DNA from: Candidatus Gottesmanbacteria bacterium
GTDB lineage: Bacteria; Patescibacteriota; Microgenomatia; UBA10105; UBA927
NCBI GenBank assembly: GCA_963790805.1
Contig: CAWBPL010000002.1
Location: forward strand, 384,696-448,695
Direction of reading: 5' to 3'
Length of the DNA stretch: 64,000 bases
The translations under genes and the position numbers were made by a program. This document shows, piece after piece, positions 1 through 64,000 of this stretch (the stretch's first letter is position 1; the number at the start of each line of letters is the position of its first letter). The notes beneath the pieces are model-generated. The model was given only the letters and a program-made list of their open reading frames with translations, had not been told where the DNA came from and made no database searches.

Positions 1-1458
1 GACTACGCGAAAAACCACAACTATACAATAGTTGGTATTTTCCGCGAGGAAGGTATATCCGGAGGCGTTATAGAAAGACCTCAAATGCAAAGGCTTCTTA
101 TTAGGCTTGAAGACTATAAAGATGAGTCTGATAAAACCATCGTCATCATTGACGACATCAAAAGACTAGCGCGAGACGTTCAGGGGCATTTTATACTGCG
201 TACGGCTATCAACTCCAGAAACGGAGATTTGGAAAGCCCGAGTCACCGGTTTGAAGATTCGCCGGAGGGAAAATTTGTGGAAACGGTGCTTGCCGGCGCT
301 GCAGAACTAGAACGGAATCAAAATAAACAACAGGTAATGAACCGCATGAAGGCTCGTGCGGAAATGGGACACTGGCCTTTCTGTCTTCCGCCTGGACTGA
401 AAAATCAAAAAAATCCAGTTCACGGAAAAGTCGCCCAACGAGACGAACCAATCGCCACTATCTTCAAATCCGCGATTGAAGGTTACCGAGACCGTATCCT
501 TCTTACACAACAAGACGTCATTTCATTTATACAAAACCAATACGAAAAGCAGGGAGTCAATCGCAAAATCTCACTACATGGAGTACAAAGTCTACTCACT
601 GAAATCCTTTACACGGGCTATATTGAATATCCGAAATGGAACATCTCCAGAAGAAAAGGTACCCATGACGGGTTCATCTCTTTGGAAACGTTTGAGGAGG
701 TACAAAAAATTCTCAACGATCGTACGAAGCCGAAAGTTCGCCGAGATACCAGCTCTAATTTTTCTTTAAGAGGACTTGTTCTTTGCTCTTTATGTCATAC
801 CCCTCTTACCGCGAGCCTCCATCACGGACGTAAAGGACAACTCTACCCCCACTATTTTTGCAGGAAACCGGGGTGTGAATTGAAAGACAAATCAGTACGC
901 AAGAAGGATCTTGAAAGTAGCTTCCTCGCCTATTTGGGATCAATAAAATTAGGAAAACCTGTGGCTAACCTCGCTTTGGCGGTTCTAACCGACGTATGGG
1001 ACCAACAACAAGCGCAACTTATCGAGGAACAACGCACAACTGAGTCCAAGAGGCAGGAAACCGAGCAAGCGATCTTTACGGTAAATACTCTCATCAGAAA
1101 AACAACCAACGAAAAACTTATACGGAACTATGAGAATGAACTTATAAGGCTACAGGAACAGAAAGAAAACCTGGAGAATACTAATATACCCACACACCAT
1201 ACTAAAGAACAATTTGGAACCGCTTCAGAGAAGGTGTTAAGCATTCTAGAAAATCCCGCCGATACGTGGCAAACCGGGGATTTGAACGACAGGTTAGCCG
1301 TCTATTTCATGCATTTTGACCAAAAACCGTCCTACGACCGAAACTTGGGATTTGGAACCGCTACTTTGGCGCAACCTGTAGCCATGATTCGCTCTTTGGG
1401 GAGCGAAAAAATACACAGTGTGGAGATGCCGGGTAATGAGCCCGGGTCCGAAAGTTAA
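1..1458 (+). CDS. Large serine recombinase (integrase type), 5' end cut by window edge
   Basis: Frame 1 is open from base 1 (DYAKNHNYTIVGIFREEGISGG...), so the ORF-track Met at 85 is internal. It has the C-terminal half of a resolvase catalytic domain (IVIIDDIKRLARD) and a recombinase domain (GHWPFCLPPGL...LYTGYIEYP). A Cys-pair zinc-ribbon-like motif (CSLCHTPL...YFCRKPGC) and a C-terminal coiled-coil stretch follow. Confidence 0.85.
   Translation, partial: DYAKNHNYTIVGIFREEGISGGVIERPQMQRLLIRLEDYKDESDKTIVIIDDIKRLARDVQGHFILRTAINSRNGDLESPSHRFEDSPEGKFVETVLAGAAELERNQNKQQVMNRMKARAEMGHWPFCLPPGLKNQKNPVHGKVAQRDEPIATIFKSAIEGYRDRILLTQQDVISFIQNQYEKQGVNRKISLHGVQSLLTEILYTGYIEYPKWNISRRKGTHDGFISLETFEEVQKILNDRTKPKVRRDTSSNFSLRGLVLCSLCHTPLTASLHHGRKGQLYPHYFCRKPGCELKDKSVRKKDLESSFLAYLGSIKLGKPVANLALAVLTDVWDQQQAQLIEEQRTTESKRQETEQAIFTVNTLIRKTTNEKLIRNYENELIRLQEQKENLENTNIPTHHTKEQFGTASEKVLSILENPADTWQTGDLNDRLAVYFMHFDQKPSYDRNLGFGTATLAQPVAMIRSLGSEKIHSVEMPGNEPGSES
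1..1458. mobile_element. Right-hand end of an integrated element docked at the tmRNA gene (extent to the left unknown)
   Basis: The recombinase gene abuts and overlaps the 3' end of ssrA, a classic island integration site. The element boundary should lie near 1421-1460. No second att copy is visible inside the window. Confidence 0.45.
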
Positions 1459-1832
1459 CATCAAAAACGTCTACAAGCGTAGTCCGTATAATTTCCCGCC
1501 AACCTCAATACGGACAAAATAATCAGCGGGAGTTTGACCAAAATTGCTCCGAGATCAACCGGTCACATTGATCTCTGACGTCCCGGCTGTTTTTCCACCT
1601 GACACCATTCACCGAGAAGAAATATGTATCAGATGCCGCTTAAACTTCTGCGAATGCAAACGTTCGTTGCGGAGAAATTCCGAGCATCTCTTGAATTGCT
1701 CCAAGTTCAGCAAGGAGTTCCTGTTTGCGTGATGTTATATCAGCAAATATGATTTGATAACGTTTTACGGCTCTTTTATCATCGCCGGCTTGCAGTTTTT
1801 AATGTACGACTCTCGTCGAATCATTCATCCCC
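1421..1832 (-). ncRNA. ssrA: tmRNA (SsrA)
   Basis: On the minus strand it starts GGGGATGAATGATTCGACGAGAG, the conserved tmRNA 5' motif. It ends GGACTACGCTTGTAGACG...TTTCGGACCCGGGCTCATTACCCGGCATCTCCA. The acceptor stem GGGGATG/CATCTCC carries a G3:U70 pair, and the T-arm is CCGGG-CTCATTA-CCCGG. It sits 2 nt downstream of the smpB stop. Length is 412 nt. CCA is not encoded. Confidence 0.85.
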
Positions 1833-1834
1833 AT

Positions 1835-2278
1835 TTATTTTACTTTTCCCCTGAATTCGCGTTCCAATTCCCTCTTCTGATCCTCTCGCCTCTTCGCTTC
1901 ACGTTTCTCGTACTGCTTTTTCCCTTTCGCAAGACCGATTTCCAGCTTGACAAGAGGCCCCTTAGTATACCAAGAGACGGGTATAAGGGTCAAATTGGCG
2001 CCTTCTATCCTACTTTTTAGGCTAAGGAGCTCCTTTTTATGCATCAAAAGCTTTCGTGTCCGCCTCGGATCGTAGCCTTCAGGACGGGCATAAATAAAGG
2101 GAAATATCTGTGCATTCACTAAATATGCCTCAGATCCGATAATTCGCACAAATGAGCCATCGAGCTTCGCGTGACCGCCTTTGAGCGATTTCACCTCAGC
2201 GCCGGTTAACTGGATACCCGATTCAATGCGCTCAAGAATCGTGTAATCATGGAAAGCTTTTTTGTTTGCGATATTCAT
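1835..2278 (-). CDS. smpB: SsrA-binding protein SmpB
   Basis: The 147-aa product shows typical SmpB sequence (NKKAFHDYTILERIESGIQLTGAEVKSLK...LLMHKKELLSL...KGKKQYEKRE) with a basic C-terminal tail. Confidence 0.95.
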   Translation of the reverse strand: MNIANKKAFHDYTILERIESGIQLTGAEVKSLKGGHAKLDGSFVRIIGSEAYLVNAQIFPFIYARPEGYDPRRTRKLLMHKKELLSLKSRIEGANLTLIPVSWYTKGPLVKLEIGLAKGKKQYEKREAKRREDQKRELEREFRGKVK

Positions 2279-2311
2279 ACATTGCCCACAAATGGACAGC
2301 CCTATTGTACG

Positions 2312-4144
2312 CTATTTCAAATCGATGGAGTAGATTTTACCGCCCGCAAGAAGAAATATTTTTTTCGCTTGCTCTGATACGGTTAACGCTGACGGGTTAA
2401 ACTTTTGGCTCCACTGATACTGAGCAAGATACGTACCGTCCTTATCCAGCACGACCACCCGATTGTTTTGGTTATCCAATACGTAGACATTATTGACACT
2501 ATCGCTTGTGTAAACCCGAAGATCCAATCCAAACGCAGGGGTCACCCCATGGGAAACGTATGGATTATCTCTTCCCTGCGTAAAACGAAGAATTTTCCCG
2601 TCCGTCGTCCCTATCCAAACCGATCCATCAATCGACATACCCGTCGCCCTTGATAGATCGGGAAGCGTATCAGAATTCAGATATTCATTGATAGTTGAAA
2701 ATCCGCTATCGGTAGCAACATATTTCCAAATTCTTCCTTTTTCCGTATCAAGAATATACAGGTTGCCACCGAATGAAACGAGCGTTGTAACGACTCCCCA
2801 TGAATCATCTTTCGTCACAACACGTTTTGAACTGCCGGTCGTTTCAGAAAATCCAATGACCCCATCACTTGTCAGCGCATATGTACTATCGCCATGTATC
2901 GCTACCGATTCTATCTGTTTGACGTTCGCGCCACCCCCTATGACCTGTGCGTTTTTTGACGTGATATCTATTTGATATACGGTTGAAGTTAATTGATCTC
3001 CAATTGCGAGCGTATTGCCATCAAGATCCATACTTGTGGCCGTCGCTCCTTTTTTTACAAGACTCATGTCATAAAAAAGCGCCGGTGAAATTTTAATTAT
3101 TTGCATTGATTGCGTCAGGTTGTCGGTAATTTTACGATACAATGTTTGCATCTCGTATCCTTCGGTCGTCTGAGTAGATATAGTATGAATATAGGGATCC
3201 AGTAATTGTTTGGCATACGTCAATCGCTCCCTACTTTTCACAGAATCCAACGGAGATAAAGCAACCCCCTCATCAAGTGCGTGTTGCGCATCAGACAGAG
3301 CTGACATAATTTGTTGATTTTTCTTCGCCGTTGCTTGTTTCCAAACGCCTAACACAACACTTATGGCAAAAAGTGACGTAAGAAAAATTACAAACGCGGC
3401 TTTCATTCTCTTGGGGTTTTGACGAAGGGTGGTAATGTATCTTTTTACTCGCGGCAGAGAAATAACACCAGCCACGTGTTTTGTCCATTGTTTCAAATTA
3501 TTTTGAACGGGTTCAATGGTGCTTTTCTCTTGAAGTAATGGAGATTCTTTTTTCTCTTCAACAACTACCTCTTCTCGTAACTGATCCTCCTGAAGTTCTG
3601 ACGCCTCATACACCAATGCGACACTTCCCTCTCCACCCTTTTTTTCATGCAGAAGAAGTGTCAATTTTTCGGCAACCTCCGAAGGCGGGAGATGATCAAA
3701 CAATGTCGTTAACTCATCATGAGAAAGCACCTGCGAAAAACCGTGTGACACTAAAAGAAACGTATCACCTTCACGTATTTCTCCCGAAACGCCGCCATCA
3801 TCATGCATAAGACTCGCAAGCTCATTTCTCCGTTTCACAAATACCCCTGCCCGACCCCGTAAAACAACATACGCAACCCGACCAACCGGAACAAACAACA
3901 CAAGACTTTGCACGACACTATTTAGAATTTTATCTGCTATTTCTTCAACAACCTGAAGGCTTGACACATCTCGACTCAACAACTCACTTAATAAAGAAAG
4001 TATCTGAACTCCCCGCTGCTGCGCTTGCTCTTGAGGATCTAAAATTTCAATAATACCGTAGGCGGTCGGCGTCACCAAGACCTGTCCCCAATGGGTTCCA
4101 TCAACCGGTCCCACGGCAAGACCTATGGATGATTTTATCCGCAT
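2312..4144 (-). CDS. Membrane protein: N-terminal PP2C-like (possibly degenerate) domain, one TM helix, C-terminal NHL-like beta-propeller
   Basis: The N-terminal third resembles the PP2C/SpoIIE fold pattern (VDGTHWGQ..., AYVVLRGRAGVFVKRRNEL..., GDTFLLVSHGF..., GSVALVY). A TM segment (AAFVIFLTSLFAISVVLGVW) follows. Repeated NHL-like strands come next (VYVLDNQNNRVVVLDKDGTYLAQY, LYILDTEKGRIWKY). Confidence 0.5.
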   Translation of the reverse strand: MRIKSSIGLAVGPVDGTHWGQVLVTPTAYGIIEILDPQEQAQQRGVQILSLLSELLSRDVSSLQVVEEIADKILNSVVQSLVLFVPVGRVAYVVLRGRAGVFVKRRNELASLMHDDGGVSGEIREGDTFLLVSHGFSQVLSHDELTTLFDHLPPSEVAEKLTLLLHEKKGGEGSVALVYEASELQEDQLREEVVVEEKKESPLLQEKSTIEPVQNNLKQWTKHVAGVISLPRVKRYITTLRQNPKRMKAAFVIFLTSLFAISVVLGVWKQATAKKNQQIMSALSDAQHALDEGVALSPLDSVKSRERLTYAKQLLDPYIHTISTQTTEGYEMQTLYRKITDNLTQSMQIIKISPALFYDMSLVKKGATATSMDLDGNTLAIGDQLTSTVYQIDITSKNAQVIGGGANVKQIESVAIHGDSTYALTSDGVIGFSETTGSSKRVVTKDDSWGVVTTLVSFGGNLYILDTEKGRIWKYVATDSGFSTINEYLNSDTLPDLSRATGMSIDGSVWIGTTDGKILRFTQGRDNPYVSHGVTPAFGLDLRVYTSDSVNNVYVLDNQNNRVVVLDKDGTYLAQYQWSQKFNPSALTVSEQAKKIFLLAGGKIYSIDLK

Positions 4145-4154
4145 ATAATTATCT

Positions 4155-4216
4155 TATCACGAAGGGGGTGAGTATCACGCGCGAAGAGGGTGAATATCAC
4201 GCACAAAGGGGTTAGA
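4155..4216. repeat. Three imperfect tandem direct repeats (TATCACG[CRCR]AAGRGGGTKAR) upstream of the 2312-4144 gene
   Basis: The copies are tatcacgaagggggtgag (4155-4172), tatcacgcgcgaagagggtgaa (4173-4194) and tatcacgcacaaaggggttaga (4195-4216). They lie 11-72 nt upstream of the start codon at 4144. The last copy overlaps the stop of the upstream small gene. Confidence 0.6.
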
Positions 4217-4433
4217 GAAGAATGAGCGCAAGAAAAAAAAGAAAAATAATAAGAGCAAGATGAACGTAGGTAAGAACTCGCAGAACCGGTTCAAACCCTT
4301 CTTCCAATACATGCGCCATCGTACTTTCCTGCCGAACCATGACTCCGGCAAATACAATATACACCGCGATACCAAGTAGTGTAAAAAGTTTTAAGATAAG
4401 CCACGCTTCTGGTGGAATCGTAACAGGTATCAT
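4212..4433 (-). CDS. Small two-TM membrane protein (function unknown)
   Basis: The 73-aa product has two hydrophobic helices. Its start overlaps the stop of the upstream gene by 4 nt (ATGA), which suggests translational coupling. Confidence 0.45.
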   Translation of the reverse strand: MIPVTIPPEAWLILKLFTLLGIAVYIVFAGVMVRQESTMAHVLEEGFEPVLRVLTYVHLALIIFLFFLALILL

Positions 4434-5086
4434 AGTGAATCCCCGCCTTTTTCTGTAAGAGACCGAATGGTTTCTACAACGCGTTCAGGATGAGGCACCT
4501 TCTCAAACACCAAATTTGGGGCTTCCCCCGCGGTTTCTATAATGACATCACCATAATCAAAAATAGCAGCAAAAATACCGCCGGCGTCAAATGATATATC
4601 CTGAATCTTGTTCAGCTCCGCCTCGGCAAAATGCTTATAGAGAAGATAATAAAAATCAATATCCACTATTCGCTCATTGGTGACAATGTAAATATTAATA
4701 AACCAACCCAGTAATTTTGCAAGCACAAATCCGAATGTTGCAATATACCAAAGGGCCGTGCCGATAAAAATATACCCGCTCGGTAACGGGAGTGAAATCC
4801 GAATAATAGTAAATAATATAGGAAATAAGAGAGTAGGCGCAATGGCAAGGACTATGGCAATAAGTACCCATGGAACATTGACAATAACGTGTTGACGCAA
4901 AAAGAGAACAACGGTTTCCTGTTCTTCCTGCGTTTCAAACCTAACCCCCTCGGGATTCATGGCAAAACTCGTCAACGGCCCCATTTCCCCTTGAACGCCG
5001 CTTGTAGCCGGCTTGGGGGTCGGACTATTTGTCATCGTCCCACTTTTTGGTGGAGCGCTGGATGAAGAATCAAAGATCGTTGGCAC
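4430..5086 (-). CDS. Membrane protein with bacterial PH (YdbS/YdbT-like, bPH_2) domain
   Basis: It has a Pro/Ser-rich N-terminus and two long TM helices. The C-terminal region (NERIVDIDFYYLL...ISFDAGGIFAAIFDYGDVIIETAG) is typical of bPH_2/DUF304 proteins. Confidence 0.55.
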   Translation of the reverse strand: MPTIFDSSSSAPPKSGTMTNSPTPKPATSGVQGEMGPLTSFAMNPEGVRFETQEEQETVVLFLRQHVIVNVPWVLIAIVLAIAPTLLFPILFTIIRISLPLPSGYIFIGTALWYIATFGFVLAKLLGWFINIYIVTNERIVDIDFYYLLYKHFAEAELNKIQDISFDAGGIFAAIFDYGDVIIETAGEAPNLVFEKVPHPERVVETIRSLTEKGGDSL

Positions 5087-5107
5087 ACCGGTATTGTACT
5101 AAAGTGA

Positions 5108-6907
5108 CTATCTTTTCTCAACGTTATATAAAGGACCAACAATTTGAATATTGGCGGGCGCCCGAAGATTAAAATATGTTTTAAAATCGTTTCCATCAAA
5201 CGTATTGGTTCCCCCGTCACCAGATACCGACACGGTGGTCACCTGACCCGTACCCGTATTAAAGCTGATTGATACATCGCTTACTGATGTATACGGCGTT
5301 ATACCGCGGGACGACAACTCAGAGTGCACACAACCCGCATCCCACGTATCAACACCGTCGGGATTTGCCTTGTCTGTTTGAACCAGATGCTGTTGGGTAG
5401 AATTATCCCGTTTAGCCAATAGCAATACGTTGACGATATCGGCAACTTCTTCGGGCTTCAACCACGCAGTTCCGCCATAGGAACTTCTTCCTCCCCAGTC
5501 ACAATAAAACCATGGACTATTTTTGTCATACGCATTACTTCTCAAGTCTGAAAAACTTGAAACAGAACCGCTGGGAGTATCTATCATGCGCTTGGTGTAT
5601 GAAGTCGCTGACCATCCCTGCAAATCACCAGTATTATACGCGTACCCTCCGTGCGTTGAAGAAAAAAATGCTTTAATGGGATTACCACCCTGAACCATTA
5701 TTTGCGTTCCGGTATCATCAACTGCCTGATTCCAAGCTCCTCCTTTTTCCCCCGACTGAAACACCTGACAATATTGATTTGCACAGATCGACATGCTGCC
5801 GTTATTCGTGGTCGCCAAAACATATGAACGAATTGCAATTACCTGCGCCTTTAACGATTCGGCTGGCCAATCGATCGGAACTTCATATATTCGTTTCACA
5901 TAATCGTTCAATTTTCCGCTCCAGATGATGTTTCCCTGATTGACGCTATTACTGTCGTTCACTTTGATGGTTATATTAGAGTCAGCGCTCTGATACCCAT
6001 CAAAATTATAGTACGCGTGAAGAATAGAATCGGCGTTCTGACCTGCTTGCGCTCTTCCCAGCGCTCCATATTGATTTAACCCTACACGGTTGGGAACTCC
6101 AAACGTAAAAAACCCATATCCTCCACCAAACCCAGGATCTTTCCCGTTGGTTAAATCACTTGAGCACCCGCCACCACTTACAGCAAAAAGAGGGATTCCC
6201 AAACCCGCTAATTTTTCATTTAAAAACTCCTGCTGTCGAGCAGTAATCGCGGCAAGATATCCTTGAAGCTTCGATTCATACGCATTCACCTGATCGATAA
6301 GTTTTTGCACCTGCTGGGCCCGGCGGTCTGTATCTGCTTTCAGACTTGCAAGAGACGCTTTCTCATCTTCCAATGCCTTTTTGCGGTCTTCAAGATCTTT
6401 TACGCTCAACGCTGTTTGGGTAATCACCCGTTTATCTTCGTTCACTGCGGCTTGCTGATAGCCGATGGTTCGAAGAACCGAACCGATATCAACGGAAGAA
6501 AGAAGCAAATACATCGGGTTTGTCATAAAACTTCTGATATAAAACTGTCGTATTCGAACACTTGCAAGGGCGAGAGATGCCGAAAGACTCGTATCAAGTA
6601 CGGTAATTTCTTGAGTTTTGTTACTAACGTCGGCTTCAATGGTTTTAATGCGCGCTTCAAATGCGGCAATGGAACGGTTCATCTGGTCCAACTCGTCACG
6701 ACTGGGTTTTGCGGCTTTTTCAACATTGGCATATGCGTCATCGCACTTTGCACTAATAATCGTCAACTCATCACTATTGCACTGTTCAAGTTTGTCGGGA
6801 GTAACATTATCACAATTGAGATCGCACGCTTTCACGCGTTGCAGCACAATCCCACCCAACAAAACAAGAATACAGAGAGTAATGAATTTTTGTGCTTTGT
6901 TATACAT
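5108..6907 (-). CDS. SpoIID/LytB-domain peptidoglycan-remodelling protein with N-terminal coiled coil
   Basis: It has a signal/TM N-terminus and a coiled coil of about 200 aa. SpoIID-like motifs follow (LKAQVIAIRSYVLA, CANQYCQVFQSGEKG, IKAFFSSTHGGYAYN). Confidence 0.75.
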   Translation of the reverse strand: MYNKAQKFITLCILVLLGGIVLQRVKACDLNCDNVTPDKLEQCNSDELTIISAKCDDAYANVEKAAKPSRDELDQMNRSIAAFEARIKTIEADVSNKTQEITVLDTSLSASLALASVRIRQFYIRSFMTNPMYLLLSSVDIGSVLRTIGYQQAAVNEDKRVITQTALSVKDLEDRKKALEDEKASLASLKADTDRRAQQVQKLIDQVNAYESKLQGYLAAITARQQEFLNEKLAGLGIPLFAVSGGGCSSDLTNGKDPGFGGGYGFFTFGVPNRVGLNQYGALGRAQAGQNADSILHAYYNFDGYQSADSNITIKVNDSNSVNQGNIIWSGKLNDYVKRIYEVPIDWPAESLKAQVIAIRSYVLATTNNGSMSICANQYCQVFQSGEKGGAWNQAVDDTGTQIMVQGGNPIKAFFSSTHGGYAYNTGDLQGWSATSYTKRMIDTPSGSVSSFSDLRSNAYDKNSPWFYCDWGGRSSYGGTAWLKPEEVADIVNVLLLAKRDNSTQQHLVQTDKANPDGVDTWDAGCVHSELSSRGITPYTSVSDVSISFNTGTGQVTTVSVSGDGGTNTFDGNDFKTYFNLRAPANIQIVGPLYNVEKR

Positions 6908-6979
6908 AAAACGTTACCCGTGATGTCTTTTCATTGTATCATTCTTTATTTTCATAGAGTGCTTTGATACACTGTATTC

Positions 6980-7441
6980 ATGAGATATATGGATCTGGTG
7001 GGACGAATACTCATTGTTTTGATGCTTTGTATGTTTGCCGTTAATGTTGTGCATGCTGATACACCGGCTCCGGCAACAGGAAAATTCAGCGAGGATTTTA
7101 TCGGGGCGTGTAATTATGCGGGAGCAAAATATAATGACTGTAAAACCTGTGCCCAAGGAAACGGTGTGTGGACGGCGTTCGGTTGTGTACACCCCAACGG
7201 CGGGTCCATGTTTAACGTTATATTCCCAATTTTTATGGGCATGGCCGGAGGCATAGCATTTCTTCTTATCCTTTTTGGCGGGTTTCAGATTCTCATGAGC
7301 GCAGGGAATCCAGAAAAAATGAATGAGGGCCGCGAGCTTATTACCTCCGCAATTGCCGGACTTTTACTTATTATATTCTCAGTTTTTATATTACGGCTGG
7401 TCGGATACGATATTTTGCGTATTCCCGGCTTTCAACCATAA
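6980..7441 (+). CDS. VirB2/TrbC-like T4SS pilin-family protein with Sec signal peptide and Cys-rich N-domain
   Basis: It carries a signal-like N-terminus (LIVLMLCMFAVNVVHA|DTP) and a 5-Cys segment (GACNYAGAKYNDCKTCAQG...FGC). The shared pilin core follows: TM1-GGFQILMSAGNPEKMNEGRELITSAIAGLLLII-TM2. Confidence 0.65.
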   Translation: MRYMDLVGRILIVLMLCMFAVNVVHADTPAPATGKFSEDFIGACNYAGAKYNDCKTCAQGNGVWTAFGCVHPNGGSMFNVIFPIFMGMAGGIAFLLILFGGFQILMSAGNPEKMNEGRELITSAIAGLLLIIFSVFILRLVGYDILRIPGFQP

Positions 7442-7445
7442 TTTT

Positions 7446-7790
7446 ATGTACCACATACTGGCGCAGAATTTAACACTTCCCGGAGATAACTCGGCCATTT
7501 CTGGCCCCACCGGAATAAATGTTCTTCAGGATTCGAGTGGAAATATTACTCTTGGCAGCATCGTATCACGGGCACTTCCTTTAGTTCTTGCATTTTGTGG
7601 GGTATTTCTTCTTATCATGATCCTGTTTTCAGGATTTTCATATCTTACCAGTGCCGGAGATGAAAAAAAACTGGAACACGGGAAAAATCAACTTACGTAT
7701 GCTATTGTTGGTTTCATTATTATATTTACCGCATTCTGGCTCGTTCAAATACTCGAAACGATTTTCGGCTTGCCGACAATTTTTAAATAA
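7446..7790 (+). CDS. VirB2/TrbC-like T4SS pilin-family protein
   Basis: I use the in-frame ATG at 7446 (MYHILAQN...), because the ORF-track start at 7323 would overlap the preceding gene. Core motif: SGFSYLTSAGDEKKLEHGKNQLTYAIVGFIIIF. Confidence 0.65.
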   Translation: MYHILAQNLTLPGDNSAISGPTGINVLQDSSGNITLGSIVSRALPLVLAFCGVFLLIMILFSGFSYLTSAGDEKKLEHGKNQLTYAIVGFIIIFTAFWLVQILETIFGLPTIFK

Positions 7791-7794
7791 CTCC

Positions 7795-8484
7795 TCATCG
7801 ACCAAAACGCCGCTGCCGTAAATAGTAATCTGCAATAATTTCATCAAGCCGCTGGGGCGTAAAATCCGGCATAAACCACGGAGAAAAATATAACTCGCTA
7901 TATTCACTTTGCCAGAGTAAAAAACCGCTTAATCGCATTTCACCGCCCGTTCGGATAATAAGCTCTGGATCGGGAATCCCCGCCGTATCAAGATACTCAC
8001 TAAATTCTTTCTCAGTAATATCTCTCTTTTTATTGTGACCACATTTGTGCATGGCGCGTATAATTTCGTTTCTTCCGCCATAGTTTGCCGCAAATATGAC
8101 GGTAATTTTTGTATTATTTCGGGTGCGATCAATAAAATAATGAATCGATTTTTGAATGTCCGGCTCAAATTTTGATATATCCCCTATTGCCTTAATTCGA
8201 ATTCCCTTTTTATGCATTTTTTCTCCAAAATGTCCGAATCCCCACCGGAGAAGATTCATAATCCCTGTCACTTCTTCGTTATCGCGCCGCCAATTCTCGG
8301 TTGACCATGCCCATAGCGTTAAATACTGAACGCCGACGCTTGCTGCATGCTCGATAAGTTTTTCCAATACATTGGTAACAACCCGCCTGTGTCCTTCCGA
8401 TATCGGAAGATTATGCTCACGCGCCCACCGGCGGTTCCCGTCCATAATAATCGCTATATGTTTTGGTGCTTGTTGTGTTTTCAT
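7795..8484 (-). CDS. uppS: Undecaprenyl-diphosphate synthase (cis-isoprenyl transferase)
   Basis: Carries HIAIIMDGNRRWA, LTLWAWSTENWRR and RTGGEMRLSGFLLWQ. Confidence 0.93.
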   Translation of the reverse strand: MKTQQAPKHIAIIMDGNRRWAREHNLPISEGHRRVVTNVLEKLIEHAASVGVQYLTLWAWSTENWRRDNEEVTGIMNLLRWGFGHFGEKMHKKGIRIKAIGDISKFEPDIQKSIHYFIDRTRNNTKITVIFAANYGGRNEIIRAMHKCGHNKKRDITEKEFSEYLDTAGIPDPELIIRTGGEMRLSGFLLWQSEYSELYFSPWFMPDFTPQRLDEIIADYYLRQRRFGR

Positions 8485-8489
8485 AATTT

Positions 8490-9470
8490 CTAAAATAAAT
8501 GGGTATCCGTTAATACGGTTCCGGCGCTTGGTTTATTCAGCAACACGGATTGTACACCCGAACACGCTTTCAGCGCATCCGCTACCCGCATCGCATTGTT
8601 CGCTTCGCAAATACAATGGACATTGGGTCCAGCGTCAATCGTAAAATACACGGGAATCCCCTGAGTCCGTAAATCCCCAACACATTCAATGCACTTCATC
8701 GTTCCCTGATTCCAATAAAAGAGCGACGGCACCTGCGTCATCATGACCGCATGCATGGAAAGACAATCCGCTTCAATCGCTTCTCCCAATAATCGAATAT
8801 CTTTTGATTGCATCGCATCTCTTACTTGTTGTAACCTGTTTGGAACATCGAGGAATCTCTTTTTCCAAAATGGACTCGTTGTTGCCTTATCCATCCCGTC
8901 GGTACTTGTTACTTCTTTTGATCTCTTCTCGACAATAGCAAGAACATCACACAAATCCCAGTGTGTTGATGGATACAAGGAATAGGCATAAGATTCCTCT
9001 GACGTTCCTCCCGTTTTCCACTCAACAAACCCGTCTGGAATAGAACGACATGCTGATCCGGAACCAATACGCGCCAATACCGTTAATTCTTTTCCGCTGA
9101 GCGATAGTCCTAAAGCTGCGGCGGCAGCAACGGTGAGCGCAGCAAATCCCGATGCAGACGATGCAATCCCTGTTCCTTTTGGAAAGGTATTCGATGTTAC
9201 GATCTTTGCACAAAGAGTGCTTTGCGCAATTCTTCGAATCCGATCAAGATGGGAAATAATGCGATTCACTTCTTGTTCCGAAAATATACCATCCGCTAAA
9301 ACAACACTATCGTGAGCATGTGCTTGAGAAAACTCGACGGTAGTCGTCGTTGTCGTGCCGGATAGATTCATGGAAATAGATGAATTTGCCGGAATTCTTA
9401 AAGCATCATGTATTTTACCCCAATATTTGATAAATGCGATGTTTGCCGGTGCTGTCGCCGTTTTTTTCAT
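8490..9470 (-). CDS. mvaD: Diphosphomevalonate decarboxylase
   Basis: The N-terminus is APANIAFIKYWGK, followed by GHMP-type GTGIASSASGFAAL. It overlaps the upstream gene by 4 nt. Confidence 0.9.
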   Translation of the reverse strand: MKKTATAPANIAFIKYWGKIHDALRIPANSSISMNLSGTTTTTTVEFSQAHAHDSVVLADGIFSEQEVNRIISHLDRIRRIAQSTLCAKIVTSNTFPKGTGIASSASGFAALTVAAAAALGLSLSGKELTVLARIGSGSACRSIPDGFVEWKTGGTSEESYAYSLYPSTHWDLCDVLAIVEKRSKEVTSTDGMDKATTSPFWKKRFLDVPNRLQQVRDAMQSKDIRLLGEAIEADCLSMHAVMMTQVPSLFYWNQGTMKCIECVGDLRTQGIPVYFTIDAGPNVHCICEANNAMRVADALKACSGVQSVLLNKPSAGTVLTDTHLF

Positions 9471-10951
9471 ACCAGTATCCCCGCTTCTTTGAGCGCTACT
9501 TCCGCTCCTTTTGTTAACTGGATTTTTCTGCTCACAACGTCAAACCGAAGTTCCCGGATATCAAAATATTGCACGCTATCGACCTCTTCGGGATGTAGAG
9601 TAAACGGTCCGTCGCTTTGTCCTTTATATATCGCTGCGCGCTCGGTTTCTTTCTCATCCCGTACCATACATGTTTTTAAAAAGGTTAACGGCACATCAAT
9701 ACCCAATTCTTCCGATAATTCACGGTGCACCGCTTCATCATCTGTCTGACCTTTCGTCACGTGGCCGGCGGAGGATATTCCCCATAATCCCGGATCCATG
9801 TCTTTGGTCATACTCCGCTTTTGCAAAAGAAGTCTTCCCGCATGATCAAACAATAATACGCCAACCGTCCGATGGATAAGTGTCGGGTTGTGGTGACATT
9901 CAAAGCGCGTTTTATATCCAACAACCGTATCGCTTTCGTCAACAACAATGAAAAGTTCGTCCTGATTATCGGTAGTCTCAACACGTACGCCCTGCGCATC
10001 GGGAAGAACATCCATCACTTGCCCCCCTGCTTTTTGAATTGCCTCTGCAACAAGCGCACATTTGTCTTTTGCAGCAAGGGCAATCATGCAATCACCGCCG
10101 CCGGCTCCCGAAAGTTTTGCTCCCCATGCACCGGCACCTTTGGCTGCGCTCACGAGTGATTCCAACTTCTCGGAGCTTACTCCTAAATCGCGAAGATAGT
10201 CCTGATTAAAATCCATAAGTCGCCCGACACGCTCCCAGTCTCCTTCCAAAATTCTTGCTTTTGCTTCAACGACAAGTTTTTCTATCGCCTGAAATATCCG
10301 ATCAACTTTTTGGGGGTATGCCTTTCGCTTTTCGGCAACCATCGTTACTAACTGTGCCGTGTCCGCTTTTACTCCCGTATACCCGACAATGAGAGGTATT
10401 GAGGAAATCTTTATTGGTTCTATGACTTTCCCACCGCCAACAAAAACAATTGTTCCCCCCCAGATTGCTGCTGCAACATCAAATCCAGATCCTACACCTT
10501 GAACATCCAAAATAGTTTTATAGGCAATATCAAAAAGCTGTTTTTGAGACAATGGTGTGCAAGTAATCGATGCGAGCGCAAAAAGCACTGCAACGGTTGT
10601 TGCCGATGAAGATCCAAAACCAAAGGTTGAAGAAAAGCCTGCGTGCGTTTCAATACGGATTCCCGACGGAAGCGGATATCGTTCAACAAAATTTCGAACG
10701 GCAAATTCTGCAAACTGCGCCTGTTTGGGAATTTCACCGATCCCAAGATCTTTTATTGGCTTTTTATATCCCTTAATGTGTATGTCCGAAGCTTCCAGTT
10801 GAAAATCTGCTGAATCAATTAGGGAAGCAGATGCATGAATTCTTTGATCAACTGCAGTTACAAGACTCGAGTATCCATAGACAACCGCATGATCCCCCAT
10901 GAGAAGTAATTTTCCCGGAGCACTCACGCTTATGGATTGGTTATTTTTCAT
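9467..10951 (-). CDS. Phosphomevalonate kinase (GHMP) fused to a C-terminal Nudix / type-1 IPP-isomerase-like domain
   Basis: The N-terminal ~330 aa carry APGKLLLMGDHAVVYG, GFGSSSATTVA and QGVGSGFDVAAAIWGG (PMK-like). The C-terminal ~165 aa carry HHNPTLIHRTVGVLLF...LLLQKRS..KD..PGLWGISSAGHV...EAVHRELSEELGI, which aligns with E. coli Idi and the Nudix box. I place the start at ATG 10951, preceded by AAGGGA. The ORF-track GTG at 10972 is also possible. Confidence 0.8.
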   Translation of the reverse strand: MKNNQSISVSAPGKLLLMGDHAVVYGYSSLVTAVDQRIHASASLIDSADFQLEASDIHIKGYKKPIKDLGIGEIPKQAQFAEFAVRNFVERYPLPSGIRIETHAGFSSTFGFGSSSATTVAVLFALASITCTPLSQKQLFDIAYKTILDVQGVGSGFDVAAAIWGGTIVFVGGGKVIEPIKISSIPLIVGYTGVKADTAQLVTMVAEKRKAYPQKVDRIFQAIEKLVVEAKARILEGDWERVGRLMDFNQDYLRDLGVSSEKLESLVSAAKGAGAWGAKLSGAGGGDCMIALAAKDKCALVAEAIQKAGGQVMDVLPDAQGVRVETTDNQDELFIVVDESDTVVGYKTRFECHHNPTLIHRTVGVLLFDHAGRLLLQKRSMTKDMDPGLWGISSAGHVTKGQTDDEAVHRELSEELGIDVPLTFLKTCMVRDEKETERAAIYKGQSDGPFTLHPEEVDSVQYFDIRELRFDVVSRKIQLTKGAEVALKEAGILV

Positions 10952-11897
10952 CAAGTCGTATCCCTTCTTCACCTAATCGAACTGCACCAATACTATAGTT
11001 ATATTGTTTGCATATTTTCTCGATTGCCTGTTTATCACTGTGATAACAAAGTAAAAATCCAACTCCTTTTTCTCTGCCGCCGCCCCCTAAAATCTTTGCC
11101 GCAGCACCCAGCGCTTCAATCTTTCGAATCAAAGGGATTACGGTTTTACTGACCACTCCAAATCCCTCCAGTGTTTTTTCTCCCATCCGCAATGCATCAA
11201 TGAGTTCTTTTTCTTGACCCTCTTTCAACGCTATCGTAATTCGCTTAACCTGAGATTCGTTTTCATTAAGGAGTCGATCCATTTCTAACGGATTTTTTTC
11301 GTACTGTTTTCGCACAAATGCCACCATGTCTCCCGTCGACTCGAGAGGTCGTCCGGTGTTAATGAGGAAAAAATGATTGAGTTGAGCGGGTGGTCGAAAC
11401 GGCAACTGCCAAATACTTTTAAGAAATTCTAATTCCCGGCGATACCAGATAAAGCCTCCCATCGTGACTGCCGTATTGTCGCCGCCGGACGGATTACCAT
11501 GCTGTTTTTTTTCAATCTCATACGCAAGCTCGTTTATCCGGATGGGGTTCCAGATTTTTTTATAAAAATACATGAGTGCTGCGCTTATGCCAACCGCGAG
11601 TGCCGCCGATGAACCCAAATGAAATCCGGCTGGAATGTCGGAATCGATCGTCAACGTAACCGGTTTTGTATGAACAATGTTTAACTGCTTCATGACATAC
11701 AAAACTGCATAGCGAGCATGTTCGATAGATTCCGAAGATTGAATCGTAATATCGCTATTTTTTTTGCCTATCAAAGAGGGTTCGGAAATGCTCACGCGCA
11801 TTCGCATGTCGATAGCCGCAAGAAGAGCCGGCTTACCATACACCACCGCATGTTCACCCATGAGATGCACCTTGCCTGGAACGGAAACGGTAACCAT
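10941..11897 (-). CDS. mvk: Mevalonate kinase
   Basis: Carries VPGKVHLMGEHAVVYGKPALLAAI, GFHLGSSAALAV and KKQHGNPSGGDNTAVTMGG, all mevalonate kinase signature regions. Confidence 0.8.
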   Translation of the reverse strand: MVTVSVPGKVHLMGEHAVVYGKPALLAAIDMRMRVSISEPSLIGKKNSDITIQSSESIEHARYAVLYVMKQLNIVHTKPVTLTIDSDIPAGFHLGSSAALAVGISAALMYFYKKIWNPIRINELAYEIEKKQHGNPSGGDNTAVTMGGFIWYRRELEFLKSIWQLPFRPPAQLNHFFLINTGRPLESTGDMVAFVRKQYEKNPLEMDRLLNENESQVKRITIALKEGQEKELIDALRMGEKTLEGFGVVSKTVIPLIRKIEALGAAAKILGGGGREKGVGFLLCYHSDKQAIEKICKQYNYSIGAVRLGEEGIRLDEK

Positions 11898-11899
11898 AG

Positions 11900-12199
11900 C
11901 TAGACTGGTTTAACTTTTATACCGTACGGAATAACGTCATCAGTTTCTATTTGTATTGTCCGCCGGACAACCGTTACGACACGCTGGCCGATAACAAGAT
12001 TCTTTACATCATAATCCACCATTTGAGCCGCAAGAGATTCGCCGGTATCTAACTTCACAAGTGCAACTGGATAGGGCGCCTGATATCCAAAATCCGCCGG
12101 AGGAAGCCGGATAATGGTCCATGAAACGATCACGCCGGTTTTCCCGACCATTCGGGCGACAAATTTTTGATTTCTCCAAACCTTTACTGGACTGATCAT
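11900..12199 (-). CDS. DUF35-type OB-fold protein (thiolase/HMG-CoA-synthase partner), lacking the Zn ribbon
   Basis: The 99-aa product has an OB-fold-like sequence (GVIVSWTIIRLPP..., ALVKLDTGESLAAQMVD). It sits immediately downstream of the thiolase and HMGS genes, as in the archaeal trio. It contains no Cys residues. Confidence 0.65.
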   Translation of the reverse strand: MISPVKVWRNQKFVARMVGKTGVIVSWTIIRLPPADFGYQAPYPVALVKLDTGESLAAQMVDYDVKNLVIGQRVVTVVRRTIQIETDDVIPYGIKVKPV

Positions 12200-12203
12200 A
12201 TGA

Positions 12204-13358
12204 TTATAGTGTTAATATGTGTACTGTTGCCGTCGCACCGCTTCCTCCGACGTTATGGGCAAGTCCGACTTTTGCACGCGCTACTTGTCTTTTTTGTGCG
12301 CGACCACGCAACTGCTCAACTAATTCTGCAACCTGCTTCACGCCCGTTGCACCTACAGGATGACCGCATCCTTTCAGCCCGCCGGATGGATTAACAACGA
12401 ACCGTTTTGATTTCCCAAGTGTTGTCTCTCCGGCCGCAATTCCTTTTGCGGCTTTCCCTTTCGCATAAAATCCAAGATCTTCCATCGCAAGAATTTCAGC
12501 GATAGAAAAACAATCATGTACTTCCGCAACATCTATATCATTTGGTTCTACTCCCGACAGTTCGTACGCACGCTTTGCTGCACGCTTTGTCGCAGCAAGC
12601 TCAGTTAAACTGCTGCGCTGGGCCAAGCCTAATGTGTCTGTTGCTGTCGCTGACGCAATAATGCGCACGTTTGAATTTGCTGATTCAGTGTATTTTTTGT
12701 TGCTCGTTATGATAAGCGATGCGGCACCGTCAGAAATAGGCGAACAGTCTAAAAGCTTTAACGGGTCGGCAACACATGGACTTTTCATAACCTGTTCGAC
12801 AGAAATGAGCGAGTGAAATTGCGCATTGGGATTTAATGTCGCATGATAATGATTTTTTACAGAAACTGCTGCAAGATCTTCCTCTGTCGTTCCATACGTA
12901 GACATATGAATCCGAGAAAGAAGCGCGTATAGACCCGGAAATGTTGCCCCAGCCAATCGTTCCCCCTCGCTTCCGGCTCCCATAAGGGCGGTGGCCACAT
13001 CTTCAGGTTTATGGTCCGTCATTTTTTCCACTCCCAAAACGGCAACTGTTTGATATTGTCCCGACAATACAGCGTTAACTGCATTGTGAAGCGCTAATCC
13101 ACCTGATGCACAGGCGCCCTCAATTTTAAATGCAGGGACAAAGAGGCCAAGTTCTTCGGCAAAAAATGCTCCCAAATGTTCCTGACCGCCAAGCATGCCT
13201 GAAAGCATATTACCGACAAAGAGTGCTTCAATCTTGCTCGCTTCTATTTTGGCATCCAAAAGAGCGTTACCAACCGCCTGACCGGCCAAAGCGCGCGGAG
13301 ATATACCCCACAGTTCACCAAATTTTGTTGTCGCAGCTCCCAGTACAAAAATATTCAT
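12204..13358 (-). CDS. Acetyl-CoA acetyltransferase (archaeal/SCP-x-type thiolase)
   Basis: Carries GAATTKFGE, the active-site region IEGACASGGLALHNAV and the C-terminal GHPVGATGVKQV...NVGGSGATATV. Confidence 0.9.
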   Translation of the reverse strand: MNIFVLGAATTKFGELWGISPRALAGQAVGNALLDAKIEASKIEALFVGNMLSGMLGGQEHLGAFFAEELGLFVPAFKIEGACASGGLALHNAVNAVLSGQYQTVAVLGVEKMTDHKPEDVATALMGAGSEGERLAGATFPGLYALLSRIHMSTYGTTEEDLAAVSVKNHYHATLNPNAQFHSLISVEQVMKSPCVADPLKLLDCSPISDGAASLIITSNKKYTESANSNVRIIASATATDTLGLAQRSSLTELAATKRAAKRAYELSGVEPNDIDVAEVHDCFSIAEILAMEDLGFYAKGKAAKGIAAGETTLGKSKRFVVNPSGGLKGCGHPVGATGVKQVAELVEQLRGRAQKRQVARAKVGLAHNVGGSGATATVHILTL

Positions 13359-13359
13359 A

Positions 13360-14403
13360 TTAAATTTTATGAGTTTTTTTCAAGTATCCGACGTAATCAA
13401 TATAAACTTTCTTTTCAATTTGTTGACAAACTAATTCACCTTCTTCTTTCCGCTTTTTTTGCAACGGAATCATTTCATCTTGCACTTGCCACAAAAATGC
13501 GTCACTACCAGCTCCTGACCCATAAGAAACCATGAAAATAGTATCTCCTGGTTTCGCCTGATCCAGAGTGGCTGCTAACCCTAAAAGCGAAGCAGCGGAA
13601 TAGGGGTTGCCGATGCGATCAACGATTAAAGACGGCGCCAGCTGGGTGGCAGTAAATCCAAGCCGTTTGGCGGCTTCTCTTGGAAATTTTGCATTGGGCA
13701 TATGAAACACACAATGGGTTACATGATCTGGTGTTATCTTTGCTTTTTCCATCAGACTTTTTGCGGCACCCAACACATGAGCAAAATAGGCCGGTTCTCC
13801 GGTAAACCGTCCTGCGTGGGTAGGATATCGGATGCCATCACGCCGCCAAAAATCCGGCGTATCCGAGGAGTAGGAAGTATAGGACAGAAGCGTCGCAATA
13901 GTATGCATTGACCCTAATAGAAATCCTGCTCCTGCCGACGCCGATGTATACTCGAGCGCATCGTGCGGCTTACTCTGCGCCGTATCTGATCCGATAGCCA
14001 ACCCATAATGAATATGCTCGGATTCAACAAGTCCGGCGATTGCCTGCATGCCTGCTGTTGCCGCTTTACATGCAAACTCGAGATCAACAGCCAGATAATG
14101 ATTACCAATCCCAAGAAGTTCACCAACGATGGTTGACGTTGGATTTACCGCATACGGATGACTTTCTGATCCGACAAACAAAGCTTCAAGATCTGTGGGT
14201 TTACAACCGCTGAATCGAAGTGCGCTCTCACCCGCTTCAAGCGCAATAGTTACTGAATCTTCGTCAATGCCCGGCACAGATTTTTCTTGAATTCCAAGCG
14301 AACTCGCGATTTCTTTTCCATCTTTTCCCCACACTTTCGCTATATCTTCAAGGGTCACCCGATATCGGGGTATGTATGTACCATATGAAACAATTCCCGT
14401 CAT
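13360..14403 (-). CDS. Hydroxymethylglutaryl-CoA synthase (short, archaeal-type)
   Basis: The 347-aa product carries GIVSYGTYIPRYRV, DEDSVTIALEA, the catalytic Cys region DLEFACKAATAG and VSYGSGAGSDAF. Confidence 0.88.
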   Translation of the reverse strand: MTGIVSYGTYIPRYRVTLEDIAKVWGKDGKEIASSLGIQEKSVPGIDEDSVTIALEAGESALRFSGCKPTDLEALFVGSESHPYAVNPTSTIVGELLGIGNHYLAVDLEFACKAATAGMQAIAGLVESEHIHYGLAIGSDTAQSKPHDALEYTSASAGAGFLLGSMHTIATLLSYTSYSSDTPDFWRRDGIRYPTHAGRFTGEPAYFAHVLGAAKSLMEKAKITPDHVTHCVFHMPNAKFPREAAKRLGFTATQLAPSLIVDRIGNPYSAASLLGLAATLDQAKPGDTIFMVSYGSGAGSDAFLWQVQDEMIPLQKKRKEEGELVCQQIEKKVYIDYVGYLKKTHKI

Positions 14404-15575
14404 AGTGCGCCCCCTCTGCCAAGTTGTGCGTGGGCTCGCGCCAGCGTTCCTTCTTCAAGAGATGCAAGAAGTGAAATTTCTCCAGCCAATATCGCTGCGC
14501 CAGCTATTTCAGCAAAAAGACGTGCATTATTGCCGTTATCCCCTCCGGCAACTCCTAACATCGAAAGGGCCTCGTGTTGGGTCGCAAGTCCAGTTCCGCC
14601 TCCAACTGTACCGATCATCAAATCCGGAACGTATACACATACATATAAATCTTCGCCAGACAAAACTTCTGCGGTTGTCACACCCAAACTTCCTTCAACG
14701 ACATGCGCCGGATCCTGACCGGTAGCTAAAAATAATGCCGCGACCACATTGGCAAATTGGGCGTTAAATGCCATGGACCCGCTCATAACACTTCCCAGCA
14801 TACACTTGGCTAACCACACATCGTACATCTTTTGCGCTGTCGTTTTGAGAACTGTAGCAAGCACGGTTTTTGTCAACACAACTTCCGCCCAAACTTTAAT
14901 TCCTCGTTTTCCAAGAACATTGAGCCATGAAGGTTTTTTATCAACACAGTAATTTCCGGAAAGCGCCAAGCACTCAACTCCGGTTTTTTCCTGCATATAC
15001 GAAGCAATCGCTTCTGTCGCTATTGTCACCATGTTAAGTCCCATCGCGTCCTGCGTATCAAAAACAAACCGGACATACCGGTATCTCCCGATTCCTGTTG
15101 AGGAAAACGATGTGAGCGCAAGATGGTGAGATGTTTTGGCGGCGATCGCCTTGAGTTCATCAAACCGCGTATCCAAAAATGTACGAAGCGTTCTGTTTTC
15201 CGCTAGATTTTTCACCCGAAAAACCGGTCCTCGGGTAGCCCCTATTTTGTGGCTATCAACAATCGCTCCGCCGCTTTGCGTAATCGCCTTGCATCCGCGA
15301 TTAATTGACGCCACAAGCGCTCCTTCTGTTGTCGCAAGTGGTATATAATACTCTTTTTCCCTGTGAGCGATGGGGTTTGAAATGTGCGATTGAATCCGTA
15401 AAGGACCGGCAACTCCCACGGGAATCTGAGCTACTCCAATCATATTTTCACAATTTCTGGTTGAAGCGGCTGCTTCATCGAGCGTAAATGAGCCGATATG
15501 AGGCAGCTTAATGTGAAGCTCTTTCTCAAGCATCTCTCGCCGTTTCCCCGCCGATGTTCCTTTGCGTATATTCAT
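14400..15575 (-). CDS. HMG-CoA reductase, class I type
   Basis: Carries ENMIGVAQIPVGVAGPLRI, IPLATTEGALVASINRGCKAI, DAMGLNMV and GTVGGGT. The TTEGxLVAS motif is class I rather than class II. I place the start at ATG 15575 (MNIRKG...), a 4-nt overlap with the upstream stop. The ORF-track start at 15725 adds a Cys/Phe-rich extension inside the neighbouring gene. Confidence 0.9.
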   Translation of the reverse strand: MNIRKGTSAGKRREMLEKELHIKLPHIGSFTLDEAAASTRNCENMIGVAQIPVGVAGPLRIQSHISNPIAHREKEYYIPLATTEGALVASINRGCKAITQSGGAIVDSHKIGATRGPVFRVKNLAENRTLRTFLDTRFDELKAIAAKTSHHLALTSFSSTGIGRYRYVRFVFDTQDAMGLNMVTIATEAIASYMQEKTGVECLALSGNYCVDKKPSWLNVLGKRGIKVWAEVVLTKTVLATVLKTTAQKMYDVWLAKCMLGSVMSGSMAFNAQFANVVAALFLATGQDPAHVVEGSLGVTTAEVLSGEDLYVCVYVPDLMIGTVGGGTGLATQHEALSMLGVAGGDNGNNARLFAEIAGAAILAGEISLLASLEEGTLARAHAQLGRGGAL

Positions 15576-16189
15576 ATAAACGGTATACGAAAAATTCCCA
15601 ACCGATACATGCCGACAGTATAGAATCCTAAAATCGGCAACACGATGGCTGACAAAAGCACAATTTTCACAAGGTCCATTCGAAAAGCAAAACGCAATGT
15701 GAGATACGAAAGAATGACTTTCCAAAATAAAAGAATTGCGGAAACGATAAGATACACGATGCTAAACGCCACCCCGAAAAATCTTGTCGTTCTGGGCGGC
15801 GGCAATATGATGTAAAGAAGAAGTGTTATCCAAAACCAGAGAAGCGTTGGAATCATGCTGTATCCCCAACCGACGATAAGTCCCCGAAGATTTGTGGTGG
15901 CCCGCAATAACCGCCCGACCCCCCAGAAAAGCGAAACAGCCAATATTAACGTTAATCCTGTGGCTGATGCAAGCGTTATAAATTGCCGTGACAATAAAAA
16001 CGGTTCGAAAAGCGATTGTTTAACCAATGAAACGGTAAGCAAATAACACAGTATTAAAGCGACAACAAACGCGAATTCTCCTATATTTCCATGTTCAACT
16101 ATCCGTCGGCATGTTTCATAGGGCCTCGTGACAATGCCCACAAGATTCCGTCCAAACGATACACCAACCGTTGTAATCGAATTTGACAT
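15572..16189 (-). CDS. Polytopic membrane protein (Yip1-like, tentative)
   Basis: It has about five hydrophobic helices after a short soluble N-terminus (MSNSITTVGVSFGRNLVGIVTRPYETCRRI). I choose the start at 16189 to avoid overlapping the upstream small gene. Function unknown. Confidence 0.45.
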   Translation of the reverse strand: MSNSITTVGVSFGRNLVGIVTRPYETCRRIVEHGNIGEFAFVVALILCYLLTVSLVKQSLFEPFLLSRQFITLASATGLTLILAVSLFWGVGRLLRATTNLRGLIVGWGYSMIPTLLWFWITLLLYIILPPPRTTRFFGVAFSIVYLIVSAILLFWKVILSYLTLRFAFRMDLVKIVLLSAIVLPILGFYTVGMYRLGIFRIPFI

Positions 16190-16239
16190 AAACAAAACGG
16201 GCCATTTAAGGCCTATATATAATACGTCGAAGAAATCGG

Positions 16240-16470
16240 CTAAAACCCGCGCTGGAGGATGCTCACAATGAGTGTTATCGTAGAGCCAATAAGTATATAT
16301 AAAGCCAGAACAAAGAGAATTCCCGATAAAACCAGAGCCGGCCACGGCATAACTTTAAGCCGTTTGACTGCTCGTTTATATATCGGCGTTAGAGGTCCAA
16401 CGGTCTGAGGTGGAACTTCGGTCACTTCTTCCCACCGCTTCACAAATTTTGTATAAATCGTATCTGCCAT
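16240..16470 (-). CDS. Small single-pass membrane protein, candidate anti-sigma factor
   Basis: The 76-aa product has one TM helix and lies 8 nt downstream of the ECF sigma gene. The call is by position only. Confidence 0.4.
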   Translation of the reverse strand: MADTIYTKFVKRWEEVTEVPPQTVGPLTPIYKRAVKRLKVMPWPALVLSGILFVLALYILIGSTITLIVSILQRGF

Positions 16471-16478
16471 ACAATAAT

Positions 16479-17030
16479 TTAAATTGATAAAAATATCTCG
16501 ACAAACGCTTTTCTTGCCCGAAATAACTGTGATTCCACGCTTTTTAAAGAAACCGCAAATTTTTTCGCGATTTCCGCAACAGACAGGTTTTCTTCGTATT
16601 TGTAGACAATGAGCTTCCGATAGTGAGGCAATATTCGAGCCAGCACGTTATGAATTTTTTCTTTCAACATGGTTGTATCAAGCTCTTCCTCAGGGTTTAA
16701 TATCGGTGAAACCAGCATTTCAAGATTGGGCGTTTGCGAAAAAACTATGTGCCGAAGTTTTCGTCTCCTGTAAAAATCGATAATTTTGTGGTGACAAATC
16801 GAAAAAAGAAACGTTGAAAGACTGGAATTTCCCTGAAAATCACGGATCGCTTCCAAAAATCCGTAAAGCGTATCTTGTAGTATCTCTTCCGCGTCGGCGG
16901 GATTATCGATACGGGCACGGATAAAAGCCGTAAGTCTGGGGGTGTAGCGGCGATAAAAAAGCGAAAGCGCCTGTCGATCACGGGAGAGAATCTGACCAAT
17001 AAGCTTGCTGTCATCGGTGTTTTGTCGCAT
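16479..17030 (-). CDS. ECF-type RNA polymerase sigma-70 family factor
   Basis: Region 2 reads LSLFYRRYTPRLTAFIRARI...AEEILQDTLYGFLEAI. Region 4 reads YRKLIVYKYEENLSVAEIAKKFAVSLKSVESQLFRARKAF. Confidence 0.85.
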   Translation of the reverse strand: MRQNTDDSKLIGQILSRDRQALSLFYRRYTPRLTAFIRARIDNPADAEEILQDTLYGFLEAIRDFQGNSSLSTFLFSICHHKIIDFYRRRKLRHIVFSQTPNLEMLVSPILNPEEELDTTMLKEKIHNVLARILPHYRKLIVYKYEENLSVAEIAKKFAVSLKSVESQLFRARKAFVEIFLSI

Positions 17031-17082
17031 ACCGGTAGCATACTATAACACACGATCGCCCTGTGAGACAAATACAGATGGA

Positions 17083-17111
17083 TTGACAGGAAGCGCCTCA
17101 TTACCTACACT
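17083..17111 (+). promoter_or_regulatory. Candidate sigma-70-like promoter for the pilin operon
   Basis: TTGACA (17083-17088), a 17-nt spacer, then TACACT (17106-17111). The ATG is at 17118 with no SD in between, so the transcript could be leaderless. This is pattern match only. Confidence 0.3.
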
Positions 17112-17117
17112 AAAAAT

Positions 17118-17438
17118 ATGAAACAGGTCTTCGCGCAAGTAGATATCGGAACCTATTTTCAACCGGCACAGCACTTTACGACACTGGGAAGTCTGGTTTC
17201 AGTGATCATGCCCAATGCATTTATTTTAGCCGGTATTATCGCCTTTGTTTTGTTAGTTTTCGGCGGATTTGGTATCATAGTAGGCGCAGGATCCGGTGAT
17301 CCGAAAAAAATAGAACAGGGAAAAAAGGCAATCACGGGGGCAGCGATTGGACTTATTATCATCGTTGCATCCGTCTGGATCATACAAATTATTGAGACAA
17401 TAACAGGAATGAACGGCAAACTCCTGCCATTACACTAA
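17118..17438 (+). CDS. VirB2/TrbC-like T4SS pilin-family protein
   Basis: N-terminus MKQVFAQ..., two TM helices flanking GGFGIIVGAGSGDPKKIEQGKKAITGAAIGLIIIV. Confidence 0.7.
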   Translation: MKQVFAQVDIGTYFQPAQHFTTLGSLVSVIMPNAFILAGIIAFVLLVFGGFGIIVGAGSGDPKKIEQGKKAITGAAIGLIIIVASVWIIQIIETITGMNGKLLPLH

Positions 17439-17439
17439 T

Positions 17440-17796
17440 ATGAATGTGCTCGCTGATGAAATAAGCGGTGTTGTCGGTACCATTACCATGCCCAATGGAT
17501 TTCAAAACGTCGATTCAACCTCCGGCGGTTTCGCCGTATTATTTAGTAATATTTTACGGCTGGTGTTTGTGGCTGCCGGCATCTTTGCATTTATCAACTT
17601 CATCATTGCAGGATTTGAATACATGAGCGCAGCCGGAGACAGCAAAAAGCTTTCCGCCGCACTGGATCGCATATGGTATTCGCTCTTAGGGCTTGTCGTA
17701 CTTGTGGGTTCATTTGCATTAACTGCGGTTGTTTCTCAGTTGTTTTTTGGTAACCCAACGTACATATTAAATCCGACGATTACGGGACCAAAATAA
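17440..17796 (+). CDS. VirB2/TrbC-like T4SS pilin-family protein
   Basis: Starts 1 nt after the previous stop. Core motif: AGFEYMSAAGDSKKLSAALDRIWYSLLGLVVLV. Confidence 0.7.
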   Translation: MNVLADEISGVVGTITMPNGFQNVDSTSGGFAVLFSNILRLVFVAAGIFAFINFIIAGFEYMSAAGDSKKLSAALDRIWYSLLGLVVLVGSFALTAVVSQLFFGNPTYILNPTITGPK

Positions 17797-17799
17797 TCT

Positions 17800-18183
17800 A
17801 TGATCTTAACTGACAATACTCTTCATTTAGGACCAATTGGCGGAAGCGGCTTGGGGCCATTTAGTACCATCGGAAGCTCTAACAATGGGTCGGCGGGTAT
17901 CACCGGCGTTGCTGATCTTGTCAGCTCCGTTATCGGAATTCTGACAGTCGTTGCAAGCGTCTGGTTTTTGTTAAATATTCTCTTCGGCGGATATGAATGG
18001 ATGTCAGCAGGCGGCGATTCCAAAAAAATCGGAGAGGCGCGCGATCACATTACCCATGCATTTATCGGACTTGTCATTGTTGTCGGTGCATGGGCGCTTA
18101 CCGCAACCGCTGGTCAATTCTTTGGCTTTAGCATATTGGATCCGGCAAAATTATTCGGGACCCTGCCTATCAACGGCAAATAA
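17800..18183 (+). CDS. VirB2/TrbC-like T4SS pilin-family protein
   Basis: Starts 3 nt after the previous stop. It has a Gly/Ser-rich N-domain. Core motif: GGYEWMSAGGDSKKIGEARDHITHAFIGLVIVV. Confidence 0.7.
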   Translation: MILTDNTLHLGPIGGSGLGPFSTIGSSNNGSAGITGVADLVSSVIGILTVVASVWFLLNILFGGYEWMSAGGDSKKIGEARDHITHAFIGLVIVVGAWALTATAGQFFGFSILDPAKLFGTLPINGK

Positions 18184-18184
18184 T

Positions 18185-18541
18185 ATGACCCATGTATTGG
18201 CACAGATCGTAAATCCTGTATTACCAAGTAGTATTGGAGGGAAAGGCTCATCAGGAGATCAGGGTGGCACAGCGCTGGGCCTGCTTGTCAGCAATGTTGT
18301 AGGCGGACTGTTTATCGCCGGATTTCTTCTCGCACTTGTTTTTTTGGTCATGGGAGGATTTACATGGATTACCTCCGGCGGAGATAAAACAAAACTCGAA
18401 AAAGCACGCGACGAAATCACAAATTCCCTCATTGGCATTGTTGTTGTAGCCGCAGCATGGGCTATTGCAACATTGGTTGCGAAATTCTTTGGCATGGATT
18501 TATCACATTTACCCATTCCTTCCATTCCGGGAGGAAACTAA
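18185..18541 (+). CDS. VirB2/TrbC-like T4SS pilin-family protein
   Basis: I use the in-frame ATG at 18185 (MTHVLAQI...), 1 nt after the previous stop. The ORF-track start at 17993 would overlap the preceding gene. Core motif: GGFTWITSGGDKTKLEKARDEITNSLIGIVVVA. Confidence 0.7.
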   Translation: MTHVLAQIVNPVLPSSIGGKGSSGDQGGTALGLLVSNVVGGLFIAGFLLALVFLVMGGFTWITSGGDKTKLEKARDEITNSLIGIVVVAAAWAIATLVAKFFGMDLSHLPIPSIPGGN

Positions 18542-18648
18542 AAATAACGAAGCTCAGAAATTATTCGGGGTTGACAAGGTAAAAACATTTGCGCGACAAT
18601 AACAACTAAGATATAATAAGCTATATTGTGACCGAAGGAGGATTCTCT

Positions 18649-18990
18649 ATGTTCCCACAAGTATTTGCTCAAAGTAATCCACAGATTACCATTAACCAAC
18701 CGTCAAACATCAAAATCGGTGATGTCGGCCAGCTTATCAGCGCTTTGGTGGGAACACTTCTTATTGTATCTGCACTTCTTGCATTCTTCTATCTTATTTT
18801 GGGAGGCATCTCGTGGATTACTTCAGGCGGCGATAAGGCAGCCATGGAAGCGGCCCGAAACAAAATCACGCATGCGATCGTCGGACTTATCATTGTGGGC
18901 GCCGCATGGGCTGTCATGATACTCGTTCAGAACTTCTTAGGCGTCACGATTATCGGCGGAACATTAAGCTTTCCGAAACCGTTTCAATAG
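18649..18990 (+). CDS. VirB2/TrbC-like T4SS pilin-family protein
   Basis: The ATG at 18649 (MFPQVFAQS...) is preceded by GGAGGA at 18637-18642. Core motif: GGISWITSGGDKAAMEAARNKITHAIVGLIIVG. A TATAAT hexamer lies at 18612-18617. Confidence 0.7.
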   Translation: MFPQVFAQSNPQITINQPSNIKIGDVGQLISALVGTLLIVSALLAFFYLILGGISWITSGGDKAAMEAARNKITHAIVGLIIVGAAWAVMILVQNFLGVTIIGGTLSFPKPFQ

Positions 18991-19022
18991 AGTGTACCCC
19001 GTTTCTTTACAGCGCTTCATAG

Positions 19023-19409
19023 GTGCGAGATAATACACGCATGATACTTACCCAACTTACTTCATTGTTTGTTGTACACGCCGCGGATGACTGGGGCGGA
19101 TGTTTACAGGGAAGCGGCACCGGCGCCCCTGACGTTGCGACGTTCACGTGTCTTGAGCCGCTTTTCAAAAACGTCATTCAAGCCATCATTGCGCTTGCGG
19201 GAGTCGCACTGTTTATCATGTTTTTGATCGGCGGGTTTAGTTTTCTTTTTTCCGGCGGCGATCCGAAAAAACTTGAGTCAGCACGAGGCACCATTACCAA
19301 TGCCATTATCGGTCTTATCGTCATCGTTGCCGCATACATCATACTTCGCATTATCGAGGTATTTACGGGGGTGCCTGTTACTAAATTTGGCGTTACCATA
19401 CCGCAGTAA
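19023..19409 (+). CDS. VirB2/TrbC-like T4SS pilin-family protein with Sec-type signal peptide
   Basis: The start is GTG 19023, or ATG 19041. The signal-like N-terminus is MRDNTRMILTQLTSLFVVHA|ADD, and the N-domain holds two Cys. Core motif: GGFSFLFSGGDPKKLESARGTITNAIIGLIVIV. Confidence 0.65.
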   Translation: MRDNTRMILTQLTSLFVVHAADDWGGCLQGSGTGAPDVATFTCLEPLFKNVIQAIIALAGVALFIMFLIGGFSFLFSGGDPKKLESARGTITNAIIGLIVIVAAYIILRIIEVFTGVPVTKFGVTIPQ

Positions 19410-19436
19410 TCCATCATTGACTGCACTCTTTTTTTA

Positions 19437-20942
19437 TTGGACAATAGAAATGTGAAGCGCATATCGTGGTTTATCCAAATAGCACTTGCTGTCTTTCTTT
19501 TCCTCCTCATACCGGCGAGCCGGAATCTATTTATTTACGGTAATTCTTCCGTCTTGGCGGCTCCAGCTCCTTATCTAGAACAGAACTACGCCACAGATAC
19601 GGATAATGCAATCAAAAATCAGCAGGTAAGCCTTACTCCCATTACCGAACAAACCAGTTTTGTCGACATGCACTGGTTAACATGTCACATCATTACCTAT
19701 TATTACAACGGCCCGTATACCTGTACGCAGGACGAAACAATATATAAAACGTCAATGAAATCAAGTGCACTGGGCAACATCGCCATGGGCATAAATACCA
19801 TGTACGAAAATCCGCCGGCGGACCTCGCGTATTGGGTGCAGGACACTGCGCAATCACTTGGCATTGCGCCAAGACAGGTATACGCGCAGGGTATCGGATT
19901 TACGGGTCTTGCCCCTTTATTACCGGTATGGAAGGCGTTTCGCAATATCGCCTATCTTGTTTTAGCCCTTGCGATGATAGTAATCGGATTTATGGTTATG
20001 TTGCGCAAAAAAATCGATCCGAAAACCGTGGTTACCGTACAAAACTCAATTCCGCGCATTGTTATCGCTCTTATTCTTATCACATTTTCCTATGCAATCG
20101 TCGGGCTGTTTATCGATGTGATGTATCTTCTGATGGGGTTTTTATCAATAGTCGTCCAGGGGGCACTACCCAATACAACCCTCGGAAAGTCTCTTATACC
20201 CATAAATTTTTCTAATCCGGGATTTGTTGACCTTATTCGTGCTGTTCTTACCCCTGCCGGCGAAATGAGTCCTTCAACCTCAATGATTAATGATTTTTAT
20301 CACGGAGACGTATTGGGAGGGCTTTTAAACATGATTGGTACCGGGATATTTTATGGTACTGGGATCGGTTTCATATTTATGTTTATTATTACGATCGCGT
20401 ATTTAATCGCATTTATCCGCATACTTATGATGCTTCTTAACAGCTACGTTCAGATTCTCTTAGCGGTTTTGACCGGCCCGCTTCAAATTCTTGTCGACGT
20501 ATTTCCCGGAGCCGACGGATTTACATCATGGGTAAAAAATCTTGCGGCGAACCTCATCGTTTTTCCGGTTACCGCGCTTCTTCTTATGGTTGCTGATGTC
20601 ATTACACAATACACCGGCAGTCAGACGCTGTGGACTCCGCCGTTTTTGCCGCAAACCATTTATTCCGGCACGTTACCGGTCGTCGGCAATGTGACGGTTG
20701 GCGGTATGGGCGGGCTCGCTGAGGGAATTATTGCTCTTGGCATCGTCCTTGCAATCCCCAGTATCGTCAACGGCATAAAGGAAGCGCTCAAAGCCAAGCC
20801 GCTTATCAGCAGTGGTCTTGACGTGGTCGGCGGACAGGTGAAGGGAGCCTTCCCGATTGCTCTCCAGCTCGGTGGCATGGCGCTACAACATCAGCAAATG
20901 AGTCAATTCGGTAAAATGCTGGGACAGGGAAAAGAAGAATAA
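19437..20942 (+). CDS. Polytopic membrane protein, candidate VirB6/TrbL-like T4SS channel component
   Basis: The 501-aa product has an N-terminal signal/TM, an exposed domain of about 130 aa, and then at least 6 hydrophobic helices. It lies immediately downstream of the pilin array. The call rests on topology and context only. Confidence 0.4.
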   Translation: MDNRNVKRISWFIQIALAVFLFLLIPASRNLFIYGNSSVLAAPAPYLEQNYATDTDNAIKNQQVSLTPITEQTSFVDMHWLTCHIITYYYNGPYTCTQDETIYKTSMKSSALGNIAMGINTMYENPPADLAYWVQDTAQSLGIAPRQVYAQGIGFTGLAPLLPVWKAFRNIAYLVLALAMIVIGFMVMLRKKIDPKTVVTVQNSIPRIVIALILITFSYAIVGLFIDVMYLLMGFLSIVVQGALPNTTLGKSLIPINFSNPGFVDLIRAVLTPAGEMSPSTSMINDFYHGDVLGGLLNMIGTGIFYGTGIGFIFMFIITIAYLIAFIRILMMLLNSYVQILLAVLTGPLQILVDVFPGADGFTSWVKNLAANLIVFPVTALLLMVADVITQYTGSQTLWTPPFLPQTIYSGTLPVVGNVTVGGMGGLAEGIIALGIVLAIPSIVNGIKEALKAKPLISSGLDVVGGQVKGAFPIALQLGGMALQHQQMSQFGKMLGQGKEE

Positions 20943-20968
20943 GTACCGTGATATTTGAATGAAACTTC

Positions 20969-23900
20969 TTACTCTTTGTGCTCTTCACCACCCATTCCGG
21001 AAACGATAGTACCCCCAACAATAATAATCGTTCCGTACACTGCAATATTTGATCCGGTAAAGCTCCACACGCCGCTTGGCGCCCGAAGATTCAAACCCTC
21101 GACAAACCGTGAAAACCGTTCGTGTGCAGGAACGTTCTGCATAAATACGCGGCCGATGGTGTTATTAAAGATATTCTCAAAAAAACGTGTCCTGTGTGTA
21201 TATGTCTGTCTCTTATGGGCAAACAGATTCGGTAACACTCTGTGAATCAATTTTGACCGGCGGCTGTCTGGAGGAAGCCTATCAGCTGCGCTTCGGATAG
21301 CTTTTGCCACAGGGTTTTCTTTGTGTGCTCGATAACTGCGACGACGCATTGTTAAAATATTTCTCCAGTTTGAAATACCGGTTTGCGATTCAGTTGCCTC
21401 AAAGGTGGCGGGTGCGCGGTGACTGAGCGCTCCTCTTGTTGCCTGAATCTTATCCACAAATCCGTGCCGCTCATCTACCGTCCACGATGGTGAATGGGTT
21501 GAATTCGTCGCCTTTCTCAACCGAGAACTCAAATTAAGCCACTTAAACCACCGCCACGTTCTGGTTTTTGCAGCGTCCAGATATCCCGAAAGCGCTCCGC
21601 AGGTAGAAACACCCGCATCTGTTTCGGAATTGTAGCCGAAAAATGTTGAATCCATCGTAACCATTGATTTCATCGCCGCTTCAGGATCGGCTTCCATAGT
21701 GCCCATAAAGTTTGTTATCTGGTCTTTTATACAGAGCCGGAAATCATGCATGCCGGTTACCCACAAACCCGTACGCCCCCGCCCGCGATCGGAAATCGCG
21801 CGGGATGCCGCTATATTGTCTTTTGCTTTCATCATAAGCGCGGCTGTCTCCGCATCCGCCTCTTCAGCAAAAATACTCATAAGATTTGTTTTTTCGACCT
21901 GCGTTAAAGGAATATCGTCGGTCCACAAAACGGATGAAAATTGATGCGCATATTTAACATCAAGAAAATCATCTATATGGGTAGAAACGTCTGTATAATA
22001 TCCTTTCATTGATGCTAAAAACTCATCGGGTTTCATGGGCGCTGCATCTGCCAACTTATCAAAAACATGCCGGAAGACGTCCTGCTGCATCGGTGTCCAC
22101 TGATTAATCTCCTGTGCGTTACTGGCAAGTCCGTAATGTATGGGCAACTCTCCGCGCATTTGAAGCTCATGATTAATAAGGTGAAAAAGGCGTACAGAAT
22201 CGTTGAGCTTCTTTTCTTCTGCGGCAGTAAGGCGCATTTCGGGATGATAATATTTTGTCTCAACGGCATGGCGCGCGCGGTACAACATGTGGGGGTGCGT
22301 TTTGGCTGCTGCTTTAAGTTCGTTGGTAAAGCCTTTGTCCCCAATTGCATCGTGACGCTCAATTTTCGGATTAAAGTAAGATTCGGCAGCTCCATATAAT
22401 CTTCCGCCCACCATAATCCCGTTTTCCGGATTTCCGTTGTCATCCAAACCTAAAGGGGAAACGAAATTGTGTTCAAATGCGGGAGCATATCTCGGATGCA
22501 GTCTTACCGCCCGCAGAACAGCGTTGCGCCGGACACCGCTTTTCCAGAAACCGTAAAAATTGATCGCATCGCGCTGGGCAAAATCACCCCCAATGTCTAC
22601 CAACACATAATGAAGAAGATTGTCACGGTCATCCTTAAATAAATGCATGCCTCTTGGGGGATCTTTATCGATTGTCGCAAAAAAACGAGCATATTCGGCG
22701 TCTGATCCGTTCGGAGCCAAATTCATCTTATGGTGATAATCTGCAAATATGCTCTTGAGCTCAAGAAACGTCGAATATTCATCAATTTTCGGCTTTAATT
22801 CAACAGGGACCGAATCAAACGAAGCGTTGGGATTTAATTCAAGAAACCTTTTAACATCAGCAAAATACCCCTTGTGATTTGCATGCTCCCATTCCTCCAT
22901 ATGAAGCCAGTCGTGACCATAACCGTTTTGTCCGTGTATTTTGTCATATAAAATATTCGTCCTCTCCATTCCCCAATCAAATAACTTATCGTCTTTTTCA
23001 ATATACATAAGGCAGCGGCCCTGCCAGATGGTCCGTGCATGGTCGGTCCAGTTGCGCCATTTGCGCAAAAACATATCGCGTACGCGATCGGCAAATCCTT
23101 CGCGGTCAACCCATGTTGCTCCTGCAAACGAGGTTATGTCGCCGACATCCTCACCTGCTATCGGCGTCGCGGCAAATGTATACGTATCCTCCTGCTGTTC
23201 AAAGCGGAGCATATACAGCGCTTCCGCGTACACACCGATGGACTTACACGTCTCCTCGCTATCAAGGCTCGTAATTTTGTTAATTTCTTGGAACATTTCA
23301 TCCACTGAAGGAGAGCCCTCACCAACAATATCTCTCATCTCTTCTAATTGCTGCCTTAGGTGTTTTGCATAATCCTCTTGATGTAAAGCGCGCTCTTCGT
23401 GCAGTTCTCTAACAGCCTCTTGCGTCGCCTGATGCCGCAATTCTGCGCTTGACCGGTGCGCTATACCCATACTCGGATGGTTGAGAAGTTCAATGTGATG
23501 CTCGCGGATTTTTTGCATCATAAGATCTCCGAGTTCTCCGTAATGGGCTCCTCCGCCAAAAACACCGCGATCTCCCAGAGATTCAACCATCTGCATCAAT
23601 CGTGTGTCATCCGCATAGCTGTCGCCGTGATTGAGTGCAACCACCAAATCAAGCGATCGGGCCCGGGAATGATAAATGTTCAGGGTTTCTGCTTTTTGGT
23701 TAATATACAACTGGCGATTATGGTAGACCCTGTCAAACGTTTCTTGACTGGTGGCTCTGTCAACCAAGACTTCCAAGCTTAATCCGTCTCCACCAACCAT
23801 CTTGTCGTAGGAATCCGACGTATACCAGTCAACGAGAAGCTTAAACCGCTGAAGCTTATCCTGAAAAACGTCGGATTCGTATCCGTATTCATAAATCATC

Positions 23901-25030
23901 TGCTCAAGAGAGCGTGAATACATTTCAAAAAACAATATGGGGTTTCGCACAAGCGCTTCTGTCTCGATTCTGTCAAGATAAATGCTGCTGTGTTGCTGAC
24001 CGAGCTCCGCAAGTTTTGATTCGTATTCATACAGTCGGGACCGAAACTCCCGAAGTACCTTCGCGCCATCCCCTCCAATCTCTAAAACACCTGTTTTATT
24101 ATTTCGCTTGGTAAGCCATCTGTTAATTGCATCCTCCGCGACACGGGCGGTATGTCCGCTTTCTATCTTGTCTGATCCAACCAGCTGACGAATATCATCA
24201 AGTGCATCTTTCAATTTGCCTGAACCAGCTGTCGGTATATCAACACTCCCTGCATTTCTATATTCTCCTGCGGAGGCCGGCCGGCTATATTTTTCCTGCA
24301 CAAACGTTACCATTCTTCTGTCTTCAAGGCTTCGCGCGTATTTTAACTCCAGAAGACCGACATCCTCACCGCCAAGCGACGTCATGGTCGCCTGACTGAA
24401 CATTTTTTTCTGTGATTCTGAAAATCCCAACTCATTTAGTCTGGCACGGATATGGCGCGTCGTTTCTTGCATGATGAGCATGCGCTCCGCCCGTCCTTCA
24501 GGGGTCAGTGCTGAAGAATCGGAAAGTGCGTAGCGCATAAGTTCACGCTCAAGCACGTACGGATCTTCCCTGAGGCGCTCGGGAATAAGCGCGAGGCGGC
24601 TGACAAATTCAGCAGCTTTCGGATCATTCTGTATTCTGTCACCCATGTTTTTCAACCACGGCGGCGCGTGGCCCTCCCGCGTGCGCACCATATTCATGGA
24701 TGTATCAAGCACTTTCTTTGCGTCTGTTATGTTGGCGGCAGTCAGCTGTGCGTCGGGATTTTTTAAATTTTTGAGTGCTGCGGTTTGCTTGGCTTTTTCA
24801 GATGAACCTGCATCCTTCACCCAGTCTTTTGAAGAATTAAGAAACCTGTCCTGATGCGCCTGATCTCCGACAATCTTATCTATCCCCTCCTGAAAGGTTA
24901 CTTTCTGCGTTTTTTCCAGACGGGTTGCGGCTTTTCGAAACGCCTTACCTGTTTCGGCTGTCCGAATGGCAGCCGATTGCGCAAGATTATAAAGAAACTT
25001 GCCTAATTCCTGGCCTTGCTCTAATCCCAT
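20969..25030 (-). CDS. Very large (1353 aa) protein of unknown function with a single extreme C-terminal TM helix
   Basis: The ORF is uninterrupted for 4062 nt. The sequence is mostly helical and charged, with no signal peptide and no motif I recognise. The C-terminus is IAVYGTIIIVGGTIVSGMGGEEHKE, a tail-anchor-like arrangement. Confidence 0.6.
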   Translation of the reverse strand: MGLEQGQELGKFLYNLAQSAAIRTAETGKAFRKAATRLEKTQKVTFQEGIDKIVGDQAHQDRFLNSSKDWVKDAGSSEKAKQTAALKNLKNPDAQLTAANITDAKKVLDTSMNMVRTREGHAPPWLKNMGDRIQNDPKAAEFVSRLALIPERLREDPYVLERELMRYALSDSSALTPEGRAERMLIMQETTRHIRARLNELGFSESQKKMFSQATMTSLGGEDVGLLELKYARSLEDRRMVTFVQEKYSRPASAGEYRNAGSVDIPTAGSGKLKDALDDIRQLVGSDKIESGHTARVAEDAINRWLTKRNNKTGVLEIGGDGAKVLREFRSRLYEYESKLAELGQQHSSIYLDRIETEALVRNPILFFEMYSRSLEQMIYEYGYESDVFQDKLQRFKLLVDWYTSDSYDKMVGGDGLSLEVLVDRATSQETFDRVYHNRQLYINQKAETLNIYHSRARSLDLVVALNHGDSYADDTRLMQMVESLGDRGVFGGGAHYGELGDLMMQKIREHHIELLNHPSMGIAHRSSAELRHQATQEAVRELHEERALHQEDYAKHLRQQLEEMRDIVGEGSPSVDEMFQEINKITSLDSEETCKSIGVYAEALYMLRFEQQEDTYTFAATPIAGEDVGDITSFAGATWVDREGFADRVRDMFLRKWRNWTDHARTIWQGRCLMYIEKDDKLFDWGMERTNILYDKIHGQNGYGHDWLHMEEWEHANHKGYFADVKRFLELNPNASFDSVPVELKPKIDEYSTFLELKSIFADYHHKMNLAPNGSDAEYARFFATIDKDPPRGMHLFKDDRDNLLHYVLVDIGGDFAQRDAINFYGFWKSGVRRNAVLRAVRLHPRYAPAFEHNFVSPLGLDDNGNPENGIMVGGRLYGAAESYFNPKIERHDAIGDKGFTNELKAAAKTHPHMLYRARHAVETKYYHPEMRLTAAEEKKLNDSVRLFHLINHELQMRGELPIHYGLASNAQEINQWTPMQQDVFRHVFDKLADAAPMKPDEFLASMKGYYTDVSTHIDDFLDVKYAHQFSSVLWTDDIPLTQVEKTNLMSIFAEEADAETAALMMKAKDNIAASRAISDRGRGRTGLWVTGMHDFRLCIKDQITNFMGTMEADPEAAMKSMVTMDSTFFGYNSETDAGVSTCGALSGYLDAAKTRTWRWFKWLNLSSRLRKATNSTHSPSWTVDERHGFVDKIQATRGALSHRAPATFEATESQTGISNWRNILTMRRRSYRAHKENPVAKAIRSAADRLPPDSRRSKLIHRVLPNLFAHKRQTYTHRTRFFENIFNNTIGRVFMQNVPAHERFSRFVEGLNLRAPSGVWSFTGSNIAVYGTIIIVGGTIVSGMGGEEHKE

Positions 25031-25081
25031 ATTATATTTATGCCTTTCTATTGCTCTTTTTAATTATAACATCCCAATAAA

Positions 25082-25648
25082 TCAAAGTGAACCAGACTGA
25101 TACAGCTGGTGTTGCTGTATATATTCGGCAATCGCCGCCGGCACAAATTGATCAATAGGCAATCCTTTGGCAACCCTATCGCGAATTTTGGTGGACGAAA
25201 TGGTGCTTTTGATCAAGAGTTCATGAGAAATAATTTTCATTCCGGGTCGAAGAGGTTCGCAGGGAAATCCTTCGCGCGGAAATATATAAAACGGCATGGC
25301 GGCAAGAAGTTTTTCCCACCCTAACCACGTATGAAATAGCGCAAGCAGATCGCTCCCGAGAATAAAAGAATATGTATGTTCTTTTGGTAAAAACGGCAAC
25401 AGATGCACAGTTTCTCCGTCCAGCTTGTTATCTATCTCAAGCGTCGAGACGCGGGTTTTGGGCAATTCCAACAGATTGGCCATTGCAAGCCTGTCGGCCG
25501 CCGGCGCCACGTCTTTTGCAGGACTCTGGCCGTAATTCGGAACAAACCAGACTTCTTCGGCATCAGTAAAATCCAATACCTGCTGGGCAATCATGAGATG
25601 TCCTGTATGCGGCGGATTAAAGGCGCCACCAAGTAAAGCTATGTTCAT
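25082..25648 (-). CDS. nadD: Nicotinate-nucleotide adenylyltransferase
   Basis: The N-terminus MNIALLGGAFNPPHTGHL carries the (H/T)xGH nucleotidyltransferase motif, and ISSTKIR lies near the C-terminus. Confidence 0.9.
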   Translation of the reverse strand: MNIALLGGAFNPPHTGHLMIAQQVLDFTDAEEVWFVPNYGQSPAKDVAPAADRLAMANLLELPKTRVSTLEIDNKLDGETVHLLPFLPKEHTYSFILGSDLLALFHTWLGWEKLLAAMPFYIFPREGFPCEPLRPGMKIISHELLIKSTISSTKIRDRVAKGLPIDQFVPAAIAEYIQQHQLYQSGSL

Positions 25649-25699
25649 AAAATTCTAAATCCTAAATTCTAAATCTAAAATAAATTCAAATATCAAAAA

Positions 25700-26071
25700 T
25701 CAAACACTACTCTTCTTTTGTTTTTCTACTATTGATCCGAATATTTTAGTTAATTCGAGCGCTTCCTGAATAAGAATTTCTTGCTCAGACAACATTTCTT
25801 CTTTTACTATACACAGCCTCAGCCACAATCGGCTTTCTTTACTTTCTTTCCGGCATATCTTAACTCGATGGAAAAAATCTTTTTGACTTATTGCTTCATT
25901 TGCTTCTATGTAATTTGCCGCCTGCGATCCTGATGATCGAATCAATTGCTCCCCATATTCAATGTTTGCTTGTGTTTTTGAGAGTTTACCAATAAAATCA
26001 CGACATCGTTTTGCAAACGCAAATGTCCGATCTTCTAGATCGTATTGTTTTGAATTTTTGATTTGTTCCAT
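25700..26071 (-). CDS. Four-helix-bundle protein (23S rRNA intervening-sequence protein family)
   Basis: The 123-aa product carries RTFAFAKRCRDFIGKL...QLIRSSGSQAANYIEANEA.S.KDF..RVKICRKESKESRLWL, characteristic of this family. Confidence 0.8.
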   Translation of the reverse strand: MEQIKNSKQYDLEDRTFAFAKRCRDFIGKLSKTQANIEYGEQLIRSSGSQAANYIEANEAISQKDFFHRVKICRKESKESRLWLRLCIVKEEMLSEQEILIQEALELTKIFGSIVEKQKKSSV

Positions 26072-26096
26072 TTGTTCATTATTTTGATTTTTGTGC

Positions 26097-28286
26097 TTAG
26101 GGTTTTGTGCTTATCTTTTTAGCATACCGTTCTCGACTGCTTCGTATGACTTTTTCTCTGTTTTGGTTGCGGCTTTTGGGAAGCGGCAGTGTTTTTGCAG
26201 AAAACGGATCGGATGTCTGATTATCAATAGAAAGTTTCAACAATACATCATAGTTCCCTAAACCGACAAGTTCGCTTTCTTCGTATTTTTCTCCAAATTC
26301 CTTCGATAATATCCGTGCGTCAGTTGCTCCAACGCTAAAAGTTATAATTGACCCCGCGTTGCCGAAAATTGCTTTTTGCACATCTTCGTCTATTTGTCCG
26401 ATATATTGATTCGCAAGGGTCAGATCCAACCGGTATTTCCGTGCTTCGGAAAGAATTTTAATGAAGGATGTCGTGGCAAAATTTTGAAACTCATCGACGT
26501 AGAGATAAAAATCCCGGCGCTTGGCCTCTTCCATATAGACGCGGTTCATGGATGCCAGCTGGATTTTTGTAATAATCATGGCCCCCAACAGGGCGCTGCT
26601 GTCTTCGCCCAGCTTTCCTTGTGATAAATTTACAAGGACGATTTTCCCCTCATTCATCATGGTTTCAAGGTCGACCGTTGAAACAGGACTTCCCACAATG
26701 TTACGTATGGTCTGCGAAGACAAAAACTGCCCGACCTTGTTAAGAATCGGAGAAATCGCCTCAACGCGCATTTGCGGGCTCATTTTGGCAAACTCATTGA
26801 TCCAGAAATTTTTAAGCACATGATCAGACATTTTTTCAACTATTTTTGCGCGGTAGTTGTCGTTCGTGAGAATTTCAGGAACCTGCAAAAGCGTGCTGTT
26901 GGGAACGCTTAACAACGTCAGAATCGTGTTGCGAAGGATATATTCAAGCCTCGGCCCCCAGCTTAAATGGTAGAGTTTATAAAAAATTGAGACGATGCCT
27001 GATGAAATGAGCTCCCGATAGGCGGGATTTTTTACCTCAAGCGGGTTGAGATGAAACGGGTAATCAATGTCAGACGGATCCAAATACGCCACATCATTGA
27101 TCCTATGCGACGGAACGTAATCCAATAAAATATCGCAAAGATCTCCGTGCGGATCTACAACAGCCACACCTTCGCCGTTTTTCATATCGTTTATCGCCAT
27201 GTTGGCAATGAGCGTCGATTTGCCGGTTCCGGTTTTTCCGACGATATAGATGTGTTTCCGCCTGTCGTCTTTTTTCACGCCAAACGTCGCAATCCGGTTT
27301 TTATACTCAGCTCTGGCAAAAAAGTTGATCTGCCGCTTTTCTTCTTCGCTCTCAGTGGCAATCGGTAAATTCTCCGGCGCCTCTCCAGTCAATATCGCTC
27401 CCCACGAAATATTTTTAATCATCGAAAGCGTCAATCCCGGCGGATGCCATAACGATGCGAGCTCGCTTGCGTTCAAAATCTGATGCCGCGGAGCAACGTC
27501 GCCGTTTCTCTTTACAAATCCCTGTTCCAAGCGCTTCTTTTGCCAGAACGCCGGCTCTGTCATAGCAAGAGAATTTCCCTCCCCTAATGTGAAAACACCG
27601 AATGTGCCGCAAAGAGCGTGGAGTAGTTCTTTTGCACGCGCCTCCGTCGCAGCTGTAGTAACAACGCGGAGGGCGGCCACAAAGCCAACCTGTGCTATTT
27701 TTGTTTCAATAAGCCGCGCGTGCGGATGGGTTTTCATGCGCCCAGTTGTTGATGTCAAATCGGGAATGCCGCGCGCCACAATTGCGGAAGCGGTATGCTG
27801 CCATGCGTTTCCGGCCGGTTCAAGTCGGATTTGCACGGCAGCCGCCTCCCCTTGGGGAAGCTTGGCCATTTGTCCTAATATACTTGCCAAAACGTCAAGA
27901 TCCTTCACATCTTTATATGTTTTGAGCGGATAGTAAAACGAGTTGGTGAACGTAAGTTGTGCCGCCGCATGCGGAAGCGAAAGAAAATGCGGCGCATAAT
28001 CCGCCGACACTGAAAGAAGCACTTTGGGGTATTGGGCGGTTAATTGACTCTCAACGTACGCTTGAACATGAGAAGGCAACCCGACAAAAAAATGAATTCT
28101 TGAGTTTATCGACACAAGCTCAAAACTGAAATATTTTGGCGCGTGCCGCGAACCGAATATGCGATCCAAGAGCCCTCCATGTCCTGCCGATGCTCCCAAT
28201 GCCGCAAACACCTGTTCCATGGCGGCAGGTGTTTCTTCGCTGTCGCGAGAATTTTTCACCTCAAGAAGCACGAACGGAGACTCCAT
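26097..28286 (-). CDS. VirD4/TraG-family (coupling-protein-like) ATPase without N-terminal TM anchor
   Basis: Walker A is IVGKTGTGKST and Walker B is FYLYVDEFQNF. The motif RKYRLDLTLANQYIGQI is also present. The ~330-aa N-terminal domain is of unknown type. Confidence 0.65.
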   Translation of the reverse strand: MESPFVLLEVKNSRDSEETPAAMEQVFAALGASAGHGGLLDRIFGSRHAPKYFSFELVSINSRIHFFVGLPSHVQAYVESQLTAQYPKVLLSVSADYAPHFLSLPHAAAQLTFTNSFYYPLKTYKDVKDLDVLASILGQMAKLPQGEAAAVQIRLEPAGNAWQHTASAIVARGIPDLTSTTGRMKTHPHARLIETKIAQVGFVAALRVVTTAATEARAKELLHALCGTFGVFTLGEGNSLAMTEPAFWQKKRLEQGFVKRNGDVAPRHQILNASELASLWHPPGLTLSMIKNISWGAILTGEAPENLPIATESEEEKRQINFFARAEYKNRIATFGVKKDDRRKHIYIVGKTGTGKSTLIANMAINDMKNGEGVAVVDPHGDLCDILLDYVPSHRINDVAYLDPSDIDYPFHLNPLEVKNPAYRELISSGIVSIFYKLYHLSWGPRLEYILRNTILTLLSVPNSTLLQVPEILTNDNYRAKIVEKMSDHVLKNFWINEFAKMSPQMRVEAISPILNKVGQFLSSQTIRNIVGSPVSTVDLETMMNEGKIVLVNLSQGKLGEDSSALLGAMIITKIQLASMNRVYMEEAKRRDFYLYVDEFQNFATTSFIKILSEARKYRLDLTLANQYIGQIDEDVQKAIFGNAGSIITFSVGATDARILSKEFGEKYEESELVGLGNYDVLLKLSIDNQTSDPFSAKTLPLPKSRNQNREKVIRSSRERYAKKISTKP

Positions 28287-28341
28287 GAGGCTATCTTATC
28301 ATACCTTCAAGATCTCAAGTAAAATTTTTGTACGCTCATTT

Positions 28342-28378
28342 CGTGAAAACTGTCATGCGTAAATGAAGAGTTTTCACG
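28342..28378. promoter_or_regulatory. Perfect 10-bp inverted repeat in the divergent VirD4-like / PrgI-like intergenic region
   Basis: cgtgaaaact (28342-28351) and agttttcacg (28369-28378) are separated by 17 nt. Downstream are TTGCGT (28400-28405), a 17-nt spacer and TACAAT (28423-28428), which ends 9 nt before the ATG at 28438. Confidence 0.4.
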
Positions 28379-28437
28379 GTCCTGATGCGCTTTGTGCTAT
28401 TGCGTGCCAAAGAAAACGTCCGTACAATATTAATACA

Positions 28438-29802
28438 ATGGAACAGCATCCTGTCCCGCAGAATGTCACAACATTTCAGTTTCGCCTCATTGGCGACATG
28501 ACGATTAAACAGTTCGGGTATCTTGCCGGAGGGGTTCTTCTCGCATACATATCATACAGGCTTCCTCTCCCCTTTTTCTTTTCGTGGCCGCTTGCGCTTA
28601 TTTTTGGATTGGGGGGGTTCGGATTTGCCTTTGTACCGGTCGAAGAACGTCCGATGGATATATGGGTATTATCGTTTATAAAAAGCGTCTACAGTCCGAC
28701 GCAATATGTATGGGAAAAAGAGGCGCCACCGCCCGTTGCGCCGCCGGCCACAAAAGTGCTACCAACGGCGCCGGCCAAAAGCCCGGATCTTCACACCGCA
28801 CTTCCCGCCTCCCGCGGCGTATCAGACATACTCCAAGGATTGTTTGGAACAACTCGGCCGCCCCAAGCTAAAACCGTAGCGGCACCACCGCATACATCCG
28901 TACCGGTTCCGCCGCCGCCCCAACACACAACAACGCCATCCTATGCAGCAAGCATGGTCCAGCCAAAAGCGCGTATTGTAAGCACAAACCAGCAAACAAA
29001 CCCATGGGACTGGATTATAAAATATTTTTCGTCATCTCCCGCCAAACCAGCACAACGAATTGCACCGATGGGAAATTACGTCACCCCCTCGGTAACAGGA
29101 AAACACATAGACCTCTCTGCCCCCCCTGTCGTCACGCCGGCCGCAACCAAAACGCAGCAGGCGGCGCTTGTTGAAGCGCAAAATAAAGAAACGGTGCTTG
29201 AAAAGAAATTAACGGAATTAAGCCATGACCTTGAAAACAAAACCATGACCGAGGCGCGGGTTCTGGAGCTTCAAAAACAACTGACCGAAGTGCTGGCACA
29301 AAAAGAAAAAATGCAACAAGAGCTCACGTTGCTTCGAAAACAAGCGGCAACCCCGCCGTCACCGGCCGTTAGTCCTGCAGCAACACACATTGCGAGTCCT
29401 CAGACGCCGCATCAACCCACAGTAAAAATTATTACGCCGGAAAGCGCTGTCAAAGTCGGACTTCCGCGGCTTACCACCTTCCCCAACGTGGTTACCGGCA
29501 TTATCAAAGACAGTGAAAATAATTTATTGCCAGGCGTACTCGTTACCGTCAAAGACAAAGACACGATGCCGCTTCGAGCGCTCAAAACCAATCGACTGGG
29601 TCAATTTGCCGCATCAACTCCGCTCGCAAACGGATTATATTTTGTGGAAATTGAAGACCCGCGCGGCAGATTTGTATTCGACCGCGTACAAATCACGCTC
29701 AACGGCTCGATCGTACCGGCGCTTGAAATTATTGCAAAAAGCCAAAGACAAATTAATCGCGCACTGCTTGAAAAGGAACTTTTTGGAACAAAACCAACAT
29801 GA
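28438..29802 (+). CDS. PrgI/VirB3-like membrane protein extended by a Pro-rich linker, coiled coil and C-terminal beta-sandwich (carboxypeptidase-regulatory-like) domain
   Basis: I place the start at ATG 28438. The N-terminus MEQHPVPQNVTTFQFRLIGDMTIKQFGYLAGG plus two TM helices fits the PrgI family pattern. A region of about 130 aa rich in P/A/T and a coiled coil (LEKKLTELSHDLE...) follow. The protein ends with VTGIIKDSENNLLPGVLVTVKD...GLYFVEIEDPRGRF. Confidence 0.6.
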   Translation: MEQHPVPQNVTTFQFRLIGDMTIKQFGYLAGGVLLAYISYRLPLPFFFSWPLALIFGLGGFGFAFVPVEERPMDIWVLSFIKSVYSPTQYVWEKEAPPPVAPPATKVLPTAPAKSPDLHTALPASRGVSDILQGLFGTTRPPQAKTVAAPPHTSVPVPPPPQHTTTPSYAASMVQPKARIVSTNQQTNPWDWIIKYFSSSPAKPAQRIAPMGNYVTPSVTGKHIDLSAPPVVTPAATKTQQAALVEAQNKETVLEKKLTELSHDLENKTMTEARVLELQKQLTEVLAQKEKMQQELTLLRKQAATPPSPAVSPAATHIASPQTPHQPTVKIITPESAVKVGLPRLTTFPNVVTGIIKDSENNLLPGVLVTVKDKDTMPLRALKTNRLGQFAASTPLANGLYFVEIEDPRGRFVFDRVQITLNGSIVPALEIIAKSQRQINRALLEKELFGTKPT

Positions 29803-30455
29803 CGACACCTATAGTGCCAATTCGATCAACAACCCAAATCTTTACAGAAATAGAGACCATTGATCGCGACATAGTCTTGTTTATTGACGGATCGTGCTGT
29901 GTCGTCGTATCCACAACCGCAGTAAATTTCGGGTTATTATCTGAACGGGAACAGGACGCTATCATCGCTTCTTACGCTGGTCTTTTAAACTCACTTTCAT
30001 TTCCCATCGAACTTCTTATTCGTACGCAACACAAAGACGTTACGGCCTACCTGCGGCTTCTTGAAGAACAGGAAAGGAAACAAAAAAATCCCAAACTCTC
30101 CAAAAGTATTCATGATTACCGCTTGTTTGTTTCTGCGACTGTTAAAGAAAAAGATGTTTTGGATAAAAATTTTTACATTGTTATTCCATTTTCAAGTCTT
30201 GAGCTTGGGCCTTCAACGAATGTTTTTTTCGGCAGTAAAAAGAAGGGCCTGCCGTTCGCAAAAACATACATATTTGAACGGGCGCTCACGGTTCTTAATC
30301 CAAAACGGGATCATGTAATACGTCTCTTAAACCGTCTCGGACTTCAAGCTCATCAGTTAACAAACGAACAACTGGTGCGATTGTTTTTCACCACATATAA
30401 CGCAGAGGTGCCGTTACCAGACAGTGACACTATAGAAAAAGCGATACAACAATAA
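29799..30455 (+). CDS. Conserved hypothetical protein in the T4SS operon (resembles a VirB4 N-terminal-type domain)
   Basis: Its ATGA overlaps the upstream stop. The sequence IFTEIETIDRDIVLFIDGSCCVVVSTTAVNFGLLSEREQDAIIASYAGLLNSLSFPIELLIRT recalls the non-ATPase N-domain pattern of VirB4/TrbE proteins. No Walker motifs are present. Confidence 0.4.
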   Translation: MTTPIVPIRSTTQIFTEIETIDRDIVLFIDGSCCVVVSTTAVNFGLLSEREQDAIIASYAGLLNSLSFPIELLIRTQHKDVTAYLRLLEEQERKQKNPKLSKSIHDYRLFVSATVKEKDVLDKNFYIVIPFSSLELGPSTNVFFGSKKKGLPFAKTYIFERALTVLNPKRDHVIRLLNRLGLQAHQLTNEQLVRLFFTTYNAEVPLPDSDTIEKAIQQ

Positions 30456-30459
30456 CAGT

Positions 30460-32412
30460 ATGGATCTACCAACAGTTCTAAAAAAAGTCGTCAACCCGAT
30501 GCCGGAGAATAAACCCGTTTCTCATCACGTCAACGCGCCACTGGTTATTAAAGATATTATTGCCCCGCCTTCTATTGAGGTCGACTTTGATACGCTAAAA
30601 ATCGGAACGTATTATTACCGGACGATGTTTGTCGCCGGCTACCCGCGATTTGTCAGCGCCAACTGGCTTGAGCCGCTTATTTCATTTAATCATACGCTTG
30701 ATATATCCATGTACATCTACCCGACGAGAAGCGAAGAGGTGCTCGAGAATCTGAAACGGAAGGTCGGCGAGATGGAGGCAACCATTCAGTCTGACATGAA
30801 ACGGGGACGCGTCATCGAACCGTCAGTTCAGGTGGCTTTGGAAGACGCGCTGGCGCTTCAGCAGGAGCTCGCCAAAGGCGCGCAGCGTTTTTTTCAATTT
30901 GGTCTCTACGTCACAATTCCCGCCAAATCGCTGGACGATCTGAATAAAGCAACAAAACAGGTTGAAGCAACACTCGCGTCTCTTCTTATCGTAACAAAAC
31001 AGGCTACGCTTCAAATGGAGGAAGGATTTAAAACAACGCTCCCCATGGGACAAGACCGCCTTGTTATTACCCGCAACATGGACACGACGTCTTTGGCCAC
31101 CACGTTTCCGTTTACCACTTCAGAACTCACGGCGAACGAAGGAATCTTATACGGCATTAACGAACACAACGACAGTTTGATTATATTTGACCGCTTTACG
31201 CTTGAAAACGCCAATACGGTGGTATTTGGAAAATCCGGTGCCGGCAAAAGCTATATGGTGAAGCTTGAAATATTGCGAAGCCTCATGTTTGACACGGAGG
31301 TTATCGTTATCGATCCTGAAAATGAATATGAAACACTCACGCATGCGCTGGGTGGAGAATATATCCGTTTCCATTTTGGGGCCGCCACAAAAGTAAATCC
31401 GTTTGACCTTGCGCTTCTTCATCAAAAAGGTTCAACGCAGGAAGATAGCGAGCTCAATCAAAAAATTCTTTCTCTTCACGGGTTCTTCCGCGTGGTCATG
31501 GGAAAGCTGACACCCTCTGAAGACGCACTTTTGGACCGAGCGCTTATTCTTACCTATAAACAAAAGGGCATTACGCCCGACCCCGAAACACAATCAAAAG
31601 AACCGCCGCTTATGGAGGATCTGTATAAAACTCTGGTGGGCATGGAGGACCCTATTGCGCGCGGACTTGCCGATCGCATAGAAAAATTTGTTAAAGGGAG
31701 CTTGGTCGGCATATTTGATCAGCAAACTAATTTTGAAATCCGCAACCAGTTAACTGTGTTTTCGATCCGTGACCTAGAAGACGAACTCCGACCCATCGCT
31801 ATGTACCTTATTCTGGACTTTATTTGGACCAAGGTGCGTCGCAACACCAAAAGAAGAATCCTTATTGTCGACGAGGCGTGGTACATGATGAAATATCCGG
31901 ACTCGGGGGCATTCTTAAATTCCATCGCCAAGCGCGCGCGAAAATATTATCTGGGTCTTACAACTATTACGCAAGACGTCGAAGACTTCCTGTCTGTCGA
32001 CCTTGGAAAAGCTATTATCCAAAACAGCAGTCTTCAAATCCTTCTTAAGCAATCAACGGCCGCAATCGACAAGGTGGCGGAAATATTTTTCCTCTCTGAA
32101 GGAGAAAAACATTTATTGTTGTCCTCCGGCATCGGCGAGGGTCTGTTTTTTGCCGGCGCCGCCCACGCTGCAGTTCGAGTCATCGCCTCTCCACAGGAGC
32201 ACAGCATTATTACCACAAAACCTCAGGAGCTCGAGTCAAGCGCGCTTCAGGCAAAGAATCAGGCGGAACAATCGGCTTCTCATGACCAGCCTGTCACCCC
32301 TGCCGCGCCAAATGCGCCTGCGCTCACAAACAAGCCTCCCACCTTTATAACACAACCAGCCAGTGGCACCAGTCGACCGATATTTACAACAGAAACTGTG
32401 CCAGATAAGTAA
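30460..32412 (+). CDS. virB4: VirB4-family T4SS ATPase (PrgJ/TraE-like)
   Basis: The N-domain reads IGTYYYRTMFVAGYPRFVSANWLEPLI. Walker A is VVFGKSGAGKSYM and Walker B is RILIVDEAWYMM. The motif GLTTITQDVEDF is also present. Confidence 0.85.
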   Translation: MDLPTVLKKVVNPMPENKPVSHHVNAPLVIKDIIAPPSIEVDFDTLKIGTYYYRTMFVAGYPRFVSANWLEPLISFNHTLDISMYIYPTRSEEVLENLKRKVGEMEATIQSDMKRGRVIEPSVQVALEDALALQQELAKGAQRFFQFGLYVTIPAKSLDDLNKATKQVEATLASLLIVTKQATLQMEEGFKTTLPMGQDRLVITRNMDTTSLATTFPFTTSELTANEGILYGINEHNDSLIIFDRFTLENANTVVFGKSGAGKSYMVKLEILRSLMFDTEVIVIDPENEYETLTHALGGEYIRFHFGAATKVNPFDLALLHQKGSTQEDSELNQKILSLHGFFRVVMGKLTPSEDALLDRALILTYKQKGITPDPETQSKEPPLMEDLYKTLVGMEDPIARGLADRIEKFVKGSLVGIFDQQTNFEIRNQLTVFSIRDLEDELRPIAMYLILDFIWTKVRRNTKRRILIVDEAWYMMKYPDSGAFLNSIAKRARKYYLGLTTITQDVEDFLSVDLGKAIIQNSSLQILLKQSTAAIDKVAEIFFLSEGEKHLLLSSGIGEGLFFAGAAHAAVRVIASPQEHSIITTKPQELESSALQAKNQAEQSASHDQPVTPAAPNAPALTNKPPTFITQPASGTSRPIFTTETVPDK

Positions 32413-32414
32413 CT

Positions 32415-34691
32415 ATGGCCACCGCCGACACACAGGGGAAAAAATTACACGAATTTTTTAACCAATTACAGGAATCCGTCGCAGGCGGAAGCACCATCGA
32501 CCGCGACGTTGTCTATGCGGAAGCCGCGTCATTTGCTCCGCTTCAGGGCTGGCTTTCTGCTCATGCGGAATTTACCAAAGAGTGGTTTACGACACAAACC
32601 AATGAGGAGATATTGCGGCTTGCTAAAGACCTCGTCGCACAAAAAACGGAAATTGAAGCGAACCTTCCAGAATTATCCCAATTGCGAAATCAGGCCGAAA
32701 CACAAACCACACCCGTTACCCCCGCGCGAATAAAAGCGATACATGATGCCCGTGAGACGCTTGTGGAATCTCTTCCGGAGATGAAACAGCGACAAACAAC
32801 GCAAGCAAGAGAAGTTGCTGAAAAGTATACAAATGCGTACGTCTCAGGATTAAGAGAACAGCTTCGACGCAAAAACGTTTCCATCTCCGACGAAGCGCTT
32901 GAGGAAACGTTTAAAACGCTTACCGACAATCCTCCCGACTCGACTGCGCATTCACAAGAAGAAGCAATAAACACAATGGTAGAACAAATAAGCCATGCCT
33001 CAGCGTTTAAATCGTATCAAGAAGAGGTGGAAACAGCCGCGCGGGAGGTTCTACAAAACAATCCATCCGTTGTCGAAGATGTCGGTTCTATATGGAACTA
33101 CACAACCACTCAAGCCGCCGCAATAGAAGCCATCACAAAAGACCCGACCATAACCGATGGGAAAACATTTATTGAAACCCTTGCCGGAGCACCGCAGGGT
33201 TTTTCGATGCAAAACACAATTGACAATGCGGCAAAGGCAAGCAGAATGGCATCTGCGCTTGAAACGCCAAATCTTCCAGATTTAACACATGTTCCCATCG
33301 GTTCTTTTGTGTCAGGGCCGGCAGGAACACTTGTCAACGTCGCGACAACAATCGTTCCAGGCTCCAAGCAGGCGGCCATGAGAGAAGTGCTTACAAACGC
33401 ATGGGAAGGCGCTGTGCATACCGAGGGTTTTGTAGACAAAGTAACGAACGCGGTGGGAAAAGAGGCGGCGTCACACCTCGGGTCCGTTATTGAATCGGGA
33501 AACAATCTGGCAGCACAACAGCACCAAAGCAGGTCTATTGCTAGTGCAGTGGGGAGATTCACAAGCGGTGTTATTGAGTCAACAAAAGCTCCTCCCAGCG
33601 AAGCAATGACTCAATATGTTGCGTTTGTCACAAAGAGGGTCGCCTCGGGGGGTGCTTCTATAAACCCAAGCGAATTTTTTTACGCGATGCTCTACAGCTC
33701 GGCCCCTATGAGCGAAGCCTTCTCGGGATGGCTCCTTCGTCTCGGCGTTAAAAAAGCGGCCAGCGAGGCAGGTGGAGCTGTGGTAAAAGGTTTGGCAGAA
33801 AAAGCTGCAACAGGAGGACTTGCAAAGATCGCCGGTGGGGCGCTTGGTTCATTCTTCGGCGGGCCCGTCGGAACCTTCATTGGAAGTTTTCTTTTTGACA
33901 AAGTGTTACAGGGCTCTCTTAACCTAGGAAAACGAGCTTTGGGAATGTTAGCCTTTTTTGCAACCGGTTCGTGGTTAGAGGGTAAAGGTTTTCCGCCCGG
34001 AAGTGAAATAAACGTAATCCCGTTTGTAATCGTCGGTCTTTTATTTTTCTTATTTGTTTTGCCGACATTTCTCAATCCGCACAATGTCATGCAACAAACC
34101 CAGCTTGCAACGCTTTCTGTAAGCCTTACAAACGGCGGCCCCGGCGGACCAACCGTTCCCGGTGCGCCCGAGGGAGAGCATGTTACATGGTCATATAGCG
34201 GAAACGCACCCGTCTCAAACATAACCGACTCTTCTCAGCTCGGCTGTCCCGTACATGGTGGCGTTATTACTCAGGGTCCAAATGGGTCCTTTTCCCATCA
34301 GGGTCTTCAGGCTTATGACATTGCTTCTTCTATGGGCGCGCCTATCTATGCAACGCATGACGCATATGTGGTGAGTTATCATGATGGAATCCCCGCAAAT
34401 ACATTTATTAACAACAGCTACGGAAACTACGTGCTCCTTGTGGGGCAGTTGCCAAACGGCACAAAATTTTTTACCATATACGGCCACCTTTTGCGTGTAG
34501 CCGACGAGGTTGTTGCCGCGGCGGGAACCCAAACACTCATTCACAGGGGAGACGTAATCGGATATGAGGATGCGACTGGCTCAACATGGAGCACAACTCC
34601 CAGCGGAAACACTGTGCCCGGAGGAGGAGTACATGTACATTATGAATCGCAGGGAATCGGAAACCTTGTTCTTCCGGCCGGATGTCCATAA
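32415..34691 (+). CDS. Membrane protein with C-terminal M23 (LytM-type) peptidase domain, candidate T4SS cell-wall hydrolase
   Basis: It has a helical N-region of about 400 aa, then Gly-rich TM segments. The M23 motifs are HQGLQAYDIAS..GAPIYATHDAYVV, YGNYVLLV, IYGHL and GVHVHYE. Confidence 0.75.
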   Translation: MATADTQGKKLHEFFNQLQESVAGGSTIDRDVVYAEAASFAPLQGWLSAHAEFTKEWFTTQTNEEILRLAKDLVAQKTEIEANLPELSQLRNQAETQTTPVTPARIKAIHDARETLVESLPEMKQRQTTQAREVAEKYTNAYVSGLREQLRRKNVSISDEALEETFKTLTDNPPDSTAHSQEEAINTMVEQISHASAFKSYQEEVETAAREVLQNNPSVVEDVGSIWNYTTTQAAAIEAITKDPTITDGKTFIETLAGAPQGFSMQNTIDNAAKASRMASALETPNLPDLTHVPIGSFVSGPAGTLVNVATTIVPGSKQAAMREVLTNAWEGAVHTEGFVDKVTNAVGKEAASHLGSVIESGNNLAAQQHQSRSIASAVGRFTSGVIESTKAPPSEAMTQYVAFVTKRVASGGASINPSEFFYAMLYSSAPMSEAFSGWLLRLGVKKAASEAGGAVVKGLAEKAATGGLAKIAGGALGSFFGGPVGTFIGSFLFDKVLQGSLNLGKRALGMLAFFATGSWLEGKGFPPGSEINVIPFVIVGLLFFLFVLPTFLNPHNVMQQTQLATLSVSLTNGGPGGPTVPGAPEGEHVTWSYSGNAPVSNITDSSQLGCPVHGGVITQGPNGSFSHQGLQAYDIASSMGAPIYATHDAYVVSYHDGIPANTFINNSYGNYVLLVGQLPNGTKFFTIYGHLLRVADEVVAAAGTQTLIHRGDVIGYEDATGSTWSTTPSGNTVPGGGVHVHYESQGIGNLVLPAGCP

Positions 34692-34700
34692 TATAAAATT

Positions 34701-35690
34701 ATGAATATAAAAAGAATCGCTCTTGTTTGTCTTCTTGTTTTTATTGTCGTGATTTTAGCTGTCTTTTGGGAACAAACACAAAAGAAATCACAGGTCACAA
34801 CACAACCCACGCCCAGCGCCCCGCAACCTCTTCTTCCCTCCCCCGCAACAACAACACAGCCGACATATCAGGTGGGGCCAATCGGTAAAACTTTTCCATC
34901 AACGCTCCCCGTTTATTCTGTTACAACACAACCACAAATAAAAACAATTGCGTCTATTTTTTCTTTATCTTTGGGGTTGACCGGTCAGCCCCAGGAGATT
35001 CCGTCAAACCGCGGGGCGATATATATCTGGTCCAACAAAACAAACACTGTTGTGGCGAACGAAGAATCCTCAACAATCACATTTAACGGCACGGGGCAAC
35101 TGGGTGGAAATCTTGGCAACCAACTTGAAACATACTATTCCTCCGCTGATCGGGCGCTTTCTCCGCTCCGTCTTACAAATCAGTTGATACAGTTAACGAG
35201 AGCTACGCCCCAATACTTTAATCCCGCCGGTGGAGATGCAAATGAGGTAAATTCTCCATCACAAGCAACGAGCATTCAATTAAACTATCAATACACAGTT
35301 GGGGGCGTCGCTATATATGCGGGAACCTCAACAAGCCCAAGTGTTTTTGTCCGTCTTAATGCAAACGCGGATGTGCTCTCTTTCACTGCGCGCGTCCTTC
35401 CCTCACTTAAAAAATCTGACCACTCTGTTCCCGTTATCCCTATTGTTGACGCAGTACAAAACTTATTGGGTGGCGGAGGCAGGCTTATTGATCTCGTTTC
35501 GGGGGAAACTGGTGATCAACCATATTATTTTGATTCTCCTCCAACTATATCAAATATTCAGGATGCTGACCTTGCCTATTATTATTCTCCGGCCCAAAAT
35601 CAACTCACACCTGTATATGCTTTTCGGGGTGTTGGAAAAATAAATGGAAAAATAGTTAACACCACCACTCTTGTTTCCGCAGTTAAATAA
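34701..35690 (+). CDS. N-terminally anchored exported protein of unknown function (last gene of the T4SS operon)
   Basis: It has a TM/signal N-terminus (IALVCLLVFIVVILAVFW), a Pro/Thr-rich linker, and a domain of about 260 aa that I do not recognise. Confidence 0.4.
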   Translation: MNIKRIALVCLLVFIVVILAVFWEQTQKKSQVTTQPTPSAPQPLLPSPATTTQPTYQVGPIGKTFPSTLPVYSVTTQPQIKTIASIFSLSLGLTGQPQEIPSNRGAIYIWSNKTNTVVANEESSTITFNGTGQLGGNLGNQLETYYSSADRALSPLRLTNQLIQLTRATPQYFNPAGGDANEVNSPSQATSIQLNYQYTVGGVAIYAGTSTSPSVFVRLNANADVLSFTARVLPSLKKSDHSVPVIPIVDAVQNLLGGGGRLIDLVSGETGDQPYYFDSPPTISNIQDADLAYYYSPAQNQLTPVYAFRGVGKINGKIVNTTTLVSAVK

Positions 35691-35702
35691 TTGTAGAACC
35701 AC

Positions 35703-36812
35703 CTAGGAACCCTGCACCCGTACGGGCATAATAATGTGCAAATACGAATCGTCTTTTGTTGGTTTAAATACACCGGGATTTAAACTCCCAGTCATCTCAA
35801 ACAACAGCTCTTCTTCTTTATAATTTGATAAAAATTCCAGCAAAAATCGACTGTTAAATGCTATATCCCCGCCTTCACCATCAACTTTTGCTTCGACATC
35901 AATTTCGTCTTCTCCAACCTGAGGAGTGTTTGCTGACACGGTTAATGTTTGATTTTCTATGTGAAAGCGGATAATGTTGGCGTTGTCCCGCGCAAAAATT
36001 GCTGCTGCTTTTACTGCTTTTTCAAGAGCCGCCCTTTCCAAAAGAGTGCGGGTGTTGTGCTTTGCGGGTATAATTTTTTCAAAGTCGGGATACTCCCCGT
36101 CTATAAGGCGCGTTCTAATCTCTGTGTCTCCGATTATAAAAGCCACCTGTCCGTCTGCCGGTTTTACTATGTCGATATCATTCACCGCCTTGTCTTCTTC
36201 GCAGACTTTTATCACCTCGGTAAGCGCCCGTGCGGGCACCAAAAAATCGAGCGGTTCTTTGGTTTTTAGTGCTACGCGTCTTACCGAAAGCCTGTATCCG
36301 TCTGTTGCTGCAAATACCGTCTCCTCTTCAACACGAACAACCCTCACCCCCGTAAGAAGCGGCCTTCCCTCGTCTGTCGCTGCAGAAAAAATTACTCCAC
36401 TAATCGCGTCAATTATCTGTTTCTTTTCAACGCTTATTTCGTTCTTTTTTAAAACGCTTGCCACTGGCGGAAACTCTTCTTGTGGAGCACCGGGAATGGT
36501 TGCCCGAAACCCGCCGCACTGTATAAACAGGCTCCCTTCTTTTGTAAGCATCGTTACGGTTGATTGGGGGAGCGACGAAACAAACTCGAATAACAACCGA
36601 GAGGAAACACAAATCCCTCCCTCTTTTTCAATTTTTGCGCCAACAAGCGTTATTTCCGTTGTCTCAAGGTTCGTTGCTGTTATTTTTAGTCTGCTTTCGT
36701 TTGTGGTTAAAAGTACGTTTTGGACAATTGGTAGTTGGGGTTTAACCGGTACTATTCTTCCAACTCGTATTAAAGACTTTATTAGGTTTTCTTGTAAAAC
36801 ATTAACAATCAT
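35703..36812 (-). CDS. dnaN: DNA polymerase III beta sliding clamp
   Basis: The 369-aa product carries LPIVQNVLLTTNESRLKITATNLE, DGYRLSV and a C-terminal MPVR. It lies downstream of dnaA. Confidence 0.92.
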   Translation of the reverse strand: MIVNVLQENLIKSLIRVGRIVPVKPQLPIVQNVLLTTNESRLKITATNLETTEITLVGAKIEKEGGICVSSRLLFEFVSSLPQSTVTMLTKEGSLFIQCGGFRATIPGAPQEEFPPVASVLKKNEISVEKKQIIDAISGVIFSAATDEGRPLLTGVRVVRVEEETVFAATDGYRLSVRRVALKTKEPLDFLVPARALTEVIKVCEEDKAVNDIDIVKPADGQVAFIIGDTEIRTRLIDGEYPDFEKIIPAKHNTRTLLERAALEKAVKAAAIFARDNANIIRFHIENQTLTVSANTPQVGEDEIDVEAKVDGEGGDIAFNSRFLLEFLSNYKEEELLFEMTGSLNPGVFKPTKDDSYLHIIMPVRVQGS

Positions 36813-37004
36813 ATTTTATATATCTATTAGTAGTAGTAAATAGAAAGCGGTGTGGAAAAGTGTATGCTTTTTTGTCTGAGCTGTCAACGGACGGTTCTGG
36901 CGACAAAAAGAAATAAAAAGAACAGGAAAAGCAGGAGTATTGGGTGTGGATAACTTGGTGGATAAAAAGTATTAATTTGTGGATAAGTGGAAAACTTAAC
37001 AGTG
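36813..37004. other. oriC-like region: DnaA-box cluster plus AT-rich stretch in the dnaA-dnaN intergenic spacer
   Basis: TGTGGATAA is perfect at 36945-36953 and 36978-36986. Boxes matching 8/9 are tgtggaaaa (36851-36859) and ggtggataa (36957-36965). A 7/9 box lies at 36986-36994. All are in one orientation. An AT-rich run lies at about 36811-36845. Confidence 0.7.
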
Positions 37005-38369
37005 TTATACCCAAAGCCGTTGTTTTATCCCCGCCACCGCCTCGCGAAGACGCTCGTTTGTGGACAATTCCCTTGTAATTGTTTCAACGCCATGCATGAT
37101 GGTGGTGTGGTCTCTCCCGCCGAGAACCCCGCCGATGTCATCGAGGGTAAGCCCAAGCTCCGTGCGGCAAAGATACATAAAAATTTGTCGCGGTCGGGCA
37201 AGGGGGCGGTCTCTTTTTGGCCCCTTAATGGCCGTGGTTTTTATACCGAAGTATTGTGCAACAGCTTCAAGAACATCCTGAGGAGGAACCCGCTTGGTTT
37301 GTTTCTGTTGTTCTCCCCCGTTTGGCTTGATACTTAACAGTGAGGCCACAAGTTCAACGGAAATCGTTGTTTTTCGAGCCACCATTTCTGTTGTAAGGCG
37401 ACGCAAAAACCCCTCAATTGCCCGAACGTCCGAAAGGTTTGCTGCAATAAGTTGTGCGGCGTCTCCCTGAACGGCCACCCCCATAGCTGTGGATTTAATA
37501 TTAATAATAGCAACACGAAGTTCAAAATCTGGTGGGGATATGTCTACCGTGAGTCCTCCTTCAAAACGAGAGCGCAGCCGGTCTTCGAGTTTTGAAATTT
37601 CAGCAGGCGGCCTGTCGGAAATAAGGATAATCTGTCCACCCTCTCTGTGCACCGCGTTAAAAGTGTGAAAAAATTCTTCTTGGGCTGTTTGCTTGCCGGC
37701 TATAAATTGTACGTCATCAACAAGAAGGAGCTGTGATGACCTGAATTTTTGTTTAAACTGTCGGGCGGTTTTTGTTTGAATTGCCTCAACAAGCTCGCTT
37801 AAAAACTCCTCGCCCATACAATACACAACGGGAGTGTTGGGTTTTCTTGCTAAGATGGCATTGGCAACCGCCTGCATGAGGTGCGTTTTTCCCACCCCCA
37901 CCCCGCCATATATAAACAGCGGGTTGTATGCCGTTCCCGGCGATCGGGCGACGGCAGTTGCCGCGGCGTAGGCCATTTGGTTTGTTGTTGATACGGCAAA
38001 ATTTTCGAATGTTGCCTCGGGACGGATGTGAAGCCTTTTTGCGATAGAGATGGTGCTTATGGTTGTTTCTTCGTGGGTGGGCATAAACAGAGGGCCGGCG
38101 TCGTTTCGCGAGAGAACTTCTTTTTTAGGGACAACAACAAAAACAAGACTGGTGTTCTGATTTGTATGGTGATCCAAGATGCTTTTTACGAGTGAATAGT
38201 ATCGTGTTTCAACAAGCGTTTTCATAAGGGGGTTCGCAAATCCAATTGTGGCAACGTTGTTTGTTAGCGACACGAGTTGAGAGTTTGCAAAATGCGTTTG
38301 GTATGTTGCTTTTGAAACAGAGAGCTCTAGCTCGGCGAGAATAGATTTCCAAAGTTTTTCAGTGTCCAT
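37005..38369 (-). CDS. dnaA: Chromosomal replication initiator DnaA
   Basis: I place the start at ATG 38369 (MDTEKLWKSILAEL...). It carries Walker A GGVGVGKTHL, then LLLVDDVQF, and the C-terminal DNA-binding region GGRDHTTIMHG. The ORF-track start at 38414 would run over DnaA boxes. Confidence 0.95.
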   Translation of the reverse strand: MDTEKLWKSILAELELSVSKATYQTHFANSQLVSLTNNVATIGFANPLMKTLVETRYYSLVKSILDHHTNQNTSLVFVVVPKKEVLSRNDAGPLFMPTHEETTISTISIAKRLHIRPEATFENFAVSTTNQMAYAAATAVARSPGTAYNPLFIYGGVGVGKTHLMQAVANAILARKPNTPVVYCMGEEFLSELVEAIQTKTARQFKQKFRSSQLLLVDDVQFIAGKQTAQEEFFHTFNAVHREGGQIILISDRPPAEISKLEDRLRSRFEGGLTVDISPPDFELRVAIINIKSTAMGVAVQGDAAQLIAANLSDVRAIEGFLRRLTTEMVARKTTISVELVASLLSIKPNGGEQQKQTKRVPPQDVLEAVAQYFGIKTTAIKGPKRDRPLARPRQIFMYLCRTELGLTLDDIGGVLGGRDHTTIMHGVETITRELSTNERLREAVAGIKQRLWV

Positions 38370-38395
38370 ATGATTGTGAGGCAGAAATGAGGGAC

Positions 38396-38414
38396 GTGGA
38401 TAAGTTGTCCACAA
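38396..38414. promoter_or_regulatory. Inverted pair of near-consensus DnaA boxes upstream of dnaA
   Basis: cgtggataa (38396-38404) and ttgtccaca (38406-38414) each match TTATCCACA/TGTGGATAA at 8/9 positions. They may mediate dnaA autoregulation or form a second origin module. Confidence 0.55.
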
Positions 38415-38507
38415 TAGTAGATAAGTTTAACACGTCTGTCAAGAGACATATAATTCACGTATCCAAGGAGACACCCCGTGTAGTAAAATGATGATAATTT
38501 CCTTGTT

Positions 38508-41450
38508 ATGATTTACATACGCCGCCCAGTTTTGCAAAATCAGCCAGAGTCTTTTGAACAAAAGCAGGGGCCTGCGGGAATATATAAAAAAGAACTTATA
38601 ATAAGCGTTGTGGTGGCTCTGGTCGGGGTGTTGTGTGTACTATACGCATTGTTTAGCCGAAATTATGAGTGGATTGTTAATAAAGGTGTTGATGTTTCAC
38701 GGCCCCCAATTTTTACCCCCAAAACAACGCTTCTAACAAACTTTCAGGCATATGACAAAGGAGTTCTTTATACGACGGAAAACGATGCCCTATCTGCACG
38801 CGATAAAAGTTTTAAAAAAGAAATATGGAGGGTAACGCTGGACAGCGGATACGTTTTTGCCACCCCCCCTACGGTTTTTTTAAACTATGTTTTTGCCGGA
38901 GACACAACGGGCAGGCTCTACGCCTTTTATACGAATTCTGGAAAAATTGCGTGGGAATTTTTTCATAACCCAACAAAACAATCAACAGCAAAGCGGATGA
39001 CCCCCGCTTTATGGTTTGGCGAAATGATTTTTACAAGGGACACGGTAGTGCTTGGAGCAAGAGACGGTGTTATTACCGCGCTCTATCAAAGGTCTGGAAA
39101 AACGAAATGGACGTACGCTATGGATGATGCCGTTTCTTCTCTTGAGAGCAGCGCGGGAACGATTTTTGCGACAAGTTTTTCAGGCCAGATGGTGGCTCTT
39201 TCTTCAGACGGCCACCTTTTGTGGAGCAGTAGAGGCATAAAAGACGTGAAGTATGAGGAGTTTCCCGGTAAAGAAAGCATACTAACAAGATTTTTTATGC
39301 AATTTCCCAAAATTCAGGTGTCAAACTTTTTTGTAAGACGGTATCTTTCTGTTTTGTCAATGAACGCGGCCGGTGACGTTGTTTCAAGAGACATGAGAAC
39401 TGGGGCGGTATTATATCATGCGACTCTGGGCTCTCAAACAACCACCCAACCGGCGCTGTGGGCAGATTCTCTTTTTGTTGGGACAGACGCGGGACAAGGT
39501 ACAGTAACAAAAATGAATCTGATTACCGGTTCAATAGTTTGGGCTTTTGGAGGTGGGGATACGTTTTCCGCGACACCGATAATAGGATATAGAAACATAT
39601 TATCGGGCGTATTATGTAGTGCGTTAAGCTCTTATTCGTGGACTTCTCGGCCGTGTTTGGCGACGGTGTTTGTTGGTGATTACGGTGGCAATTTTTATGC
39701 AATTGACGAATTTTCCGGCGCGCTCGTTTGGCAGTTTCGTTCGTCCGGACCCATTACCGCTTCAGCGGTAATTCATAATCGCCATGTTGTGTTTGGCAAT
39801 TTAGCTGGCGATCTGTATCAAGTTTTTATTCTTGACGGGAAGACTCCTAAAAAAATTGGCTGGCAGAATATCACAGTAAAGCAAAACAAGACCGTCCTGT
39901 CGGGGGCAGATGTGCTGGAACTAACTCTTGCCTACCCCGATGATTATTTTCTTCACCCGTGGAACGATGTAGCGGTTGCCGCTCAATTTAAAAACGATAA
40001 AGGCGTCATTTTTAATATAAATGGGTATTATTATGATAAAAACACTTGGAAAGTTATATTCAATCCTCCCAAAGAGGGAAAGTGGAGCTATGTGGTTCAG
40101 TTTCAGTTTCCCGATTTTTCAACCGTAACGCGTCGTGGAGTATTTACCAGTGATAAGTCAAATAAAGGATCGTATTTAAAAACGGTATATATTCGAGGCG
40201 GAATCGGGCGACTAACAGCCGACGGGCAGACCGTGTTTTCGGTTTTAGGTGTTCAGAACACAGAGAAGGACTCAAATTGCGACGGAAACGTATTAGATGA
40301 TTTTGCAATTGGAGGAGACAATGAAGAGTCAACAAAAAGCGCGCTGTTGTCGTGTTTTCAAAAAACAAACACCCACACTCTTGACGAATTTTTGAGTCAA
40401 TATGGAGACGGATCACGCGTGTTTAACACGTTTCGCTTCGGGTTTAACAACGCATCGTTTTCACTGGTTCAAAGCATGTCGCCTGGATATTACCAGTATT
40501 TACCTTTTGAAGGAAGAGCAGCAGACGCTTTGGCAAAATCCGTTGTTTCTCATGGTCTCCATCTGTGGATGACCATGTTTGACCCAACAGTATTAAATGA
40601 TACTCTTTGGAATTCCTCTCCCCTCTATCCGTTTTTGGCGAAGCAATATATTAAATATATTGTTGCCCGGTATGGTGCCTATGTTAGTGTTTGGGAATTG
40701 ACGAACGAGATGAACACTGATGACGCGATCATTAATGTTTTGGCTACATATTTAAAGAGTCTTGATTATGAATCAAGACCAATCTCTGCAAGTTTTGAAA
40801 AGCCTGAACTATGGAACATAGATGTCATTTCTCCCCACTGGTATGAAAACGCTCAAAGCGGAAATTTTGATACCTCCCTTTTGCAACAGGTTTATAACGC
40901 AAAATATAACACTTTTGGGAAACCGGTTATTTTTGGAGAGATTGGAAATAAGACATTCAATTGGGATCCGCTTTCAGCGACACAAATGAGGGTGCGGGCA
41001 TGGGCAGCTGCCATGAATAATATTGGTTTAATATTTTGGAATATGTCGGAAAACAAAAATTACGTTCCTCCAACGGGGCCGGGTTATAACGGAAATCAAT
41101 ATATTGGGACAGAAGAAAGAGATTCGGTAAGAGCGCTCAATTCTTTTATGGCGGGCGTGAAGATTAACAGCTCGGTCTTCAGTTTTAACGTAGACACACG
41201 TAGTATTCGTTCGTACGGAATTTCAGATGACTCAAAAATTAGAGGATATTTTTATCGATATTCAGATGCTTTCGATCAGAGTCCTATAACTGTATCCTTT
41301 GTGGTTCCTTCGAGCGGTTTTTTACAGTGGTATGATACAAAAAGCGGAAACATCATAAAGCAAGTACGCTTAAACAAAGGCGCTGTACGAGTTCTCAGTC
41401 CTCCTTTTGCTGTTGATATCGCAGCGGTTTATTTGCAAGACTCCCAGTAG
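38508..41450 (+). CDS. Membrane-anchored PQQ-like beta-propeller + DUF5060-like Ig domain + clan-A (GH5-like) glycoside hydrolase domain protein
   Basis: It has an N-terminal TM. Repeated propeller strands follow (GRLYAFYTNSGKIAWEF, GVITALYQRSGKTKWTY, GNFYAIDEFSGALVWQF). Next comes WNDVAVAAQFKNDKGVIFNINGYYYDKNTWKVIFNPPKEGKWSY. TIM-barrel GH signatures are YGAYVSVWELTNE (acid/base NE) and KPVIFGEIG (nucleophile E). Confidence 0.65.
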   Translation: MIYIRRPVLQNQPESFEQKQGPAGIYKKELIISVVVALVGVLCVLYALFSRNYEWIVNKGVDVSRPPIFTPKTTLLTNFQAYDKGVLYTTENDALSARDKSFKKEIWRVTLDSGYVFATPPTVFLNYVFAGDTTGRLYAFYTNSGKIAWEFFHNPTKQSTAKRMTPALWFGEMIFTRDTVVLGARDGVITALYQRSGKTKWTYAMDDAVSSLESSAGTIFATSFSGQMVALSSDGHLLWSSRGIKDVKYEEFPGKESILTRFFMQFPKIQVSNFFVRRYLSVLSMNAAGDVVSRDMRTGAVLYHATLGSQTTTQPALWADSLFVGTDAGQGTVTKMNLITGSIVWAFGGGDTFSATPIIGYRNILSGVLCSALSSYSWTSRPCLATVFVGDYGGNFYAIDEFSGALVWQFRSSGPITASAVIHNRHVVFGNLAGDLYQVFILDGKTPKKIGWQNITVKQNKTVLSGADVLELTLAYPDDYFLHPWNDVAVAAQFKNDKGVIFNINGYYYDKNTWKVIFNPPKEGKWSYVVQFQFPDFSTVTRRGVFTSDKSNKGSYLKTVYIRGGIGRLTADGQTVFSVLGVQNTEKDSNCDGNVLDDFAIGGDNEESTKSALLSCFQKTNTHTLDEFLSQYGDGSRVFNTFRFGFNNASFSLVQSMSPGYYQYLPFEGRAADALAKSVVSHGLHLWMTMFDPTVLNDTLWNSSPLYPFLAKQYIKYIVARYGAYVSVWELTNEMNTDDAIINVLATYLKSLDYESRPISASFEKPELWNIDVISPHWYENAQSGNFDTSLLQQVYNAKYNTFGKPVIFGEIGNKTFNWDPLSATQMRVRAWAAAMNNIGLIFWNMSENKNYVPPTGPGYNGNQYIGTEERDSVRALNSFMAGVKINSSVFSFNVDTRSIRSYGISDDSKIRGYFYRYSDAFDQSPITVSFVVPSSGFLQWYDTKSGNIIKQVRLNKGAVRVLSPPFAVDIAAVYLQDSQ

Positions 41451-41672
41451 CTTTAGAGTATATATTGTTCATTCATACACAACTTTAAGACATGTAATTT
41501 CTTGGCAAACTTTACTGTATGAATGATTTCAAATTTTTTTGATCGATGAATCGTGTTGTGGCATACGTATATAAAAGTTGTTCAGCATTCGTTCATATAC
41601 GTTTCTACTAATGTTTTATTGGGTGTTTCTGCTATAACTAACTTTGTGGTTGTGATACATTTATAATGCTTT

Positions 41673-42647
41673 ATGAACATATATCTTGTCATTCCGACAA
41701 TCCGAACTTTACGTTTTCTCAAAGATTGGAAAAATCAATTTCAAGATTGTCACATTGTGATAATTGAAGATCACGCAACCCAAGAAATAGAAACTCCGAA
41801 GGTGCCAAGTAAAGAAGTAATTCACTATACATGGAAAGATGTTGCAAACGATTTTGGACCAAAAGAATGGGTTTTCTCTCGGAAAAACGCCGGTATACGA
41901 TCGTATGGTTTTTGGAAATCGTATCAACGCGGGGCGGATGTTGTAATTACGCTTGATGACGATTGTTATCCGGTTGAAGACGGTTTTATAGAACGACACA
42001 TACGTAATTTAAACCTCAAGTCGCCAGACCGTTGGGTAAACACCTATCCTCATCCAGACTACGTATTTACTCGTGGTATACCCTATTCTATTCGCGATAA
42101 GTACCGGTCTGTTATTAGCCATGGGTTGTGGACGAATAAGATTGATTTGGATGGTCAAACAGAGATTAACTTTCCATCATTACATTTGCCAAGCTATCCT
42201 CCATTGTTTCAATTTATTCCAAAAGGAGTCTACTTTCCCATGTGTTCAATGAATTTAGCATTTACTCGTGACGTAGTTCCTCTTATGTATTTTCCATTGA
42301 TGGGACTTGATAAGAATGGAATATCGTGGGGATATGACCGTTTTGATGATATTTGGGCTGGAATATTCGCAAAAAAAATTATTGATCATCTTGGATTGTC
42401 TGCTGTCAACGGCTCTCCCTTTATCGAGCACAGAAAGGCATCCGACGTACGAAGTAATATTTTAAAAGAAAAAAACGGTATGAAGGTAAATGAATCACTG
42501 TGGAGAGCGGTCGATGTGGTGAGTCTAACCATGCGTACCCCCGAGTCCTGCTATAGAGAGCTTGCCGAAAAAGTTGTTTTTCCAAAATCCCAGTATTTTC
42601 AAAAACTTAAAGAAGCAATGATTATTTGGGCAAACCTTTTTATTTAA
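41673..42647 (+). CDS. Reversibly-glycosylated-polypeptide / UDP-arabinopyranose-mutase family protein (GT75)
   Basis: It aligns by eye along its whole length with plant RGP/UAM. Shared segments are LVIPTIRTLRFL, ITLDDDCYP, TRGIPYSIR, SHGLWTNKIDLDGQT, IPKGVYFPMCSMNLAF, RFDDIWAGIFAKKIIDHLGL and HRKAS. Confidence 0.8.
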   Translation: MNIYLVIPTIRTLRFLKDWKNQFQDCHIVIIEDHATQEIETPKVPSKEVIHYTWKDVANDFGPKEWVFSRKNAGIRSYGFWKSYQRGADVVITLDDDCYPVEDGFIERHIRNLNLKSPDRWVNTYPHPDYVFTRGIPYSIRDKYRSVISHGLWTNKIDLDGQTEINFPSLHLPSYPPLFQFIPKGVYFPMCSMNLAFTRDVVPLMYFPLMGLDKNGISWGYDRFDDIWAGIFAKKIIDHLGLSAVNGSPFIEHRKASDVRSNILKEKNGMKVNESLWRAVDVVSLTMRTPESCYRELAEKVVFPKSQYFQKLKEAMIIWANLFI

Positions 42648-42653
42648 ATCTTT

Positions 42654-44678
42654 ATGAAGTTATTCCGTTGGGTTAAGACATTATTATCTTCGCAGCTTCC
42701 TGTCTCAATGTTTTTTTTAACCATATCGGTTTGTCTGTTTTTGGGAGACGGCAAACAGACGGTTGTTGAGGAGGCGGGCGTTGCGGGAGTGTTGGGATTG
42801 TATATAGTAGCCAGATATTATTTTAAAAAAGTACGAGAACCGCCAGATACTATAATCTGGTTATGGTCAGCAATATTACTGTATTTATGCATTACAACTA
42901 TTTTTTCCGACGACGTAAGCTACTCTGTCGATGCAACCATTCGATATATTGAAGCATTCCTTCTTTATTACATTTTTTATTGCTACAGTGATAAAAAAAC
43001 ATACGACCTGTTTATAAACCTGCTGGAATATTTTGTAGTTTTTGCAATAATTTGTGCGGTATTTATTACGCTTGTCCCAGGATTGTTTGAGTTTTTGGCT
43101 CCGACGAATTTGCTCTATCCAACATATGGACACAACTATATTGCAGCGCTCATTATTTTTATTTTTCCGCTTGTTGTCGGACGTTTTATAAACAATAAAA
43201 ACAGTATCCATTCAATATTGTTGTTTGTGGTTGCGGGGGCGCTTGTGTTTTCTTTTTCCCGCGGAGCAATCGTTGCGGCAATCCTTTATCTTACTTTTTT
43301 ATGCGTGCGCCATTGGGTCCGAGAGCGAAAGGTTTTAAAGCCCGCGGTGATCCTTACGGTCGGGTATGTCATCGTTGCAGCAACGATATTTATTATTCCG
43401 CACATATTCAATAAACAGTTAGCACAAAACACTCTTTTGAGTCGTCAACTGATAAAAATATCAATAGTGGACAGTAGGATAAGCTATTGGAAGCAAGCGC
43501 TTGCAGCAATAAAAGTGCGACCAATGTTTGGAACGGGCGCCGGAACGTTTAATCTGCTTTCTAAACGATATGAGAACGGGCCAGTTTCCTATTCGTGGTA
43601 TGCGCATAGTTTTCCTTTACAAACGCTTGCTGAGGTCGGCGTCATTGGATTTATTGGCGTGTTTTCAATATTTGGCTATATAGTATATGGAATTGCATTT
43701 AGCGTAAAAAACGAAAGCACACACAATCAGAGTCTTGAGTTGTTGTTTTACGGAACAGTATTGACACTTTTTTATAGCATCTATGAATTTAATTTAGATT
43801 TTTTAGTAATGTGGTTCATTTTGTGGGCGTCGCTGGGTGTTCTTTCATCACTCGCCACGTACACGCAAGGAAACAAACGGTCTCAGAATTTGTCTTATTG
43901 GGTACAGTTATTCTGTCTGAGCATCATTACTCTTTATTACATTCTTTCCGTTGTGTCCACGAGCACACAAGTATTTTCAAAAAGTCAACCGTATGTATTT
44001 GTGTTTGAATCATATAACGCGGATCAAATAAGTCACTATATTGATAGTGTAAATCAAAAGAAACAGATTCTTCCGGAATATCAAAGGAACCTAATAAATT
44101 TTTTTCATAAACAGAACCCTGATGTTTTATTTGCACAGGGACTGTATAAAGAAGCCTTTTATAATAATCCGGAAGATGTCAGCACGTTTAAAAAATATTA
44201 TTCTGATCTCGTTGCCAACAATAAATCGAACGAGATAACAGAATTGCTCTATATGCTCATACATAAGTATTTACCAAACAATAGCAGCGAAAAAGTCCTT
44301 TATACGTACTTAAAAATATGTGAGGCGCAGCATGCATATACAGATGCAAGCATTACGTATTTTGGGATGCCAACAAATATGAGAGAGGGAGTAGCCAAAC
44401 TTCTTTACTATTTCGGTTTAGAAAATATCAAACAAAACCCGCAAATGACAACAGTATTTTGGGAAACGTCAAAAAATCTTACTCCGGAATTTGGGCATTA
44501 TTACGTTGAACTTTCCAGTCTGTATTATGCTCACGGGGACACTGTTCATGCCAAGCAAATACTCGTGGACTGCCGGCAATATCCGTATGCTAAAAAACAA
44601 TGTGAAGAGGCTCCGTGGCCCCCTCTGTCTCCAGGGTTATTGAAAGAAAAAATACAGATGTTTCCGAAAGTGTTATAA
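42654..44678 (+). CDS. O-antigen ligase/polymerase-like (Wzy_C) membrane protein with C-terminal soluble TPR-like region
   Basis: It has at least 10 TM helices. The motif FSFSRGAIVAAILYL and an exposed loop GTGAGTF...YAHSFPLQTLAEVG are present. The C-terminal ~250 aa are soluble and helical. Confidence 0.65.
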   Translation: MKLFRWVKTLLSSQLPVSMFFLTISVCLFLGDGKQTVVEEAGVAGVLGLYIVARYYFKKVREPPDTIIWLWSAILLYLCITTIFSDDVSYSVDATIRYIEAFLLYYIFYCYSDKKTYDLFINLLEYFVVFAIICAVFITLVPGLFEFLAPTNLLYPTYGHNYIAALIIFIFPLVVGRFINNKNSIHSILLFVVAGALVFSFSRGAIVAAILYLTFLCVRHWVRERKVLKPAVILTVGYVIVAATIFIIPHIFNKQLAQNTLLSRQLIKISIVDSRISYWKQALAAIKVRPMFGTGAGTFNLLSKRYENGPVSYSWYAHSFPLQTLAEVGVIGFIGVFSIFGYIVYGIAFSVKNESTHNQSLELLFYGTVLTLFYSIYEFNLDFLVMWFILWASLGVLSSLATYTQGNKRSQNLSYWVQLFCLSIITLYYILSVVSTSTQVFSKSQPYVFVFESYNADQISHYIDSVNQKKQILPEYQRNLINFFHKQNPDVLFAQGLYKEAFYNNPEDVSTFKKYYSDLVANNKSNEITELLYMLIHKYLPNNSSEKVLYTYLKICEAQHAYTDASITYFGMPTNMREGVAKLLYYFGLENIKQNPQMTTVFWETSKNLTPEFGHYYVELSSLYYAHGDTVHAKQILVDCRQYPYAKKQCEEAPWPPLSPGLLKEKIQMFPKVL

Positions 44679-45889
44679 TAAAAAACGTGGCTAAAAACAC
44701 TCCATTACTGTCTAACGTTGCCTGCATAATTCCTTTTACAACATTACAAATTAGCCCACGAGGAGAAATTTACCTTTGTTGTCCGGCGTGGACCTCGTTT
44801 GGTCCGGTAGGACAACTGACGGACAAAACCTCAATAGATGAAATTTGGAATTCAGATAAAAGTCAGTTTGTCAGACAATGTGTCTACAATTCGACTCTTC
44901 ATAAAATATGCAATATGAAATATTGTCCATACGCTCTCGCGGGTAAACAAGAATCTCTTCAAACAACGGATAACCGATATAGAAGTCTTTACCGCGAGAT
45001 ACAAAAAGGGAAAAAGGTTCTTACTATAGCTCCCCGGACTCTTATTATTGCTCACTCCGGTCGGTGCAACCTTCGGTGTGTTATGTGCTGCTCGAACGAA
45101 GATTTTGTAAAAGAAGACCCGCATTTAAATGAGTTGATTTATAAACGCGAATTGCCGCGCATGTTTCCGCGCCTGTCGGAAATTATTTTAACGGGAAACG
45201 GCGACCCGTTTTTTATGAAAGACTCACGGGAGCTTTTACAAAAGTTTAACGTTAAAAAATTTCCACAGATCAAGTTCAGCATTATTACAAACGCGATTTT
45301 GTTAAATAAATATCTCTGGAAGACAATCAAACATAATCATTTTGGCTGGATTAGCGTTTCAATTGACGCCGCCACAAAAGACACGTATGAGCGTGTTCGC
45401 CGTCATGGTAATTGGGAAATACTACAAGAAAACCTGAAGCTTATCAGTTCCTTGCGACAAAAAGGAATTTTTTCAACATTCAGCATCACATTTGTTGTTA
45501 TGAGAAGTAATTATCAGGAGATGAGGCAGTTTGTTGAAATGGGCAGGCGATTAAAAGCAGATAGGATAGTATTTCAAAAAATATTCGGAATGGCCTCTGT
45601 AAGAGAAAACATTAATCTAACACGCAACAAAGACGTAAAGATAAAAATAGCACAAATTCTATCCGACCCCCTCTTTTGGCAACCGACGGTTGACACGACA
45701 TTAATTGATGAGTATAAAAAATATAAAAATTCAAAAGCGACAGCCATTGATAAGTGGAAAACGGCAGTATTGGAACAGACAAATGACGTAGTGAACAAAA
45801 CAAAAATTGTCAAAAATCAGAAACTCCGAAGTTTAAGTATCAATATGCAGTCAAAAACTCCCTGGGTGAGAAAATTCATGGGTTGGTAA
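44615..45889 (+). CDS. Radical SAM enzyme with an N-terminal SPASM/twitch-like Cys motif
   Basis: The radical SAM motif is CNLRCVMC (CxxxCxxC), followed by ILTGNGDPF. The N-terminal segment ISPRGEIYLCCPAWTSFGPVGQLTDKTSIDEIWNS...CVYNSTLHKICNMKYC resembles a SPASM motif. The start is uncertain. ATG 44615 overlaps the upstream gene by 64 nt, and the in-frame GTG at 44687 is an alternative. Confidence 0.7.
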   Translation: MAPSVSRVIERKNTDVSESVIIKNVAKNTPLLSNVACIIPFTTLQISPRGEIYLCCPAWTSFGPVGQLTDKTSIDEIWNSDKSQFVRQCVYNSTLHKICNMKYCPYALAGKQESLQTTDNRYRSLYREIQKGKKVLTIAPRTLIIAHSGRCNLRCVMCCSNEDFVKEDPHLNELIYKRELPRMFPRLSEIILTGNGDPFFMKDSRELLQKFNVKKFPQIKFSIITNAILLNKYLWKTIKHNHFGWISVSIDAATKDTYERVRRHGNWEILQENLKLISSLRQKGIFSTFSITFVVMRSNYQEMRQFVEMGRRLKADRIVFQKIFGMASVRENINLTRNKDVKIKIAQILSDPLFWQPTVDTTLIDEYKKYKNSKATAIDKWKTAVLEQTNDVVNKTKIVKNQKLRSLSINMQSKTPWVRKFMGW

Positions 45890-45926
45890 AGAAGAGAAAC
45901 GCAGATTTCATTGGGATACGAACGCA

Positions 45927-47009
45927 ATGAAACGAAAAATATCCCTTGTTTTCATCAGTATACTGTTGGCGATAGCGTTTGTTGAGGGTGTCCTCAGATT
46001 GGTAATACCCGAGAAAGATTTGTATGGTGACTGGTTGTTAATCCCCTTCAACGAGCACTATTGGGATAAGGACAAAAGTGTAATTTTCATTAAGACAAGT
46101 GTTCAAGATGAGATTCTGGCAGAAAAAAAGTCCAATACGGTTGTACTATTGGGCGACTCTTTTGTGGCGGGAGACCCCGTAAAATTGGAATACAGCACTC
46201 CAAGCAGGCTTTCGTATTATTTGCAACAACACCACATATCGAATGAAGTTGTTAATCTTGGAGTGGGAGGATACGGTCCGGATCAGGAATTTAAGTTGTT
46301 CTCGCAATATATTAATGCCGGTAACCGTCCCAAAGTTGTTATCTGGTGTTTTTATGTTAACGATGTATTTGATAATTATAATACGCCTATTTTTGATATT
46401 TCTGCAGACGGCGCGTTTGTGAGTCTGGATCCGTCGAAGAACTTTATCTATAGAAGACAAGTATTTTATGATGCCATTCCCCTGCCGAGAACAATTAAAT
46501 ATAACTCATGGATAATCCACGAGTTGCTTTCCTCTTTTGATTACTGGCAATTTGATCAAATCCCTGCGGGTTATCAAAATAACAGGGATCAGTGGAGTAT
46601 TGACAAGCTGACAGTAGAACTTAATCTTATGGAGGCGTTGTCGAGAGCTTTGCGGTTTAATCTGGTATACGTATTAATTGCTCCGCAAACGGCATATATG
46701 CCTCGGGCGGCAATTCCTCAAGATTATGATTGGACACTGAAATATTATTCTGTGCTTTCACAGGTATTAACGGGCAGAAAAAATACCATTTTGTTGGATT
46801 TTCAAAATAGCGCGCCGACCTCAGAAAAAAACGTTTTGGGCGCGACAGCTGGTCTTGACGATTTGCTCTTTACTCACCCGCCACAGGAAGCTTTTGGAAA
46901 AGGAGAACGGCACTTTAATGCAACGGGGTATGATTGGTTTGCACAGAGCCTTTACGACTACATTGAACACAATTCCCTTCTTGCCGACCCGCCAAAACAA
47001 CCGCGATAA
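45927..47009 (+). CDS. SGNH/GDSL-family hydrolase (possible glycan O-acyl esterase/transferase)
   Basis: It has an N-terminal TM/signal. Block I is VVLLGDSFVAGD, followed by a GVGGYGPDQE block. The C-terminal half is not recognised. Confidence 0.6.
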   Translation: MKRKISLVFISILLAIAFVEGVLRLVIPEKDLYGDWLLIPFNEHYWDKDKSVIFIKTSVQDEILAEKKSNTVVLLGDSFVAGDPVKLEYSTPSRLSYYLQQHHISNEVVNLGVGGYGPDQEFKLFSQYINAGNRPKVVIWCFYVNDVFDNYNTPIFDISADGAFVSLDPSKNFIYRRQVFYDAIPLPRTIKYNSWIIHELLSSFDYWQFDQIPAGYQNNRDQWSIDKLTVELNLMEALSRALRFNLVYVLIAPQTAYMPRAAIPQDYDWTLKYYSVLSQVLTGRKNTILLDFQNSAPTSEKNVLGATAGLDDLLFTHPPQEAFGKGERHFNATGYDWFAQSLYDYIEHNSLLADPPKQPR

Positions 47010-47031
47010 TTGAGGCAATACTAACATTGAT

Positions 47032-47068
47032 ACCCGTTCGCGCCATTTGGGCGCAACGGGTGTATTTT
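47032..47068 (+). terminator. Rho-independent terminator candidate after the SGNH gene
   Basis: The stem acccgtt(c)gcgcc / ggcgcaacgggt has 12 bp with one bulge and a 5-nt loop. It is followed by gtatttt. It lies between convergent genes. Confidence 0.5.
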
Positions 47069-47236
47069 CGGACAATTCAGTATTAGTTATTTTAGAGTTT
47101 TTTAAAAAAATACTTTATCCCCACTGGGTATATCAGGTAATCAATATATTGAGTATGCTAATCTTGGTGTTTACACACCAGACGGGTTTTCCTCGGTCGG
47201 GATTTGTGGATGTATATCTATAAGCGGAGAGAATAA

Positions 47237-50200
47237 CTATTGTATTTTAAGTGCAATATCGCACGCGAAGCTGGGGATTGTTACTGTATTCCAGCCGGCA
47301 GCAATTTTAACGGAGTTTAGTACATCACCATTTTCAGGATTAATAAACTGTCCAACCCCCTCCTTTGTAAAATACAACGAAACATGCGCTGATGTTTCTT
47401 GACTCGGATCGGCATAATGAAAGAAATACGCCAACAACTGTGAATCAGAGGTGACGGCATAATAATGGGTGCCTGTGTTATCCATTAAAAGCATTGTTGA
47501 CTGGTAATCAGAAGAAAGACTATTAATCGTATTCTGAAAAACTTTTATATATCGTCGTTCATCTGGCCCGATATAGATATTTGCGTTTTTGGTACTGGTA
47601 AATTTTTTTGTTCCACTTACGTTCCAAAAAATCAGCGAAGCGTCATTAAAAAAAGACGTCCACACGCGAACCCTCATCCGTACAGCGGACGTTTCATCCC
47701 AATTGACATATTTATTTCCCTCTTCGCTAAAAACGATAGGTTTTTGCCATTGTGTAAACTGGCCGATTTTAGTGATCAACGCGCTATCGGTTTCACCCAA
47801 CGGCTCGTTATGATACCAGTGAACAGACGTGATATTTATTTGCGGAAGATCCGGTCTTTCCCAGTTCATGCTAATAGGATGATGATACGGATCAATCGTT
47901 GACAGAATATGTGTGACATACGAAATCCATGAGTCCTGCGCCTTCGCCTCGTTTCCCAGCTCCCAAACGTCGACATATGCGCCATACCGCGCTACAACAT
48001 ATCGAAGATATGTTTCAATACTTGTTTTACTGTAGTCTGTATTAGGGTTTTCCGTGCTGTCGGTGGGATTAAATCCCCATATGGACATCCAGATGTGAAA
48101 TCCATTCTTTTTGAGCGTTTGAACGAGTTCGTCCCCCCACAACCCGTTTTTTATTGGATAGGTATCCCATGATGCGCTTTTTGTTGAATAGGGGCTGTAT
48201 ATTGTGTTCCACAATGGAAACGAAGCATTGTCGACACTCCACCGAAATATATTAAACCCAGCGCCGTTCTTTCCATAGATTCGCGCATATTGATCGAGTT
48301 GAATATTTGGTTTTTCATCTACACTAAAATCATCCAACGGAAAGCCGTTGGCGTTGATATCAAGGAGGGCATCTTCTATACCCAACGGATAAAATGAAGC
48401 GCCGTTGTCAACAACAAAACGGAACGGATTTGTTTTGCTTATGCGGATAAATCCAGGATTTTTTGATGACTCAACGACAAATGTTCCCGTAAAGACACGT
48501 TTCGATGATGGAACCGGACGTACAGAAATAGACCAGTGCCATTTCCCTATTTCGTTTGGGGCAAAACGGACTTTCCACGTATTATGGTCATAATAAAATC
48601 CGTCAAGTGAAACAGTTTTGTGTGACGGAGAAAGAAACACCGCCGAAACAGAGGCCTCGTTCCATGGGTTTTGGTAGAGAGAGTCGCTGTGGGTCAGAGA
48701 GAATTCAATTGGATCATAAAGCAAAACTTTATTTGGTGCAGTAACCAGTGCAGCGTGAGAAACATCAATAAACGGTTTACCCGTGTGTGTGTTTAGGGCG
48801 TAGACATACCATCCGCTCGTAAAGAATATCGTGTTTCCGACGATAGATGGAGCTGCTTCGATAGGTTGATTTACCGTATAAACCCATTGCTTTTTTCCAT
48901 TTTTGAGATTAACGGCATAAAGTGAATTATCCGAGCTGCCAAAATACACAGTATTTCTGTCTATTGCCGCTCCGGAATGATTTGCAGTTCCGATAGCGTT
49001 TGCCCAGAGAATTTTACCTGTAGAAAGCGATAAAGCATAGAGTTTATCGTTCAGGGTATTAATAATAACGTTCGTATCTTTTATGGCTGGTGTTGCATCA
49101 ATCGCACCCCCCGTTTTTGTTTTCCATACGAGTTTTTTATCTGACAGTCGAAGCGCATAGACGTATGCATCTTCGCTTCCAATGACAAGCAGGTTGCCGG
49201 ATATTGCCGGTGATGATAATACAGACCCGCCAGTCTGATACTCCCAAATACGTTTGCCTGATTGTGCATTTATACCATAGATTTTGCCGTTAAAACTTCC
49301 AAAGTAGAGAATTCCGTTCCTGATTAGCGGAGAGGATTCAATATAGTTACTTTTCTGTCCTGACCACACAGAGCGTAACGCTTTGTTGTTTGCGTTATCA
49401 GCGCGAAAGCTCCACTTTGTTTTCCCAGTTTTCCAATCGAGGGCATACATGTATCCATCACGACTTCCAAAAAGCACAATGTCATTATACATAAGCGGAT
49501 GAGTTGTTATGCTTTTTAGTTGCTCGCTGGCGAATTTCCATTTTAGTGCGCCAGTTTTGTCGTCAAGGGCATACATATGTCCATCGATGCTGCCAATGTA
49601 GACCATATTTTTAAATACTGTTGGAGCAAACGGGAGATCGCCATCAGCCGTAAATTTCCAAATTAGCTCACCTGAAGCGATATTTAAAACATATAATGTA
49701 GAATCTTCCCAACTTGAAATATAGAGTTTGTTGCCAACAACAACCGGCGTGCACGTTAATAACCCATCAGTTTTAAATCGCCACCACTTCGGAGGGTTAG
49801 CAAAAAGATGCGACTGATATACACCTGTCCTCTGTTCGTTGGCGCGGTAGCTAATAGTTTCATTCGGGTATTGCCGCAATAGAAAGATAGCGATTAATAA
49901 ACCCAGAAGGATAAACGCTAAGAATACTCGTTTGAATTTACCAATGTACCGCAAAGCACGGGAAGCGATGAGTTTTGTTAAAAACATCATATCTCTCACG
50001 TAGCGAACAAGTAGCCGTTTCGGTTCGAGGAAAATTCTCCATATCCACTCAAGTCCAACCTTTTGCATCCACATTGGGCTTCGTGGTGTTTTTCCTGACA
50101 AAATATTAAATGCTGATCCCACGGCGATAAAGACCTTTGCGTGTGTTTTGTGGGCGTTTTCCAGTATCCAGTATTCCTGTTTGAGGGGGCCTATTCCCAC

Positions 50201-50677
50201 TAACACTATATGTGCTTTTGTTTTGTTTATATGTTGAATAATATGCGCAGTTACAGCGTTACCCCATATTTGTCTGTGTGGAGGACAATCCCCACCAACG
50301 ATGTTGTTGGAGGGTGTATTATATTTTGAAATAATTTTTTGTAATATTTCAGAATCCGGAGCGATTATAAATATATTTTTAAACGACGTAAGGATATGTT
50401 CTGTAAGTTCGGTCCCGCTTACCCTTTCCGGAATTTTTGTATTTGTGAAAGCCGATAACCAGAGAAGAGGAACCCCGTCAGGAAATACGATATTCGCATG
50501 ATTATGTTTTTTTTGTAATGAAGGATTTTTTATTAACTCCACAAGAATGTGGATGTTCATTGGAAATATAGTCAGACGTCCGCTTTTGCCGGTAATGCGC
50601 AGAATGAGGCGCATTATGTCGTTTAATGAAATACAATGAATGATTGTATTAAAAAGTGAGGTATGTCGTAATTTCAT
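47237..50677 (-). CDS. Fusion protein: WecG/TagA/CpsF (GT26) glycosyltransferase + TM + PQQ-like beta-propeller + DUF5060-like + GH5-like domain
   Basis: The N-terminal ~240 aa carry IVFPDGVPLLWLS, VLVGIGPLKQEYW, AVGSAFNILSGKTPRSPMWMQKVGLEWIWRIFLEPKRL, all typical of the GT26 family. A TM follows (VFLAFILLGLLIAIFLL), then propeller repeats. The remainder is paralogous to 38508-41450 (WNEASVSAVF...GFYYDHNTWKVRF, YGAYVDVWELGNE, KPIVFSEEG). Confidence 0.7.
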   Translation of the reverse strand: MKLRHTSLFNTIIHCISLNDIMRLILRITGKSGRLTIFPMNIHILVELIKNPSLQKKHNHANIVFPDGVPLLWLSAFTNTKIPERVSGTELTEHILTSFKNIFIIAPDSEILQKIISKYNTPSNNIVGGDCPPHRQIWGNAVTAHIIQHINKTKAHIVLVGIGPLKQEYWILENAHKTHAKVFIAVGSAFNILSGKTPRSPMWMQKVGLEWIWRIFLEPKRLLVRYVRDMMFLTKLIASRALRYIGKFKRVFLAFILLGLLIAIFLLRQYPNETISYRANEQRTGVYQSHLFANPPKWWRFKTDGLLTCTPVVVGNKLYISSWEDSTLYVLNIASGELIWKFTADGDLPFAPTVFKNMVYIGSIDGHMYALDDKTGALKWKFASEQLKSITTHPLMYNDIVLFGSRDGYMYALDWKTGKTKWSFRADNANNKALRSVWSGQKSNYIESSPLIRNGILYFGSFNGKIYGINAQSGKRIWEYQTGGSVLSSPAISGNLLVIGSEDAYVYALRLSDKKLVWKTKTGGAIDATPAIKDTNVIINTLNDKLYALSLSTGKILWANAIGTANHSGAAIDRNTVYFGSSDNSLYAVNLKNGKKQWVYTVNQPIEAAPSIVGNTIFFTSGWYVYALNTHTGKPFIDVSHAALVTAPNKVLLYDPIEFSLTHSDSLYQNPWNEASVSAVFLSPSHKTVSLDGFYYDHNTWKVRFAPNEIGKWHWSISVRPVPSSKRVFTGTFVVESSKNPGFIRISKTNPFRFVVDNGASFYPLGIEDALLDINANGFPLDDFSVDEKPNIQLDQYARIYGKNGAGFNIFRWSVDNASFPLWNTIYSPYSTKSASWDTYPIKNGLWGDELVQTLKKNGFHIWMSIWGFNPTDSTENPNTDYSKTSIETYLRYVVARYGAYVDVWELGNEAKAQDSWISYVTHILSTIDPYHHPISMNWERPDLPQINITSVHWYHNEPLGETDSALITKIGQFTQWQKPIVFSEEGNKYVNWDETSAVRMRVRVWTSFFNDASLIFWNVSGTKKFTSTKNANIYIGPDERRYIKVFQNTINSLSSDYQSTMLLMDNTGTHYYAVTSDSQLLAYFFHYADPSQETSAHVSLYFTKEGVGQFINPENGDVLNSVKIAAGWNTVTIPSFACDIALKIQ

Positions 50678-51651
50678 GGAGATGTACGTAATAGAATGTC
50701 ATGAACAATTTCCGGTAATGACGTTAAGACTGTGTGTGTGGGTTTCCATCCGAGTTTCTTGATTTTATTATTATTGAGCATTCTTCGTTTTGATCCTTCG
50801 GGTTGATTTTGGTTAAAAATGAGCCGTACGTTCTGTTTGTGCATTATTTTTTGAACCGCCAGAACAATCTCTTTTATTGTGTGTTCATCCTGCGGATCAA
50901 TATTATATACGTTTCCATTAACGCCCTCTTGAGCAAGTAACAGAAGGGCGCTGACGGCATCTTCAACATGCAGAAATGAGCGTTTTTGATTGCCGGACCC
51001 AAAAATTTCAATGGAGGAGTCTGCCTGAATAAATTTTTTTATTATTGTTGGTATAAAGTGCCCTAAGTCGTCATAATTATCCCGCGTTCCATACACATTT
51101 ATTAGCCGCGCGATAACCGTATGCAGGTTTGCATTTTCACTATACCAGCGGGCTAAGTTTTCTCCCTCCCGTTTGGCGAGCGCATACCCGAGTTTTGATT
51201 GTTCGGGGTTTCCCTCGTCATCTGATTCTATTGTCGGAACATGACGTTCCATTGCCAGTGTAGAGTAGATCGATGCAGAACTTACTTGAATAAATTTTTG
51301 AACGTTGTTTATTGCTGCGGCACGAAGCGGCATCATTTGAAGTAACATATTTTCCTCAAACATGTATTGAGTCCGTCCGATATCAAAATCAACACCGGTA
51401 TTGACTGCAGCGAGATTAAATACAATCGTTTGATTTTTTGTCGCTCGCAGAGCCCCTCTTTCAGTTCTAAGGTCAGCGTTAATAATGGCAACTTGTTTAT
51501 TCAGATGGCGTATGTTTGACAGCGAACCTCTTGAAAAATTATCCGCAATCGTTACGCGAGCACCCAAAGTTATCAAACGTTCGGACAGATGAGAACCAAT
51601 AAAACCAGCTCCTCCAGTCACCAACGCATGAGTTTTACGTAATGATGTCAT
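50674..51651 (-). CDS. NAD-dependent nucleotide-sugar epimerase/dehydratase (SDR family)
   Basis: Carries ALVTGGAGFIGSHL and a YxxxK region (YALAKREGE). I place the start at ATG 51651, a 4-nt overlap with the upstream stop. Confidence 0.85.
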   Translation of the reverse strand: MTSLRKTHALVTGGAGFIGSHLSERLITLGARVTIADNFSRGSLSNIRHLNKQVAIINADLRTERGALRATKNQTIVFNLAAVNTGVDFDIGRTQYMFEENMLLQMMPLRAAAINNVQKFIQVSSASIYSTLAMERHVPTIESDDEGNPEQSKLGYALAKREGENLARWYSENANLHTVIARLINVYGTRDNYDDLGHFIPTIIKKFIQADSSIEIFGSGNQKRSFLHVEDAVSALLLLAQEGVNGNVYNIDPQDEHTIKEIVLAVQKIMHKQNVRLIFNQNQPEGSKRRMLNNNKIKKLGWKPTHTVLTSLPEIVHDILLRTSP

Positions 51652-52586
51652 ATGGTTGATTGTATTCTGATATACAACTTTATGCATTGAACCAATAAAG
51701 AAGTATACACAAGAAGCACAAATAAGAGAACACTTTTTTCTATAGTTAATTTATTCTTACGAACGAAGTGAGTGTAAAAAGATAAAAATCCCATATGTTT
51801 TTTCCTTGATGCGCCCAAGGTACGACGAAATGACCGCCATTTATTTTCGTATGTGGCATGAGCGAACGAGCGCATTATAAGACGCTTTGTATAAGACAAA
51901 AGCGAAGTAAGATCTTTGTGATAGACAATAATTGTTGGGTTGTAAAAAGCCGTTCCGCCATGCTGCTGGATTTGCATGCCTAAATCACAATCATCGCTTG
52001 CACCGAAATATGCTTTTCCTCTGGTTTCGTCATAGGCGATACCATTTTTTTTGAAATACGTCAGATTATATGCAACATTTTTATTATCCAAGGTTTCCAA
52101 ATCAAGAATTTTTCTTCCGTCACGAACCCTACTTTTCCAGTGCGCCTCGTTAAACATAGTTGCAAGTGAAATGATGTCATTGGGATACCACGATTTTGAT
52201 TCGCCCGCAATCGCTGCAGCATACGGATGTTTAGAAATATTTTCTTTCATGTGCAATACCCAATTCCGATCCGTTATACAGTCATCATCCGTAAATGCGA
52301 CCCATTGGTTTATTGCTTTTTTAAGAACATGATTTCTAGCAATCGGAAAACCGGTTTGTGGTTCGTATACGTAAATAACGGGATATCGGACTGTTTTTGT
52401 AAACGCCTGAATAATGTTTTTTGTTTGGTGATTGGTGCTGCTGTCAACAATAATGAATTCATCCGGAGCGGTGGTTTGGCATTTTATTGAGGCCAAACAG
52501 GAAGACACCTCGTGGGGTCTGTTTTTTGTTATGATGCTTATCGAAAGTGGGATAGTGATGTGAGAAGGCCTATTGCTTGACTTCAT
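51648..52586 (-). CDS. Family 2 glycosyltransferase
   Basis: Carries SISIITKNRPHEVSSCLASIKCQT, IIVDSS and AFTDDDC (DxD region). Confidence 0.8.
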   Translation of the reverse strand: MKSSNRPSHITIPLSISIITKNRPHEVSSCLASIKCQTTAPDEFIIVDSSTNHQTKNIIQAFTKTVRYPVIYVYEPQTGFPIARNHVLKKAINQWVAFTDDDCITDRNWVLHMKENISKHPYAAAIAGESKSWYPNDIISLATMFNEAHWKSRVRDGRKILDLETLDNKNVAYNLTYFKKNGIAYDETRGKAYFGASDDCDLGMQIQQHGGTAFYNPTIIVYHKDLTSLLSYTKRLIMRSFAHATYENKWRSFRRTLGASRKKHMGFLSFYTHFVRKNKLTIEKSVLLFVLLVYTSLLVQCIKLYIRIQSTI

Positions 52587-52591
52587 GTGTT

Positions 52592-53434
52592 TTAATCATA
52601 TATAGCCGAGATTTCTAAAAAACTAAGTGAGGTTGACGGGAACTCTATGTTGAGCTGAGACCCGATTTTAATTGGCGTACCATAAACAGTATAGAAAGCT
52701 TTATTATATTTGATGGCCTTAATTTTTAATTTCATTATTACGTCCCTTCTCGTTGGGTCTTCCGACTGTATAACAAATTGTCGACCATAAATATCATCAA
52801 GTTGGTATGTTTGTGCATTTTGTATATTCATGTCTTCGATTTCAGCAATGACAGTTCCCGATTCGTCTTTGGCTTGAAGTCCTTTTGCTAGACCGGAAAT
52901 TTTCCATGGATGTATAGCAAGGATTCTGGCTTCTATATTTTTATCAACATAAGTTAACTGGTGGTTGATGTCTATTACCATACCAATGAGGGAGAATTTG
53001 CTAAAAGTAATCTCAATGGGTTTTCCGATTAATACCGGTTGATAATTATATTCATACTGGTGTCTGAATATGTCATATGAAGTTTTTAATTTTACCTCCG
53101 TTATGACTTCGTTTCTCCCATCGTTCGTTTCAAAAGATTGAACATGATTGAGAACTGCCTCTTTTTGACCAAAGGAGTTATATGATTCCTGATTTGGCGA
53201 AAGCGACTGGGTATACCACGGAGAGGGATTTGCCTCCCACCAAAGTTGGTCCGGCTGAACTCTCACTAACACAGTAATCCATTGTGTTCTACGGGATAAT
53301 CGCAAGAATAAAAATGAACCGATGATAATGACGATACATCCCGCGATCAGATAATCCAGTGCGCGCATTCTTTTTATCATCCGTTTCATTTGGAGCTTTA
53401 TATTCCCCATATATTCATTTGCATGATACCACAT
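52592..53434 (-). CDS. N-terminally anchored protein of unknown function
   Basis: It has a single TM (YLIAGCIVIIIGSFLFL) followed by a beta-rich domain that I do not recognise. The true start may be one of the internal Met codons. The ORF-track start leaves only 16 nt to the divergent gene. Confidence 0.4.
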   Translation of the reverse strand: MWYHANEYMGNIKLQMKRMIKRMRALDYLIAGCIVIIIGSFLFLRLSRRTQWITVLVRVQPDQLWWEANPSPWYTQSLSPNQESYNSFGQKEAVLNHVQSFETNDGRNEVITEVKLKTSYDIFRHQYEYNYQPVLIGKPIEITFSKFSLIGMVIDINHQLTYVDKNIEARILAIHPWKISGLAKGLQAKDESGTVIAEIEDMNIQNAQTYQLDDIYGRQFVIQSEDPTRRDVIMKLKIKAIKYNKAFYTVYGTPIKIGSQLNIEFPSTSLSFLEISAIYD

Positions 53435-53450
53435 GGTATTATTAAGTTAA

Positions 53451-55070
53451 ATGCGAAGAATTATTAAAACTGTTCGTTCTGTCTCGGTGATTCCGATCAT
53501 ATTTCTTTTATTGGGCCTAGGATTGCGTCTTTTCCCTTTTTTCACGAAATCATTTTGGGAAGATGAGATGTACTCATATTTTTTTGCAACGCAACCGAAA
53601 AGCTTCTTGGAGTATTTCCGCGCACCTCCCGATGATAGACCGCCCCTCTTTTATTTAATTGTAAAGGCAGTTACGTTTATTGGAACGCAGGAAAAATTAT
53701 TGCGTTTACCTGGGTTGATTTTTTCGGTTTTGGCATTATACATATTGTATCGTGCATTTAAAAAAATTCACACAGGTGCTGCTTTAACAGTATTGTTTTT
53801 AAGCGCGTGTTCCTTATTTCAAATTGATATGACGTGGGAACTACGGGATTACGTTGTTCAGATTTTTGTCTCCTCCGTCATTATTTATCTCGTAGTCCGT
53901 TTTTTTCAAAATCTTTACACGCGAAGCGCGCTTATGTATCGGTATTACGTATTTTTGGGTATCGCCTCAACGTTGGGATGTTTATTAAATCATATATTTA
54001 TACCTTTCGTTATTGCCGTTCATGGTCTATTAGCGTTATTTTGGATTATTTTTGCCCGCAAGAAAAGGCTTTTTGGTTCAATTTTGTTTATTCTTGCTAT
54101 TGTGCCGCCGCTTTTGACATCAGGTTATTTTCTCCATAAACAGACAAGCGTGATGAGAGATACAGTATTATGGATTCCTCAGGCAACCACACTTTCCTAT
54201 TTATCGCTTCCGCCTTCTTTTTTAGGATTTTCAAAGAATTTTGACGTTACCTATTATGAGGATCAGGATCTTCTCTATGGAGCAATAAACCAAAATATAG
54301 AAATTATTTTGGTTCTGTATGTCTTGTTTATTATATGTTTTATGAATAGGAAAAAAGAAACGGTTCAATACAACACGGTCATCCTGTTTATTGTTTTTGG
54401 ATTTTTGGTGAGCGTTCTTGATGTTGTCGGGATTAGTATTGCTTCCAGAATCCTCGGACACGAACTTTTTGTGCCACGGGCATTCACCCCCGCGCAAGTA
54501 ATTTTTCTCGCGAGTGTCGGGGCGCTGGTTGGATTAGTGCTGGGACAATCAGGAAAGACAAAATATATGAAAGCAATTTCCATAGTCGGTGCCATTGTGT
54601 ATATGTCCGTATTCTGGAATATATATTTTGATTTATATGCTGTTATAAAAACAAATACGTTCAAAATGGACAGCAGGGATGAAATGATGGCCGTTGCACG
54701 AAAAAATTATTCATATGGAGATCAGGTAATTATTGATCCTCTGTATTTACGTGATTCGTATCTCAATTATTTGTGGAGGAAAGAAAAAAACAAGAATTAT
54801 GATATTCTGGCAACGGCTCTGTTACATAACAAAGCTACCCCGCAAACGCTACGGCAAATATCTATGCAGTCCCATAATCCTAAAATAGTATTTATAATAG
54901 ACGTTCGTTTATTAGATCCGTCAAAAAAGGATATTTTTTCTGATTATTGGTGGTTTCCATCTCTTGCAAATATTAAAGAAGCGAAGACTTTTTGTTTGGG
55001 ACCGCCAACCGAAAAACTTCATAACGATGCATACATTGTATCCGTATGTCCAATGTTCGTTCCCAAATAA
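53451..55070 (+). CDS. GT39/ArnT-like (PMT_2) lipid-carrier-dependent glycosyltransferase
   Basis: It has about 11-13 TM helices, and the first-loop motif is FWEDEMYSYFFA (DE motif). A soluble C-terminal domain follows. Confidence 0.65.
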   Translation: MRRIIKTVRSVSVIPIIFLLLGLGLRLFPFFTKSFWEDEMYSYFFATQPKSFLEYFRAPPDDRPPLFYLIVKAVTFIGTQEKLLRLPGLIFSVLALYILYRAFKKIHTGAALTVLFLSACSLFQIDMTWELRDYVVQIFVSSVIIYLVVRFFQNLYTRSALMYRYYVFLGIASTLGCLLNHIFIPFVIAVHGLLALFWIIFARKKRLFGSILFILAIVPPLLTSGYFLHKQTSVMRDTVLWIPQATTLSYLSLPPSFLGFSKNFDVTYYEDQDLLYGAINQNIEIILVLYVLFIICFMNRKKETVQYNTVILFIVFGFLVSVLDVVGISIASRILGHELFVPRAFTPAQVIFLASVGALVGLVLGQSGKTKYMKAISIVGAIVYMSVFWNIYFDLYAVIKTNTFKMDSRDEMMAVARKNYSYGDQVIIDPLYLRDSYLNYLWRKEKNKNYDILATALLHNKATPQTLRQISMQSHNPKIVFIIDVRLLDPSKKDIFSDYWWFPSLANIKEAKTFCLGPPTEKLHNDAYIVSVCPMFVPK

Positions 55071-55199
55071 CGCTCTCAATATTGAGTTAGTTCGATAGCG
55101 GAATTTTTACAGGGATATTAACGTATTAAAGAATATTTTGCGTTCCCCTATTCTTTGAGATAATTATTTAAGCGTTAGATCAAGCTCACTTTTGTATAT

Positions 55200-56345
55200 T
55201 TACAGTCGTTCTCTCTGTGTGTTTTTCTTGAAAATATTCGATAGTGTGCGGGCAACGTGTATAAATTCGCGTCTCGTGTTTCCCAGTCCTGACGGTATAT
55301 AAAACCCTGTCTTTGCTAATTTTTGAGAAACCGGAAACCGGTCCCGCGAATATAATCCCATTTGGGCAAAAGCTATATTGGGAGGATAGAAAAAAGGTCT
55401 TGTATGAATGTTTTGTTTTGTGAGAATTTTCATAATTTGCTCCCGTGTCAACGCTGTTTTTTTTGGATTTACGCGCACGGTATACATCCAATATACGCAT
55501 GTCGCCCATGGTTTAATGGAAGGTAAAATAATTTCATCGATTGATGATAAATATTTTTTATAAATTGATGCCATCGTTTGTTTATAGCGTATTGATTCTT
55601 CAATGTGGTTAAGGCTCGACAGCCCGACAGCTGCCTGCATACTGCTCATAAGGTAGTTATACCCAATCCCTTTATGGATAAACCGTTTATGAGAATGGTT
55701 GAGAGATTTTAGCCTGTTAATTTTTTCAAACAGAGATGCATCTTTTGTGACGATCATTCCTCCCTCACCTGTTGTGACAATTTTGTTTGCATAGAAACTG
55801 AAAATAGAAACATCTCCGATAGATCCGACTTTTTTTCCTTTATACAGGGCTCCGTGCGCTTCGGCTGCATCTTCGACCACAAAGAGATGATGTTTTTTTG
55901 CGATGTTCATAATCGGATCCATATCGCATGGGTGACCGAACAAATGAACCACCATTATTGCTTTTGTTTTTTTCGTGATGTATTTTTCTATAATCGTCGG
56001 ATCGATTGTATACGTGTCGGGCGTTACATCGACAGGTACCGCCTTTGCCCCAACATGCCAGACGGCAAAATAGCATGAAGCGATGGTTAACGCAGGAACA
56101 ATCACTTCATCCCCTGCCTTGATATCAAGACAAGCCAGAGATAAATGAAGCGCGGCGGTTCCCGAATTTGTTGTTGAGGCATACGGGACGCCAAGATAGG
56201 ATGCAAATTGGTCTTCGAATTGTTTTACGAGCGGTCCTTCTGAAGAGAGCCATCCAGAATCGAGTGCACGCTTAATGTAGACATACGTGTCTTTATATAT
56301 TTTCGGTTTATTCACCGGTATGTCATGAATTAGAGACGTATCCAT
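55200..56345 (-). CDS. DegT/DnrJ/EryC1/StrS-family sugar aminotransferase
   Basis: Carries GWLSSEGPLVKQFE, TNSGTAALHLSL, VVEDAAEAHGA and SFYANKIVTTGEGGMI (PLP Lys region). I place the start at ATG 56345. Confidence 0.88.
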   Translation of the reverse strand: MDTSLIHDIPVNKPKIYKDTYVYIKRALDSGWLSSEGPLVKQFEDQFASYLGVPYASTTNSGTAALHLSLACLDIKAGDEVIVPALTIASCYFAVWHVGAKAVPVDVTPDTYTIDPTIIEKYITKKTKAIMVVHLFGHPCDMDPIMNIAKKHHLFVVEDAAEAHGALYKGKKVGSIGDVSIFSFYANKIVTTGEGGMIVTKDASLFEKINRLKSLNHSHKRFIHKGIGYNYLMSSMQAAVGLSSLNHIEESIRYKQTMASIYKKYLSSIDEIILPSIKPWATCVYWMYTVRVNPKKTALTREQIMKILTKQNIHTRPFFYPPNIAFAQMGLYSRDRFPVSQKLAKTGFYIPSGLGNTRREFIHVARTLSNIFKKNTQRERL

Positions 56346-57316
56346 TGTTTTTGTTTGGAAGATGCGTATATTCCCTGTACCATTTTTAGAACTTTCAATC
56401 CGTCTGTCGGAGAAGGGCTGACTGCAGTTTTGTTTTGAATACACGATGCAAAATAGACAAGCTCATCTTGATAAGATGTATGTGGCGCTTTATTGTATGC
56501 ATAGACACGTGGTTTTGTATCGGTATGTTTTCCGACGATAAGGCGCTCCTCTCGGAGAGTATCGAACAATATGTAACCGGTCTCTCCCCAAATTTCAAAA
56601 TTGATATATCCATTTTCCTGAAACCATGATGCGGTAATGGTTGCAGATCTGCCATCAGCTGTAATGAATGTACCGGTACCGTAATCTTCAACTGACGCAT
56701 TTTTCCAGTAAACCTTCGATACTTGACCGAAACACGAAGAAAAGTCGCCCATAAACATGCGGGCGATATCAATGAGATGGCTGCCATTGTCTAGATATGT
56801 CCCCCCACCGGCAGTACGTTTATTCCAAAACCAAGACCCCTCAATTCTCGTACCATCATTTCCGATAAAACCATGAAATGCTAATATTTTTCCGATTTTG
56901 CCGCTTCGAAAAATTTCATATGCTTTCTTTACCGGCTGAAAGAACCGGTGATTCGATCCGATTTTTACTACTTTATTATATTTTTTTGACGCATCGATAA
57001 TACGCTCGGCGTCGTGCACGGTCGTTGCTATTGGTTTTTCACAGAGAACGTGCTTGTTCTGTTTAAGTGCCCGCACAGCAAGATCGGCATGAAATATATT
57101 CGGTACCGCCAAGATGACTGCTTCAATAGTAGGATCATTTAATATTTCGGAAACGCCCTTTACCTGAACATGTGTAAGATTTTTTGCTACGTCCTCTGCT
57201 TTTTTGATATCACGGTCTCCCACGGCAACGAGCGTGACCACTTTTGGTATACGACGGCAGCACTCAATCCGTTTTTGTCCAAAATGACCGCATCCAATTA
57301 CAGCAAGTCGTAACAT
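56330..57316 (-). CDS. Gfo/Idh/MocA-family sugar oxidoreductase
   Basis: The N-terminal Rossmann motif is LRLAVIGCGHFG, and EKP lies in HVLCEKPIA. It is paired with the DegT aminotransferase. Confidence 0.85.
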   Translation of the reverse strand: MLRLAVIGCGHFGQKRIECCRRIPKVVTLVAVGDRDIKKAEDVAKNLTHVQVKGVSEILNDPTIEAVILAVPNIFHADLAVRALKQNKHVLCEKPIATTVHDAERIIDASKKYNKVVKIGSNHRFFQPVKKAYEIFRSGKIGKILAFHGFIGNDGTRIEGSWFWNKRTAGGGTYLDNGSHLIDIARMFMGDFSSCFGQVSKVYWKNASVEDYGTGTFITADGRSATITASWFQENGYINFEIWGETGYILFDTLREERLIVGKHTDTKPRVYAYNKAPHTSYQDELVYFASCIQNKTAVSPSPTDGLKVLKMVQGIYASSKQKQWIRL

Positions 57317-57337
57317 ATTAGCTCATTATAGTGATTT

Positions 57338-58849
57338 GTGTTGCATTTTCCAGTCCAACAGGATGTGAAAATATTCGCTATTGCGTATAATGCACACGTA
57401 ATGAGTGTTATACAAGATTTGATTCAAAAATATGTGCGTACGAGCGGCAGTCGATTATTTTTGATGACGCTGTGTTATTATGCGTTATTATTTTTTTGTA
57501 ATTCCAATATCGCGTTTTTCCTTTTGAGTCTGATGTATTTTTTTGTTCTTTGGAAATTAGTCAAAGATCCTCTTCTTGCAGCGTTCTTGTGCTTTTTTGC
57601 ACATTTACCTTTTGTGAAAGGAAAATCGTTTTCCTTTCTTATTCTGCCAAAAGAAATGGTGCGAATGAATATTCAACGGGATCTAGTATATTATTTTCCT
57701 CTGACTATGTCGGATTTTTATTTACTTGTATATTTTTGGTTTCACTTTCGAAAAAAGAAAATAACACATTTACCTTTTTCTTCCCCATGGCTCATCACGT
57801 GTTTGGTCCTGTTTTTTTTCCTAAACATTGTATCTATATTTTGGAGTGAACAATATATTATTTCCTTGCTGTCCGCTATCATCCTTTTTAAGTTCATAAT
57901 TCTGTTTTTTTTACCAGGCTTTGTTCATTTTACTAATGATGTTAAAAAAAAGATGATTTCTATTATTGCCTCATTTGCGATATTTGAGAGCGCATGGGGG
58001 TTTTTGCAATATATCATCCATGGAAGTCTTGGTCGATACATAGAATCGTTCAACAATGCATACGCGTATGGGAAAGTAGCGTGGGAGAATAATAATCTTC
58101 TGAGGATAAGCGGAACGTTTGTTGATCCTGATCTGTTCGGAACGTTTATGTTTATGCATTTTGTTTTATTTTTCTTTCTCTTCCTTATGTCGGAGCGTTC
58201 GCCGAAATTGGAGAAGATGATGTATGGAGCATGCGTCATACTGTCCGGCGCGTCAGTATTTATTACAGGAAATCGAGCATTGTATTTTTGTTTAGTATTA
58301 TCGTTCGTATGTATTCTTGTGATGACCAAAAAGACCCGATATATTATTTCGGTTATGCAAAAGCCGATTGTTTCTTTAACCACGGCTGTGGTGATTGTGA
58401 TGCTTTTTCCATATGTGTCAACGCGAATGCAGAATTTACCTGAACTTTTTTCCGAGGGGACAGGGACGTTCAGATTGCAAATAGCGGATTATGCGTCCAG
58501 ATTGGGATTCTCAAATATATTTGGTGTAGGGCTGGCGACGTCCCCGTACCATTTTGCTTTGGATTTCCCCGGAACAAACGTTCTCTTCGGACCTGATTAT
58601 CCGCATAATATTTTTTTTCAGGTATTTGCAGAAGTTGGGATAATGGGTCTTGTTGCCTTTGTCATTTTTATCTACCTTTCCTTCCGGCCTTTCTTTCTTC
58701 AACGGCAAAAAGTGACAATCACGCCGTTTTTTCTGGCAGCCGGTGCATATCTTGTAAGTGCGTGTTTCTATCCTCTCTATATTCCACTCGTTGAATTGCC
58801 GTCATTTTTCTTTCTGTATTTAGGGATCGCAGTATTTCATACGCTATGA
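57338..58849 (+). CDS. O-antigen ligase/polymerase-like polytopic membrane protein
   Basis: It has at least 10 TM helices, the segment TGNRALYFCLVL, and an exposed loop GVGLATSPYHF...PHNIFFQVFAEVG. The start is uncertain: GTG 57338 or ATG 57401. Confidence 0.55.
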   Translation: MLHFPVQQDVKIFAIAYNAHVMSVIQDLIQKYVRTSGSRLFLMTLCYYALLFFCNSNIAFFLLSLMYFFVLWKLVKDPLLAAFLCFFAHLPFVKGKSFSFLILPKEMVRMNIQRDLVYYFPLTMSDFYLLVYFWFHFRKKKITHLPFSSPWLITCLVLFFFLNIVSIFWSEQYIISLLSAIILFKFIILFFLPGFVHFTNDVKKKMISIIASFAIFESAWGFLQYIIHGSLGRYIESFNNAYAYGKVAWENNNLLRISGTFVDPDLFGTFMFMHFVLFFFLFLMSERSPKLEKMMYGACVILSGASVFITGNRALYFCLVLSFVCILVMTKKTRYIISVMQKPIVSLTTAVVIVMLFPYVSTRMQNLPELFSEGTGTFRLQIADYASRLGFSNIFGVGLATSPYHFALDFPGTNVLFGPDYPHNIFFQVFAEVGIMGLVAFVIFIYLSFRPFFLQRQKVTITPFFLAAGAYLVSACFYPLYIPLVELPSFFFLYLGIAVFHTL

Positions 58850-60009
58850 AGCAATCCGTTATCGTGATTCCGTTTCATTTGCCATGGGCGTGGAAAGCGG
58901 ATTTCATGAGAGAGACCGCAACAACTCTTGCACGAGATAACACTGTTGTTTGTTTATTGACTGCAGAACCTGTGTTTTTTCGAACTATTTTTGTTGAGGC
59001 GATACGAGGAAAAATTATTAAAAAATTTTCCGAACGGTTATGGTTGATGCGACCGATTCATTTCATTCCCCTTGGGCAGTTTGCGACTATTCAGAGATTA
59101 AATATGTACATAAATTTGTTTTGCGTGAAATCCTATATTCGAATATTGTCGTTTCGAGGTGCATTTATAAATAAAACACTTTGGGTTTTTAGTCCGAAAT
59201 TTACTCCGTATCTTCGTTTGTTTTTAAACTCCTATACTATTCTTTATGATTGCGTTGATTATGTTTGGGATCCATCTCCCGTTGTAAATGAAAAGGTGCG
59301 TCGTGAAGAAGACGAATTGATTTCGTTATCCGATTTTGTTTTTGTAAATTCCCATGCTCTCTATAACGTTCACAAAAAAAAGACAAAAAACATATTTGTT
59401 GTTCCGTTAGGATTTCGGTTCAATCAATTGAAAAAAAATGTTCGAAATAGCCACGTCTTTCCCGTCGGTAAGCCCCTCATCGGCTTTGTTGGTGTTATAA
59501 ATTACCGTCTTGATTATTTGCTGCTTCAGAAGGTTGTTCTGAGCAACCCACAATGGAATTTCGTTTTTTGCGGACCGATTGAAACCACTGTCCATGGTGA
59601 GATGTTTCATGTTCAAGAAGCGATCGATCGTTTAAAGAAATTGTCAAACGTTTTTTTCCACGAAGGCACCACACCGGAAAAAGTATCTGAAATCATTCGG
59701 TCTTTTGATATCTGTATCATTCCGTATAATGTTTTATATCCAATTAATGTGTATTGCTACCCCATGAAATTATTCGAATATTTTTACGATGGAAAACCCG
59801 TTATTTCCACACCGATTGAAGAATTACGGCGATTTCCTCAATATGTGAAAATCGGGAAAACTATGATTGACTGGGAAAAGTACATACATTTTTTTCTTTC
59901 TCGACCATGGCTGAAAGTTTACCAGAGAGACCAACGGAGGTTAGCAGTAGAAAATAGTTGGAATAAAAAGATAGATACAATTATTGAGATTTTGAAATCG
60001 GATACATGA
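58846..60009 (+). CDS. GT-B fold glycosyltransferase (GT1/GT4-like)
   Basis: The C-terminal motif PMKLFEYFYDGKPVISTP and the overall length fit this family. Its start overlaps the upstream stop by 4 nt. Confidence 0.7.
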   Translation: MKQSVIVIPFHLPWAWKADFMRETATTLARDNTVVCLLTAEPVFFRTIFVEAIRGKIIKKFSERLWLMRPIHFIPLGQFATIQRLNMYINLFCVKSYIRILSFRGAFINKTLWVFSPKFTPYLRLFLNSYTILYDCVDYVWDPSPVVNEKVRREEDELISLSDFVFVNSHALYNVHKKKTKNIFVVPLGFRFNQLKKNVRNSHVFPVGKPLIGFVGVINYRLDYLLLQKVVLSNPQWNFVFCGPIETTVHGEMFHVQEAIDRLKKLSNVFFHEGTTPEKVSEIIRSFDICIIPYNVLYPINVYCYPMKLFEYFYDGKPVISTPIEELRRFPQYVKIGKTMIDWEKYIHFFLSRPWLKVYQRDQRRLAVENSWNKKIDTIIEILKSDT

Positions 60010-60328
60010 CTAGTATACAGAGAATACTTTTGATATGCTCTCAAAGAGCATTAACGTATATAGTTTCGAAGGGTAATCATAATGGGCGATTTTTTCTTGC
60101 TTTCATTTCTTTTGGAGCGTAAACTTGAGCATACACATTCTTTCTGACCTCTCTCGTTGTGGGACATAAAAAGGGTATAGTATACTTACAATGAAATACT
60201 GCAGAGGAATGAGGACGGGATACGTAAGATTTGAATAAGACTCATACCGCTGGCGTAAATCCATAAAAGTATATTAGTAGTTTTTGTGTAAATTATAAAA
60301 GAGATTGTGACTATATTTAATTGGAATT

Positions 60329-61582
60329 ATGAAGTTATTTGATTCGATGTTTACAAAAAAATTGCTTCGAACATTAGAAGGAGAAGAACAAAGTAATGAT
60401 CGATTGTTGCATTTAACTGCAAATGAAAACATAATGTCTCCGCTTGCAACCAGATTTTATAATTCCCCTTTAAGTACTCGTTATGATTTTGGTCGCGGAT
60501 GGAATGGTGTGATCGGAGGAGAAACGTTTGCATATTTTTCTGCCACGAGCTTGCCTAAGATCCAAGATATTTTTGATGAAGCGATCAAACGATCAAATAA
60601 AATGCTTCACGCCGGATTTACTTCTTTTAATTGTCTTTCTGGTCTTCATGCAATGATGTGTGCCTTATTGGCTACAACGCTTCCCGGAGACACTGTCATG
60701 ATTGTTAAAGAACAAGACGGAGGGCATTTTTGTACAAGAAAAATGCTTCAGATGACCGGTAGAAAGTTTGTTTATGCAACATATGATCAGCAAACCCATT
60801 TTCTTGATAGTAAAAAGACTGCCGAAACGTTTCGCGCTTCGGGCGCTAAGGTGCTGTATTTTGACGTGGCTGTGAATTTAACCCCGCTACCCCTTTCCGA
60901 TTTACGCAAACTTCTTCCCAAAAAATCAATTGTTATTTATGATGCCAGTCACACGCTGGGGTTAATAATGGGAGGAGAGTTTCAGGCCCCCTTGAGAGAA
61001 GGAGCAGATATTATTTCAGCCAACACCCATAAAACGTTTCCCGGTCCGCATAAAGGCATATTAGCCTTTCGCGATCAAGAATTAGGACAAAAAGTTCATA
61101 ATATGATTAATGACAGTTTATATTCAACCGTTCATACCAATAGTAAATTAGCTTTGGCAATTACCGTTATAGAATTTTCTCTCTATGGTAAATCGTATGT
61201 AAAACAAATAATAAAAAATTCTAATGCGCTCGGGCTCGCTTTAGAGCGACAGGGATTAACCGTAAGAAAAACAGGACAACACTATAGCTTCAATCATCAG
61301 GTGCATGTGTTTGTTAATATGAAAAATACTGATGTAGTGGCGTGTTTTCTTACCAACGGGATGTCGGTCAATACCAGTAATGCATTAGGAGGCAAACTTT
61401 TTTTACGATTCGGGACTCAGGAAATTACCAAAAGAGGTATGAAAGAACATGATATGACACAACTCGCTTCGTTGATTAAGAAAATTCTTCTTGGAAAAAA
61501 TATAAAAAAAGAAGTTTTTGTATTTAATGACCGTTTTAGAAAAGTATCATACTGTTTGCCGTATGATTCCCGATGTGAGTAA
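60329..61582 (+). CDS. Divergent serine-hydroxymethyltransferase-like PLP enzyme
   Basis: Carries LHLTANENIMSP, LSGLHAMMCALLATTLPGDTVM, GGHF, YDASHTLGLIMGG and ISANTHKTFPGPHKG (compare SHMT TTTTHKTLRGPRGG). Confidence 0.7.
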   Translation: MKLFDSMFTKKLLRTLEGEEQSNDRLLHLTANENIMSPLATRFYNSPLSTRYDFGRGWNGVIGGETFAYFSATSLPKIQDIFDEAIKRSNKMLHAGFTSFNCLSGLHAMMCALLATTLPGDTVMIVKEQDGGHFCTRKMLQMTGRKFVYATYDQQTHFLDSKKTAETFRASGAKVLYFDVAVNLTPLPLSDLRKLLPKKSIVIYDASHTLGLIMGGEFQAPLREGADIISANTHKTFPGPHKGILAFRDQELGQKVHNMINDSLYSTVHTNSKLALAITVIEFSLYGKSYVKQIIKNSNALGLALERQGLTVRKTGQHYSFNHQVHVFVNMKNTDVVACFLTNGMSVNTSNALGGKLFLRFGTQEITKRGMKEHDMTQLASLIKKILLGKNIKKEVFVFNDRFRKVSYCLPYDSRCE

Positions 61583-61590
61583 AATATTTT

Positions 61591-62070
61591 ATGAATAATC
61601 CCCTATTTATTTATATGTTATTTGCAATTATAGCGGAACATATTCTCGTTGCGGGAGTTGTCGTTTATTTTCTCGTACGACGATTAAAATATGCACGAGC
61701 TGCAAGCAAATACTTACATCAACTTCAGCCCACTCCCTCCTTTAATATCATTGAAACAAAAAACTTATATCTGGAGCAGAAAATATTTATTGAAACTCCC
61801 GAGGTAGGGGTATATATAAAACGATTATATCGTACACGTAGTCATAAGCACACGATTGTGAACTCATTATTATATATATTAAAAGGAAAAGCGCATGTGA
61901 CCATGGGTAACAAGCAATTTATTATTAAACCGAGGCAGTTTCTCTACGTTCCAGCGTTAGTTGTTCATGATTGGAAAGTACTACATCCTTACCAATATGT
62001 AGAATATATCGAAATAGCTAACCCCTCATTTGTATATGCACCTCCTGACGATACCGTTTGGGAGAAATAA
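61591..62070 (+). CDS. Cupin-domain protein with N-terminal TM helix
   Basis: It has a TM (IYMLFAIIAEHILVAGVVVYFLV). The cupin-like core is SHKHTIVNSLLYILKGKAHVTMGNKQFIIKPRQFLYVPALVVHDW. Confidence 0.5.
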   Translation: MNNPLFIYMLFAIIAEHILVAGVVVYFLVRRLKYARAASKYLHQLQPTPSFNIIETKNLYLEQKIFIETPEVGVYIKRLYRTRSHKHTIVNSLLYILKGKAHVTMGNKQFIIKPRQFLYVPALVVHDWKVLHPYQYVEYIEIANPSFVYAPPDDTVWEK

Positions 62071-62094
62071 TTTGTGTGACTCCATATCTTGAAT

Positions 62095-63021
62095 ATGCAC
62101 GCAAATAATTTATTAGCAGTATTAATTTGTACCTACAACAAAAAGAAGTCGCTTCTACGATGTCTTCAAAGCATCCATGAACAGACTGTCCCCCCAAACC
62201 ATATTGTAGTAGTCGAAAAAATATCTGAGTTCCCCACGATATCCAGAAAAGAACTGCGCAGTTTGTTCAAAAACACGGTGAGAGTTACGTACGTTACCGT
62301 TCGAAATGTTAATATTTCTGCCTCTCGAAATATTGCAATAAAGCATGCGACAGAAGATTTACTTTTATTTGTTGATGATGATGTTCTTCTTGATCGCACC
62401 TATATTGAAAAGCTTCTCGACTATTATAAAAAAAACCCATCTTATTCTGTAATTGTTGGGCGGATTATTTCTTCAAGGACAGGCTATTGGGACATTTTTG
62501 CGAAAAAGATCCATACTTCTTACGCGGCCGATGAATTTAAAAACCAAACAGTTGATTTTTGGCCGACTATGAATATGTCCTTTCGAAGATTCATCGGTGT
62601 TTCGTTCGATGAACGCTATTCGGCGATGGAAGATTTGGATTTTTGTATGCGTTTAAAACAACGGGGATATAATATATATTATTTTCCCCGCTTATGCTGT
62701 ACTCATGAATATATATCCACATTTACCCAGTTCGTTCATAAATTTTCCCACTACTTTACAAATAATCTAAGCTTGTTGCGGGAAGAGCATCCTAAAAATT
62801 ATGTTTCTGAGTTTCCTCAACTTGATAAACATTCCATTCTCTCGTATGTGAGATTATTACGATTTTATATCGTTCACAGTAACGATTTGCGGGTTTACTT
62901 AAAATTACCCCCTCAGTATTATTTCGCGTGTCTCACGTACCACTGGATATTATATAAAGCTGTATATTTTGATAATCCACGGTTTTTGCACCACAATGAC
63001 GAATGGCATTCTGTAGAATAA
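62095..63021 (+). CDS. Family 2 glycosyltransferase
   Basis: Carries LAVLICTYNKKKSLLRCLQSIHEQT, LLFVDDDV and MEDLDFCMR. TTG 62089 is an alternative start. Confidence 0.8.
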   Translation: MHANNLLAVLICTYNKKKSLLRCLQSIHEQTVPPNHIVVVEKISEFPTISRKELRSLFKNTVRVTYVTVRNVNISASRNIAIKHATEDLLLFVDDDVLLDRTYIEKLLDYYKKNPSYSVIVGRIISSRTGYWDIFAKKIHTSYAADEFKNQTVDFWPTMNMSFRRFIGVSFDERYSAMEDLDFCMRLKQRGYNIYYFPRLCCTHEYISTFTQFVHKFSHYFTNNLSLLREEHPKNYVSEFPQLDKHSILSYVRLLRFYIVHSNDLRVYLKLPPQYYFACLTYHWILYKAVYFDNPRFLHHNDEWHSVE

Positions 63022-63039
63022 TAAGTCGGCGATGTGGAA

Positions 63040-63795
63040 TTATTTTCCATTCCGTTTAAGAGCAAATTCCTTAATTTCATTTGTTTTAAACGTTGAGTGA
63101 AATTGAAAGTGGTGATTGACAGCGAGTCGTCGAATTTCATTTCTTTGTATCTTTGTTATTACTCCTTTATTCATAGAATAATATGTATTTGCAAGTGACC
63201 ATAATATTTCGGGCACATGTGAGGAAATAATTGTGGTTAACGTATTGTTTCGAAGCATTTCCTTAAGAGTATAAAAGATTTTTTTCTGGAAATTCCAGTC
63301 GCTGCTCAAAAATATTTCATCAAACAACAATACCTCCGCTTTACTGTTTATCGCTACGGCGCAGGCAAGACGAAACTTCATTCCTGCGGAATAAGTAAAA
63401 AATGGCTCGTTGATATATGGTCCAATATCCGCAAATTCAATAATTGATGATAAGTGTTGCATAATATCCTTCTTTCTCATCCCGATAATTAATCCATTCG
63501 CCATAATATTTTCATATCCCGTTAATTCCGGTTCAAAACCGGATTCAAGATCTATCAGTGAGACAATATTTCCTTTCGTAATTACCTCCCCACTTGACGG
63601 CTTGGCGATGCCCCCAATGATTTTAAGGAGCGTCGTTTTTCCTGCGCCGTTATTACCAATGATTCCTATTCGATCCCCCCGTGCAACAGTTAAGCAAACG
63701 TTATTCAGCGCAACAAATTGCTGCCTGTTTGAAATATTGTATTTTTTACTTACGTTTTTGAGAGAGATAATTATTTCTGCCGGTTCTTTTGTCAT
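63040..63795 (-). CDS. Polysaccharide/teichoic-acid ABC exporter ATP-binding protein (Wzt/TagH-like)
   Basis: Walker A is GIIGNNGAGKTTLLK, the signature is YSAGMKFRL and Walker B is LLFDE. Confidence 0.9.
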   Translation of the reverse strand: MTKEPAEIIISLKNVSKKYNISNRQQFVALNNVCLTVARGDRIGIIGNNGAGKTTLLKIIGGIAKPSSGEVITKGNIVSLIDLESGFEPELTGYENIMANGLIIGMRKKDIMQHLSSIIEFADIGPYINEPFFTYSAGMKFRLACAVAINSKAEVLLFDEIFLSSDWNFQKKIFYTLKEMLRNNTLTTIISSHVPEILWSLANTYYSMNKGVITKIQRNEIRRLAVNHHFQFHSTFKTNEIKEFALKRNGK

Positions 63796-63797
63796 AG

Positions 63798-64000
63798 TTA
63801 TATATAATCATCAAAGCTGTCCTTGTGGTACTGGAAGAGAAATATTCCTACGCTGATAGTGAAAAGTATGAGTAATGAATTTGAAATTATATACGAAGAA
63901 TATATTGGGGTGCCAAAAAGGGAATACTGAAAGAGCATGATGATTTCAGTGAGAGGATTGAAGTTCCATGCATACCTGATAGTTGCTGGAATTCTTGAGA
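63798..64000 (-). CDS. ABC-2 type exporter permease (Wzm/TagG-like), C-terminal fragment, 5' end beyond window
   Basis: The minus-strand frame is open to the window edge. It reads ...IRYAWNFNPLTEIIMLFQYSLFGTPIYSSYIISNSLLILFTISVGIFLFQYHKDSFDDYI*, with the NPL motif typical of ABC-2 permeases. The stop is at 63798-63800, 2 nt before the ATPase start. This ORF is not in the ORF track. Confidence 0.6.
   Translation of the reverse strand, partial: SRIPATIRYAWNFNPLTEIIMLFQYSLFGTPIYSSYIISNSLLILFTISVGIFLFQYHKDSFDDYI

Follow-up and report, generated by a model that had tools for sequence, protein, structure and literature searches.

The left end of a 64,000-nucleotide stretch of bacterial DNA (the window) raises a question of gene structure: why does a recombinase reading frame end inside the tmRNA gene, on the opposite strand, and what becomes of the two genes if the element moves? 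The first-pass annotation had proposed that the 3′ end of the tmRNA gene is occupied by a serine-recombinase island, with a recombinase that reads across the att junction and whose C-terminus differs between the integrated and excised states. Both proposals are borne out by empty sites, occupied relatives (including their circularised forms) and a circular contig. The features concerned are as follows.

1..1419, no strand: right-hand end of the island (P arm of attP and recombinase body), delimited by comparison with the empty-site contig L088
1..1458, plus strand: large serine recombinase ORF, 3′ part, integrated form (Pfam; stop codon TAA at 1456-1458)
1390..1405, no strand: hairpin CGCTC-TTTGGG-GAGCG, separated from the core by 15 nt and contained in the recombinase coding region
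1420..1424, no strand: crossover core, GTGGA on the plus strand and TCCAC on the tmRNA strand, common to attB, attP and both junctions
1425..1458, plus strand: host-derived end of the ORF (last base of an E codon, MPGNEPGSES, stop), antisense to the tmRNA T-arm
1421..1832, minus strand: tmRNA gene (ssrA), intact (Rfam match, tag ORF, identical in the empty-site allele)
1835..2278, minus strand: smpB, the host partner of tmRNA (PF01668, 2.5e-46), directly upstream of the tmRNA gene
2312..4144, minus strand: lineage-specific host protein of 610 aa, a synteny anchor

Rfam model RF00023 matches the minus strand at 1418-1832 over the full model (1-374) with 104.9 bits (E = 6e-40), well above the gathering score of 47. 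The gene has a tRNA-like acceptor and T-arm, a plausible tag ORF and an adjacent smpB. Its acceptor stem consists of 5′ GGGGAUG and 3′ CAUCUCC, with the discriminator A at 1421. The CCA end is not encoded, the genome reading CAC at 1420-1418, and the Rfam match extends to 1418 because the model includes the CCA positions. ARAGORN reported no tmRNA in the window, a false negative in light of the Rfam match, which settled the presence of the gene. The synteny of smpB is kept in L001, L004 and the empty sites, and the 610-aa host protein served as the anchor for locating empty and occupied sites.

The recombinase ORF is in frame 1 and is cut off by the left boundary of the window, beyond which lie its first 29 codons; the part within the window is 100% identical to residues 30-514 of the database protein P0001 (514 aa). 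A Pfam Resolvase domain (PF00239, 3.5e-17) identifies the catalytic region, while the Recombinase domain (PF07508, 20.5 bits against a cutoff of 21.1) and the zinc ribbon (Zn_ribbon_recom, PF13408, 24.6 bits against 25.3) are borderline matches. The catalytic serine is encoded to the left of the window and was read from full-length P0001, which begins MRALIYCRVSSERQ; R8, S10 and S11 are invariant in alignment A1, and the zinc-ribbon cysteines C291, C294, C316 and C321 are invariant across 32 sequences. PHROG 95, an integrase family, matches the protein at 2e-57, and an AlphaFold model of P0079 contains long paired helices (347-395 and 399-423) that form a coiled-coil insertion. A resolvase domain with catalytic serine, a recombinase domain, a four-Cys zinc ribbon and a coiled coil are the hallmarks of a serine integrase. 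Judged by sequence, the window protein is a large serine recombinase, CcrB/XisF-like, and a putative catalyst of attP x attB recombination, which in this enzyme class proceeds through a 2-bp staggered cut.

The ORF ends at 1458 and the minus-strand tmRNA at 1421, in agreement with the first-pass coordinates, giving an overlap of 38 nt (1421-1458). The last 12 codons (1420-1455) read VEMPGNEPGSES; as had also been noticed, they correspond in reverse complement to the T-arm of the tmRNA and its 3′ acceptor strand. This overlap did not arise by chance: an in-frame tail antisense to the T-arm is likewise present in about 100 of the 120 closest homologues. Scans with Rfam or ARAGORN found a convergent, overlapping tmRNA in every CPR locus with enough sequence (21/21).

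Conservation of this kind might instead mark a fixed, domesticated recombinase beside ssrA, its overlap maintained as part of a host gene and not as an island end; throughout the family even the frame in which the ORF crosses the T-arm is conserved, and a shared overlap in all relatives had been named in advance as the sign of domestication. The same strain, however, also carries an empty allele. A 2.9-kb contig found through an SmpB look-up (L088) is 100% identical to window positions 1419-4239 (2,821 nt), lacks the recombinase and diverges exactly at 1419. Beyond that point its flank is unrelated to the window, reading ...AGTCAGTAGCCGATG on the tmRNA strand (reverse complement ...CATCGGCTACTGACT). 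Six more empty sites have a comF-like gene directly after the tmRNA. Occupied relatives carry differing cargo between the same flanks, in islands of 3.4-10.6 kb, and a circular contig of 4.2 kb (L105, 127-nt terminal overlap) has an intact attP inside the ORF and no tmRNA. The recombinase phylogeny, moreover, crosses phyla and different tDNA targets. Domestication is therefore very improbable; the location of attP within the ORF, common to all of the family, explains why the overlap is conserved. Window positions 1-1419 are the right end of a real, small mobile island of a CPR (Microgenomates-like) bacterium; the divergence of L088 at 1419 and the islands of relatives place the rest of the element to the left of the window, as first supposed.

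An exact search of viral contigs for the window's island end returned no match, and the best match to the recombinase in the species-representative genome set is 53% identical. In that set the recombinase clade occupies at least 526 genomic loci. Its hosts and targets include CPR bacteria (tmRNA and tRNA-Ala) and Alphaproteobacteria, some of them cultured (tRNA-Ala, -Ser, -Tyr and -Arg); we found no description of the family in CPR bacteria in the literature. Cultured strains with a family member at a tRNA gene include Roseovarius marisflavi DSM 29327, Rhodovulum bhavnagarense DSM 24766, Paracoccus sp. M683 and Oceanibium sediminis O448. In relatives' islands a non-recombinase ORF of about 50 aa is coupled to the recombinase, alongside varied cargo. 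The small upstream ORFs and the circular contig's cargo had no match in NCBIfam or PHROGs. LOOT RNA, considered at one point as a core island component, is absent from 10 other islands and circles and is better regarded as occasional cargo.

Comparison with genomes that lack the recombinase, which the first-pass annotation had recommended, defines attB through L088, L100 and the other empty sites. The identity block in the window strain is TGTGGA (1419-1424). Between L100 (empty) and L095 (occupied), attB, the tmRNA-side junction and the far junction have only TCCAC in common. The core GTGGA, which corresponds to the tmRNA acceptor end U70-C71-C72-A73 plus one base, is the only sequence common to attB, attP and both junctions. 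It occurs at both junctions in about 21 loci. The exchange point lies at the discriminator base, so the mature tmRNA stays intact; the expectation that integration alters the tmRNA 3′ end has to be corrected, as only the 3′ trailer changes.

On either side of this core, attB would read ...CTCCACAG|TCAGTAGCC, attL and attP would read ...AATACACAGT-GTGGA-C..., and the junction in the window would be attR. P′ and B′ have a motif TTG(G)AACC in common, in the form TTGAACC in B′ and TTGGAACC in P′, and it lies 4-5 bp farther from the centre in attP than in attB. This antisense T-loop motif is probably a recognition element for the zinc-ribbon domain. Beyond TTG(G)AACC of P′ and B′, no convincing dyad symmetry was found between the P and P′ arms.

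The tmRNA-proximal hairpin at 1390..1405 is flanked by a T-run on the tmRNA-sense strand (1406-1411), and may stand in for the signal by which ssrA is processed or terminated at its 3′ end. L009, L013, L020 and L029 have a canonical stem and U-run terminator at the equivalent position on the tmRNA-sense strand. Since the canonical terminator is confined to one subfamily, we do not regard a core-adjacent hairpin as a general feature.

A different enzyme class would predict different junctions. In a classical tyrosine-integrase tDNA island, attP includes a duplicate of the tmRNA 3′ end, and a displaced fragment is left at the far end of the element; tmRNA 3′ ends are classic targets of such islands (Islander, PMC4383910), and one locus, L012, does have 20 bp in common between its junctions, so that crossover does not occur at one fixed position throughout the family. 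At 15 of 18 loci, however, junction identity spans 5-8 bp, as expected for a serine recombinase, whose att sites have a few bp in common at the crossover and no long direct repeats. The relatives' islands hold no tyrosine integrase, and a search over 10 kb in L001 and L004 revealed no displaced copy of the tmRNA (13 nt or longer), the matches of up to 13 nt being attributable to chance. A displaced copy of 20-60 nt had been suggested as the test of the island, with absence of any duplicated fragment as part of its refutation. That absence is literally what is seen, yet the empty sites and the circle establish mobility; such a copy is the signature of a tyrosine integrase and was the wrong thing to look for. 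Without such an integrase or displaced fragment in the relatives, an Islander-type element is hardly credible here.

In relatives, the other end of the island holds the missing part of the serine recombinase gene. In silico circularisation of L001, L004, L008 and L095 restores an in-frame tail of 47 codons, and other loci yield in-frame tails of 28-62 codons with the motif VD....WNQI..YIFKWY. In about 25 loci a tail HMM places the displaced segment upstream and, without exception, on the strand of the recombinase; about 12 database proteins carry the native tail contiguously. In alphaproteobacterial loci the same HMM found no far junction within 10 kb; either larger islands or divergent tails could account for this. 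What is new at this locus is that attP lies inside the recombinase gene, with a conserved native helix restored on circles. The predicted change of C-terminus upon integration holds, but the first reading missed that what changes is the replacement of a conserved native C-terminus. Relatives 53-66% identical to the window protein suggest that its own native tail comprises about 45 residues, and the far junction of this genome, outside the window, probably has the same structure as theirs.

Crossing a junction need not matter to a protein, and the island could be mobile while both the overlap and the circle-form tail are functionless read-through, the functional protein ending near residue 500. 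McMurdie et al. 2011 considered this for DsiB, whose length and sequence diverge after the junction (PMC3146451). In the present family the integrated-form tails also vary, from 12 to 37 aa, and the core falls in a predicted disordered linker (residues 498-504 of P0079, encoded by the core). The native tail behaves otherwise. It is fixed at 47 codons in the close subfamily, its motif is kept across about 30 diverged islands, and the P0079 model (pLDDT 87.7) predicts a confident single helix at 505-538. Closer pairs have a dN/dS of 0.31-0.56 in the tail frame and about 1 in control frames, measured over 47 codons only; one distant pair gives 0.93 in the tail frame. The codons of DYIFKWY vary synonymously. 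Part of the conservation, at TTGGAACC, could reflect DNA-level constraint on att rather than on the protein. With coding conservation confined to the tail frame, we consider functionless read-through unlikely.

We therefore favour, with considerable confidence, an island whose attP lies inside its recombinase gene and which inserts at the tip of the tmRNA, swapping a native C-terminal helix for a tmRNA-antisense tail. In this model the recombinase would join attP, within its own gene, to attB at the very 3′ end of the tmRNA gene. Crossover would occur within the 5-bp core GTGGA/TCCAC (1420-1424), leaving the mature tmRNA intact. Integration would cut the recombinase gene in the linker about 45 codons before its native stop and carry the last, exon-like segment, which encodes the conserved C-terminal helix, to the opposite end of the island. 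In the chromosome the gene would then read into the T-arm antisense strand, ending in this genome with VEMPGNEPGSES and a stop, and excision to a circle would restore the full-length gene.

A swap of this kind may have a functional consequence, for instance in the control of directionality or in protein stability. One possibility, which we hold tentatively and with more doubt than conviction, is that it acts as a built-in sensor of the integration state: the enzyme would bear the native helix on the circle and an unstructured tmRNA-antisense tail in the chromosome, and the isoforms would differ in directionality or stability. Directionality here would mean an integrase and an excision-competent form, acting with the coupled protein of about 50 aa. 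The native tails end in [SP]H[VI]G[VLF] in the near subfamily and in ALAA, which is ssrA-like, in two circle-type members; we advance a degron role of the tail as a hypothesis based on those two members. P0111 and P0113 are examples of proteins ending in ALAA.

Large DNA segments are inserted mainly with serine integrases, and control of their directionality is a central question. With attP inside the recombinase gene, the C-terminus of the enzyme reports whether the element is integrated, which provides a testable model for isoform-based control of directionality or stability. Were the sensor reading true, it would amount to intrinsic directionality control of a serine recombinase without a classical regulatory circuit, and the same logic would operate in CPR bacteria and Proteobacteria at tmRNA, tRNA-Ala, -Ser, -Tyr and -Arg genes. 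These are also natural integrases for a near-universal site whose function they preserve, of interest for engineering CPR bacteria, for which we know of no genetic tools at present. Database annotation needs correcting as well: most deposited proteins (about 100 of the 120 closest homologues) are the integrated form, with a C-terminus that is host tRNA or tmRNA antisense.

Several known systems have parts of this arrangement. Phage serine integrases (phiC31, Bxb1, A118/LI) have an intergenic attP and usually target protein-coding or intergenic DNA; to our knowledge, no change of the enzyme's C-terminus on integration has been described for phages of the phiC31/Bxb1/A118 type. The window recombinase resembles these enzymes in its resolvase domain, recombinase domain and zinc ribbon with coiled-coil insertion, in the short core identity and in the recognition motif set farther (4-5 bp) from the centre in attP than in attB. 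By sequence its closest named family is SCCmec CcrB, of which it is not an equivalog (NCBIfam NF047343, 92 bits against an equivalog cutoff of 900). SCCmec inserts at the 3′ end of the essential rlmH/orfX, which stays functional; it requires a CcrA partner, and its att site is not inside ccrB. Both elements insert at the 3′ end of an essential housekeeping gene and leave it working, the target being a protein gene in SCCmec and tmRNA here.

Integrases of the archaeal SSV1 type are tyrosine recombinases with attP inside the integrase gene, which is intact only on the episome; on integration at a tRNA gene, the integrase gene is broken into two large pieces and the enzyme is inactivated. In the present family, by contrast, only the last ~45 residues are exchanged, and the catalytic and DNA-binding domains stay intact. 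In the integration-dependent immunity of mycobacteriophages, a tyrosine recombinase serves as integrase and it is the repressor gene that is split. Broussard et al., in 2013, reportedly found attP inside the repressor gene and removal of an ssrA-like degradation tag on integration, which couples the stability of the protein to the integration state. The likeness is that attP lies in a gene of the element and integration changes the C-terminus of its product.

Islander-type elements likewise target tDNA 3′ ends and preserve the target gene, but they regenerate it from an island-borne copy and leave a displaced fragment. The tDNA-island literature holds that serine integrases do not target tRNA-type genes (PMC4383910); the present clade, against that view, uses a 5-bp core to insert at the acceptor tip of tmRNA and tRNA genes.

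The closest precedent, by published description, is DsiB (for example ACZ62382) of the ssrA-specific islands of Dehalococcoides, a CcrB-like large serine recombinase with an ssrA target and an ORF across att (McMurdie et al. 2011, PMC3146451). The DsiB ORF always crosses the att site and can read antisense into ssrA, and its authors offered the speculation that only the circle carries a complete gene (PMC3146451). Those islands insert in the T-loop and have a direct repeat of 20 bp (PMC3146451), whereas the window strain and most relatives have a core of 5-6 bp at the acceptor tip, L012 alone having a 20-bp block. The Dehalococcoides module also includes a second, small serine recombinase (DsiA), parB, mom and an embedded tRNA-like gene (PMC3146451); relatives of the window island carry the coupled ~50-aa non-recombinase ORF and varied cargo in place of DsiA, parB and mom. 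Finally, the post-junction sequence of DsiB is divergent, with no defined native tail (PMC3146451), whereas in the family described here a conserved native C-terminal helix is restored on circles.

The left edge of the window is the end of a mobile serine-recombinase island inserted on the tmRNA gene, and the recombinase ORF crosses the att site.

Features at the left edge (window coordinates)
Off the left edge to a stop codon at 1456-1458, + strand, frame 1: 3' part of a large serine recombinase ORF (Resolvase, Recombinase and Zn_ribbon_recom domains)
1390-1405 (region 1390-1411), within the recombinase coding sequence, just inside the island end: GC-rich hairpin
1418-1832, - strand: complete tmRNA (ssrA) gene (Rfam, 104.9 bits, model positions 1-374)
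1835-2278, - strand: smpB, directly upstream of the tmRNA gene

The ORF is identical to residues 30-514 of the database protein P0001, and the recombinase consists of 502 island-encoded residues followed by V-E-MPGNEPGSES. Its final 12 codons (1420-1455, VEMPGNEPGSES) run antisense to the T-arm and 3' acceptor strand of the tmRNA; the first-pass annotation had described this overlap with base accuracy, as the Rfam tmRNA, the stop codon and the antisense codons confirm. By sequence the enzyme is CcrB/XisF-like, yet it scores far under the equivalog cutoffs, and the TP901-1 catalytic domain is its sole detectable match in the PDB. In the tmRNA, a 5' GGGGAUG pairs with a 3' CAUCUCC to form the acceptor stem, and the discriminator A lies at 1421. 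CCA is not encoded, since its positions read CAC. ARAGORN, run on the window, does not call this gene, though Rfam finds it at full length; ARAGORN also misses the tmRNAs of three related loci (L001, L004 and L008), and the Rfam scores, the window tmRNA included, span 85-115 bits. A long tag ORF resembles those of relatives' tmRNAs; the predicted tag is unusually long and ends in ...FAFAEV where ...A-x-A-A is usual.

An island-free allele demonstrates that this end is mobile. L088, a public read-assembly contig of 2,917 nt, matches window positions 1419-4239 at 100% identity (0 mismatches in 2,821 nt). It includes the tmRNA in full, smpB and the gene for the 610-aa neighbour; unrelated sequence begins exactly where the recombinase enters in the window. 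The same strain thus exists without the island. The contig breaks only 95 nt beyond the tmRNA (L088 2822-2917), the pattern expected if the sample contains occupied and empty alleles side by side, with the junction as a branch point of the assembly graph. Using the 610-aa gene as a synteny anchor, we located six further empty sites in related metagenomic contigs, with a comF-like gene directly after the tmRNA, and three occupied sites. Cargo differs between the same two host flanks: L001 has a Gp49/HTH pair, L004 a DUF2326 protein. The empty allele, the junctions and this cargo variation bear out the earlier interpretation of an island end on the tmRNA gene with an ORF across the att site. Some tmRNA islands also have LOOT RNA (RF03000, 71-85 bits), an orphan structured RNA, within or beside them.

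LOOT RNA matches (Rfam RF03000)
L001 9285-9400, - strand
L004/L006 8660-8776, - strand
L020 465-572, + strand

Rfam finds none in 10 other islands or in the attP-form contigs, so LOOT seems to be carried occasionally rather than to belong to the core of these islands.

In a closely related pair, L100 (empty) and L095 (occupied), sequence is available for all three sites.

Sites of the L100/L095 pair (tmRNA orientation)
attB: GTCTCCAC followed by TATAATAG
tmRNA-side junction: GTCTCCAC followed by ACTAGATA
Far junction: GATGTCCAC followed by TATAATAG

Only TCCAC is common to the three. In about 21 loci, whose islands measure 3.4-10.6 kb, both junctions have the GTGGA/TCCAC core, and in 15 of 18 loci the junctions are identical to each other over a block of 5-8 bp. 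The window's core occupies 1420-1424, with island DNA up to 1419 and host DNA from 1425. Since TCCAC corresponds to U70-C71-C72-A73 of the tmRNA plus one base, the crossover falls at the acceptor tip and the mature tmRNA is the same in empty and occupied alleles; only the 3' trailer differs, contrary to the initial proposal that integration changes the tmRNA 3' end. A displaced tmRNA fragment, suggested earlier as a mark of the far end, is absent from L001 and L004, as expected for a serine recombinase and in contrast to tyrosine-integrase tDNA islands (PMC4383910). The overlap is conserved in relatives, which had been put forward as a sign of a fixed, domesticated recombinase, but it is an expected feature of the architecture and does not argue against an island. 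Two loci are exceptions to the 5-bp core. The L012 junctions (about 4720 and 11490) share 20 bp (GTGGAGATGCCGGGAGTTGA), and the crossover there could fall in the T-loop, as in Dehalococcoides; those of L038 share 21 bp that extend on the island side, and a tandem or secondary event could account for this.

Joining the two ends of the L001, L004, L008 and L095 islands at the core extends the recombinase ORF in frame, each time by exactly 47 codons (for example, VDIVAEHWNRITEYIWRWYPLLTHAVFVPPNRYKYANLPASLSHVGV). In about 25 further loci of candidate phyla radiation (CPR) bacteria, a tail HMM detects the displaced segment upstream of the recombinase and invariably on the same strand; these tails have 28-62 codons and the motif VD....WNQI..YIFKWY. 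The native tail is contiguous in about 12 of the 120 closest database homologs, such as P0079 (...LVDIAGQSWNQIQDYIFKWYAVL...), which sit on small contigs without a tmRNA; the remaining ~100 end in antisense-T-arm peptides such as VEMPG[IVN]EPGS. One contig, L105, has a 127-nt terminal overlap, indicating a circle of ~4.2 kb, and contains an intact attP (AGTCTG-GTGGA-CATCGC) within the ORF. attP therefore lies within the recombinase gene. At the end of a linear attP-form contig, L107, the attP region occurs a second time in slightly altered form, with hairpin, GTGGA core and tail start (5552-5611 versus 4960-5000); a tandem element, a variant from the population or an assembly repeat may explain it.

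Judged by its substitution pattern, the native tail behaves as coding sequence: over its 47 codons, dN/dS in its own frame is 0.31-0.56 for closer pairs (0.93 for one distant pair) and ~1 in the other two frames, its own frame is the only one of three without stop codons, and the DYIFKWY codons differ synonymously among islands. The AlphaFold model of P0079 (mean pLDDT 87.7) predicts core-encoded residues 498-504 as a disordered linker and tail residues 505-538 as a single long helix. Extrapolation from the four closest islands would give the window's recombinase a native length of about 549 aa. With attP inside the ORF, integration swaps the predicted C-terminal helix for a short Pro/Gly/Glu/Ser-rich tail dictated by the host tmRNA, yielding two recombinase isoforms according to integration state. 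The replacement of a conserved native helix at integration is the main addition to the first-pass annotation. That the isoform swap controls directionality or stability is a tentative proposal. In their circle form, the recombinases P0111 and P0113 end in ssrA-like ALAA; within the window's subfamily (the tails of L001, L004, L008 and L095) the C-terminus is [SP]H[VI]G[VLF]. These endings hint at a degron or recognition motif, which would be lost on integration.

A comparison of the att sites, both reconstructed and observed, shows no conservation in the B arm, which is the 3' flank of the tmRNA. The B' arm is tmRNA antisense, with TTGAACC (antisense T-loop) at +12 to +18 from the core, and in the P' arm the W-N codons, TTGGAACC, lie at +16 to +23. 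In large serine recombinases such as phiC31, Bxb1 and LI integrases, the zinc-ribbon-domain motif lies 4-5 bp further out in attP than in attB; the shared motif here, displaced by the same 4-5 bp, is a candidate zinc-ribbon-domain recognition element. In one subfamily (L009, L013, L020 and L029), the island hairpin, read on the tmRNA-sense strand, is a canonical intrinsic terminator 3-4 nt past the core; the window's subfamily has the U-run before the stem. From its sequence, the hairpin may replace the ssrA terminator displaced by integration.

A scan of species-representative genomes confirmed at least 526 related loci. CPR members lie tail-to-tail with tmRNA or tRNA-Ala, which have a common G3·U70 acceptor end and hence a common TCCAC core. 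Alphaproteobacterial members sit on tRNA-Ala, -Ser, -Tyr or -Arg, with ORFs extending 40-60 nt into tRNA antisense.

tRNA targets of proteobacterial members (among L045-L087)
L052 11502-11577: tRNA-Ala
L056 4001-4090: tRNA-Ser
L058 11499-11582: tRNA-Tyr
L060 5394-5470: tRNA-Arg

Cultured hosts include Roseovarius marisflavi, Rhodovulum bhavnagarense, Paracoccus sp. M683, Oceanibium sediminis, Cribrihabitans neustonicus and Nitratireductor aquibiodomus. These antisense arrangements contradict the published view that tRNA genes are not targets of serine recombinases (PMC4383910). The tail HMM found no alphaproteobacterial far junction within 10 kb, so the native-tail restoration shown here applies to CPR loci.

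In nearly all CPR islands and in the circle, a conserved ORF of ~50 aa (ITI..AR..LG.K...[ML][TS]DKQ[IV]E..L..L..LC) overlaps the recombinase start.

Positions of the ~50-aa ORF
L001 9855-10004
L004 about 9852-10004
L105 927-1094
L106 696-869
L107 3316-3489
About 15 other loci

Neither NCBIfam nor PHROGs gives a match to it. The corresponding position in L030 is taken by a classical excisionase-type HTH protein, which makes the ~50-aa protein a candidate recombination directionality factor.

Functionally, the tail exchange resembles two known systems: SSV1-type integrases, whose attP lies inside the int gene so that integration partitions it, and mycobacteriophage integration-dependent immunity, where integration alters a protein's C-terminus and its degradation tag. 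A literature search found no description of the present recombinase family in CPR bacteria. The closest published system, compared by description, is the ssrA-specific islands of Dehalococcoides (PMC3146451). Their integrase, DsiB, is a large serine recombinase of the CcrB-like kind and inserts the islands at ssrA. In every case the DsiB ORF spans the att site, and it can extend into ssrA; according to the authors' speculation, DsiB might be fully functional only on the circle. Those islands have a 20-bp repeat and insert in the T-loop, whereas here a 5-bp core lies at the acceptor tip (L012 excepted), and their accessory genes DsiA, ParB and Mom are absent from the islands of CPR relatives. 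The present family, by comparison, has a definable native C-terminal segment that is conserved and is seen directly on attP contigs, circular as well as linear, and both the taxonomic and the target range are much wider.

Follow-up and report, generated by a model that had tools for sequence, protein, structure and literature searches.

The 64,000-nucleotide stretch of DNA analyzed here (the window) contains a real and intact mevalonate-pathway operon, in which the gene for undecaprenyl diphosphate synthase (UppS) takes the last place. As judged from its gene content and residue signatures, it is very probably the mevalonate operon that is typical of Microgenomates (CPR/Patescibacteria), in which the classical route to isopentenyl diphosphate (IPP) would feed UppS. 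The eight consecutive minus-strand genes between positions 7795 and 15575 that had been recognized in a first-pass annotation were all recovered intact, with strong full-length family matches; the E-values across the operon genes, ranging from 1e-14 to 1e-143, rule out chance matches. According to the ORF coordinates, neighboring genes either overlap by 4 nt or are at most 13 nt apart. Since promoter and terminator scans at the operon gave results no better than those for shuffled sequence, the transcription unit is deduced from gene spacing only.

The first of the eight genes (14400..15575, minus strand) encodes a soluble, 391-amino acid class I (NADPH-type) HMG-CoA reductase (PF00368, 382 bits, E=4e-114); it begins with an ATG at 15575, which overlaps with the stop codon of the gene upstream. 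The class had been proposed from the sequence, and it is borne out by a score of 404 bits on TIGR00533 (NADPH class I), which is just under the curated cut-off of 441.8, versus 46 bits on TIGR00532 (class II). Among solved structures, those of class I score 237-345 bits and those of class II 23-27 bits, with the archaeal enzyme of Methanothermococcus thermolithotrophicus (PDB 6hr7, 345 bits) being the best solved relative. The TTEGALVAS motif is found in the form ATTEGALVASINRG, and the translation also carries DAMGLNM and GTVGGGT, by which all three class I motifs (TTEGxLVAS, DAMGxN, and GTVGGGT) are represented; these presumably correspond to residues with a catalytic role in the human enzyme. 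The HMG-CoA synthase (13360..14403, minus strand) is of the archaeal type, scoring above the cut-off on both NF003274 (475 bits) and TIGR00748 (archaeal HMG-CoA synthase; 434 bits, cut-off 353), and reaching only 118 bits on the bacterial mvaS-type model TIGR01835. Its best solved match is PDB 6esq_I (355 bits). The acetoacetyl-CoA thiolase (12204..13358, minus strand) is likewise of archaeal type (NF004720, 478 bits versus a cut-off of 420) and finds its best solved match in PDB 6esq_A (318 bits).

Adjoining these two genes, with distances of 1-4 nt, is that of a DUF35 scaffold protein (11900..12199, minus strand; PF01796, E=6e-14). Each of the three adjacent genes thus best matches one subunit of the thiolase/HMG-CoA synthase/DUF35 complex of M. 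thermolithotrophicus (6ESQ, 6ET9). The DUF35 protein of that complex possesses a rubredoxin-like zinc domain, whereas the protein encoded here consists of the OB fold alone: it has 99 amino acids, not a single Cys and a deleted N-terminal zinc ribbon, and its best solved match, 6esq_E (41 bits), is confined to residues 50-128 of that chain. The zinc ribbon is gone in most Microgenomates and retained in two of the loci compared (L023 and L028). Since every solved DUF35 protein binds zinc (PMC6996347), formation of the predicted complex, in which acetoacetyl-CoA would be channelled, is not assured. In the proposed pathway, thiolase and HMG-CoA synthase would convert three molecules of acetyl-CoA into HMG-CoA, the ribbon-less DUF35 scaffold would probably join the two enzymes as in the M. 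thermolithotrophicus complex, and the reductase would yield mevalonate.

The subsequent steps would involve two GHMP kinases, a stand-alone one of 318 amino acids (10941..11897, minus strand) and one that is part of a fusion with a Nudix domain (kinase domain 9980..10951, minus strand; fusion ORF 9467-10951/10972). Both score best on mevalonate kinase (MK) models and below the cut-offs of phosphomevalonate kinase (PMK) models, and neighbor-joining trees gave no resolution of the two. The stand-alone kinase attains 160 bits on TIGR00549, versus a cut-off of 163; the profile of its family matches MK structures with up to 174 bits versus 43 bits for PMK, and the MK catalytic set K9, E15, H16, S137, E129, and D140, the roles of which have been described (PMC1851959), is invariant in the family. 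The fused kinase, which public sources call a mevalonate kinase, does not have the Mg-binding Glu 11 residues ahead of the catalytic Asp, a position at which all 119 homologs have V, I, or T, and its motif GSGxD[VI]AA recurs in PMK-like ORFs. On PMK models it is found with 85-89 bits (cut-offs 166 and 500) and scores higher on MK models; its orthologs reach 115-134 bits on the PMK model versus 48 bits, or no listed match, for their partner kinases. The labels given earlier, MK for the stand-alone and PMK for the fused enzyme, hold up under motif analysis, and on these residue signatures both assignments are regarded as probable.

The decarboxylase (8490..9470, minus strand; TIGR01240, 263 bits versus a cut-off of 171) is a diphosphomevalonate decarboxylase (MDD) and not of the PMD type. 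Its residues at the sites by which MDD and PMD can be told apart are Tyr, Lys, Ser, Ser, and Ser, i.e., the MDD set, as assigned via Table 4 of Dellas et al. 2013 (PMC3857490) together with alignments to 2hk2, 6n0x, and 6n0z; the motifs concerned are IKYWGK (Tyr, Lys), GSGSACRS (Ser, Ser), and EVTSTDGM (Ser, Met). Stand-alone MK, fused PMK, and this decarboxylase would accordingly lead from mevalonate to IPP along the classical bacterial/eukaryotic route. The archaeal/eukaryotic flavour noted for the operon as a whole stands for the upper enzymes, whereas the lower pathway is not archaeal, with PMK and MDD representing the bacterial/eukaryotic route and MDD being nearest to a Chloroflexi enzyme.

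The mva operons of Gram-positive cocci comprise mvaS, a class II mvaA, and mvaK1-mvaD-mvaK2. Like the operon described here, they reach IPP by the classical succession of MK, PMK, and MDD, using enzymes of the GHMP family, but the present operon has a class I instead of a class II reductase (404 versus 46 bits), an archaeal HMG-CoA synthase instead of mvaS (434 versus 118 bits), and, in addition, an archaeal-type thiolase with DUF35, and UppS. The view that mevalonate use among bacteria is confined to such cocci with class II reductase is outdated, the CPR set having been published in 2018 (PMC6107057).

The closest homologs of the reductase are from Patescibacteria/Gottesmanbacteria (63-84% identity), the identical protein is encoded on a contig of 1,222,826 bp, and the host is a Patescibacteria/Microgenomates (Gottesmanbacteria-like) bacterium with a small genome of ~1.2 Mb. 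The order of the operon is kept in nine related loci in total. Five of them (L002, L003, L013, L018, and L034) show the full order of sigma factor, Yip1, reductase, HMG-CoA synthase, thiolase, DUF35, MK, PMK, MDD, and UppS genes, and in L012, L024, L021, and L026 it is the same save for genes inserted near the MDD/UppS end. The Yip1-domain multi-pass membrane protein (15572..16189, minus strand; PF04893, 35 bits versus a cut-off of 28.6) is encoded directly upstream of the reductase in all nine; its ORF is open to 16345, with ATG 16189 as the likely start, and its stop codon overlaps the reductase start. Further upstream lies an ECF-type sigma-70 factor gene (16479..17030, minus strand; Pfam Sigma70_r2, Sigma70_r4_2, and Sigma70_ECF), which is found at the same position in L002, L003, L012, L013, L018, L024, and L034 and gave no match at L021 and L026. 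Eight nucleotides after the sigma gene, an ORF (16240..16470, minus strand) codes for a 76-amino acid protein with one predicted membrane helix, which is a candidate anti-sigma factor. By tblastn this protein is present between sigma factor and Yip1 in L002, L003, L013, L018, and L034 (51-72% identity), with weaker matches in L012, L021, and L026. The conservation of ECF sigma factor, small membrane protein, and Yip1 protein upstream of the operon suggests that it is under envelope-linked control.

Hoshino and Gaucher (2018, Mol Biol Evol, PMC6107057) have described the same gene set, together with synteny of a cis-IPPS, for most Microgenomates, as well as the mix of archaeal and bacterial mevalonate genes in CPR, and the MEP pathway is sparse in CPR by their account. 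Lineage and adjoining cis-prenyltransferase gene are thus common to their cluster and ours, and with gene set, mix, and synteny published, the main finding is already known. By term search, the main text of that paper mentions neither DUF35 nor a PMK-Nudix fusion, both of which are present here, and the upstream module of sigma factor, 76-amino acid protein, and Yip1 protein is absent from those of its passages that the analysis covered. The window, which corresponds to ~5% of the ~1.22 Mb genome, contains none of dxs, dxr, and ispD-H.

Two other readings concern the route and the origin of the operon. The lower pathway might follow the haloarchaeal/Chloroflexi route, with an MDD-like enzyme acting on mevalonate 5-phosphate, an isopentenyl phosphate kinase (IPK) encoded elsewhere, and the second GHMP kinase otherwise employed. 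This would agree with the decarboxylase having as its best solved relative the enzyme of the Chloroflexi member Anaerolinea thermophila (290-296 bits), which is termed a PMD (PMC9254496), with the MK-like scores of both kinases, and with the IPK genes that are reported for some CPR (PMC6107057). However, the five MDD-type residues speak against it, and the decarboxylase is slightly closer to 6n0z, the variant with Lys and Met, than to 6n0x, where these two positions are Asn and His. In addition, a PMK-type kinase is encoded directly upstream with a 4-nt overlap, and no IPK was found in the 64 kb window; this route is considered very unlikely. Compared with the Chloroflexi mevalonate genes, the decarboxylase described here is most similar to that of A. 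thermophila (6N0X), and the Anaerolineae loci L025 and L029 likewise combine an MDD-like gene with one orthologous to the fused kinase domain. The MPD/IPK route of Roseiflexus (PMC3857490) differs in that the enzyme encoded here has MDD-type and not MPD-type residues and no IPK accompanies it in the window. As to origin, a recent horizontal import from archaea, as opposed to a lineage trait, would account for the similarity of the upper-pathway enzymes to M. thermolithotrophicus proteins, and a similar cluster exists in a Woesearchaeota locus (L028). Yet gene order and the upstream sigma, 76-amino acid protein, and Yip1 genes are conserved over several Microgenomates lineages at 40-75% identity, PMK and MDD are bacterial-type, and in the published trees the CPR enzymes form clades of their own (PMC6107057). 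The GC content of the operon (0.45-0.47) is like that of its flanks (0.43-0.47, out to ~28 kb), which also argues against recent import, and such an origin is judged to be extremely unlikely.

The fusion partner of PMK, which had been left unnamed, is a C-terminal IDI-like Nudix domain of "type B" (residues ~336-494; 9467..9979 including the stop codon, minus strand; PF00293). It fails both IDI equivalog models (NF002995, 90 bits versus 127; TIGR02150, 69 versus 105.8) and is below the cut-offs of the IDI-related hydrolases, i.e., E. coli YfcD (67 bits versus 152) and the methanogen Nudix hydrolase NF041653 (54 versus 300). Residues are numbered according to what we take to be the sequence of E. 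coli Idi, with the stretch from Cys67 to His69 as the only part cross-checked, against the alignments to 3hyq and 1ow2. The domain has in common with type 1 IPP isomerase (E. coli/Salmonella Idi; 1NFS, 3HYQ) its Nudix fold, a His/His/His/Glu/Glu metal site, and the Arg and Lys that bind the diphosphate, but the catalytic Cys is replaced by Ala (SSAGH versus SVCGH in 3hyq) and the hydrolase Nudix box REUxEE is complete and conserved. An IPP/DMAPP-specific Nudix hydrolase has reportedly been described for Methanosarcina mazei, which serves as a lead only.

Whether this domain is a working type 1 isomerase with a non-canonical base, so that the operon would give both IPP and DMAPP and only the FPP synthase would come from elsewhere, bears on the extent of the encoded pathway. 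IDI models are its best family matches, the metal ligands His25, His32, His69, Glu114, and Glu116 are kept in 95-100% of the homologs, and Arg51, Lys55, and Glu87 equivalents are conserved as well; a Cys lies nearby, at position -1, in 26 of 119 homologs, a mevalonate pathway needs an isomerase, and IDI-I is counted in CPR by Hoshino and Gaucher (PMC6107057), while the sole IDI-like sequence here is this Cys-less Nudix paralog fused to PMK. Against such a function, the Cys67 position is never Cys in the 119 fusion homologs (A in 92, G in 16, S in 10, and T in 1), the equivalents of Tyr104 and Trp161 are not conserved, and the IDI scores of the homologs (56-94 bits) stay below the cut-off of 127, which Cys-containing CPR copies pass with 134-184 bits. 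Canonical isomerase and Cys-less Nudix kind occur together in one operon in L022 and L023, and tandem fusions of the two, seen in four cluster representatives, argue for separate functions. Moreover, a Nudix domain after PMK is seen in some but not all of the nine syntenic loci, and no Nudix gene is present in the related operons L003, L013, L018, and L034. Isomerase activity of the domain is therefore a tentative reading that we consider possible but rather doubtful.

According to the preferred reading, in which the operon provides the classical route to IPP, the final enzyme would be UppS, a cis-prenyltransferase (7795..8484, minus strand; TIGR00055, 243 bits versus a cut-off of 109.55) with a full-length PF01255 match (positions 1-219 of 219, E=3e-72). 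It was correctly named as the closing gene of the operon; a gene on the plus strand runs toward it and ends at 7790. The claim that one unit leads from acetyl-CoA to undecaprenyl diphosphate is overstated, since family searches of the 64 kb window retrieved no trans-prenyl (FPP) synthase (PF00348), and no canonical IDI, IDI-2, or IPK, the isomerase-like sequence being devoid of the catalytic Cys and below the IDI cut-offs; the route is thus incomplete as seen here. Isomerization of IPP to DMAPP and FPP synthesis, which are not recognizably encoded in the window, must be encoded elsewhere in the genome, from where these steps between IPP and UppS would be supplied. As had been noted, glycan genes are situated across oriC: dnaA/dnaN and a GC-skew switch are located at ~36-38.5 kb, and beyond, at 38.5-64 kb, there is a glycan-synthesis cluster with genes typical of Und-P-dependent glycan synthesis (two Wzy_C, WecG/TagA, GT2, GT4, and DegT), to which the operon may be tied. 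From IPP, UppS would eventually form undecaprenyl diphosphate, the lipid that serves as carrier in the synthesis of cell wall and surface glycans.

The mevalonate gene row at 7795-15575 is unbroken on the minus strand, with successive genes either overlapping by 4 nt or lying no more than 13 nt apart, and all eight genes give strong, full-length family matches. They encode, on the minus strand throughout, HMG-CoA reductase (HMGR; PF00368, E=4e-114), an archaeal-type HMG-CoA synthase (HMGS; TIGR00748, 434 bits against a cut-off of 353), a thiolase (NF004720, 478 bits, cut-off 420), a DUF35 OB-fold protein of 99 aa, a stand-alone GHMP kinase of 318 aa, a second GHMP kinase of 494-501 aa with a C-terminal Nudix domain, a decarboxylase resembling diphosphomevalonate decarboxylase (MDD; TIGR01240, 263 bits, cut-off 171), and UppS (TIGR00055, 243 bits, cut-off 110). 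The ORF map and the family matches thus bear out the operon of the first-pass annotation in extent and in gene identities, and the TTEGALVAS motif it had reported was found in HMGR. The closest HMGR relatives are from Patescibacteria and Candidatus Gottesmanbacteria (63-84% identity), and homologs of the fused kinase point to the same affinity. The finding is already known in kind, since the same gene set and clustering has been published: according to passages of Hoshino and Gaucher (2018; PMC6107057), mevalonate genes of the CPR typically cluster with a cis-prenyltransferase gene, the MEP pathway is sparse in the CPR, and the mevalonate pathway there is a mixture of archaeal and bacterial components.

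The reductase is a class I enzyme by sequence, as had been proposed, with 404 bits on the NADPH class I model versus 46 bits for class II. Among solved structures, the enzyme of M. thermolithotrophicus is the closest relative (345 bits); plant and human structures reach about 237-249 bits, those of class II about 23-27 bits. The top solved matches of HMGS, thiolase and DUF35 are the three subunits of the thiolase/HMGS/DUF35 complex of the same archaeon, at 355, 318, and 41 bits, respectively. The DUF35 protein contains no cysteine, and its alignment to the archaeal subunit covers the OB-fold half only. Every solved DUF35 protein binds zinc (PMC6996347). Deletion of the ribbon is common to most Microgenomates among the related loci; the CxxC...CxxC ribbon is kept in a more distant CPR locus (L023) and in one from Woesearchaeota (L028).

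Assignment of the two kinases is less straightforward, because both have mevalonate kinase (MK) as their best model match and the fused kinase is named "mevalonate kinase" in public sources and by automatic annotation. The fused domain also scores higher on MK structures than the 318-aa kinase (160 versus 76 bits), and on these model and structure scores it was considered that the fused domain might be the MK and the labels swapped. This reading was dropped once 108 GHMP kinases encoded in related loci had been aligned, because the fused family does not have the Mg-binding Glu and the 318-aa family keeps all MK catalytic residues. In mevalonate kinases, a Lys/Asp pair, a Glu-His pair, a Ser, and the Mg-binding Glu193 (rat numbering) are strictly conserved or catalytic (PMC1851959). 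A Glu 11 residues before the catalytic Asp is present in all single-copy archaeal and Chloroflexi kinases as well as in the 318-aa kinase of the window, in whose family K9, E15, H16, E129, S137, and D140 are invariant; all 119 members of the fused family have V, I or T at the Glu position. The GSGxD[VI]AA motif of the fused domain is shared with ORFs whose best model match is phosphomevalonate kinase (PMK), such as L030:7475-8641 from a related locus. In genomes with two kinases, the orthologs of the fused domain reach 115-134 bits on the PMK model, while their partners reach 48 bits or have no PMK match among the matches listed. Trees did not contribute to the assignment; distances were saturated in an earlier neighbour-joining kinase tree, and in neighbour-joining with bootstrap, support did not exceed 0.65 for any branch joining a CPR kinase family to another group. 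From the Glu position, the motif, and the PMK-model scores of the orthologs, the 318-aa protein is quite probably the MK and the fused domain the PMK, so that the labels originally given to the two genes are retained.

The route by which these kinases lead to IPP depends on the decarboxylase. Its best solved relative is the enzyme of Anaerolinea thermophila, which has been described as a phosphomevalonate decarboxylase (PMC9254496), and this match raises the possibility of an alternative route via isopentenyl phosphate. The positions separating the two decarboxylase activities have been tabulated by Dellas et al. 2013 (Table 4, PMC3857490), and at all of them the window enzyme is of the diphosphomevalonate type, with Tyr and Lys in IKYWGK, two Ser in GSGSACRS, and the last Ser in EVTSTDGM. 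It also matches 6n0z, the Lys, Met variant, slightly better than 6n0x, which has Asn and His there. These specificity residues speak against phosphomevalonate decarboxylase, and with a PMK-type kinase encoded directly upstream and no match to an isopentenyl phosphate kinase among window ORFs of at least 150 aa, the balance favours the classical route. The lower part of the pathway would accordingly be of the bacterial/eukaryotic type and not archaeal, which agrees with the archaeal and bacterial mixture reported for the CPR in the passages of PMC6107057. Of the interpretation first placed on the operon, the class I HMGR, the archaeal character of HMGR, HMGS, thiolase, and DUF35, and quite probably the MK and PMK labels hold; an archaeal lower pathway, in view of the PMK and the MDD-type residues, and a route from acetyl-CoA to undecaprenyl-PP in one unit do not. 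The latter was overstated, because among ORFs of at least 150 aa in the window neither a trans-prenyl synthase nor an FMN-type isomerase was matched; nor, among these ORFs, was any MEP enzyme. Most likely, the operon would make IPP by a hybrid route, with an archaeal upper and a classical lower part, and feed it to UppS, the isomerase and FPP synthase steps being supplied from outside the window.

In a related locus, L021, a polyprenyl synthase is encoded between MDD and UppS. Other inserts in some relatives are a SAM-dependent methyltransferase gene separating MK from PMK, or a HAD-family hydrolase gene separating PMK from MDD (L003:9148-9987, L004:9147-10001, L007:7865-8929; L012:11961-12818, L016:938-1789); neither has a known role in the mevalonate pathway. 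ORFs of about 750 aa occur in further bacteria, Calditrichaeota and Planctomycetota among them (L030:8651-10915 and similar ones in L033, L038, L043, and L079), each of the five adjoined by a gene resembling type 1 IPP isomerase (IDI). A domain scan of the L030 ORF showed a class II HMGR joined to a mevalonate kinase in one protein.

The C-terminal 170 residues of the fused kinase, a fusion partner that the first-pass annotation left unnamed, resemble IDI, albeit below both curated IDI cut-offs (90 versus 127 bits and 69 versus 105.8 bits). In the alignment, the catalytic Cys of the Salmonella IDI (SVCGH) is replaced by Ala (SSAGH), and the E. coli chain 1ow2 has the same string, likewise with Ala at this position. 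Across 119 fusion homologs the position is occupied by A, G, S or T and never by Cys. Conservation extends to the five metal ligands, to Glu116, Arg51, Lys55, and Glu87, and to a complete REUxEE Nudix box, which the E. coli IDI does not have; the residue numbers are those of E. coli and are presumed outside the Cys67-His69 stretch, which was checked against PDB alignments. Related CPR loci contain two IDI-like kinds, one with the Cys that passes the IDI cut-offs (134-184 bits) and one without it that fails them (56-94 bits), and two Woesebacteria-like loci, L022 (8542-9132 and 10879-11478) and L023 (1674-2267 and 4314-4862), encode both kinds in one operon each. In a full-library search, Cys was present at the catalytic position in four of the 184 domains from the nearest 150 cluster representatives, and each of the four is the N-terminal half, a canonical IDI, of a tandem fusion to a Cys-less domain (P0247, P0249, P0250, and P0260). 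From the occurrence of the two kinds side by side and from the Cys counts, the Cys-less domain is, judging by sequence comparison, a separate paralog with ties to isoprenoid metabolism. A Nudix gene is absent from four related operons, so an isomerase can be encoded elsewhere in these genomes. Tentatively, and at somewhat less than an even chance, the fused domain may not be an IPP isomerase at all, but a member of a large, uncharacterised, IDI-derived family; its target would be an isoprenoid or mevalonate diphosphate, and its role that of a pyrophosphohydrolase or of a sensor setting flux. Members would combine the metal site and the diphosphate-binding residues of IDI with a full REUxEE box, would lack the catalytic Cys, Tyr, and Trp, and would occur singly, in tandem, or as fusions to PMK or to canonical IDI. 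If this holds, the operon encodes no isomerase and published IDI-I counts in the CPR are too high.

Directly upstream of the operon, also on the minus strand, lie genes for an ECF sigma factor (16479-17030), a 76-aa single-helix protein starting 8 nt after the sigma gene (16240-16470), and a multi-pass membrane protein with a Yip1 domain (about 15572-16189), whose stop codon overlaps the HMGR start at 15575. The order of the three genes is conserved upstream of the operon in the closest relatives, and the Yip1 gene occupies this position in nine related loci. From its place after the ECF sigma gene, the 76-aa protein is a candidate anti-sigma factor, and the two may form a sigma/anti-sigma pair that governs the supply of carrier lipid. 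Scans for promoters and terminators found no more candidates than in shuffled sequence.

The operon lies on one side of the origin in a small genome and the glycan genes on the other, as originally described: dnaN (35703-36812) and dnaA (37005-38414), at which the cumulative GC skew turns, separate it from a glycan-synthesis gene cluster of lower GC from 38.5 kb onward. Over 40000-64000, GC falls from about 0.45-0.50 to 0.36-0.42, and this cluster may be variable or acquired. It is headed by a gene (41673-42647, plus strand) matching the "reversibly glycosylated polypeptide" family (PF03214, 174 bits), which is best known from plant UDP-arabinose mutases. Two very large proteins (38508-41450, plus; 47237-50677, minus) contain PQQ-like beta-propellers and DUF5060, the second with an additional N-terminal WecG/TagA glycosyltransferase domain. 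Six small paralogous T4SS_pilin-domain genes flank the operon (6980-7790 and 17118-18541, plus strand); together with the VirD4-like and VirB4-like ATPases, PrgI-family protein, and M23 peptidase encoded at 26097-34691, they resemble a type IV secretion system or pilus. Pfam gave no match to either of two large ORFs (501 and 1353 aa) between 19437 and 25030. A tmRNA gene (1418-1832, minus; Rfam RF00023, 105 bits) is overlapped on its 3' side by a serine recombinase gene (85-1458, plus) with Resolvase, Recombinase, and zinc-ribbon domains; tmRNA genes are common integration sites.

Summarizing, the main finding extends by one genome a pattern that was published in 2018 and that serves as an argument for an ancient mevalonate pathway and for a mixing of its archaeal and bacterial versions in the CPR. 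The practical value lies in the details. In the main-text passages of PMC6107057, DUF35 is not mentioned, no fusion is described, the two Nudix types are not distinguished, and the upstream module does not appear; literature searches found no description of a natural PMK-Nudix fusion and nothing relevant on undecaprenyl in Patescibacteria. Both the "mevalonate kinase" label of the fused kinase and the counting of its Nudix domain as an isomerase are doubtful, and the DMAPP route may therefore be mistaken for complete when pathways are reconstructed for these small genomes. A DUF35 without its ribbon is relevant to the question of what keeps thiolase and synthase together in their complex. With the conserved ECF sigma module, a connection of envelope stress to the supply of carrier lipid becomes testable in organisms that do not yet grow in isolation.

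What the first reader, a model, noticed from the sequence alone, without database searches (positions are those of the whole stretch)
9467..10951. Phosphomevalonate kinase fused to an IDI-like Nudix domain whose catalytic Cys position reads Ala
The C-terminal ~165 aa align by eye with E. coli Idi. The residues H..H in HHNPTLIH correspond to H25/H32. The segment PGLWGISSAGHV corresponds to PGVWTNSVCGHP, and ETERAAIY corresponds to ENEVCPVF.

The position of the catalytic Cys67 is Ala (SSAGH). Meanwhile a nearly intact Nudix box (GHVTKGQ-x7-RELSEELGI) is retained.

The domain may therefore be a pyrophosphohydrolase acting on a mevalonate-pathway diphosphate rather than an isomerase. It may instead be an isomerase with a relocated nucleophile. 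Either way, a PMK-Nudix fusion is an unusual architecture, and it skips the decarboxylase step in pathway order.
Basis: partly seen in the sequence, partly recalled or inferred. Interest (0 to 1): 0.55.

Follow-up and report, generated by a model that had tools for sequence, protein, structure and literature searches.

The report
Phosphomevalonate kinase fused to Cys-less IDI-like domain
A candidate-phyla-radiation bacterium fuses a mevalonate-pathway kinase to a domain that resembles isopentenyl-diphosphate isomerase but lacks all three isomerase-specific residues, so either it is a hydrolase or these bacteria isomerise by an unknown mechanism.

Summary
Window 9467-10951 (- strand) is one uninterrupted ORF of 494 aa: a GHMP kinase joined to a 169-aa Nudix domain. 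It sits in an operon HMGR-HMGS-thiolase-DUF35-kinase-[kinase::Nudix]-MDD-UPPS. More than 120 protein clusters from Patescibacteria (Gottesmanbacteria, Microgenomates) share this architecture.

The position of E. coli Idi Cys67 is Ala395. Across 55 fused homologues it is A, G or S, never Cys. Tyr104 and Trp161 are also missing. The His/His/His/Glu/Glu metal site and a full REx2EE Nudix motif are invariant or nearly so.

The domain belongs to a large, uncharacterised Cys-less sister family of type-1 IDI. It falls below every curated IDI and YfcD cut-off.

The upstream kinase is the mevalonate kinase.

Function is unresolved. Residues, co-occurrence with canonical IDI in some relatives and fusion partners elsewhere favour a diphosphate hydrolase (about 0.5). 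The operon position, filled by IDI-1 or IDI-2 in other relatives, keeps a non-canonical isomerase alive (about 0.3). This is a new variant of a known kind, of moderate to high interest.

The parts
9467..10951 (-). Whole fusion gene (494 aa plus stop): PMK-type GHMP kinase joined to a Cys-less IDI-like Nudix domain
   Evidence: Translational coupling overlaps at both ends.
9977..10951 (-). GHMP kinase domain (residues 1-325), assigned as phosphomevalonate kinase
   Evidence: End-to-end alignment to M. mazei MK 4hac at 161 bits, but the catalytic motifs are PMK-type.
10466..10525 (-). Motif AYKTILDVQGVGSGFDVAAA. It lacks the Glu found 11 residues before the catalytic Asp in all MKs (the position I identify, from memory of the literature, as rat MK Glu193).
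10079..10117 (-). Motif III KLSGAGGGDCMIA. The Asp is as in solved PMKs 3gon and 3k17; MKs have Gly here.
   Evidence: The Asp is invariant in 55 homologues.
9470..9976 (-). IDI-like Nudix domain (residues 326-494)
   Evidence: Pfam NUDIX. AF2 model pLDDT 95.8. Foldseek: YfcD 2fkb TM 0.83, human IDI1 TM 0.81.
9767..9769 (-). Ala395 codon at the position of catalytic Cys67 of E. coli Idi
9698..9766 (-). Nudix box GHVTKGQTDDEAVHRELSEELGI (REx2EE intact; first Glu is Gln)
9641..9895 (-). Span holding the codons of the IDI-type metal ligands: H353 (9893-9895), H360 (9872-9874), H397 (9761-9763), E435 (9647-9649), E437 (9641-9643). It also holds invariant D384 (9800-9802).
10941..11897 (-). Upstream GHMP kinase, assigned as mevalonate kinase (AYEIEKKQHGNPSGGDNTAV)
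8490..9470 (-). Diphosphomevalonate decarboxylase gene
   Evidence: TIGR01240 scores 263 bits against a cut-off of 171. Pfam MVD-like_N and MDD_C.
7795..8484 (-). cis-prenyltransferase (undecaprenyl-diphosphate synthase) gene
   Evidence: PF01255, 243 bits.
11900..15725 (-). Upper pathway genes: DUF35/OB protein 11900-12199, archaeal-type thiolase 12204-13358, HMG-CoA synthase 13360-14403, HMG-CoA reductase 14400-15725. The listed TTG start of the reductase is probably too far upstream.
   Evidence: The same order is seen in L001, L004, L005 and L010.

Best explanation
One gene encodes a two-domain protein of the mevalonate operon.

N-terminal domain. This is the pathway's phosphomevalonate kinase (inferred from catalytic motifs). 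The kinase encoded just upstream is the mevalonate kinase.

C-terminal domain. This is not a canonical type-1 IPP isomerase. It belongs to a large sister family with three properties:
- It keeps the IDI fold, the His3Glu2 metal site and the basic residues that hold a diphosphate (shown).
- It has lost Cys67, Tyr104 and Trp161, the three residues that carry out and stabilise the protonation/deprotonation chemistry of IDI-1 (shown).
- It has a full Nudix REx2EE motif plus an extra invariant Asp (shown).

Most likely mechanism (inferred). The domain binds a small isoprenoid diphosphate, IPP/DMAPP or possibly a longer prenyl diphosphate, in the IDI-type pocket. It then hydrolyses the terminal phosphate by Mg2+-dependent Nudix chemistry to give the monophosphate. 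This could work as a valve or regulator on the pathway's end product, or as a supplier of a prenyl monophosphate.

Origin of the fusion (shown). Two adjacent, translationally coupled genes fused; they remain separate in related genomes. AlphaFold predicts a defined two-domain arrangement.
For: Residue evidence:
- In 217 canonical IDI-1 sequences, C67 is Cys in 216, R83 is Arg in 215, Y104 is Tyr in 94%, and W161 is Trp wherever aligned.
- In the 55 fused homologues the same positions are A/G/S, Glu (100%), V/T/S/I and A/G/C. D384 is 100% Asp, against R/P/M in canonical IDIs.
- The metal ligands and the REx2EE residues R, E, E, E are conserved in 93-100% of the 55.

Curated models:
- IDI NF002995 scores 86 bits against a cut-off of 127.
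- TIGR02150 scores 65 against 106.
- YfcD scores 64 against 152.
- A genuine Patescibacteria IDI (P0354) passes both IDI models.

Phylogeny: in an NJ tree the fused clade sits inside the Cys-less family, and canonical IDIs form a separate clade.

A distinct function is implied by coexistence with canonical IDI while the Cys-less 'active-site' residues stay intact:
- Tandem IDI::Cys-less proteins P0124, P0125, P0126 and P0135.
- P0126 lies in a mevalonate operon (L003).
- The two are adjacent separate genes in L006.

The wider family is fused to a HAD phosphatase and to Ppx/GppA.

Structure: the closest solved fold is the Nudix hydrolase YfcD.

Precedent (from my own memory, not verified here): an IPP/DMAPP-specific Nudix hydrolase from Methanosarcina mazei was reported by Ishibashi et al. 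2022. NCBIfam NF041653 'Nud_hyd_Meth' matches the domain weakly, at 51 bits.

PMK assignment.

Fusion and interface:
- Separate adjacent genes occur in L004, L010, L016, L033 and L053.
- The full-length model has pLDDT 92.5 and pTM 0.80.
Against: - No activity was measured.
- A hydrolase that destroys the pathway's product is an odd partner for a biosynthetic kinase.
- A mevalonate-only organism needs an isomerase to make DMAPP. None was found in the 64-kb window.
- Hoshino & Gaucher 2018 (PMC6107057) report IDI-2 as sparse and 'IDI-I' as universal in these bacteria.
- In related operons the equivalent slot is filled by canonical IDI-1 (L017, L039, L026, L028) or by IDI-2 (L014). That pattern looks like functional replacement.
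- The IDI-specific His3Glu2 site has no known role in Nudix hydrolysis, yet it is strictly conserved.
- Whole-length similarity and NCBIfam TIGR00549 (188 bits against a cut-off of 163) call the kinase a mevalonate kinase.
Confidence: 0.5

Rival explanations
1. The Cys-less domain is the organism's IPP:DMAPP isomerase and works by a non-canonical mechanism. The conserved His3Glu2 metal site with Glu437 would still protonate or deprotonate the substrate. The missing Cys thiol would be replaced by a water or hydroxide, or by another residue. Under this reading the fusion joins PMK to the last enzyme of the pathway.
For: - It occupies the position where related operons carry canonical IDI-1 (L017, L039, L026, L028) or IDI-2 (L014).
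- No other IDI-like domain or IDI-2 lies in the window.
- DMAPP is indispensable for priming prenyl chain synthesis, and the mevalonate route gives only IPP (established pathway knowledge).
- PMC6107057 reports 'IDI-I' as universal and IDI-II as sparse in these bacteria, and reports IPK-IDI-I synteny even where other pathway genes are missing.
- All five IDI metal ligands and the K21/R51/K55-equivalent diphosphate binders are conserved.
- Canonical IDIs related to Patescibacteria ones were never on contigs of the lengths that carry the fusion. This is weak evidence, because only the top 120 hits were visible.
Against: - Cys67, Tyr104 and Trp161 are all absent, and no compensating invariant residue unique to the family was found except the acidic D384 and E411, which point to metal and diphosphate chemistry.
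- Pocket-lining residues that are invariant in IDI-1 (F, S, N, C, C, S, P, Y, W) are replaced by small, poorly conserved residues.
- The domain coexists, intact, with canonical IDI in tandem fusions and as a neighbouring gene.
- Close relatives occur in non-isoprenoid contexts (L007, L008) and fused to phosphohydrolases.
- The closest PMK relative, L012, has no such domain within 10 kb.
Confidence: 0.3
2. The domain is catalytically silent. It would be a ligand-binding (IPP/DMAPP-sensing) regulatory module, or a structural partner that modulates the fused kinase, and in tandem proteins the neighbouring IDI.
For: - It is repeatedly fused to pathway enzymes: PMK here, and canonical IDI in P0124-P0126 and P0135.
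- The full-length model predicts a defined interdomain arrangement (pTM 0.80).
- The isomerase catalytic residues are lost.
- Non-enzymatic Nudix domains are known (PMC5389931).
Against: Every residue expected for metal binding and Nudix catalysis is invariant across roughly 50%-identical homologues, which is the pattern of an active enzyme. The domain also exists as a free-standing gene in many relatives.
Confidence: 0.1
3. The fused kinase is the mevalonate kinase, as public annotation says, and the upstream kinase is the phosphomevalonate kinase. This rival concerns only the N-terminal domain.
For: - The best solved relative is M. mazei MK (161 bits, full length).
- TIGR00549 scores 188 bits, above its cut-off of 163.
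- The PMK models are far below their cut-offs (85 against 166, and 89 against 500).
- Source names say 'mevalonate kinase'.
Against: - The fused kinase lacks the Glu conserved 11 residues before the catalytic Asp in every MK examined. It has GGGDC like the solved PMKs 3gon and 3k17.
- The upstream kinase has the MK motif E-x-E...HGNPSGGDN, like rat and Leishmania MK.
- Across 79 loci the two signatures are mutually exclusive. Wherever two kinases co-occur there is one of each.
- In L005 only the upstream type is kept.
Confidence: 0.2
4. The fusion is an assembly or sequencing artefact that joins two separate genes.
For: In several related genomes the kinase and the Nudix protein are separate adjacent ORFs (L004, L010, L016, L033, L053).
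Against: The reading frame is continuous. More than 120 independent protein clusters from NCBI, ENA, JGI and Logan assemblies have the same fused architecture and a conserved junction, GVRVETTDNQDELF.
Confidence: 0.01

Closest known systems
Type-1 isopentenyl-diphosphate isomerase (E. coli Idi, PDB 1NFS/1HX3; human IDI1, PDB 2I6K)
   Same: - Nudix/IDI fold (TM 0.80-0.83).
- The five metal ligands H25, H32, H69, E114 and E116.
- The diphosphate-binding K21, R51 and K55 equivalents.
- The N-terminal acidic residue.
- A location in a mevalonate operon.
   Different: - Cys67 is replaced by Ala (A/G/S in the family).
- Tyr104 is replaced by Val.
- Trp161 is replaced by Gly.
- Arg83 is replaced by an invariant Glu, giving REx2EE where IDI has RRx2(Y/E)E.
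- An invariant Asp384 is added.
- HP becomes HV.
- It scores below both curated IDI models.
E. coli YfcD (PDB 2FKB), a Nudix hydrolase of unknown substrate
   Same: Best structural match (TM 0.83/0.86, rmsd 1.7 A, 28% identity). Shares the TKD motif, the REx2EE box and Ala at the Cys67 position.
   Different: In the and alignments YfcD has no His at the H25 or H69 equivalents (H69 is replaced by Gly) and no Glu at the E114/E116 equivalents, so it appears to lack the IDI metal site. It is not linked to isoprenoid genes. The query scores 64 bits against a cut-off of 152.
IPP/DMAPP-specific Nudix hydrolase of Methanosarcina mazei (recalled from memory: Ishibashi et al. 2022; possibly the basis of NCBIfam NF041653)
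   Same: A Nudix protein of similar size that acts on C5 isoprenoid diphosphates. It is the mechanistic precedent for the favoured explanation. The query matches NF041653 weakly (51 bits); P0126 domain 2 scores 92 bits.
   Different: The score is far below the family cut-off of 300. I could not retrieve the paper or the sequence here, so the relation is a lead, not a test.
Phosphomevalonate kinase of the GHMP superfamily (S. pneumoniae, PDB 3GON/1K47; Listeria, PDB 3K17)
   Same: GS-x-x-D-[VIL]-A and SGAGGGDC motifs. No Glu at the MK metal-ligand position.
   Different: Overall sequence is much closer to archaeal mevalonate kinases (161 bits to 4hac, against 23 bits to 1k47). It is fused to a Nudix domain.
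IspDF, the bifunctional MEP-pathway protein
   Same: A natural fusion of two enzymes of one isoprenoid precursor pathway that catalyse non-consecutive steps (cited in PMC13001223).
   Different: A different pathway and unrelated folds. Both IspDF activities are established.

Membership tests
Type-1 IPP isomerase (IDI-1) | Nudix-type alpha/beta fold of IDI | tested here: met
   AF2 model pLDDT 95.8. Foldseek to human IDI1 gives TM 0.81 and to E. coli Idi TM 0.80.
Type-1 IPP isomerase (IDI-1) | Octahedral metal site formed by H25, H32, H69, E114 and E116 | tested here: met
   H353, H360, H397, E435 and E437 are conserved in 93-100% of 55 homologues.
Type-1 IPP isomerase (IDI-1) | Catalytic Cys67 | tested here: not met
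   Ala395 in the query; A40/G12/S3 in the family. Cys in 216 of 217 canonical IDIs.
Type-1 IPP isomerase (IDI-1) | Tyr104 and Trp161 (proton relay and carbocation stabilisation) | tested here: not met
   Val430 and Gly482 in the query. The family has V/T/S/I and A/G/C; canonical IDIs have Y in 94% and W wherever aligned.
Type-1 IPP isomerase (IDI-1) | Curated model score (NCBIfam NF002995, TIGR02150) | tested here: not met
   86.4 bits against a cut-off of 127, and 65.4 against 105.8. The control P0354 passes with 156.6 and 147 bits.
Type-1 IPP isomerase (IDI-1) | IPP/DMAPP isomerase activity | not testable with these tools
   Needs an enzyme assay or complementation.
Nudix pyrophosphohydrolase | Nudix box GX5EX7REUXEEXGU | tested here: met
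   G396-x5-Q402-x7-R410-E-L-S-E-E-L-G-I418. REx2EE is conserved in 98-100% of the family. The first position is Q in 56% and E in 38%.
Nudix pyrophosphohydrolase | Hydrolysis of a diphosphate linkage | not testable with these tools
   Inferred from the motif only.
YfcD family (NCBIfam NF011922) | Curated model score | tested here: not met
   64.2 bits against a cut-off of 152.
GHMP phosphomevalonate kinase | PMK-type catalytic motifs: GGGD in motif III, and no Glu 11 residues before the catalytic Asp | tested here: met
   KLSGAGGGDCMIA and AYKTILDVQGVGSGFD, compared with 3gon and 3k17. The two signatures are cleanly separated over 79 loci.
GHMP phosphomevalonate kinase | Curated model score (TIGR01220, NF040957) | tested here: not met
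   85 bits against a cut-off of 166, and 89 against 500.
GHMP mevalonate kinase | Curated model score (TIGR00549) | tested here: met
   188 bits against a cut-off of 163.
GHMP mevalonate kinase | Conserved Glu (the rat Glu193 position, as I recall it) and GGGG(C) in motif III | tested here: not met
   Ile and Asp at these positions. Every archaeal, rat and Leishmania MK examined, and the upstream kinase, has Glu at the first position. At the motif-III position the archaeal and rat MKs have Gly, whereas Leishmania MK and the upstream kinase carry a divergent Gly-rich motif III (GTGRGG / GGGGREKG) without the Asp.

The most novel reading that the evidence does not exclude
The Cys-less IDI-like domain is the only IPP:DMAPP isomerase of most mevalonate-pathway Patescibacteria. 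That would make it a third mechanistic class of IDI: Nudix fold, metal-dependent, but independent of Cys, Tyr and Trp. Here it would be physically coupled to phosphomevalonate kinase.
Probability: 0.3. Interest if true: 0.8.

Novelty: new variant of a known kind. Interest (0 to 1): 0.58.

Why it matters
Organisms that make isoprenoids only through mevalonate cannot do without an IPP isomerase. In much of the candidate phyla radiation, the only 'IDI' that genome surveys report appears to be this Cys-less protein. There are two possible outcomes.

- If it isomerises, IDI-1 chemistry can run without its textbook Cys/Tyr/Trp triad.
- If it hydrolyses, these bacteria have an unrecognised control point on IPP/DMAPP, or a prenyl-diphosphate phosphatase. 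Their true isomerase would still be missing.

Either outcome can be tested directly with one recombinant protein.

The analysis also shows that a whole clade of phosphomevalonate kinases is annotated as mevalonate kinase. That matters for pathway reconstruction and for arguments about the ancestry of the mevalonate pathway.

Tried and rejected
- The first genome-contig scan, with the single protein, found no relatives because the patterns were too specific. The alignment-based rescan worked.
- An exact look-up of P0001, to name the source genome, found nothing on record.
- No supplement of PMC6107057 is held. A literature search for the M. mazei Nudix hydrolase (MM_2582) found nothing. Searches for a kinase-Nudix fusion found no paper describing it.
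- I tried to detect a canonical IDI in the same genomes by matching 'longest contig' lengths between the fusion hits and the IDI hits. There were no matches, but only the top 120 hits of each search are visible, so the result is inconclusive.
- I considered Cys352 as a relocated nucleophile and rejected it: 85% of canonical IDIs also have Cys there.
- I considered the Cys at position -1 (SCAGH) and rejected it: it is present in only 8 of 55 homologues.
- I rejected deciding MK versus PMK from whole-protein HMM scores. Both kinases score as MK-like, so the scores do not discriminate.
- I considered undecaprenyl-diphosphate dephosphorylation as the specific role, because UPPS is the next-but-one gene and small residues replace the pocket-closing Trp and Cys. 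It remains pure speculation, because model coordinates could not be inspected.
Full report
**What is in the sequence**

The finding's coordinates hold one ORF on the minus strand. It runs 9467..10972 from a GTG. The ATG at 10951 gives 494 aa and matches the N-termini of homologues.

It lies inside a co-directional operon:
- HMG-CoA reductase (14400-15725)
- HMG-CoA synthase (13360-14403)
- archaeal-type thiolase (12204-13358)
- DUF35/OB protein (11900-12199)
- a first GHMP kinase (10941-11897)
- the fusion gene
- diphosphomevalonate decarboxylase (8490-9470; TIGR01240 263 bits)
- a cis-prenyltransferase (7795-8484)

The fusion gene overlaps both neighbours, by 11 nt upstream and by ATGA downstream, as translationally coupled genes do. 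Pfam finds GHMP_kinases_N, GHMP_kinases_C and NUDIX in the one protein.

**The fusion is real and common in one lineage**

A search of about 5.8 billion proteins returned 3882 matches. The best 120 are all full-length, at 49-66% identity, and carry the same three Pfam domains. Where they are named, they come from Patescibacteria, Gottesmanbacteria and Microgenomates, and they are called 'mevalonate kinase'. The junction GVRVETTDNQDELF is conserved, and a 56%-identical homologue sits in the same operon.

In other relatives the kinase and the Nudix protein are separate, adjacent and often overlapping genes (L004, L010, L016, L033, L053). The fusion therefore arose from neighbouring genes. AlphaFold models the whole protein with pLDDT 92.5 and pTM 0.80, which suggests a fixed interdomain arrangement.

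**The missing cysteine**

HMMER alignments to solved IDIs place the query segment WGISSAGHV opposite WTNSVCGHP, so Cys67 corresponds to Ala395. Across 55 fused homologues this position is A40/G12/S3. The preceding position is Cys in only 8 of the 55.

H353, H360, H397, E435 and E437 match the five IDI metal ligands. R349, R379 and K383 match the diphosphate binders K21, R51 and K55. All are invariant or nearly so.

I then compared 217 canonical IDI-1 sequences gathered.

| E. coli Idi position | Canonical IDI-1 (n = 217) | Fused family (n = 55) |
|---|---|---|
| Cys67 | Cys in 216 | A/G/S |
| Arg83 | Arg in 215 | Glu in 100% |
| Tyr104 | Tyr in 94% | V/T/S/I |
| Trp161 | Trp wherever aligned | A/G/C |
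| Position of D384 | R/P/M | Asp in 100% |

Most other pocket residues that are invariant in IDI-1 are replaced by small, variable residues. All three residues specific to isomerase chemistry are therefore gone, while the Nudix REx2EE motif, degenerate in IDI, is complete.

Cys352, the only invariant Cys, is not a relocated nucleophile candidate. Most canonical IDIs have Cys at that position too.

**Family placement**

The domain model (pLDDT 95.8) matches several solved structures: E. coli YfcD best (TM 0.83, 28% identity), then human IDI1 (27%), E. coli Idi (21%) and DR0079.

It falls below every curated cut-off: IDI 86 bits against 127, IDI 65 against 106, and YfcD 64 against 152. A bona fide Patescibacteria IDI passes both IDI models.

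An exhaustive search of 1.84 billion representatives found 8319 relatives, 1946 of them at E < 1e-10. Most of the top 150 are free-standing proteins of 165-190 aa. They share one signature: H...H...S-x-[GSAT]-G-H...REx2EE...ExE. A neighbour-joining tree puts the fused clade inside this Cys-less family, with canonical IDIs in a separate clade.

**Genomic associations pull in two directions**

Evidence for a function distinct from IDI:
- Four diverged representatives (P0124, P0125, P0126, P0135) are tandem proteins. One domain is a textbook IDI (SCCSH, RR, Trp) and the other is Cys-less.
- P0126 heads a mevalonate operon (L003).
- In L006 a canonical IDI and a Cys-less protein are adjacent genes in the operon.
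- Close Cys-less relatives lie next to thioredoxin or ribonucleotide-reductase genes (L007, L008).
- More distant members are fused to a HAD phosphatase, Ppx/GppA, UDG or a peptidase.
- The closest PMK relative (L012, 64% identity) has no such domain within 10 kb.

Evidence for an IDI role:
- In related operons the corresponding slot holds canonical IDI-1 (L017, L039, L026, L028) or IDI-2 (L014).
- The 64-kb window has no other IDI-like domain and no IDI-2. None of the roughly 40 window ORFs put through Pfam is an IPK.
- Hoshino & Gaucher (PMC6107057) report 'IDI-I' as universal and IDI-II as sparse in these bacteria.
- The mevalonate route yields only IPP, so an isomerase must exist somewhere.

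**Which kinase is fused**

Whole-length similarity says mevalonate kinase: M. mazei MK at 161 bits, and TIGR00549 at 188 bits against a cut-off of 163. However, the upstream kinase is also MK-like, so these scores do not discriminate between the two.

Residue signatures do discriminate.
- MK signature. The solved MKs whose alignments were printed (M. mazei 4hac/6mde, 8teb, rat 1kvk and Leishmania 2hfs) and the upstream kinase have a Glu 11 residues before the catalytic Asp, within E-x-E...G-x-x-S-x-x-D. In the rat, Leishmania and upstream-kinase sequences this reads HG-x-PSG-x-DN. The archaeal and rat MKs also have GGGG(C) in motif III; Leishmania MK and the upstream kinase have a divergent Gly-rich motif without Asp.
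- PMK signature. The fused kinase has no such Glu. It has GSGFDVAAA and SGAGGGDC, as do the solved PMKs 3gon/1k47 and 3k17.

Over 79 loci from GTDB genomes the two signatures are mutually exclusive. Wherever two kinases co-occur there is one of each; this holds in Patescibacteria, a Woesearchaeote, Calditrichaeota and Planctomycetota. In L005 only the MK type is retained.

**Verdict on mechanism**

I weighed four lines of evidence: the loss of the whole isomerase triad, the regained Nudix box, the intact coexistence with canonical IDI, and the phosphohydrolase fusion partners. Against these stand the operon-slot and pathway-hole arguments.

My estimates are:
- about 0.5 for a Mg2+-dependent diphosphate hydrolase acting on IPP/DMAPP or a longer prenyl diphosphate
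- about 0.3 for a non-canonical isomerase
- about 0.1 for a non-catalytic ligand-binding module

An IPP/DMAPP-specific archaeal Nudix hydrolase, which I recall from the literature but could not retrieve here, is the mechanistic precedent. No paper in the searchable library describes this fusion or the Cys-less family.

**Novelty**

The architecture is already present in databases but is uncharacterised and probably misnamed. The domain is a new variant within the IDI/Nudix group. The question it raises is how mevalonate-only Patescibacteria make DMAPP, and what this ubiquitous IDI look-alike does. That question can be tested directly.

Noticed in passing
window 9977-10951 and homologues P0002-P0120: A whole clade of PMK-signature kinases is named 'mevalonate kinase' by NCBI and JGI and passes TIGR00549. 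This is probably a systematic misannotation in Patescibacteria.
   Followed up: yes
L005:5704-8180: A related operon has the MK-type kinase, then the Cys-less Nudix gene, then the decarboxylase, with no PMK-type kinase. It may use a phosphomevalonate-decarboxylase/IPK route, or the PMK may lie elsewhere.
   Followed up: partly
P0124, P0125, P0126 (L003:82-1137), P0135; P0121, P0137: Tandem two-domain proteins join a canonical IDI to a Cys-less IDI-like domain. In P0121 and P0137 the order is reversed, and the canonical-type domain has Ser in place of the catalytic Cys (FSSHP) while keeping Trp161.
   Followed up: partly
L042:8651-10915, and similar ORFs in L045, L051, L056: Proteins of about 750 aa carry an MK-type kinase at the C-terminus and are followed by a canonical IDI-1 gene, in Calditrichaeota, Planctomycetota and a Gammaproteobacteria MAG. 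Pfam, run on L042 only, shows the N-terminal part there is HMG-CoA reductase (an HMGR::MK fusion).
   Followed up: partly
L012:9178-9990: In the Gottesmanbacteria genome with the closest PMK (64% identity), a class-I SAM methyltransferase gene sits between the MK and PMK genes. No Nudix or IDI gene lies within 10 kb.
   Followed up: partly
L016 (- strand ORF at 8448-8978 in the coordinates of my own script, reverse-complement frame); L028, L031, L032: Further odd IDI-like genes occur in Patescibacteria operons. One has Tyr104 and Trp161 but GATHP instead of the Cys motif. Others have CC but Asn at the His69 position. The IDI family is unusually plastic in this group.
   Followed up: no
L014:12620-13636: A type-2 (FMN) IDI gene lies downstream of the MK/PMK pair in a MAG labelled 'uncultured archaeon'. 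It was detected with a B. subtilis Fni sequence recalled from memory; that probe also found IDI-2 in 16 archaeal loci.
   Followed up: partly
window 35703-38414: dnaN and dnaA lie here, and the GC skew changes sign at about 38 kb. This is probably the chromosomal replication origin.
   Followed up: no
window 17993-34691: A cluster of type-IV-secretion-like genes (T4SS pilin, PrgI, TraG/VirB4-like and coupling ATPases, an M23 peptidase) includes an unannotated 1353-aa ORF at 20969-25030.
   Followed up: no
window 40000-64000: G+C drops from about 0.45 to about 0.38. The region is a glycan-biosynthesis cluster: a homologue of plant 'reversibly glycosylated polypeptide' (41673-42647, PF03214, 174 bits), two Wzy_C proteins, a radical-SAM/SPASM protein, a DegT aminotransferase, an epimerase and glycosyltransferases. 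It may be a horizontally acquired island.
   Followed up: no
window 85-1458: A large serine recombinase (resolvase, recombinase and zinc-ribbon domains) lies at the window edge.
   Followed up: no
window 14400-15725: The listed HMG-CoA reductase ORF (441 aa, TTG start) overlaps the upstream Yip1-domain gene. Homologues are 372-390 aa, so the true start is probably about 50 codons downstream.
   Followed up: no
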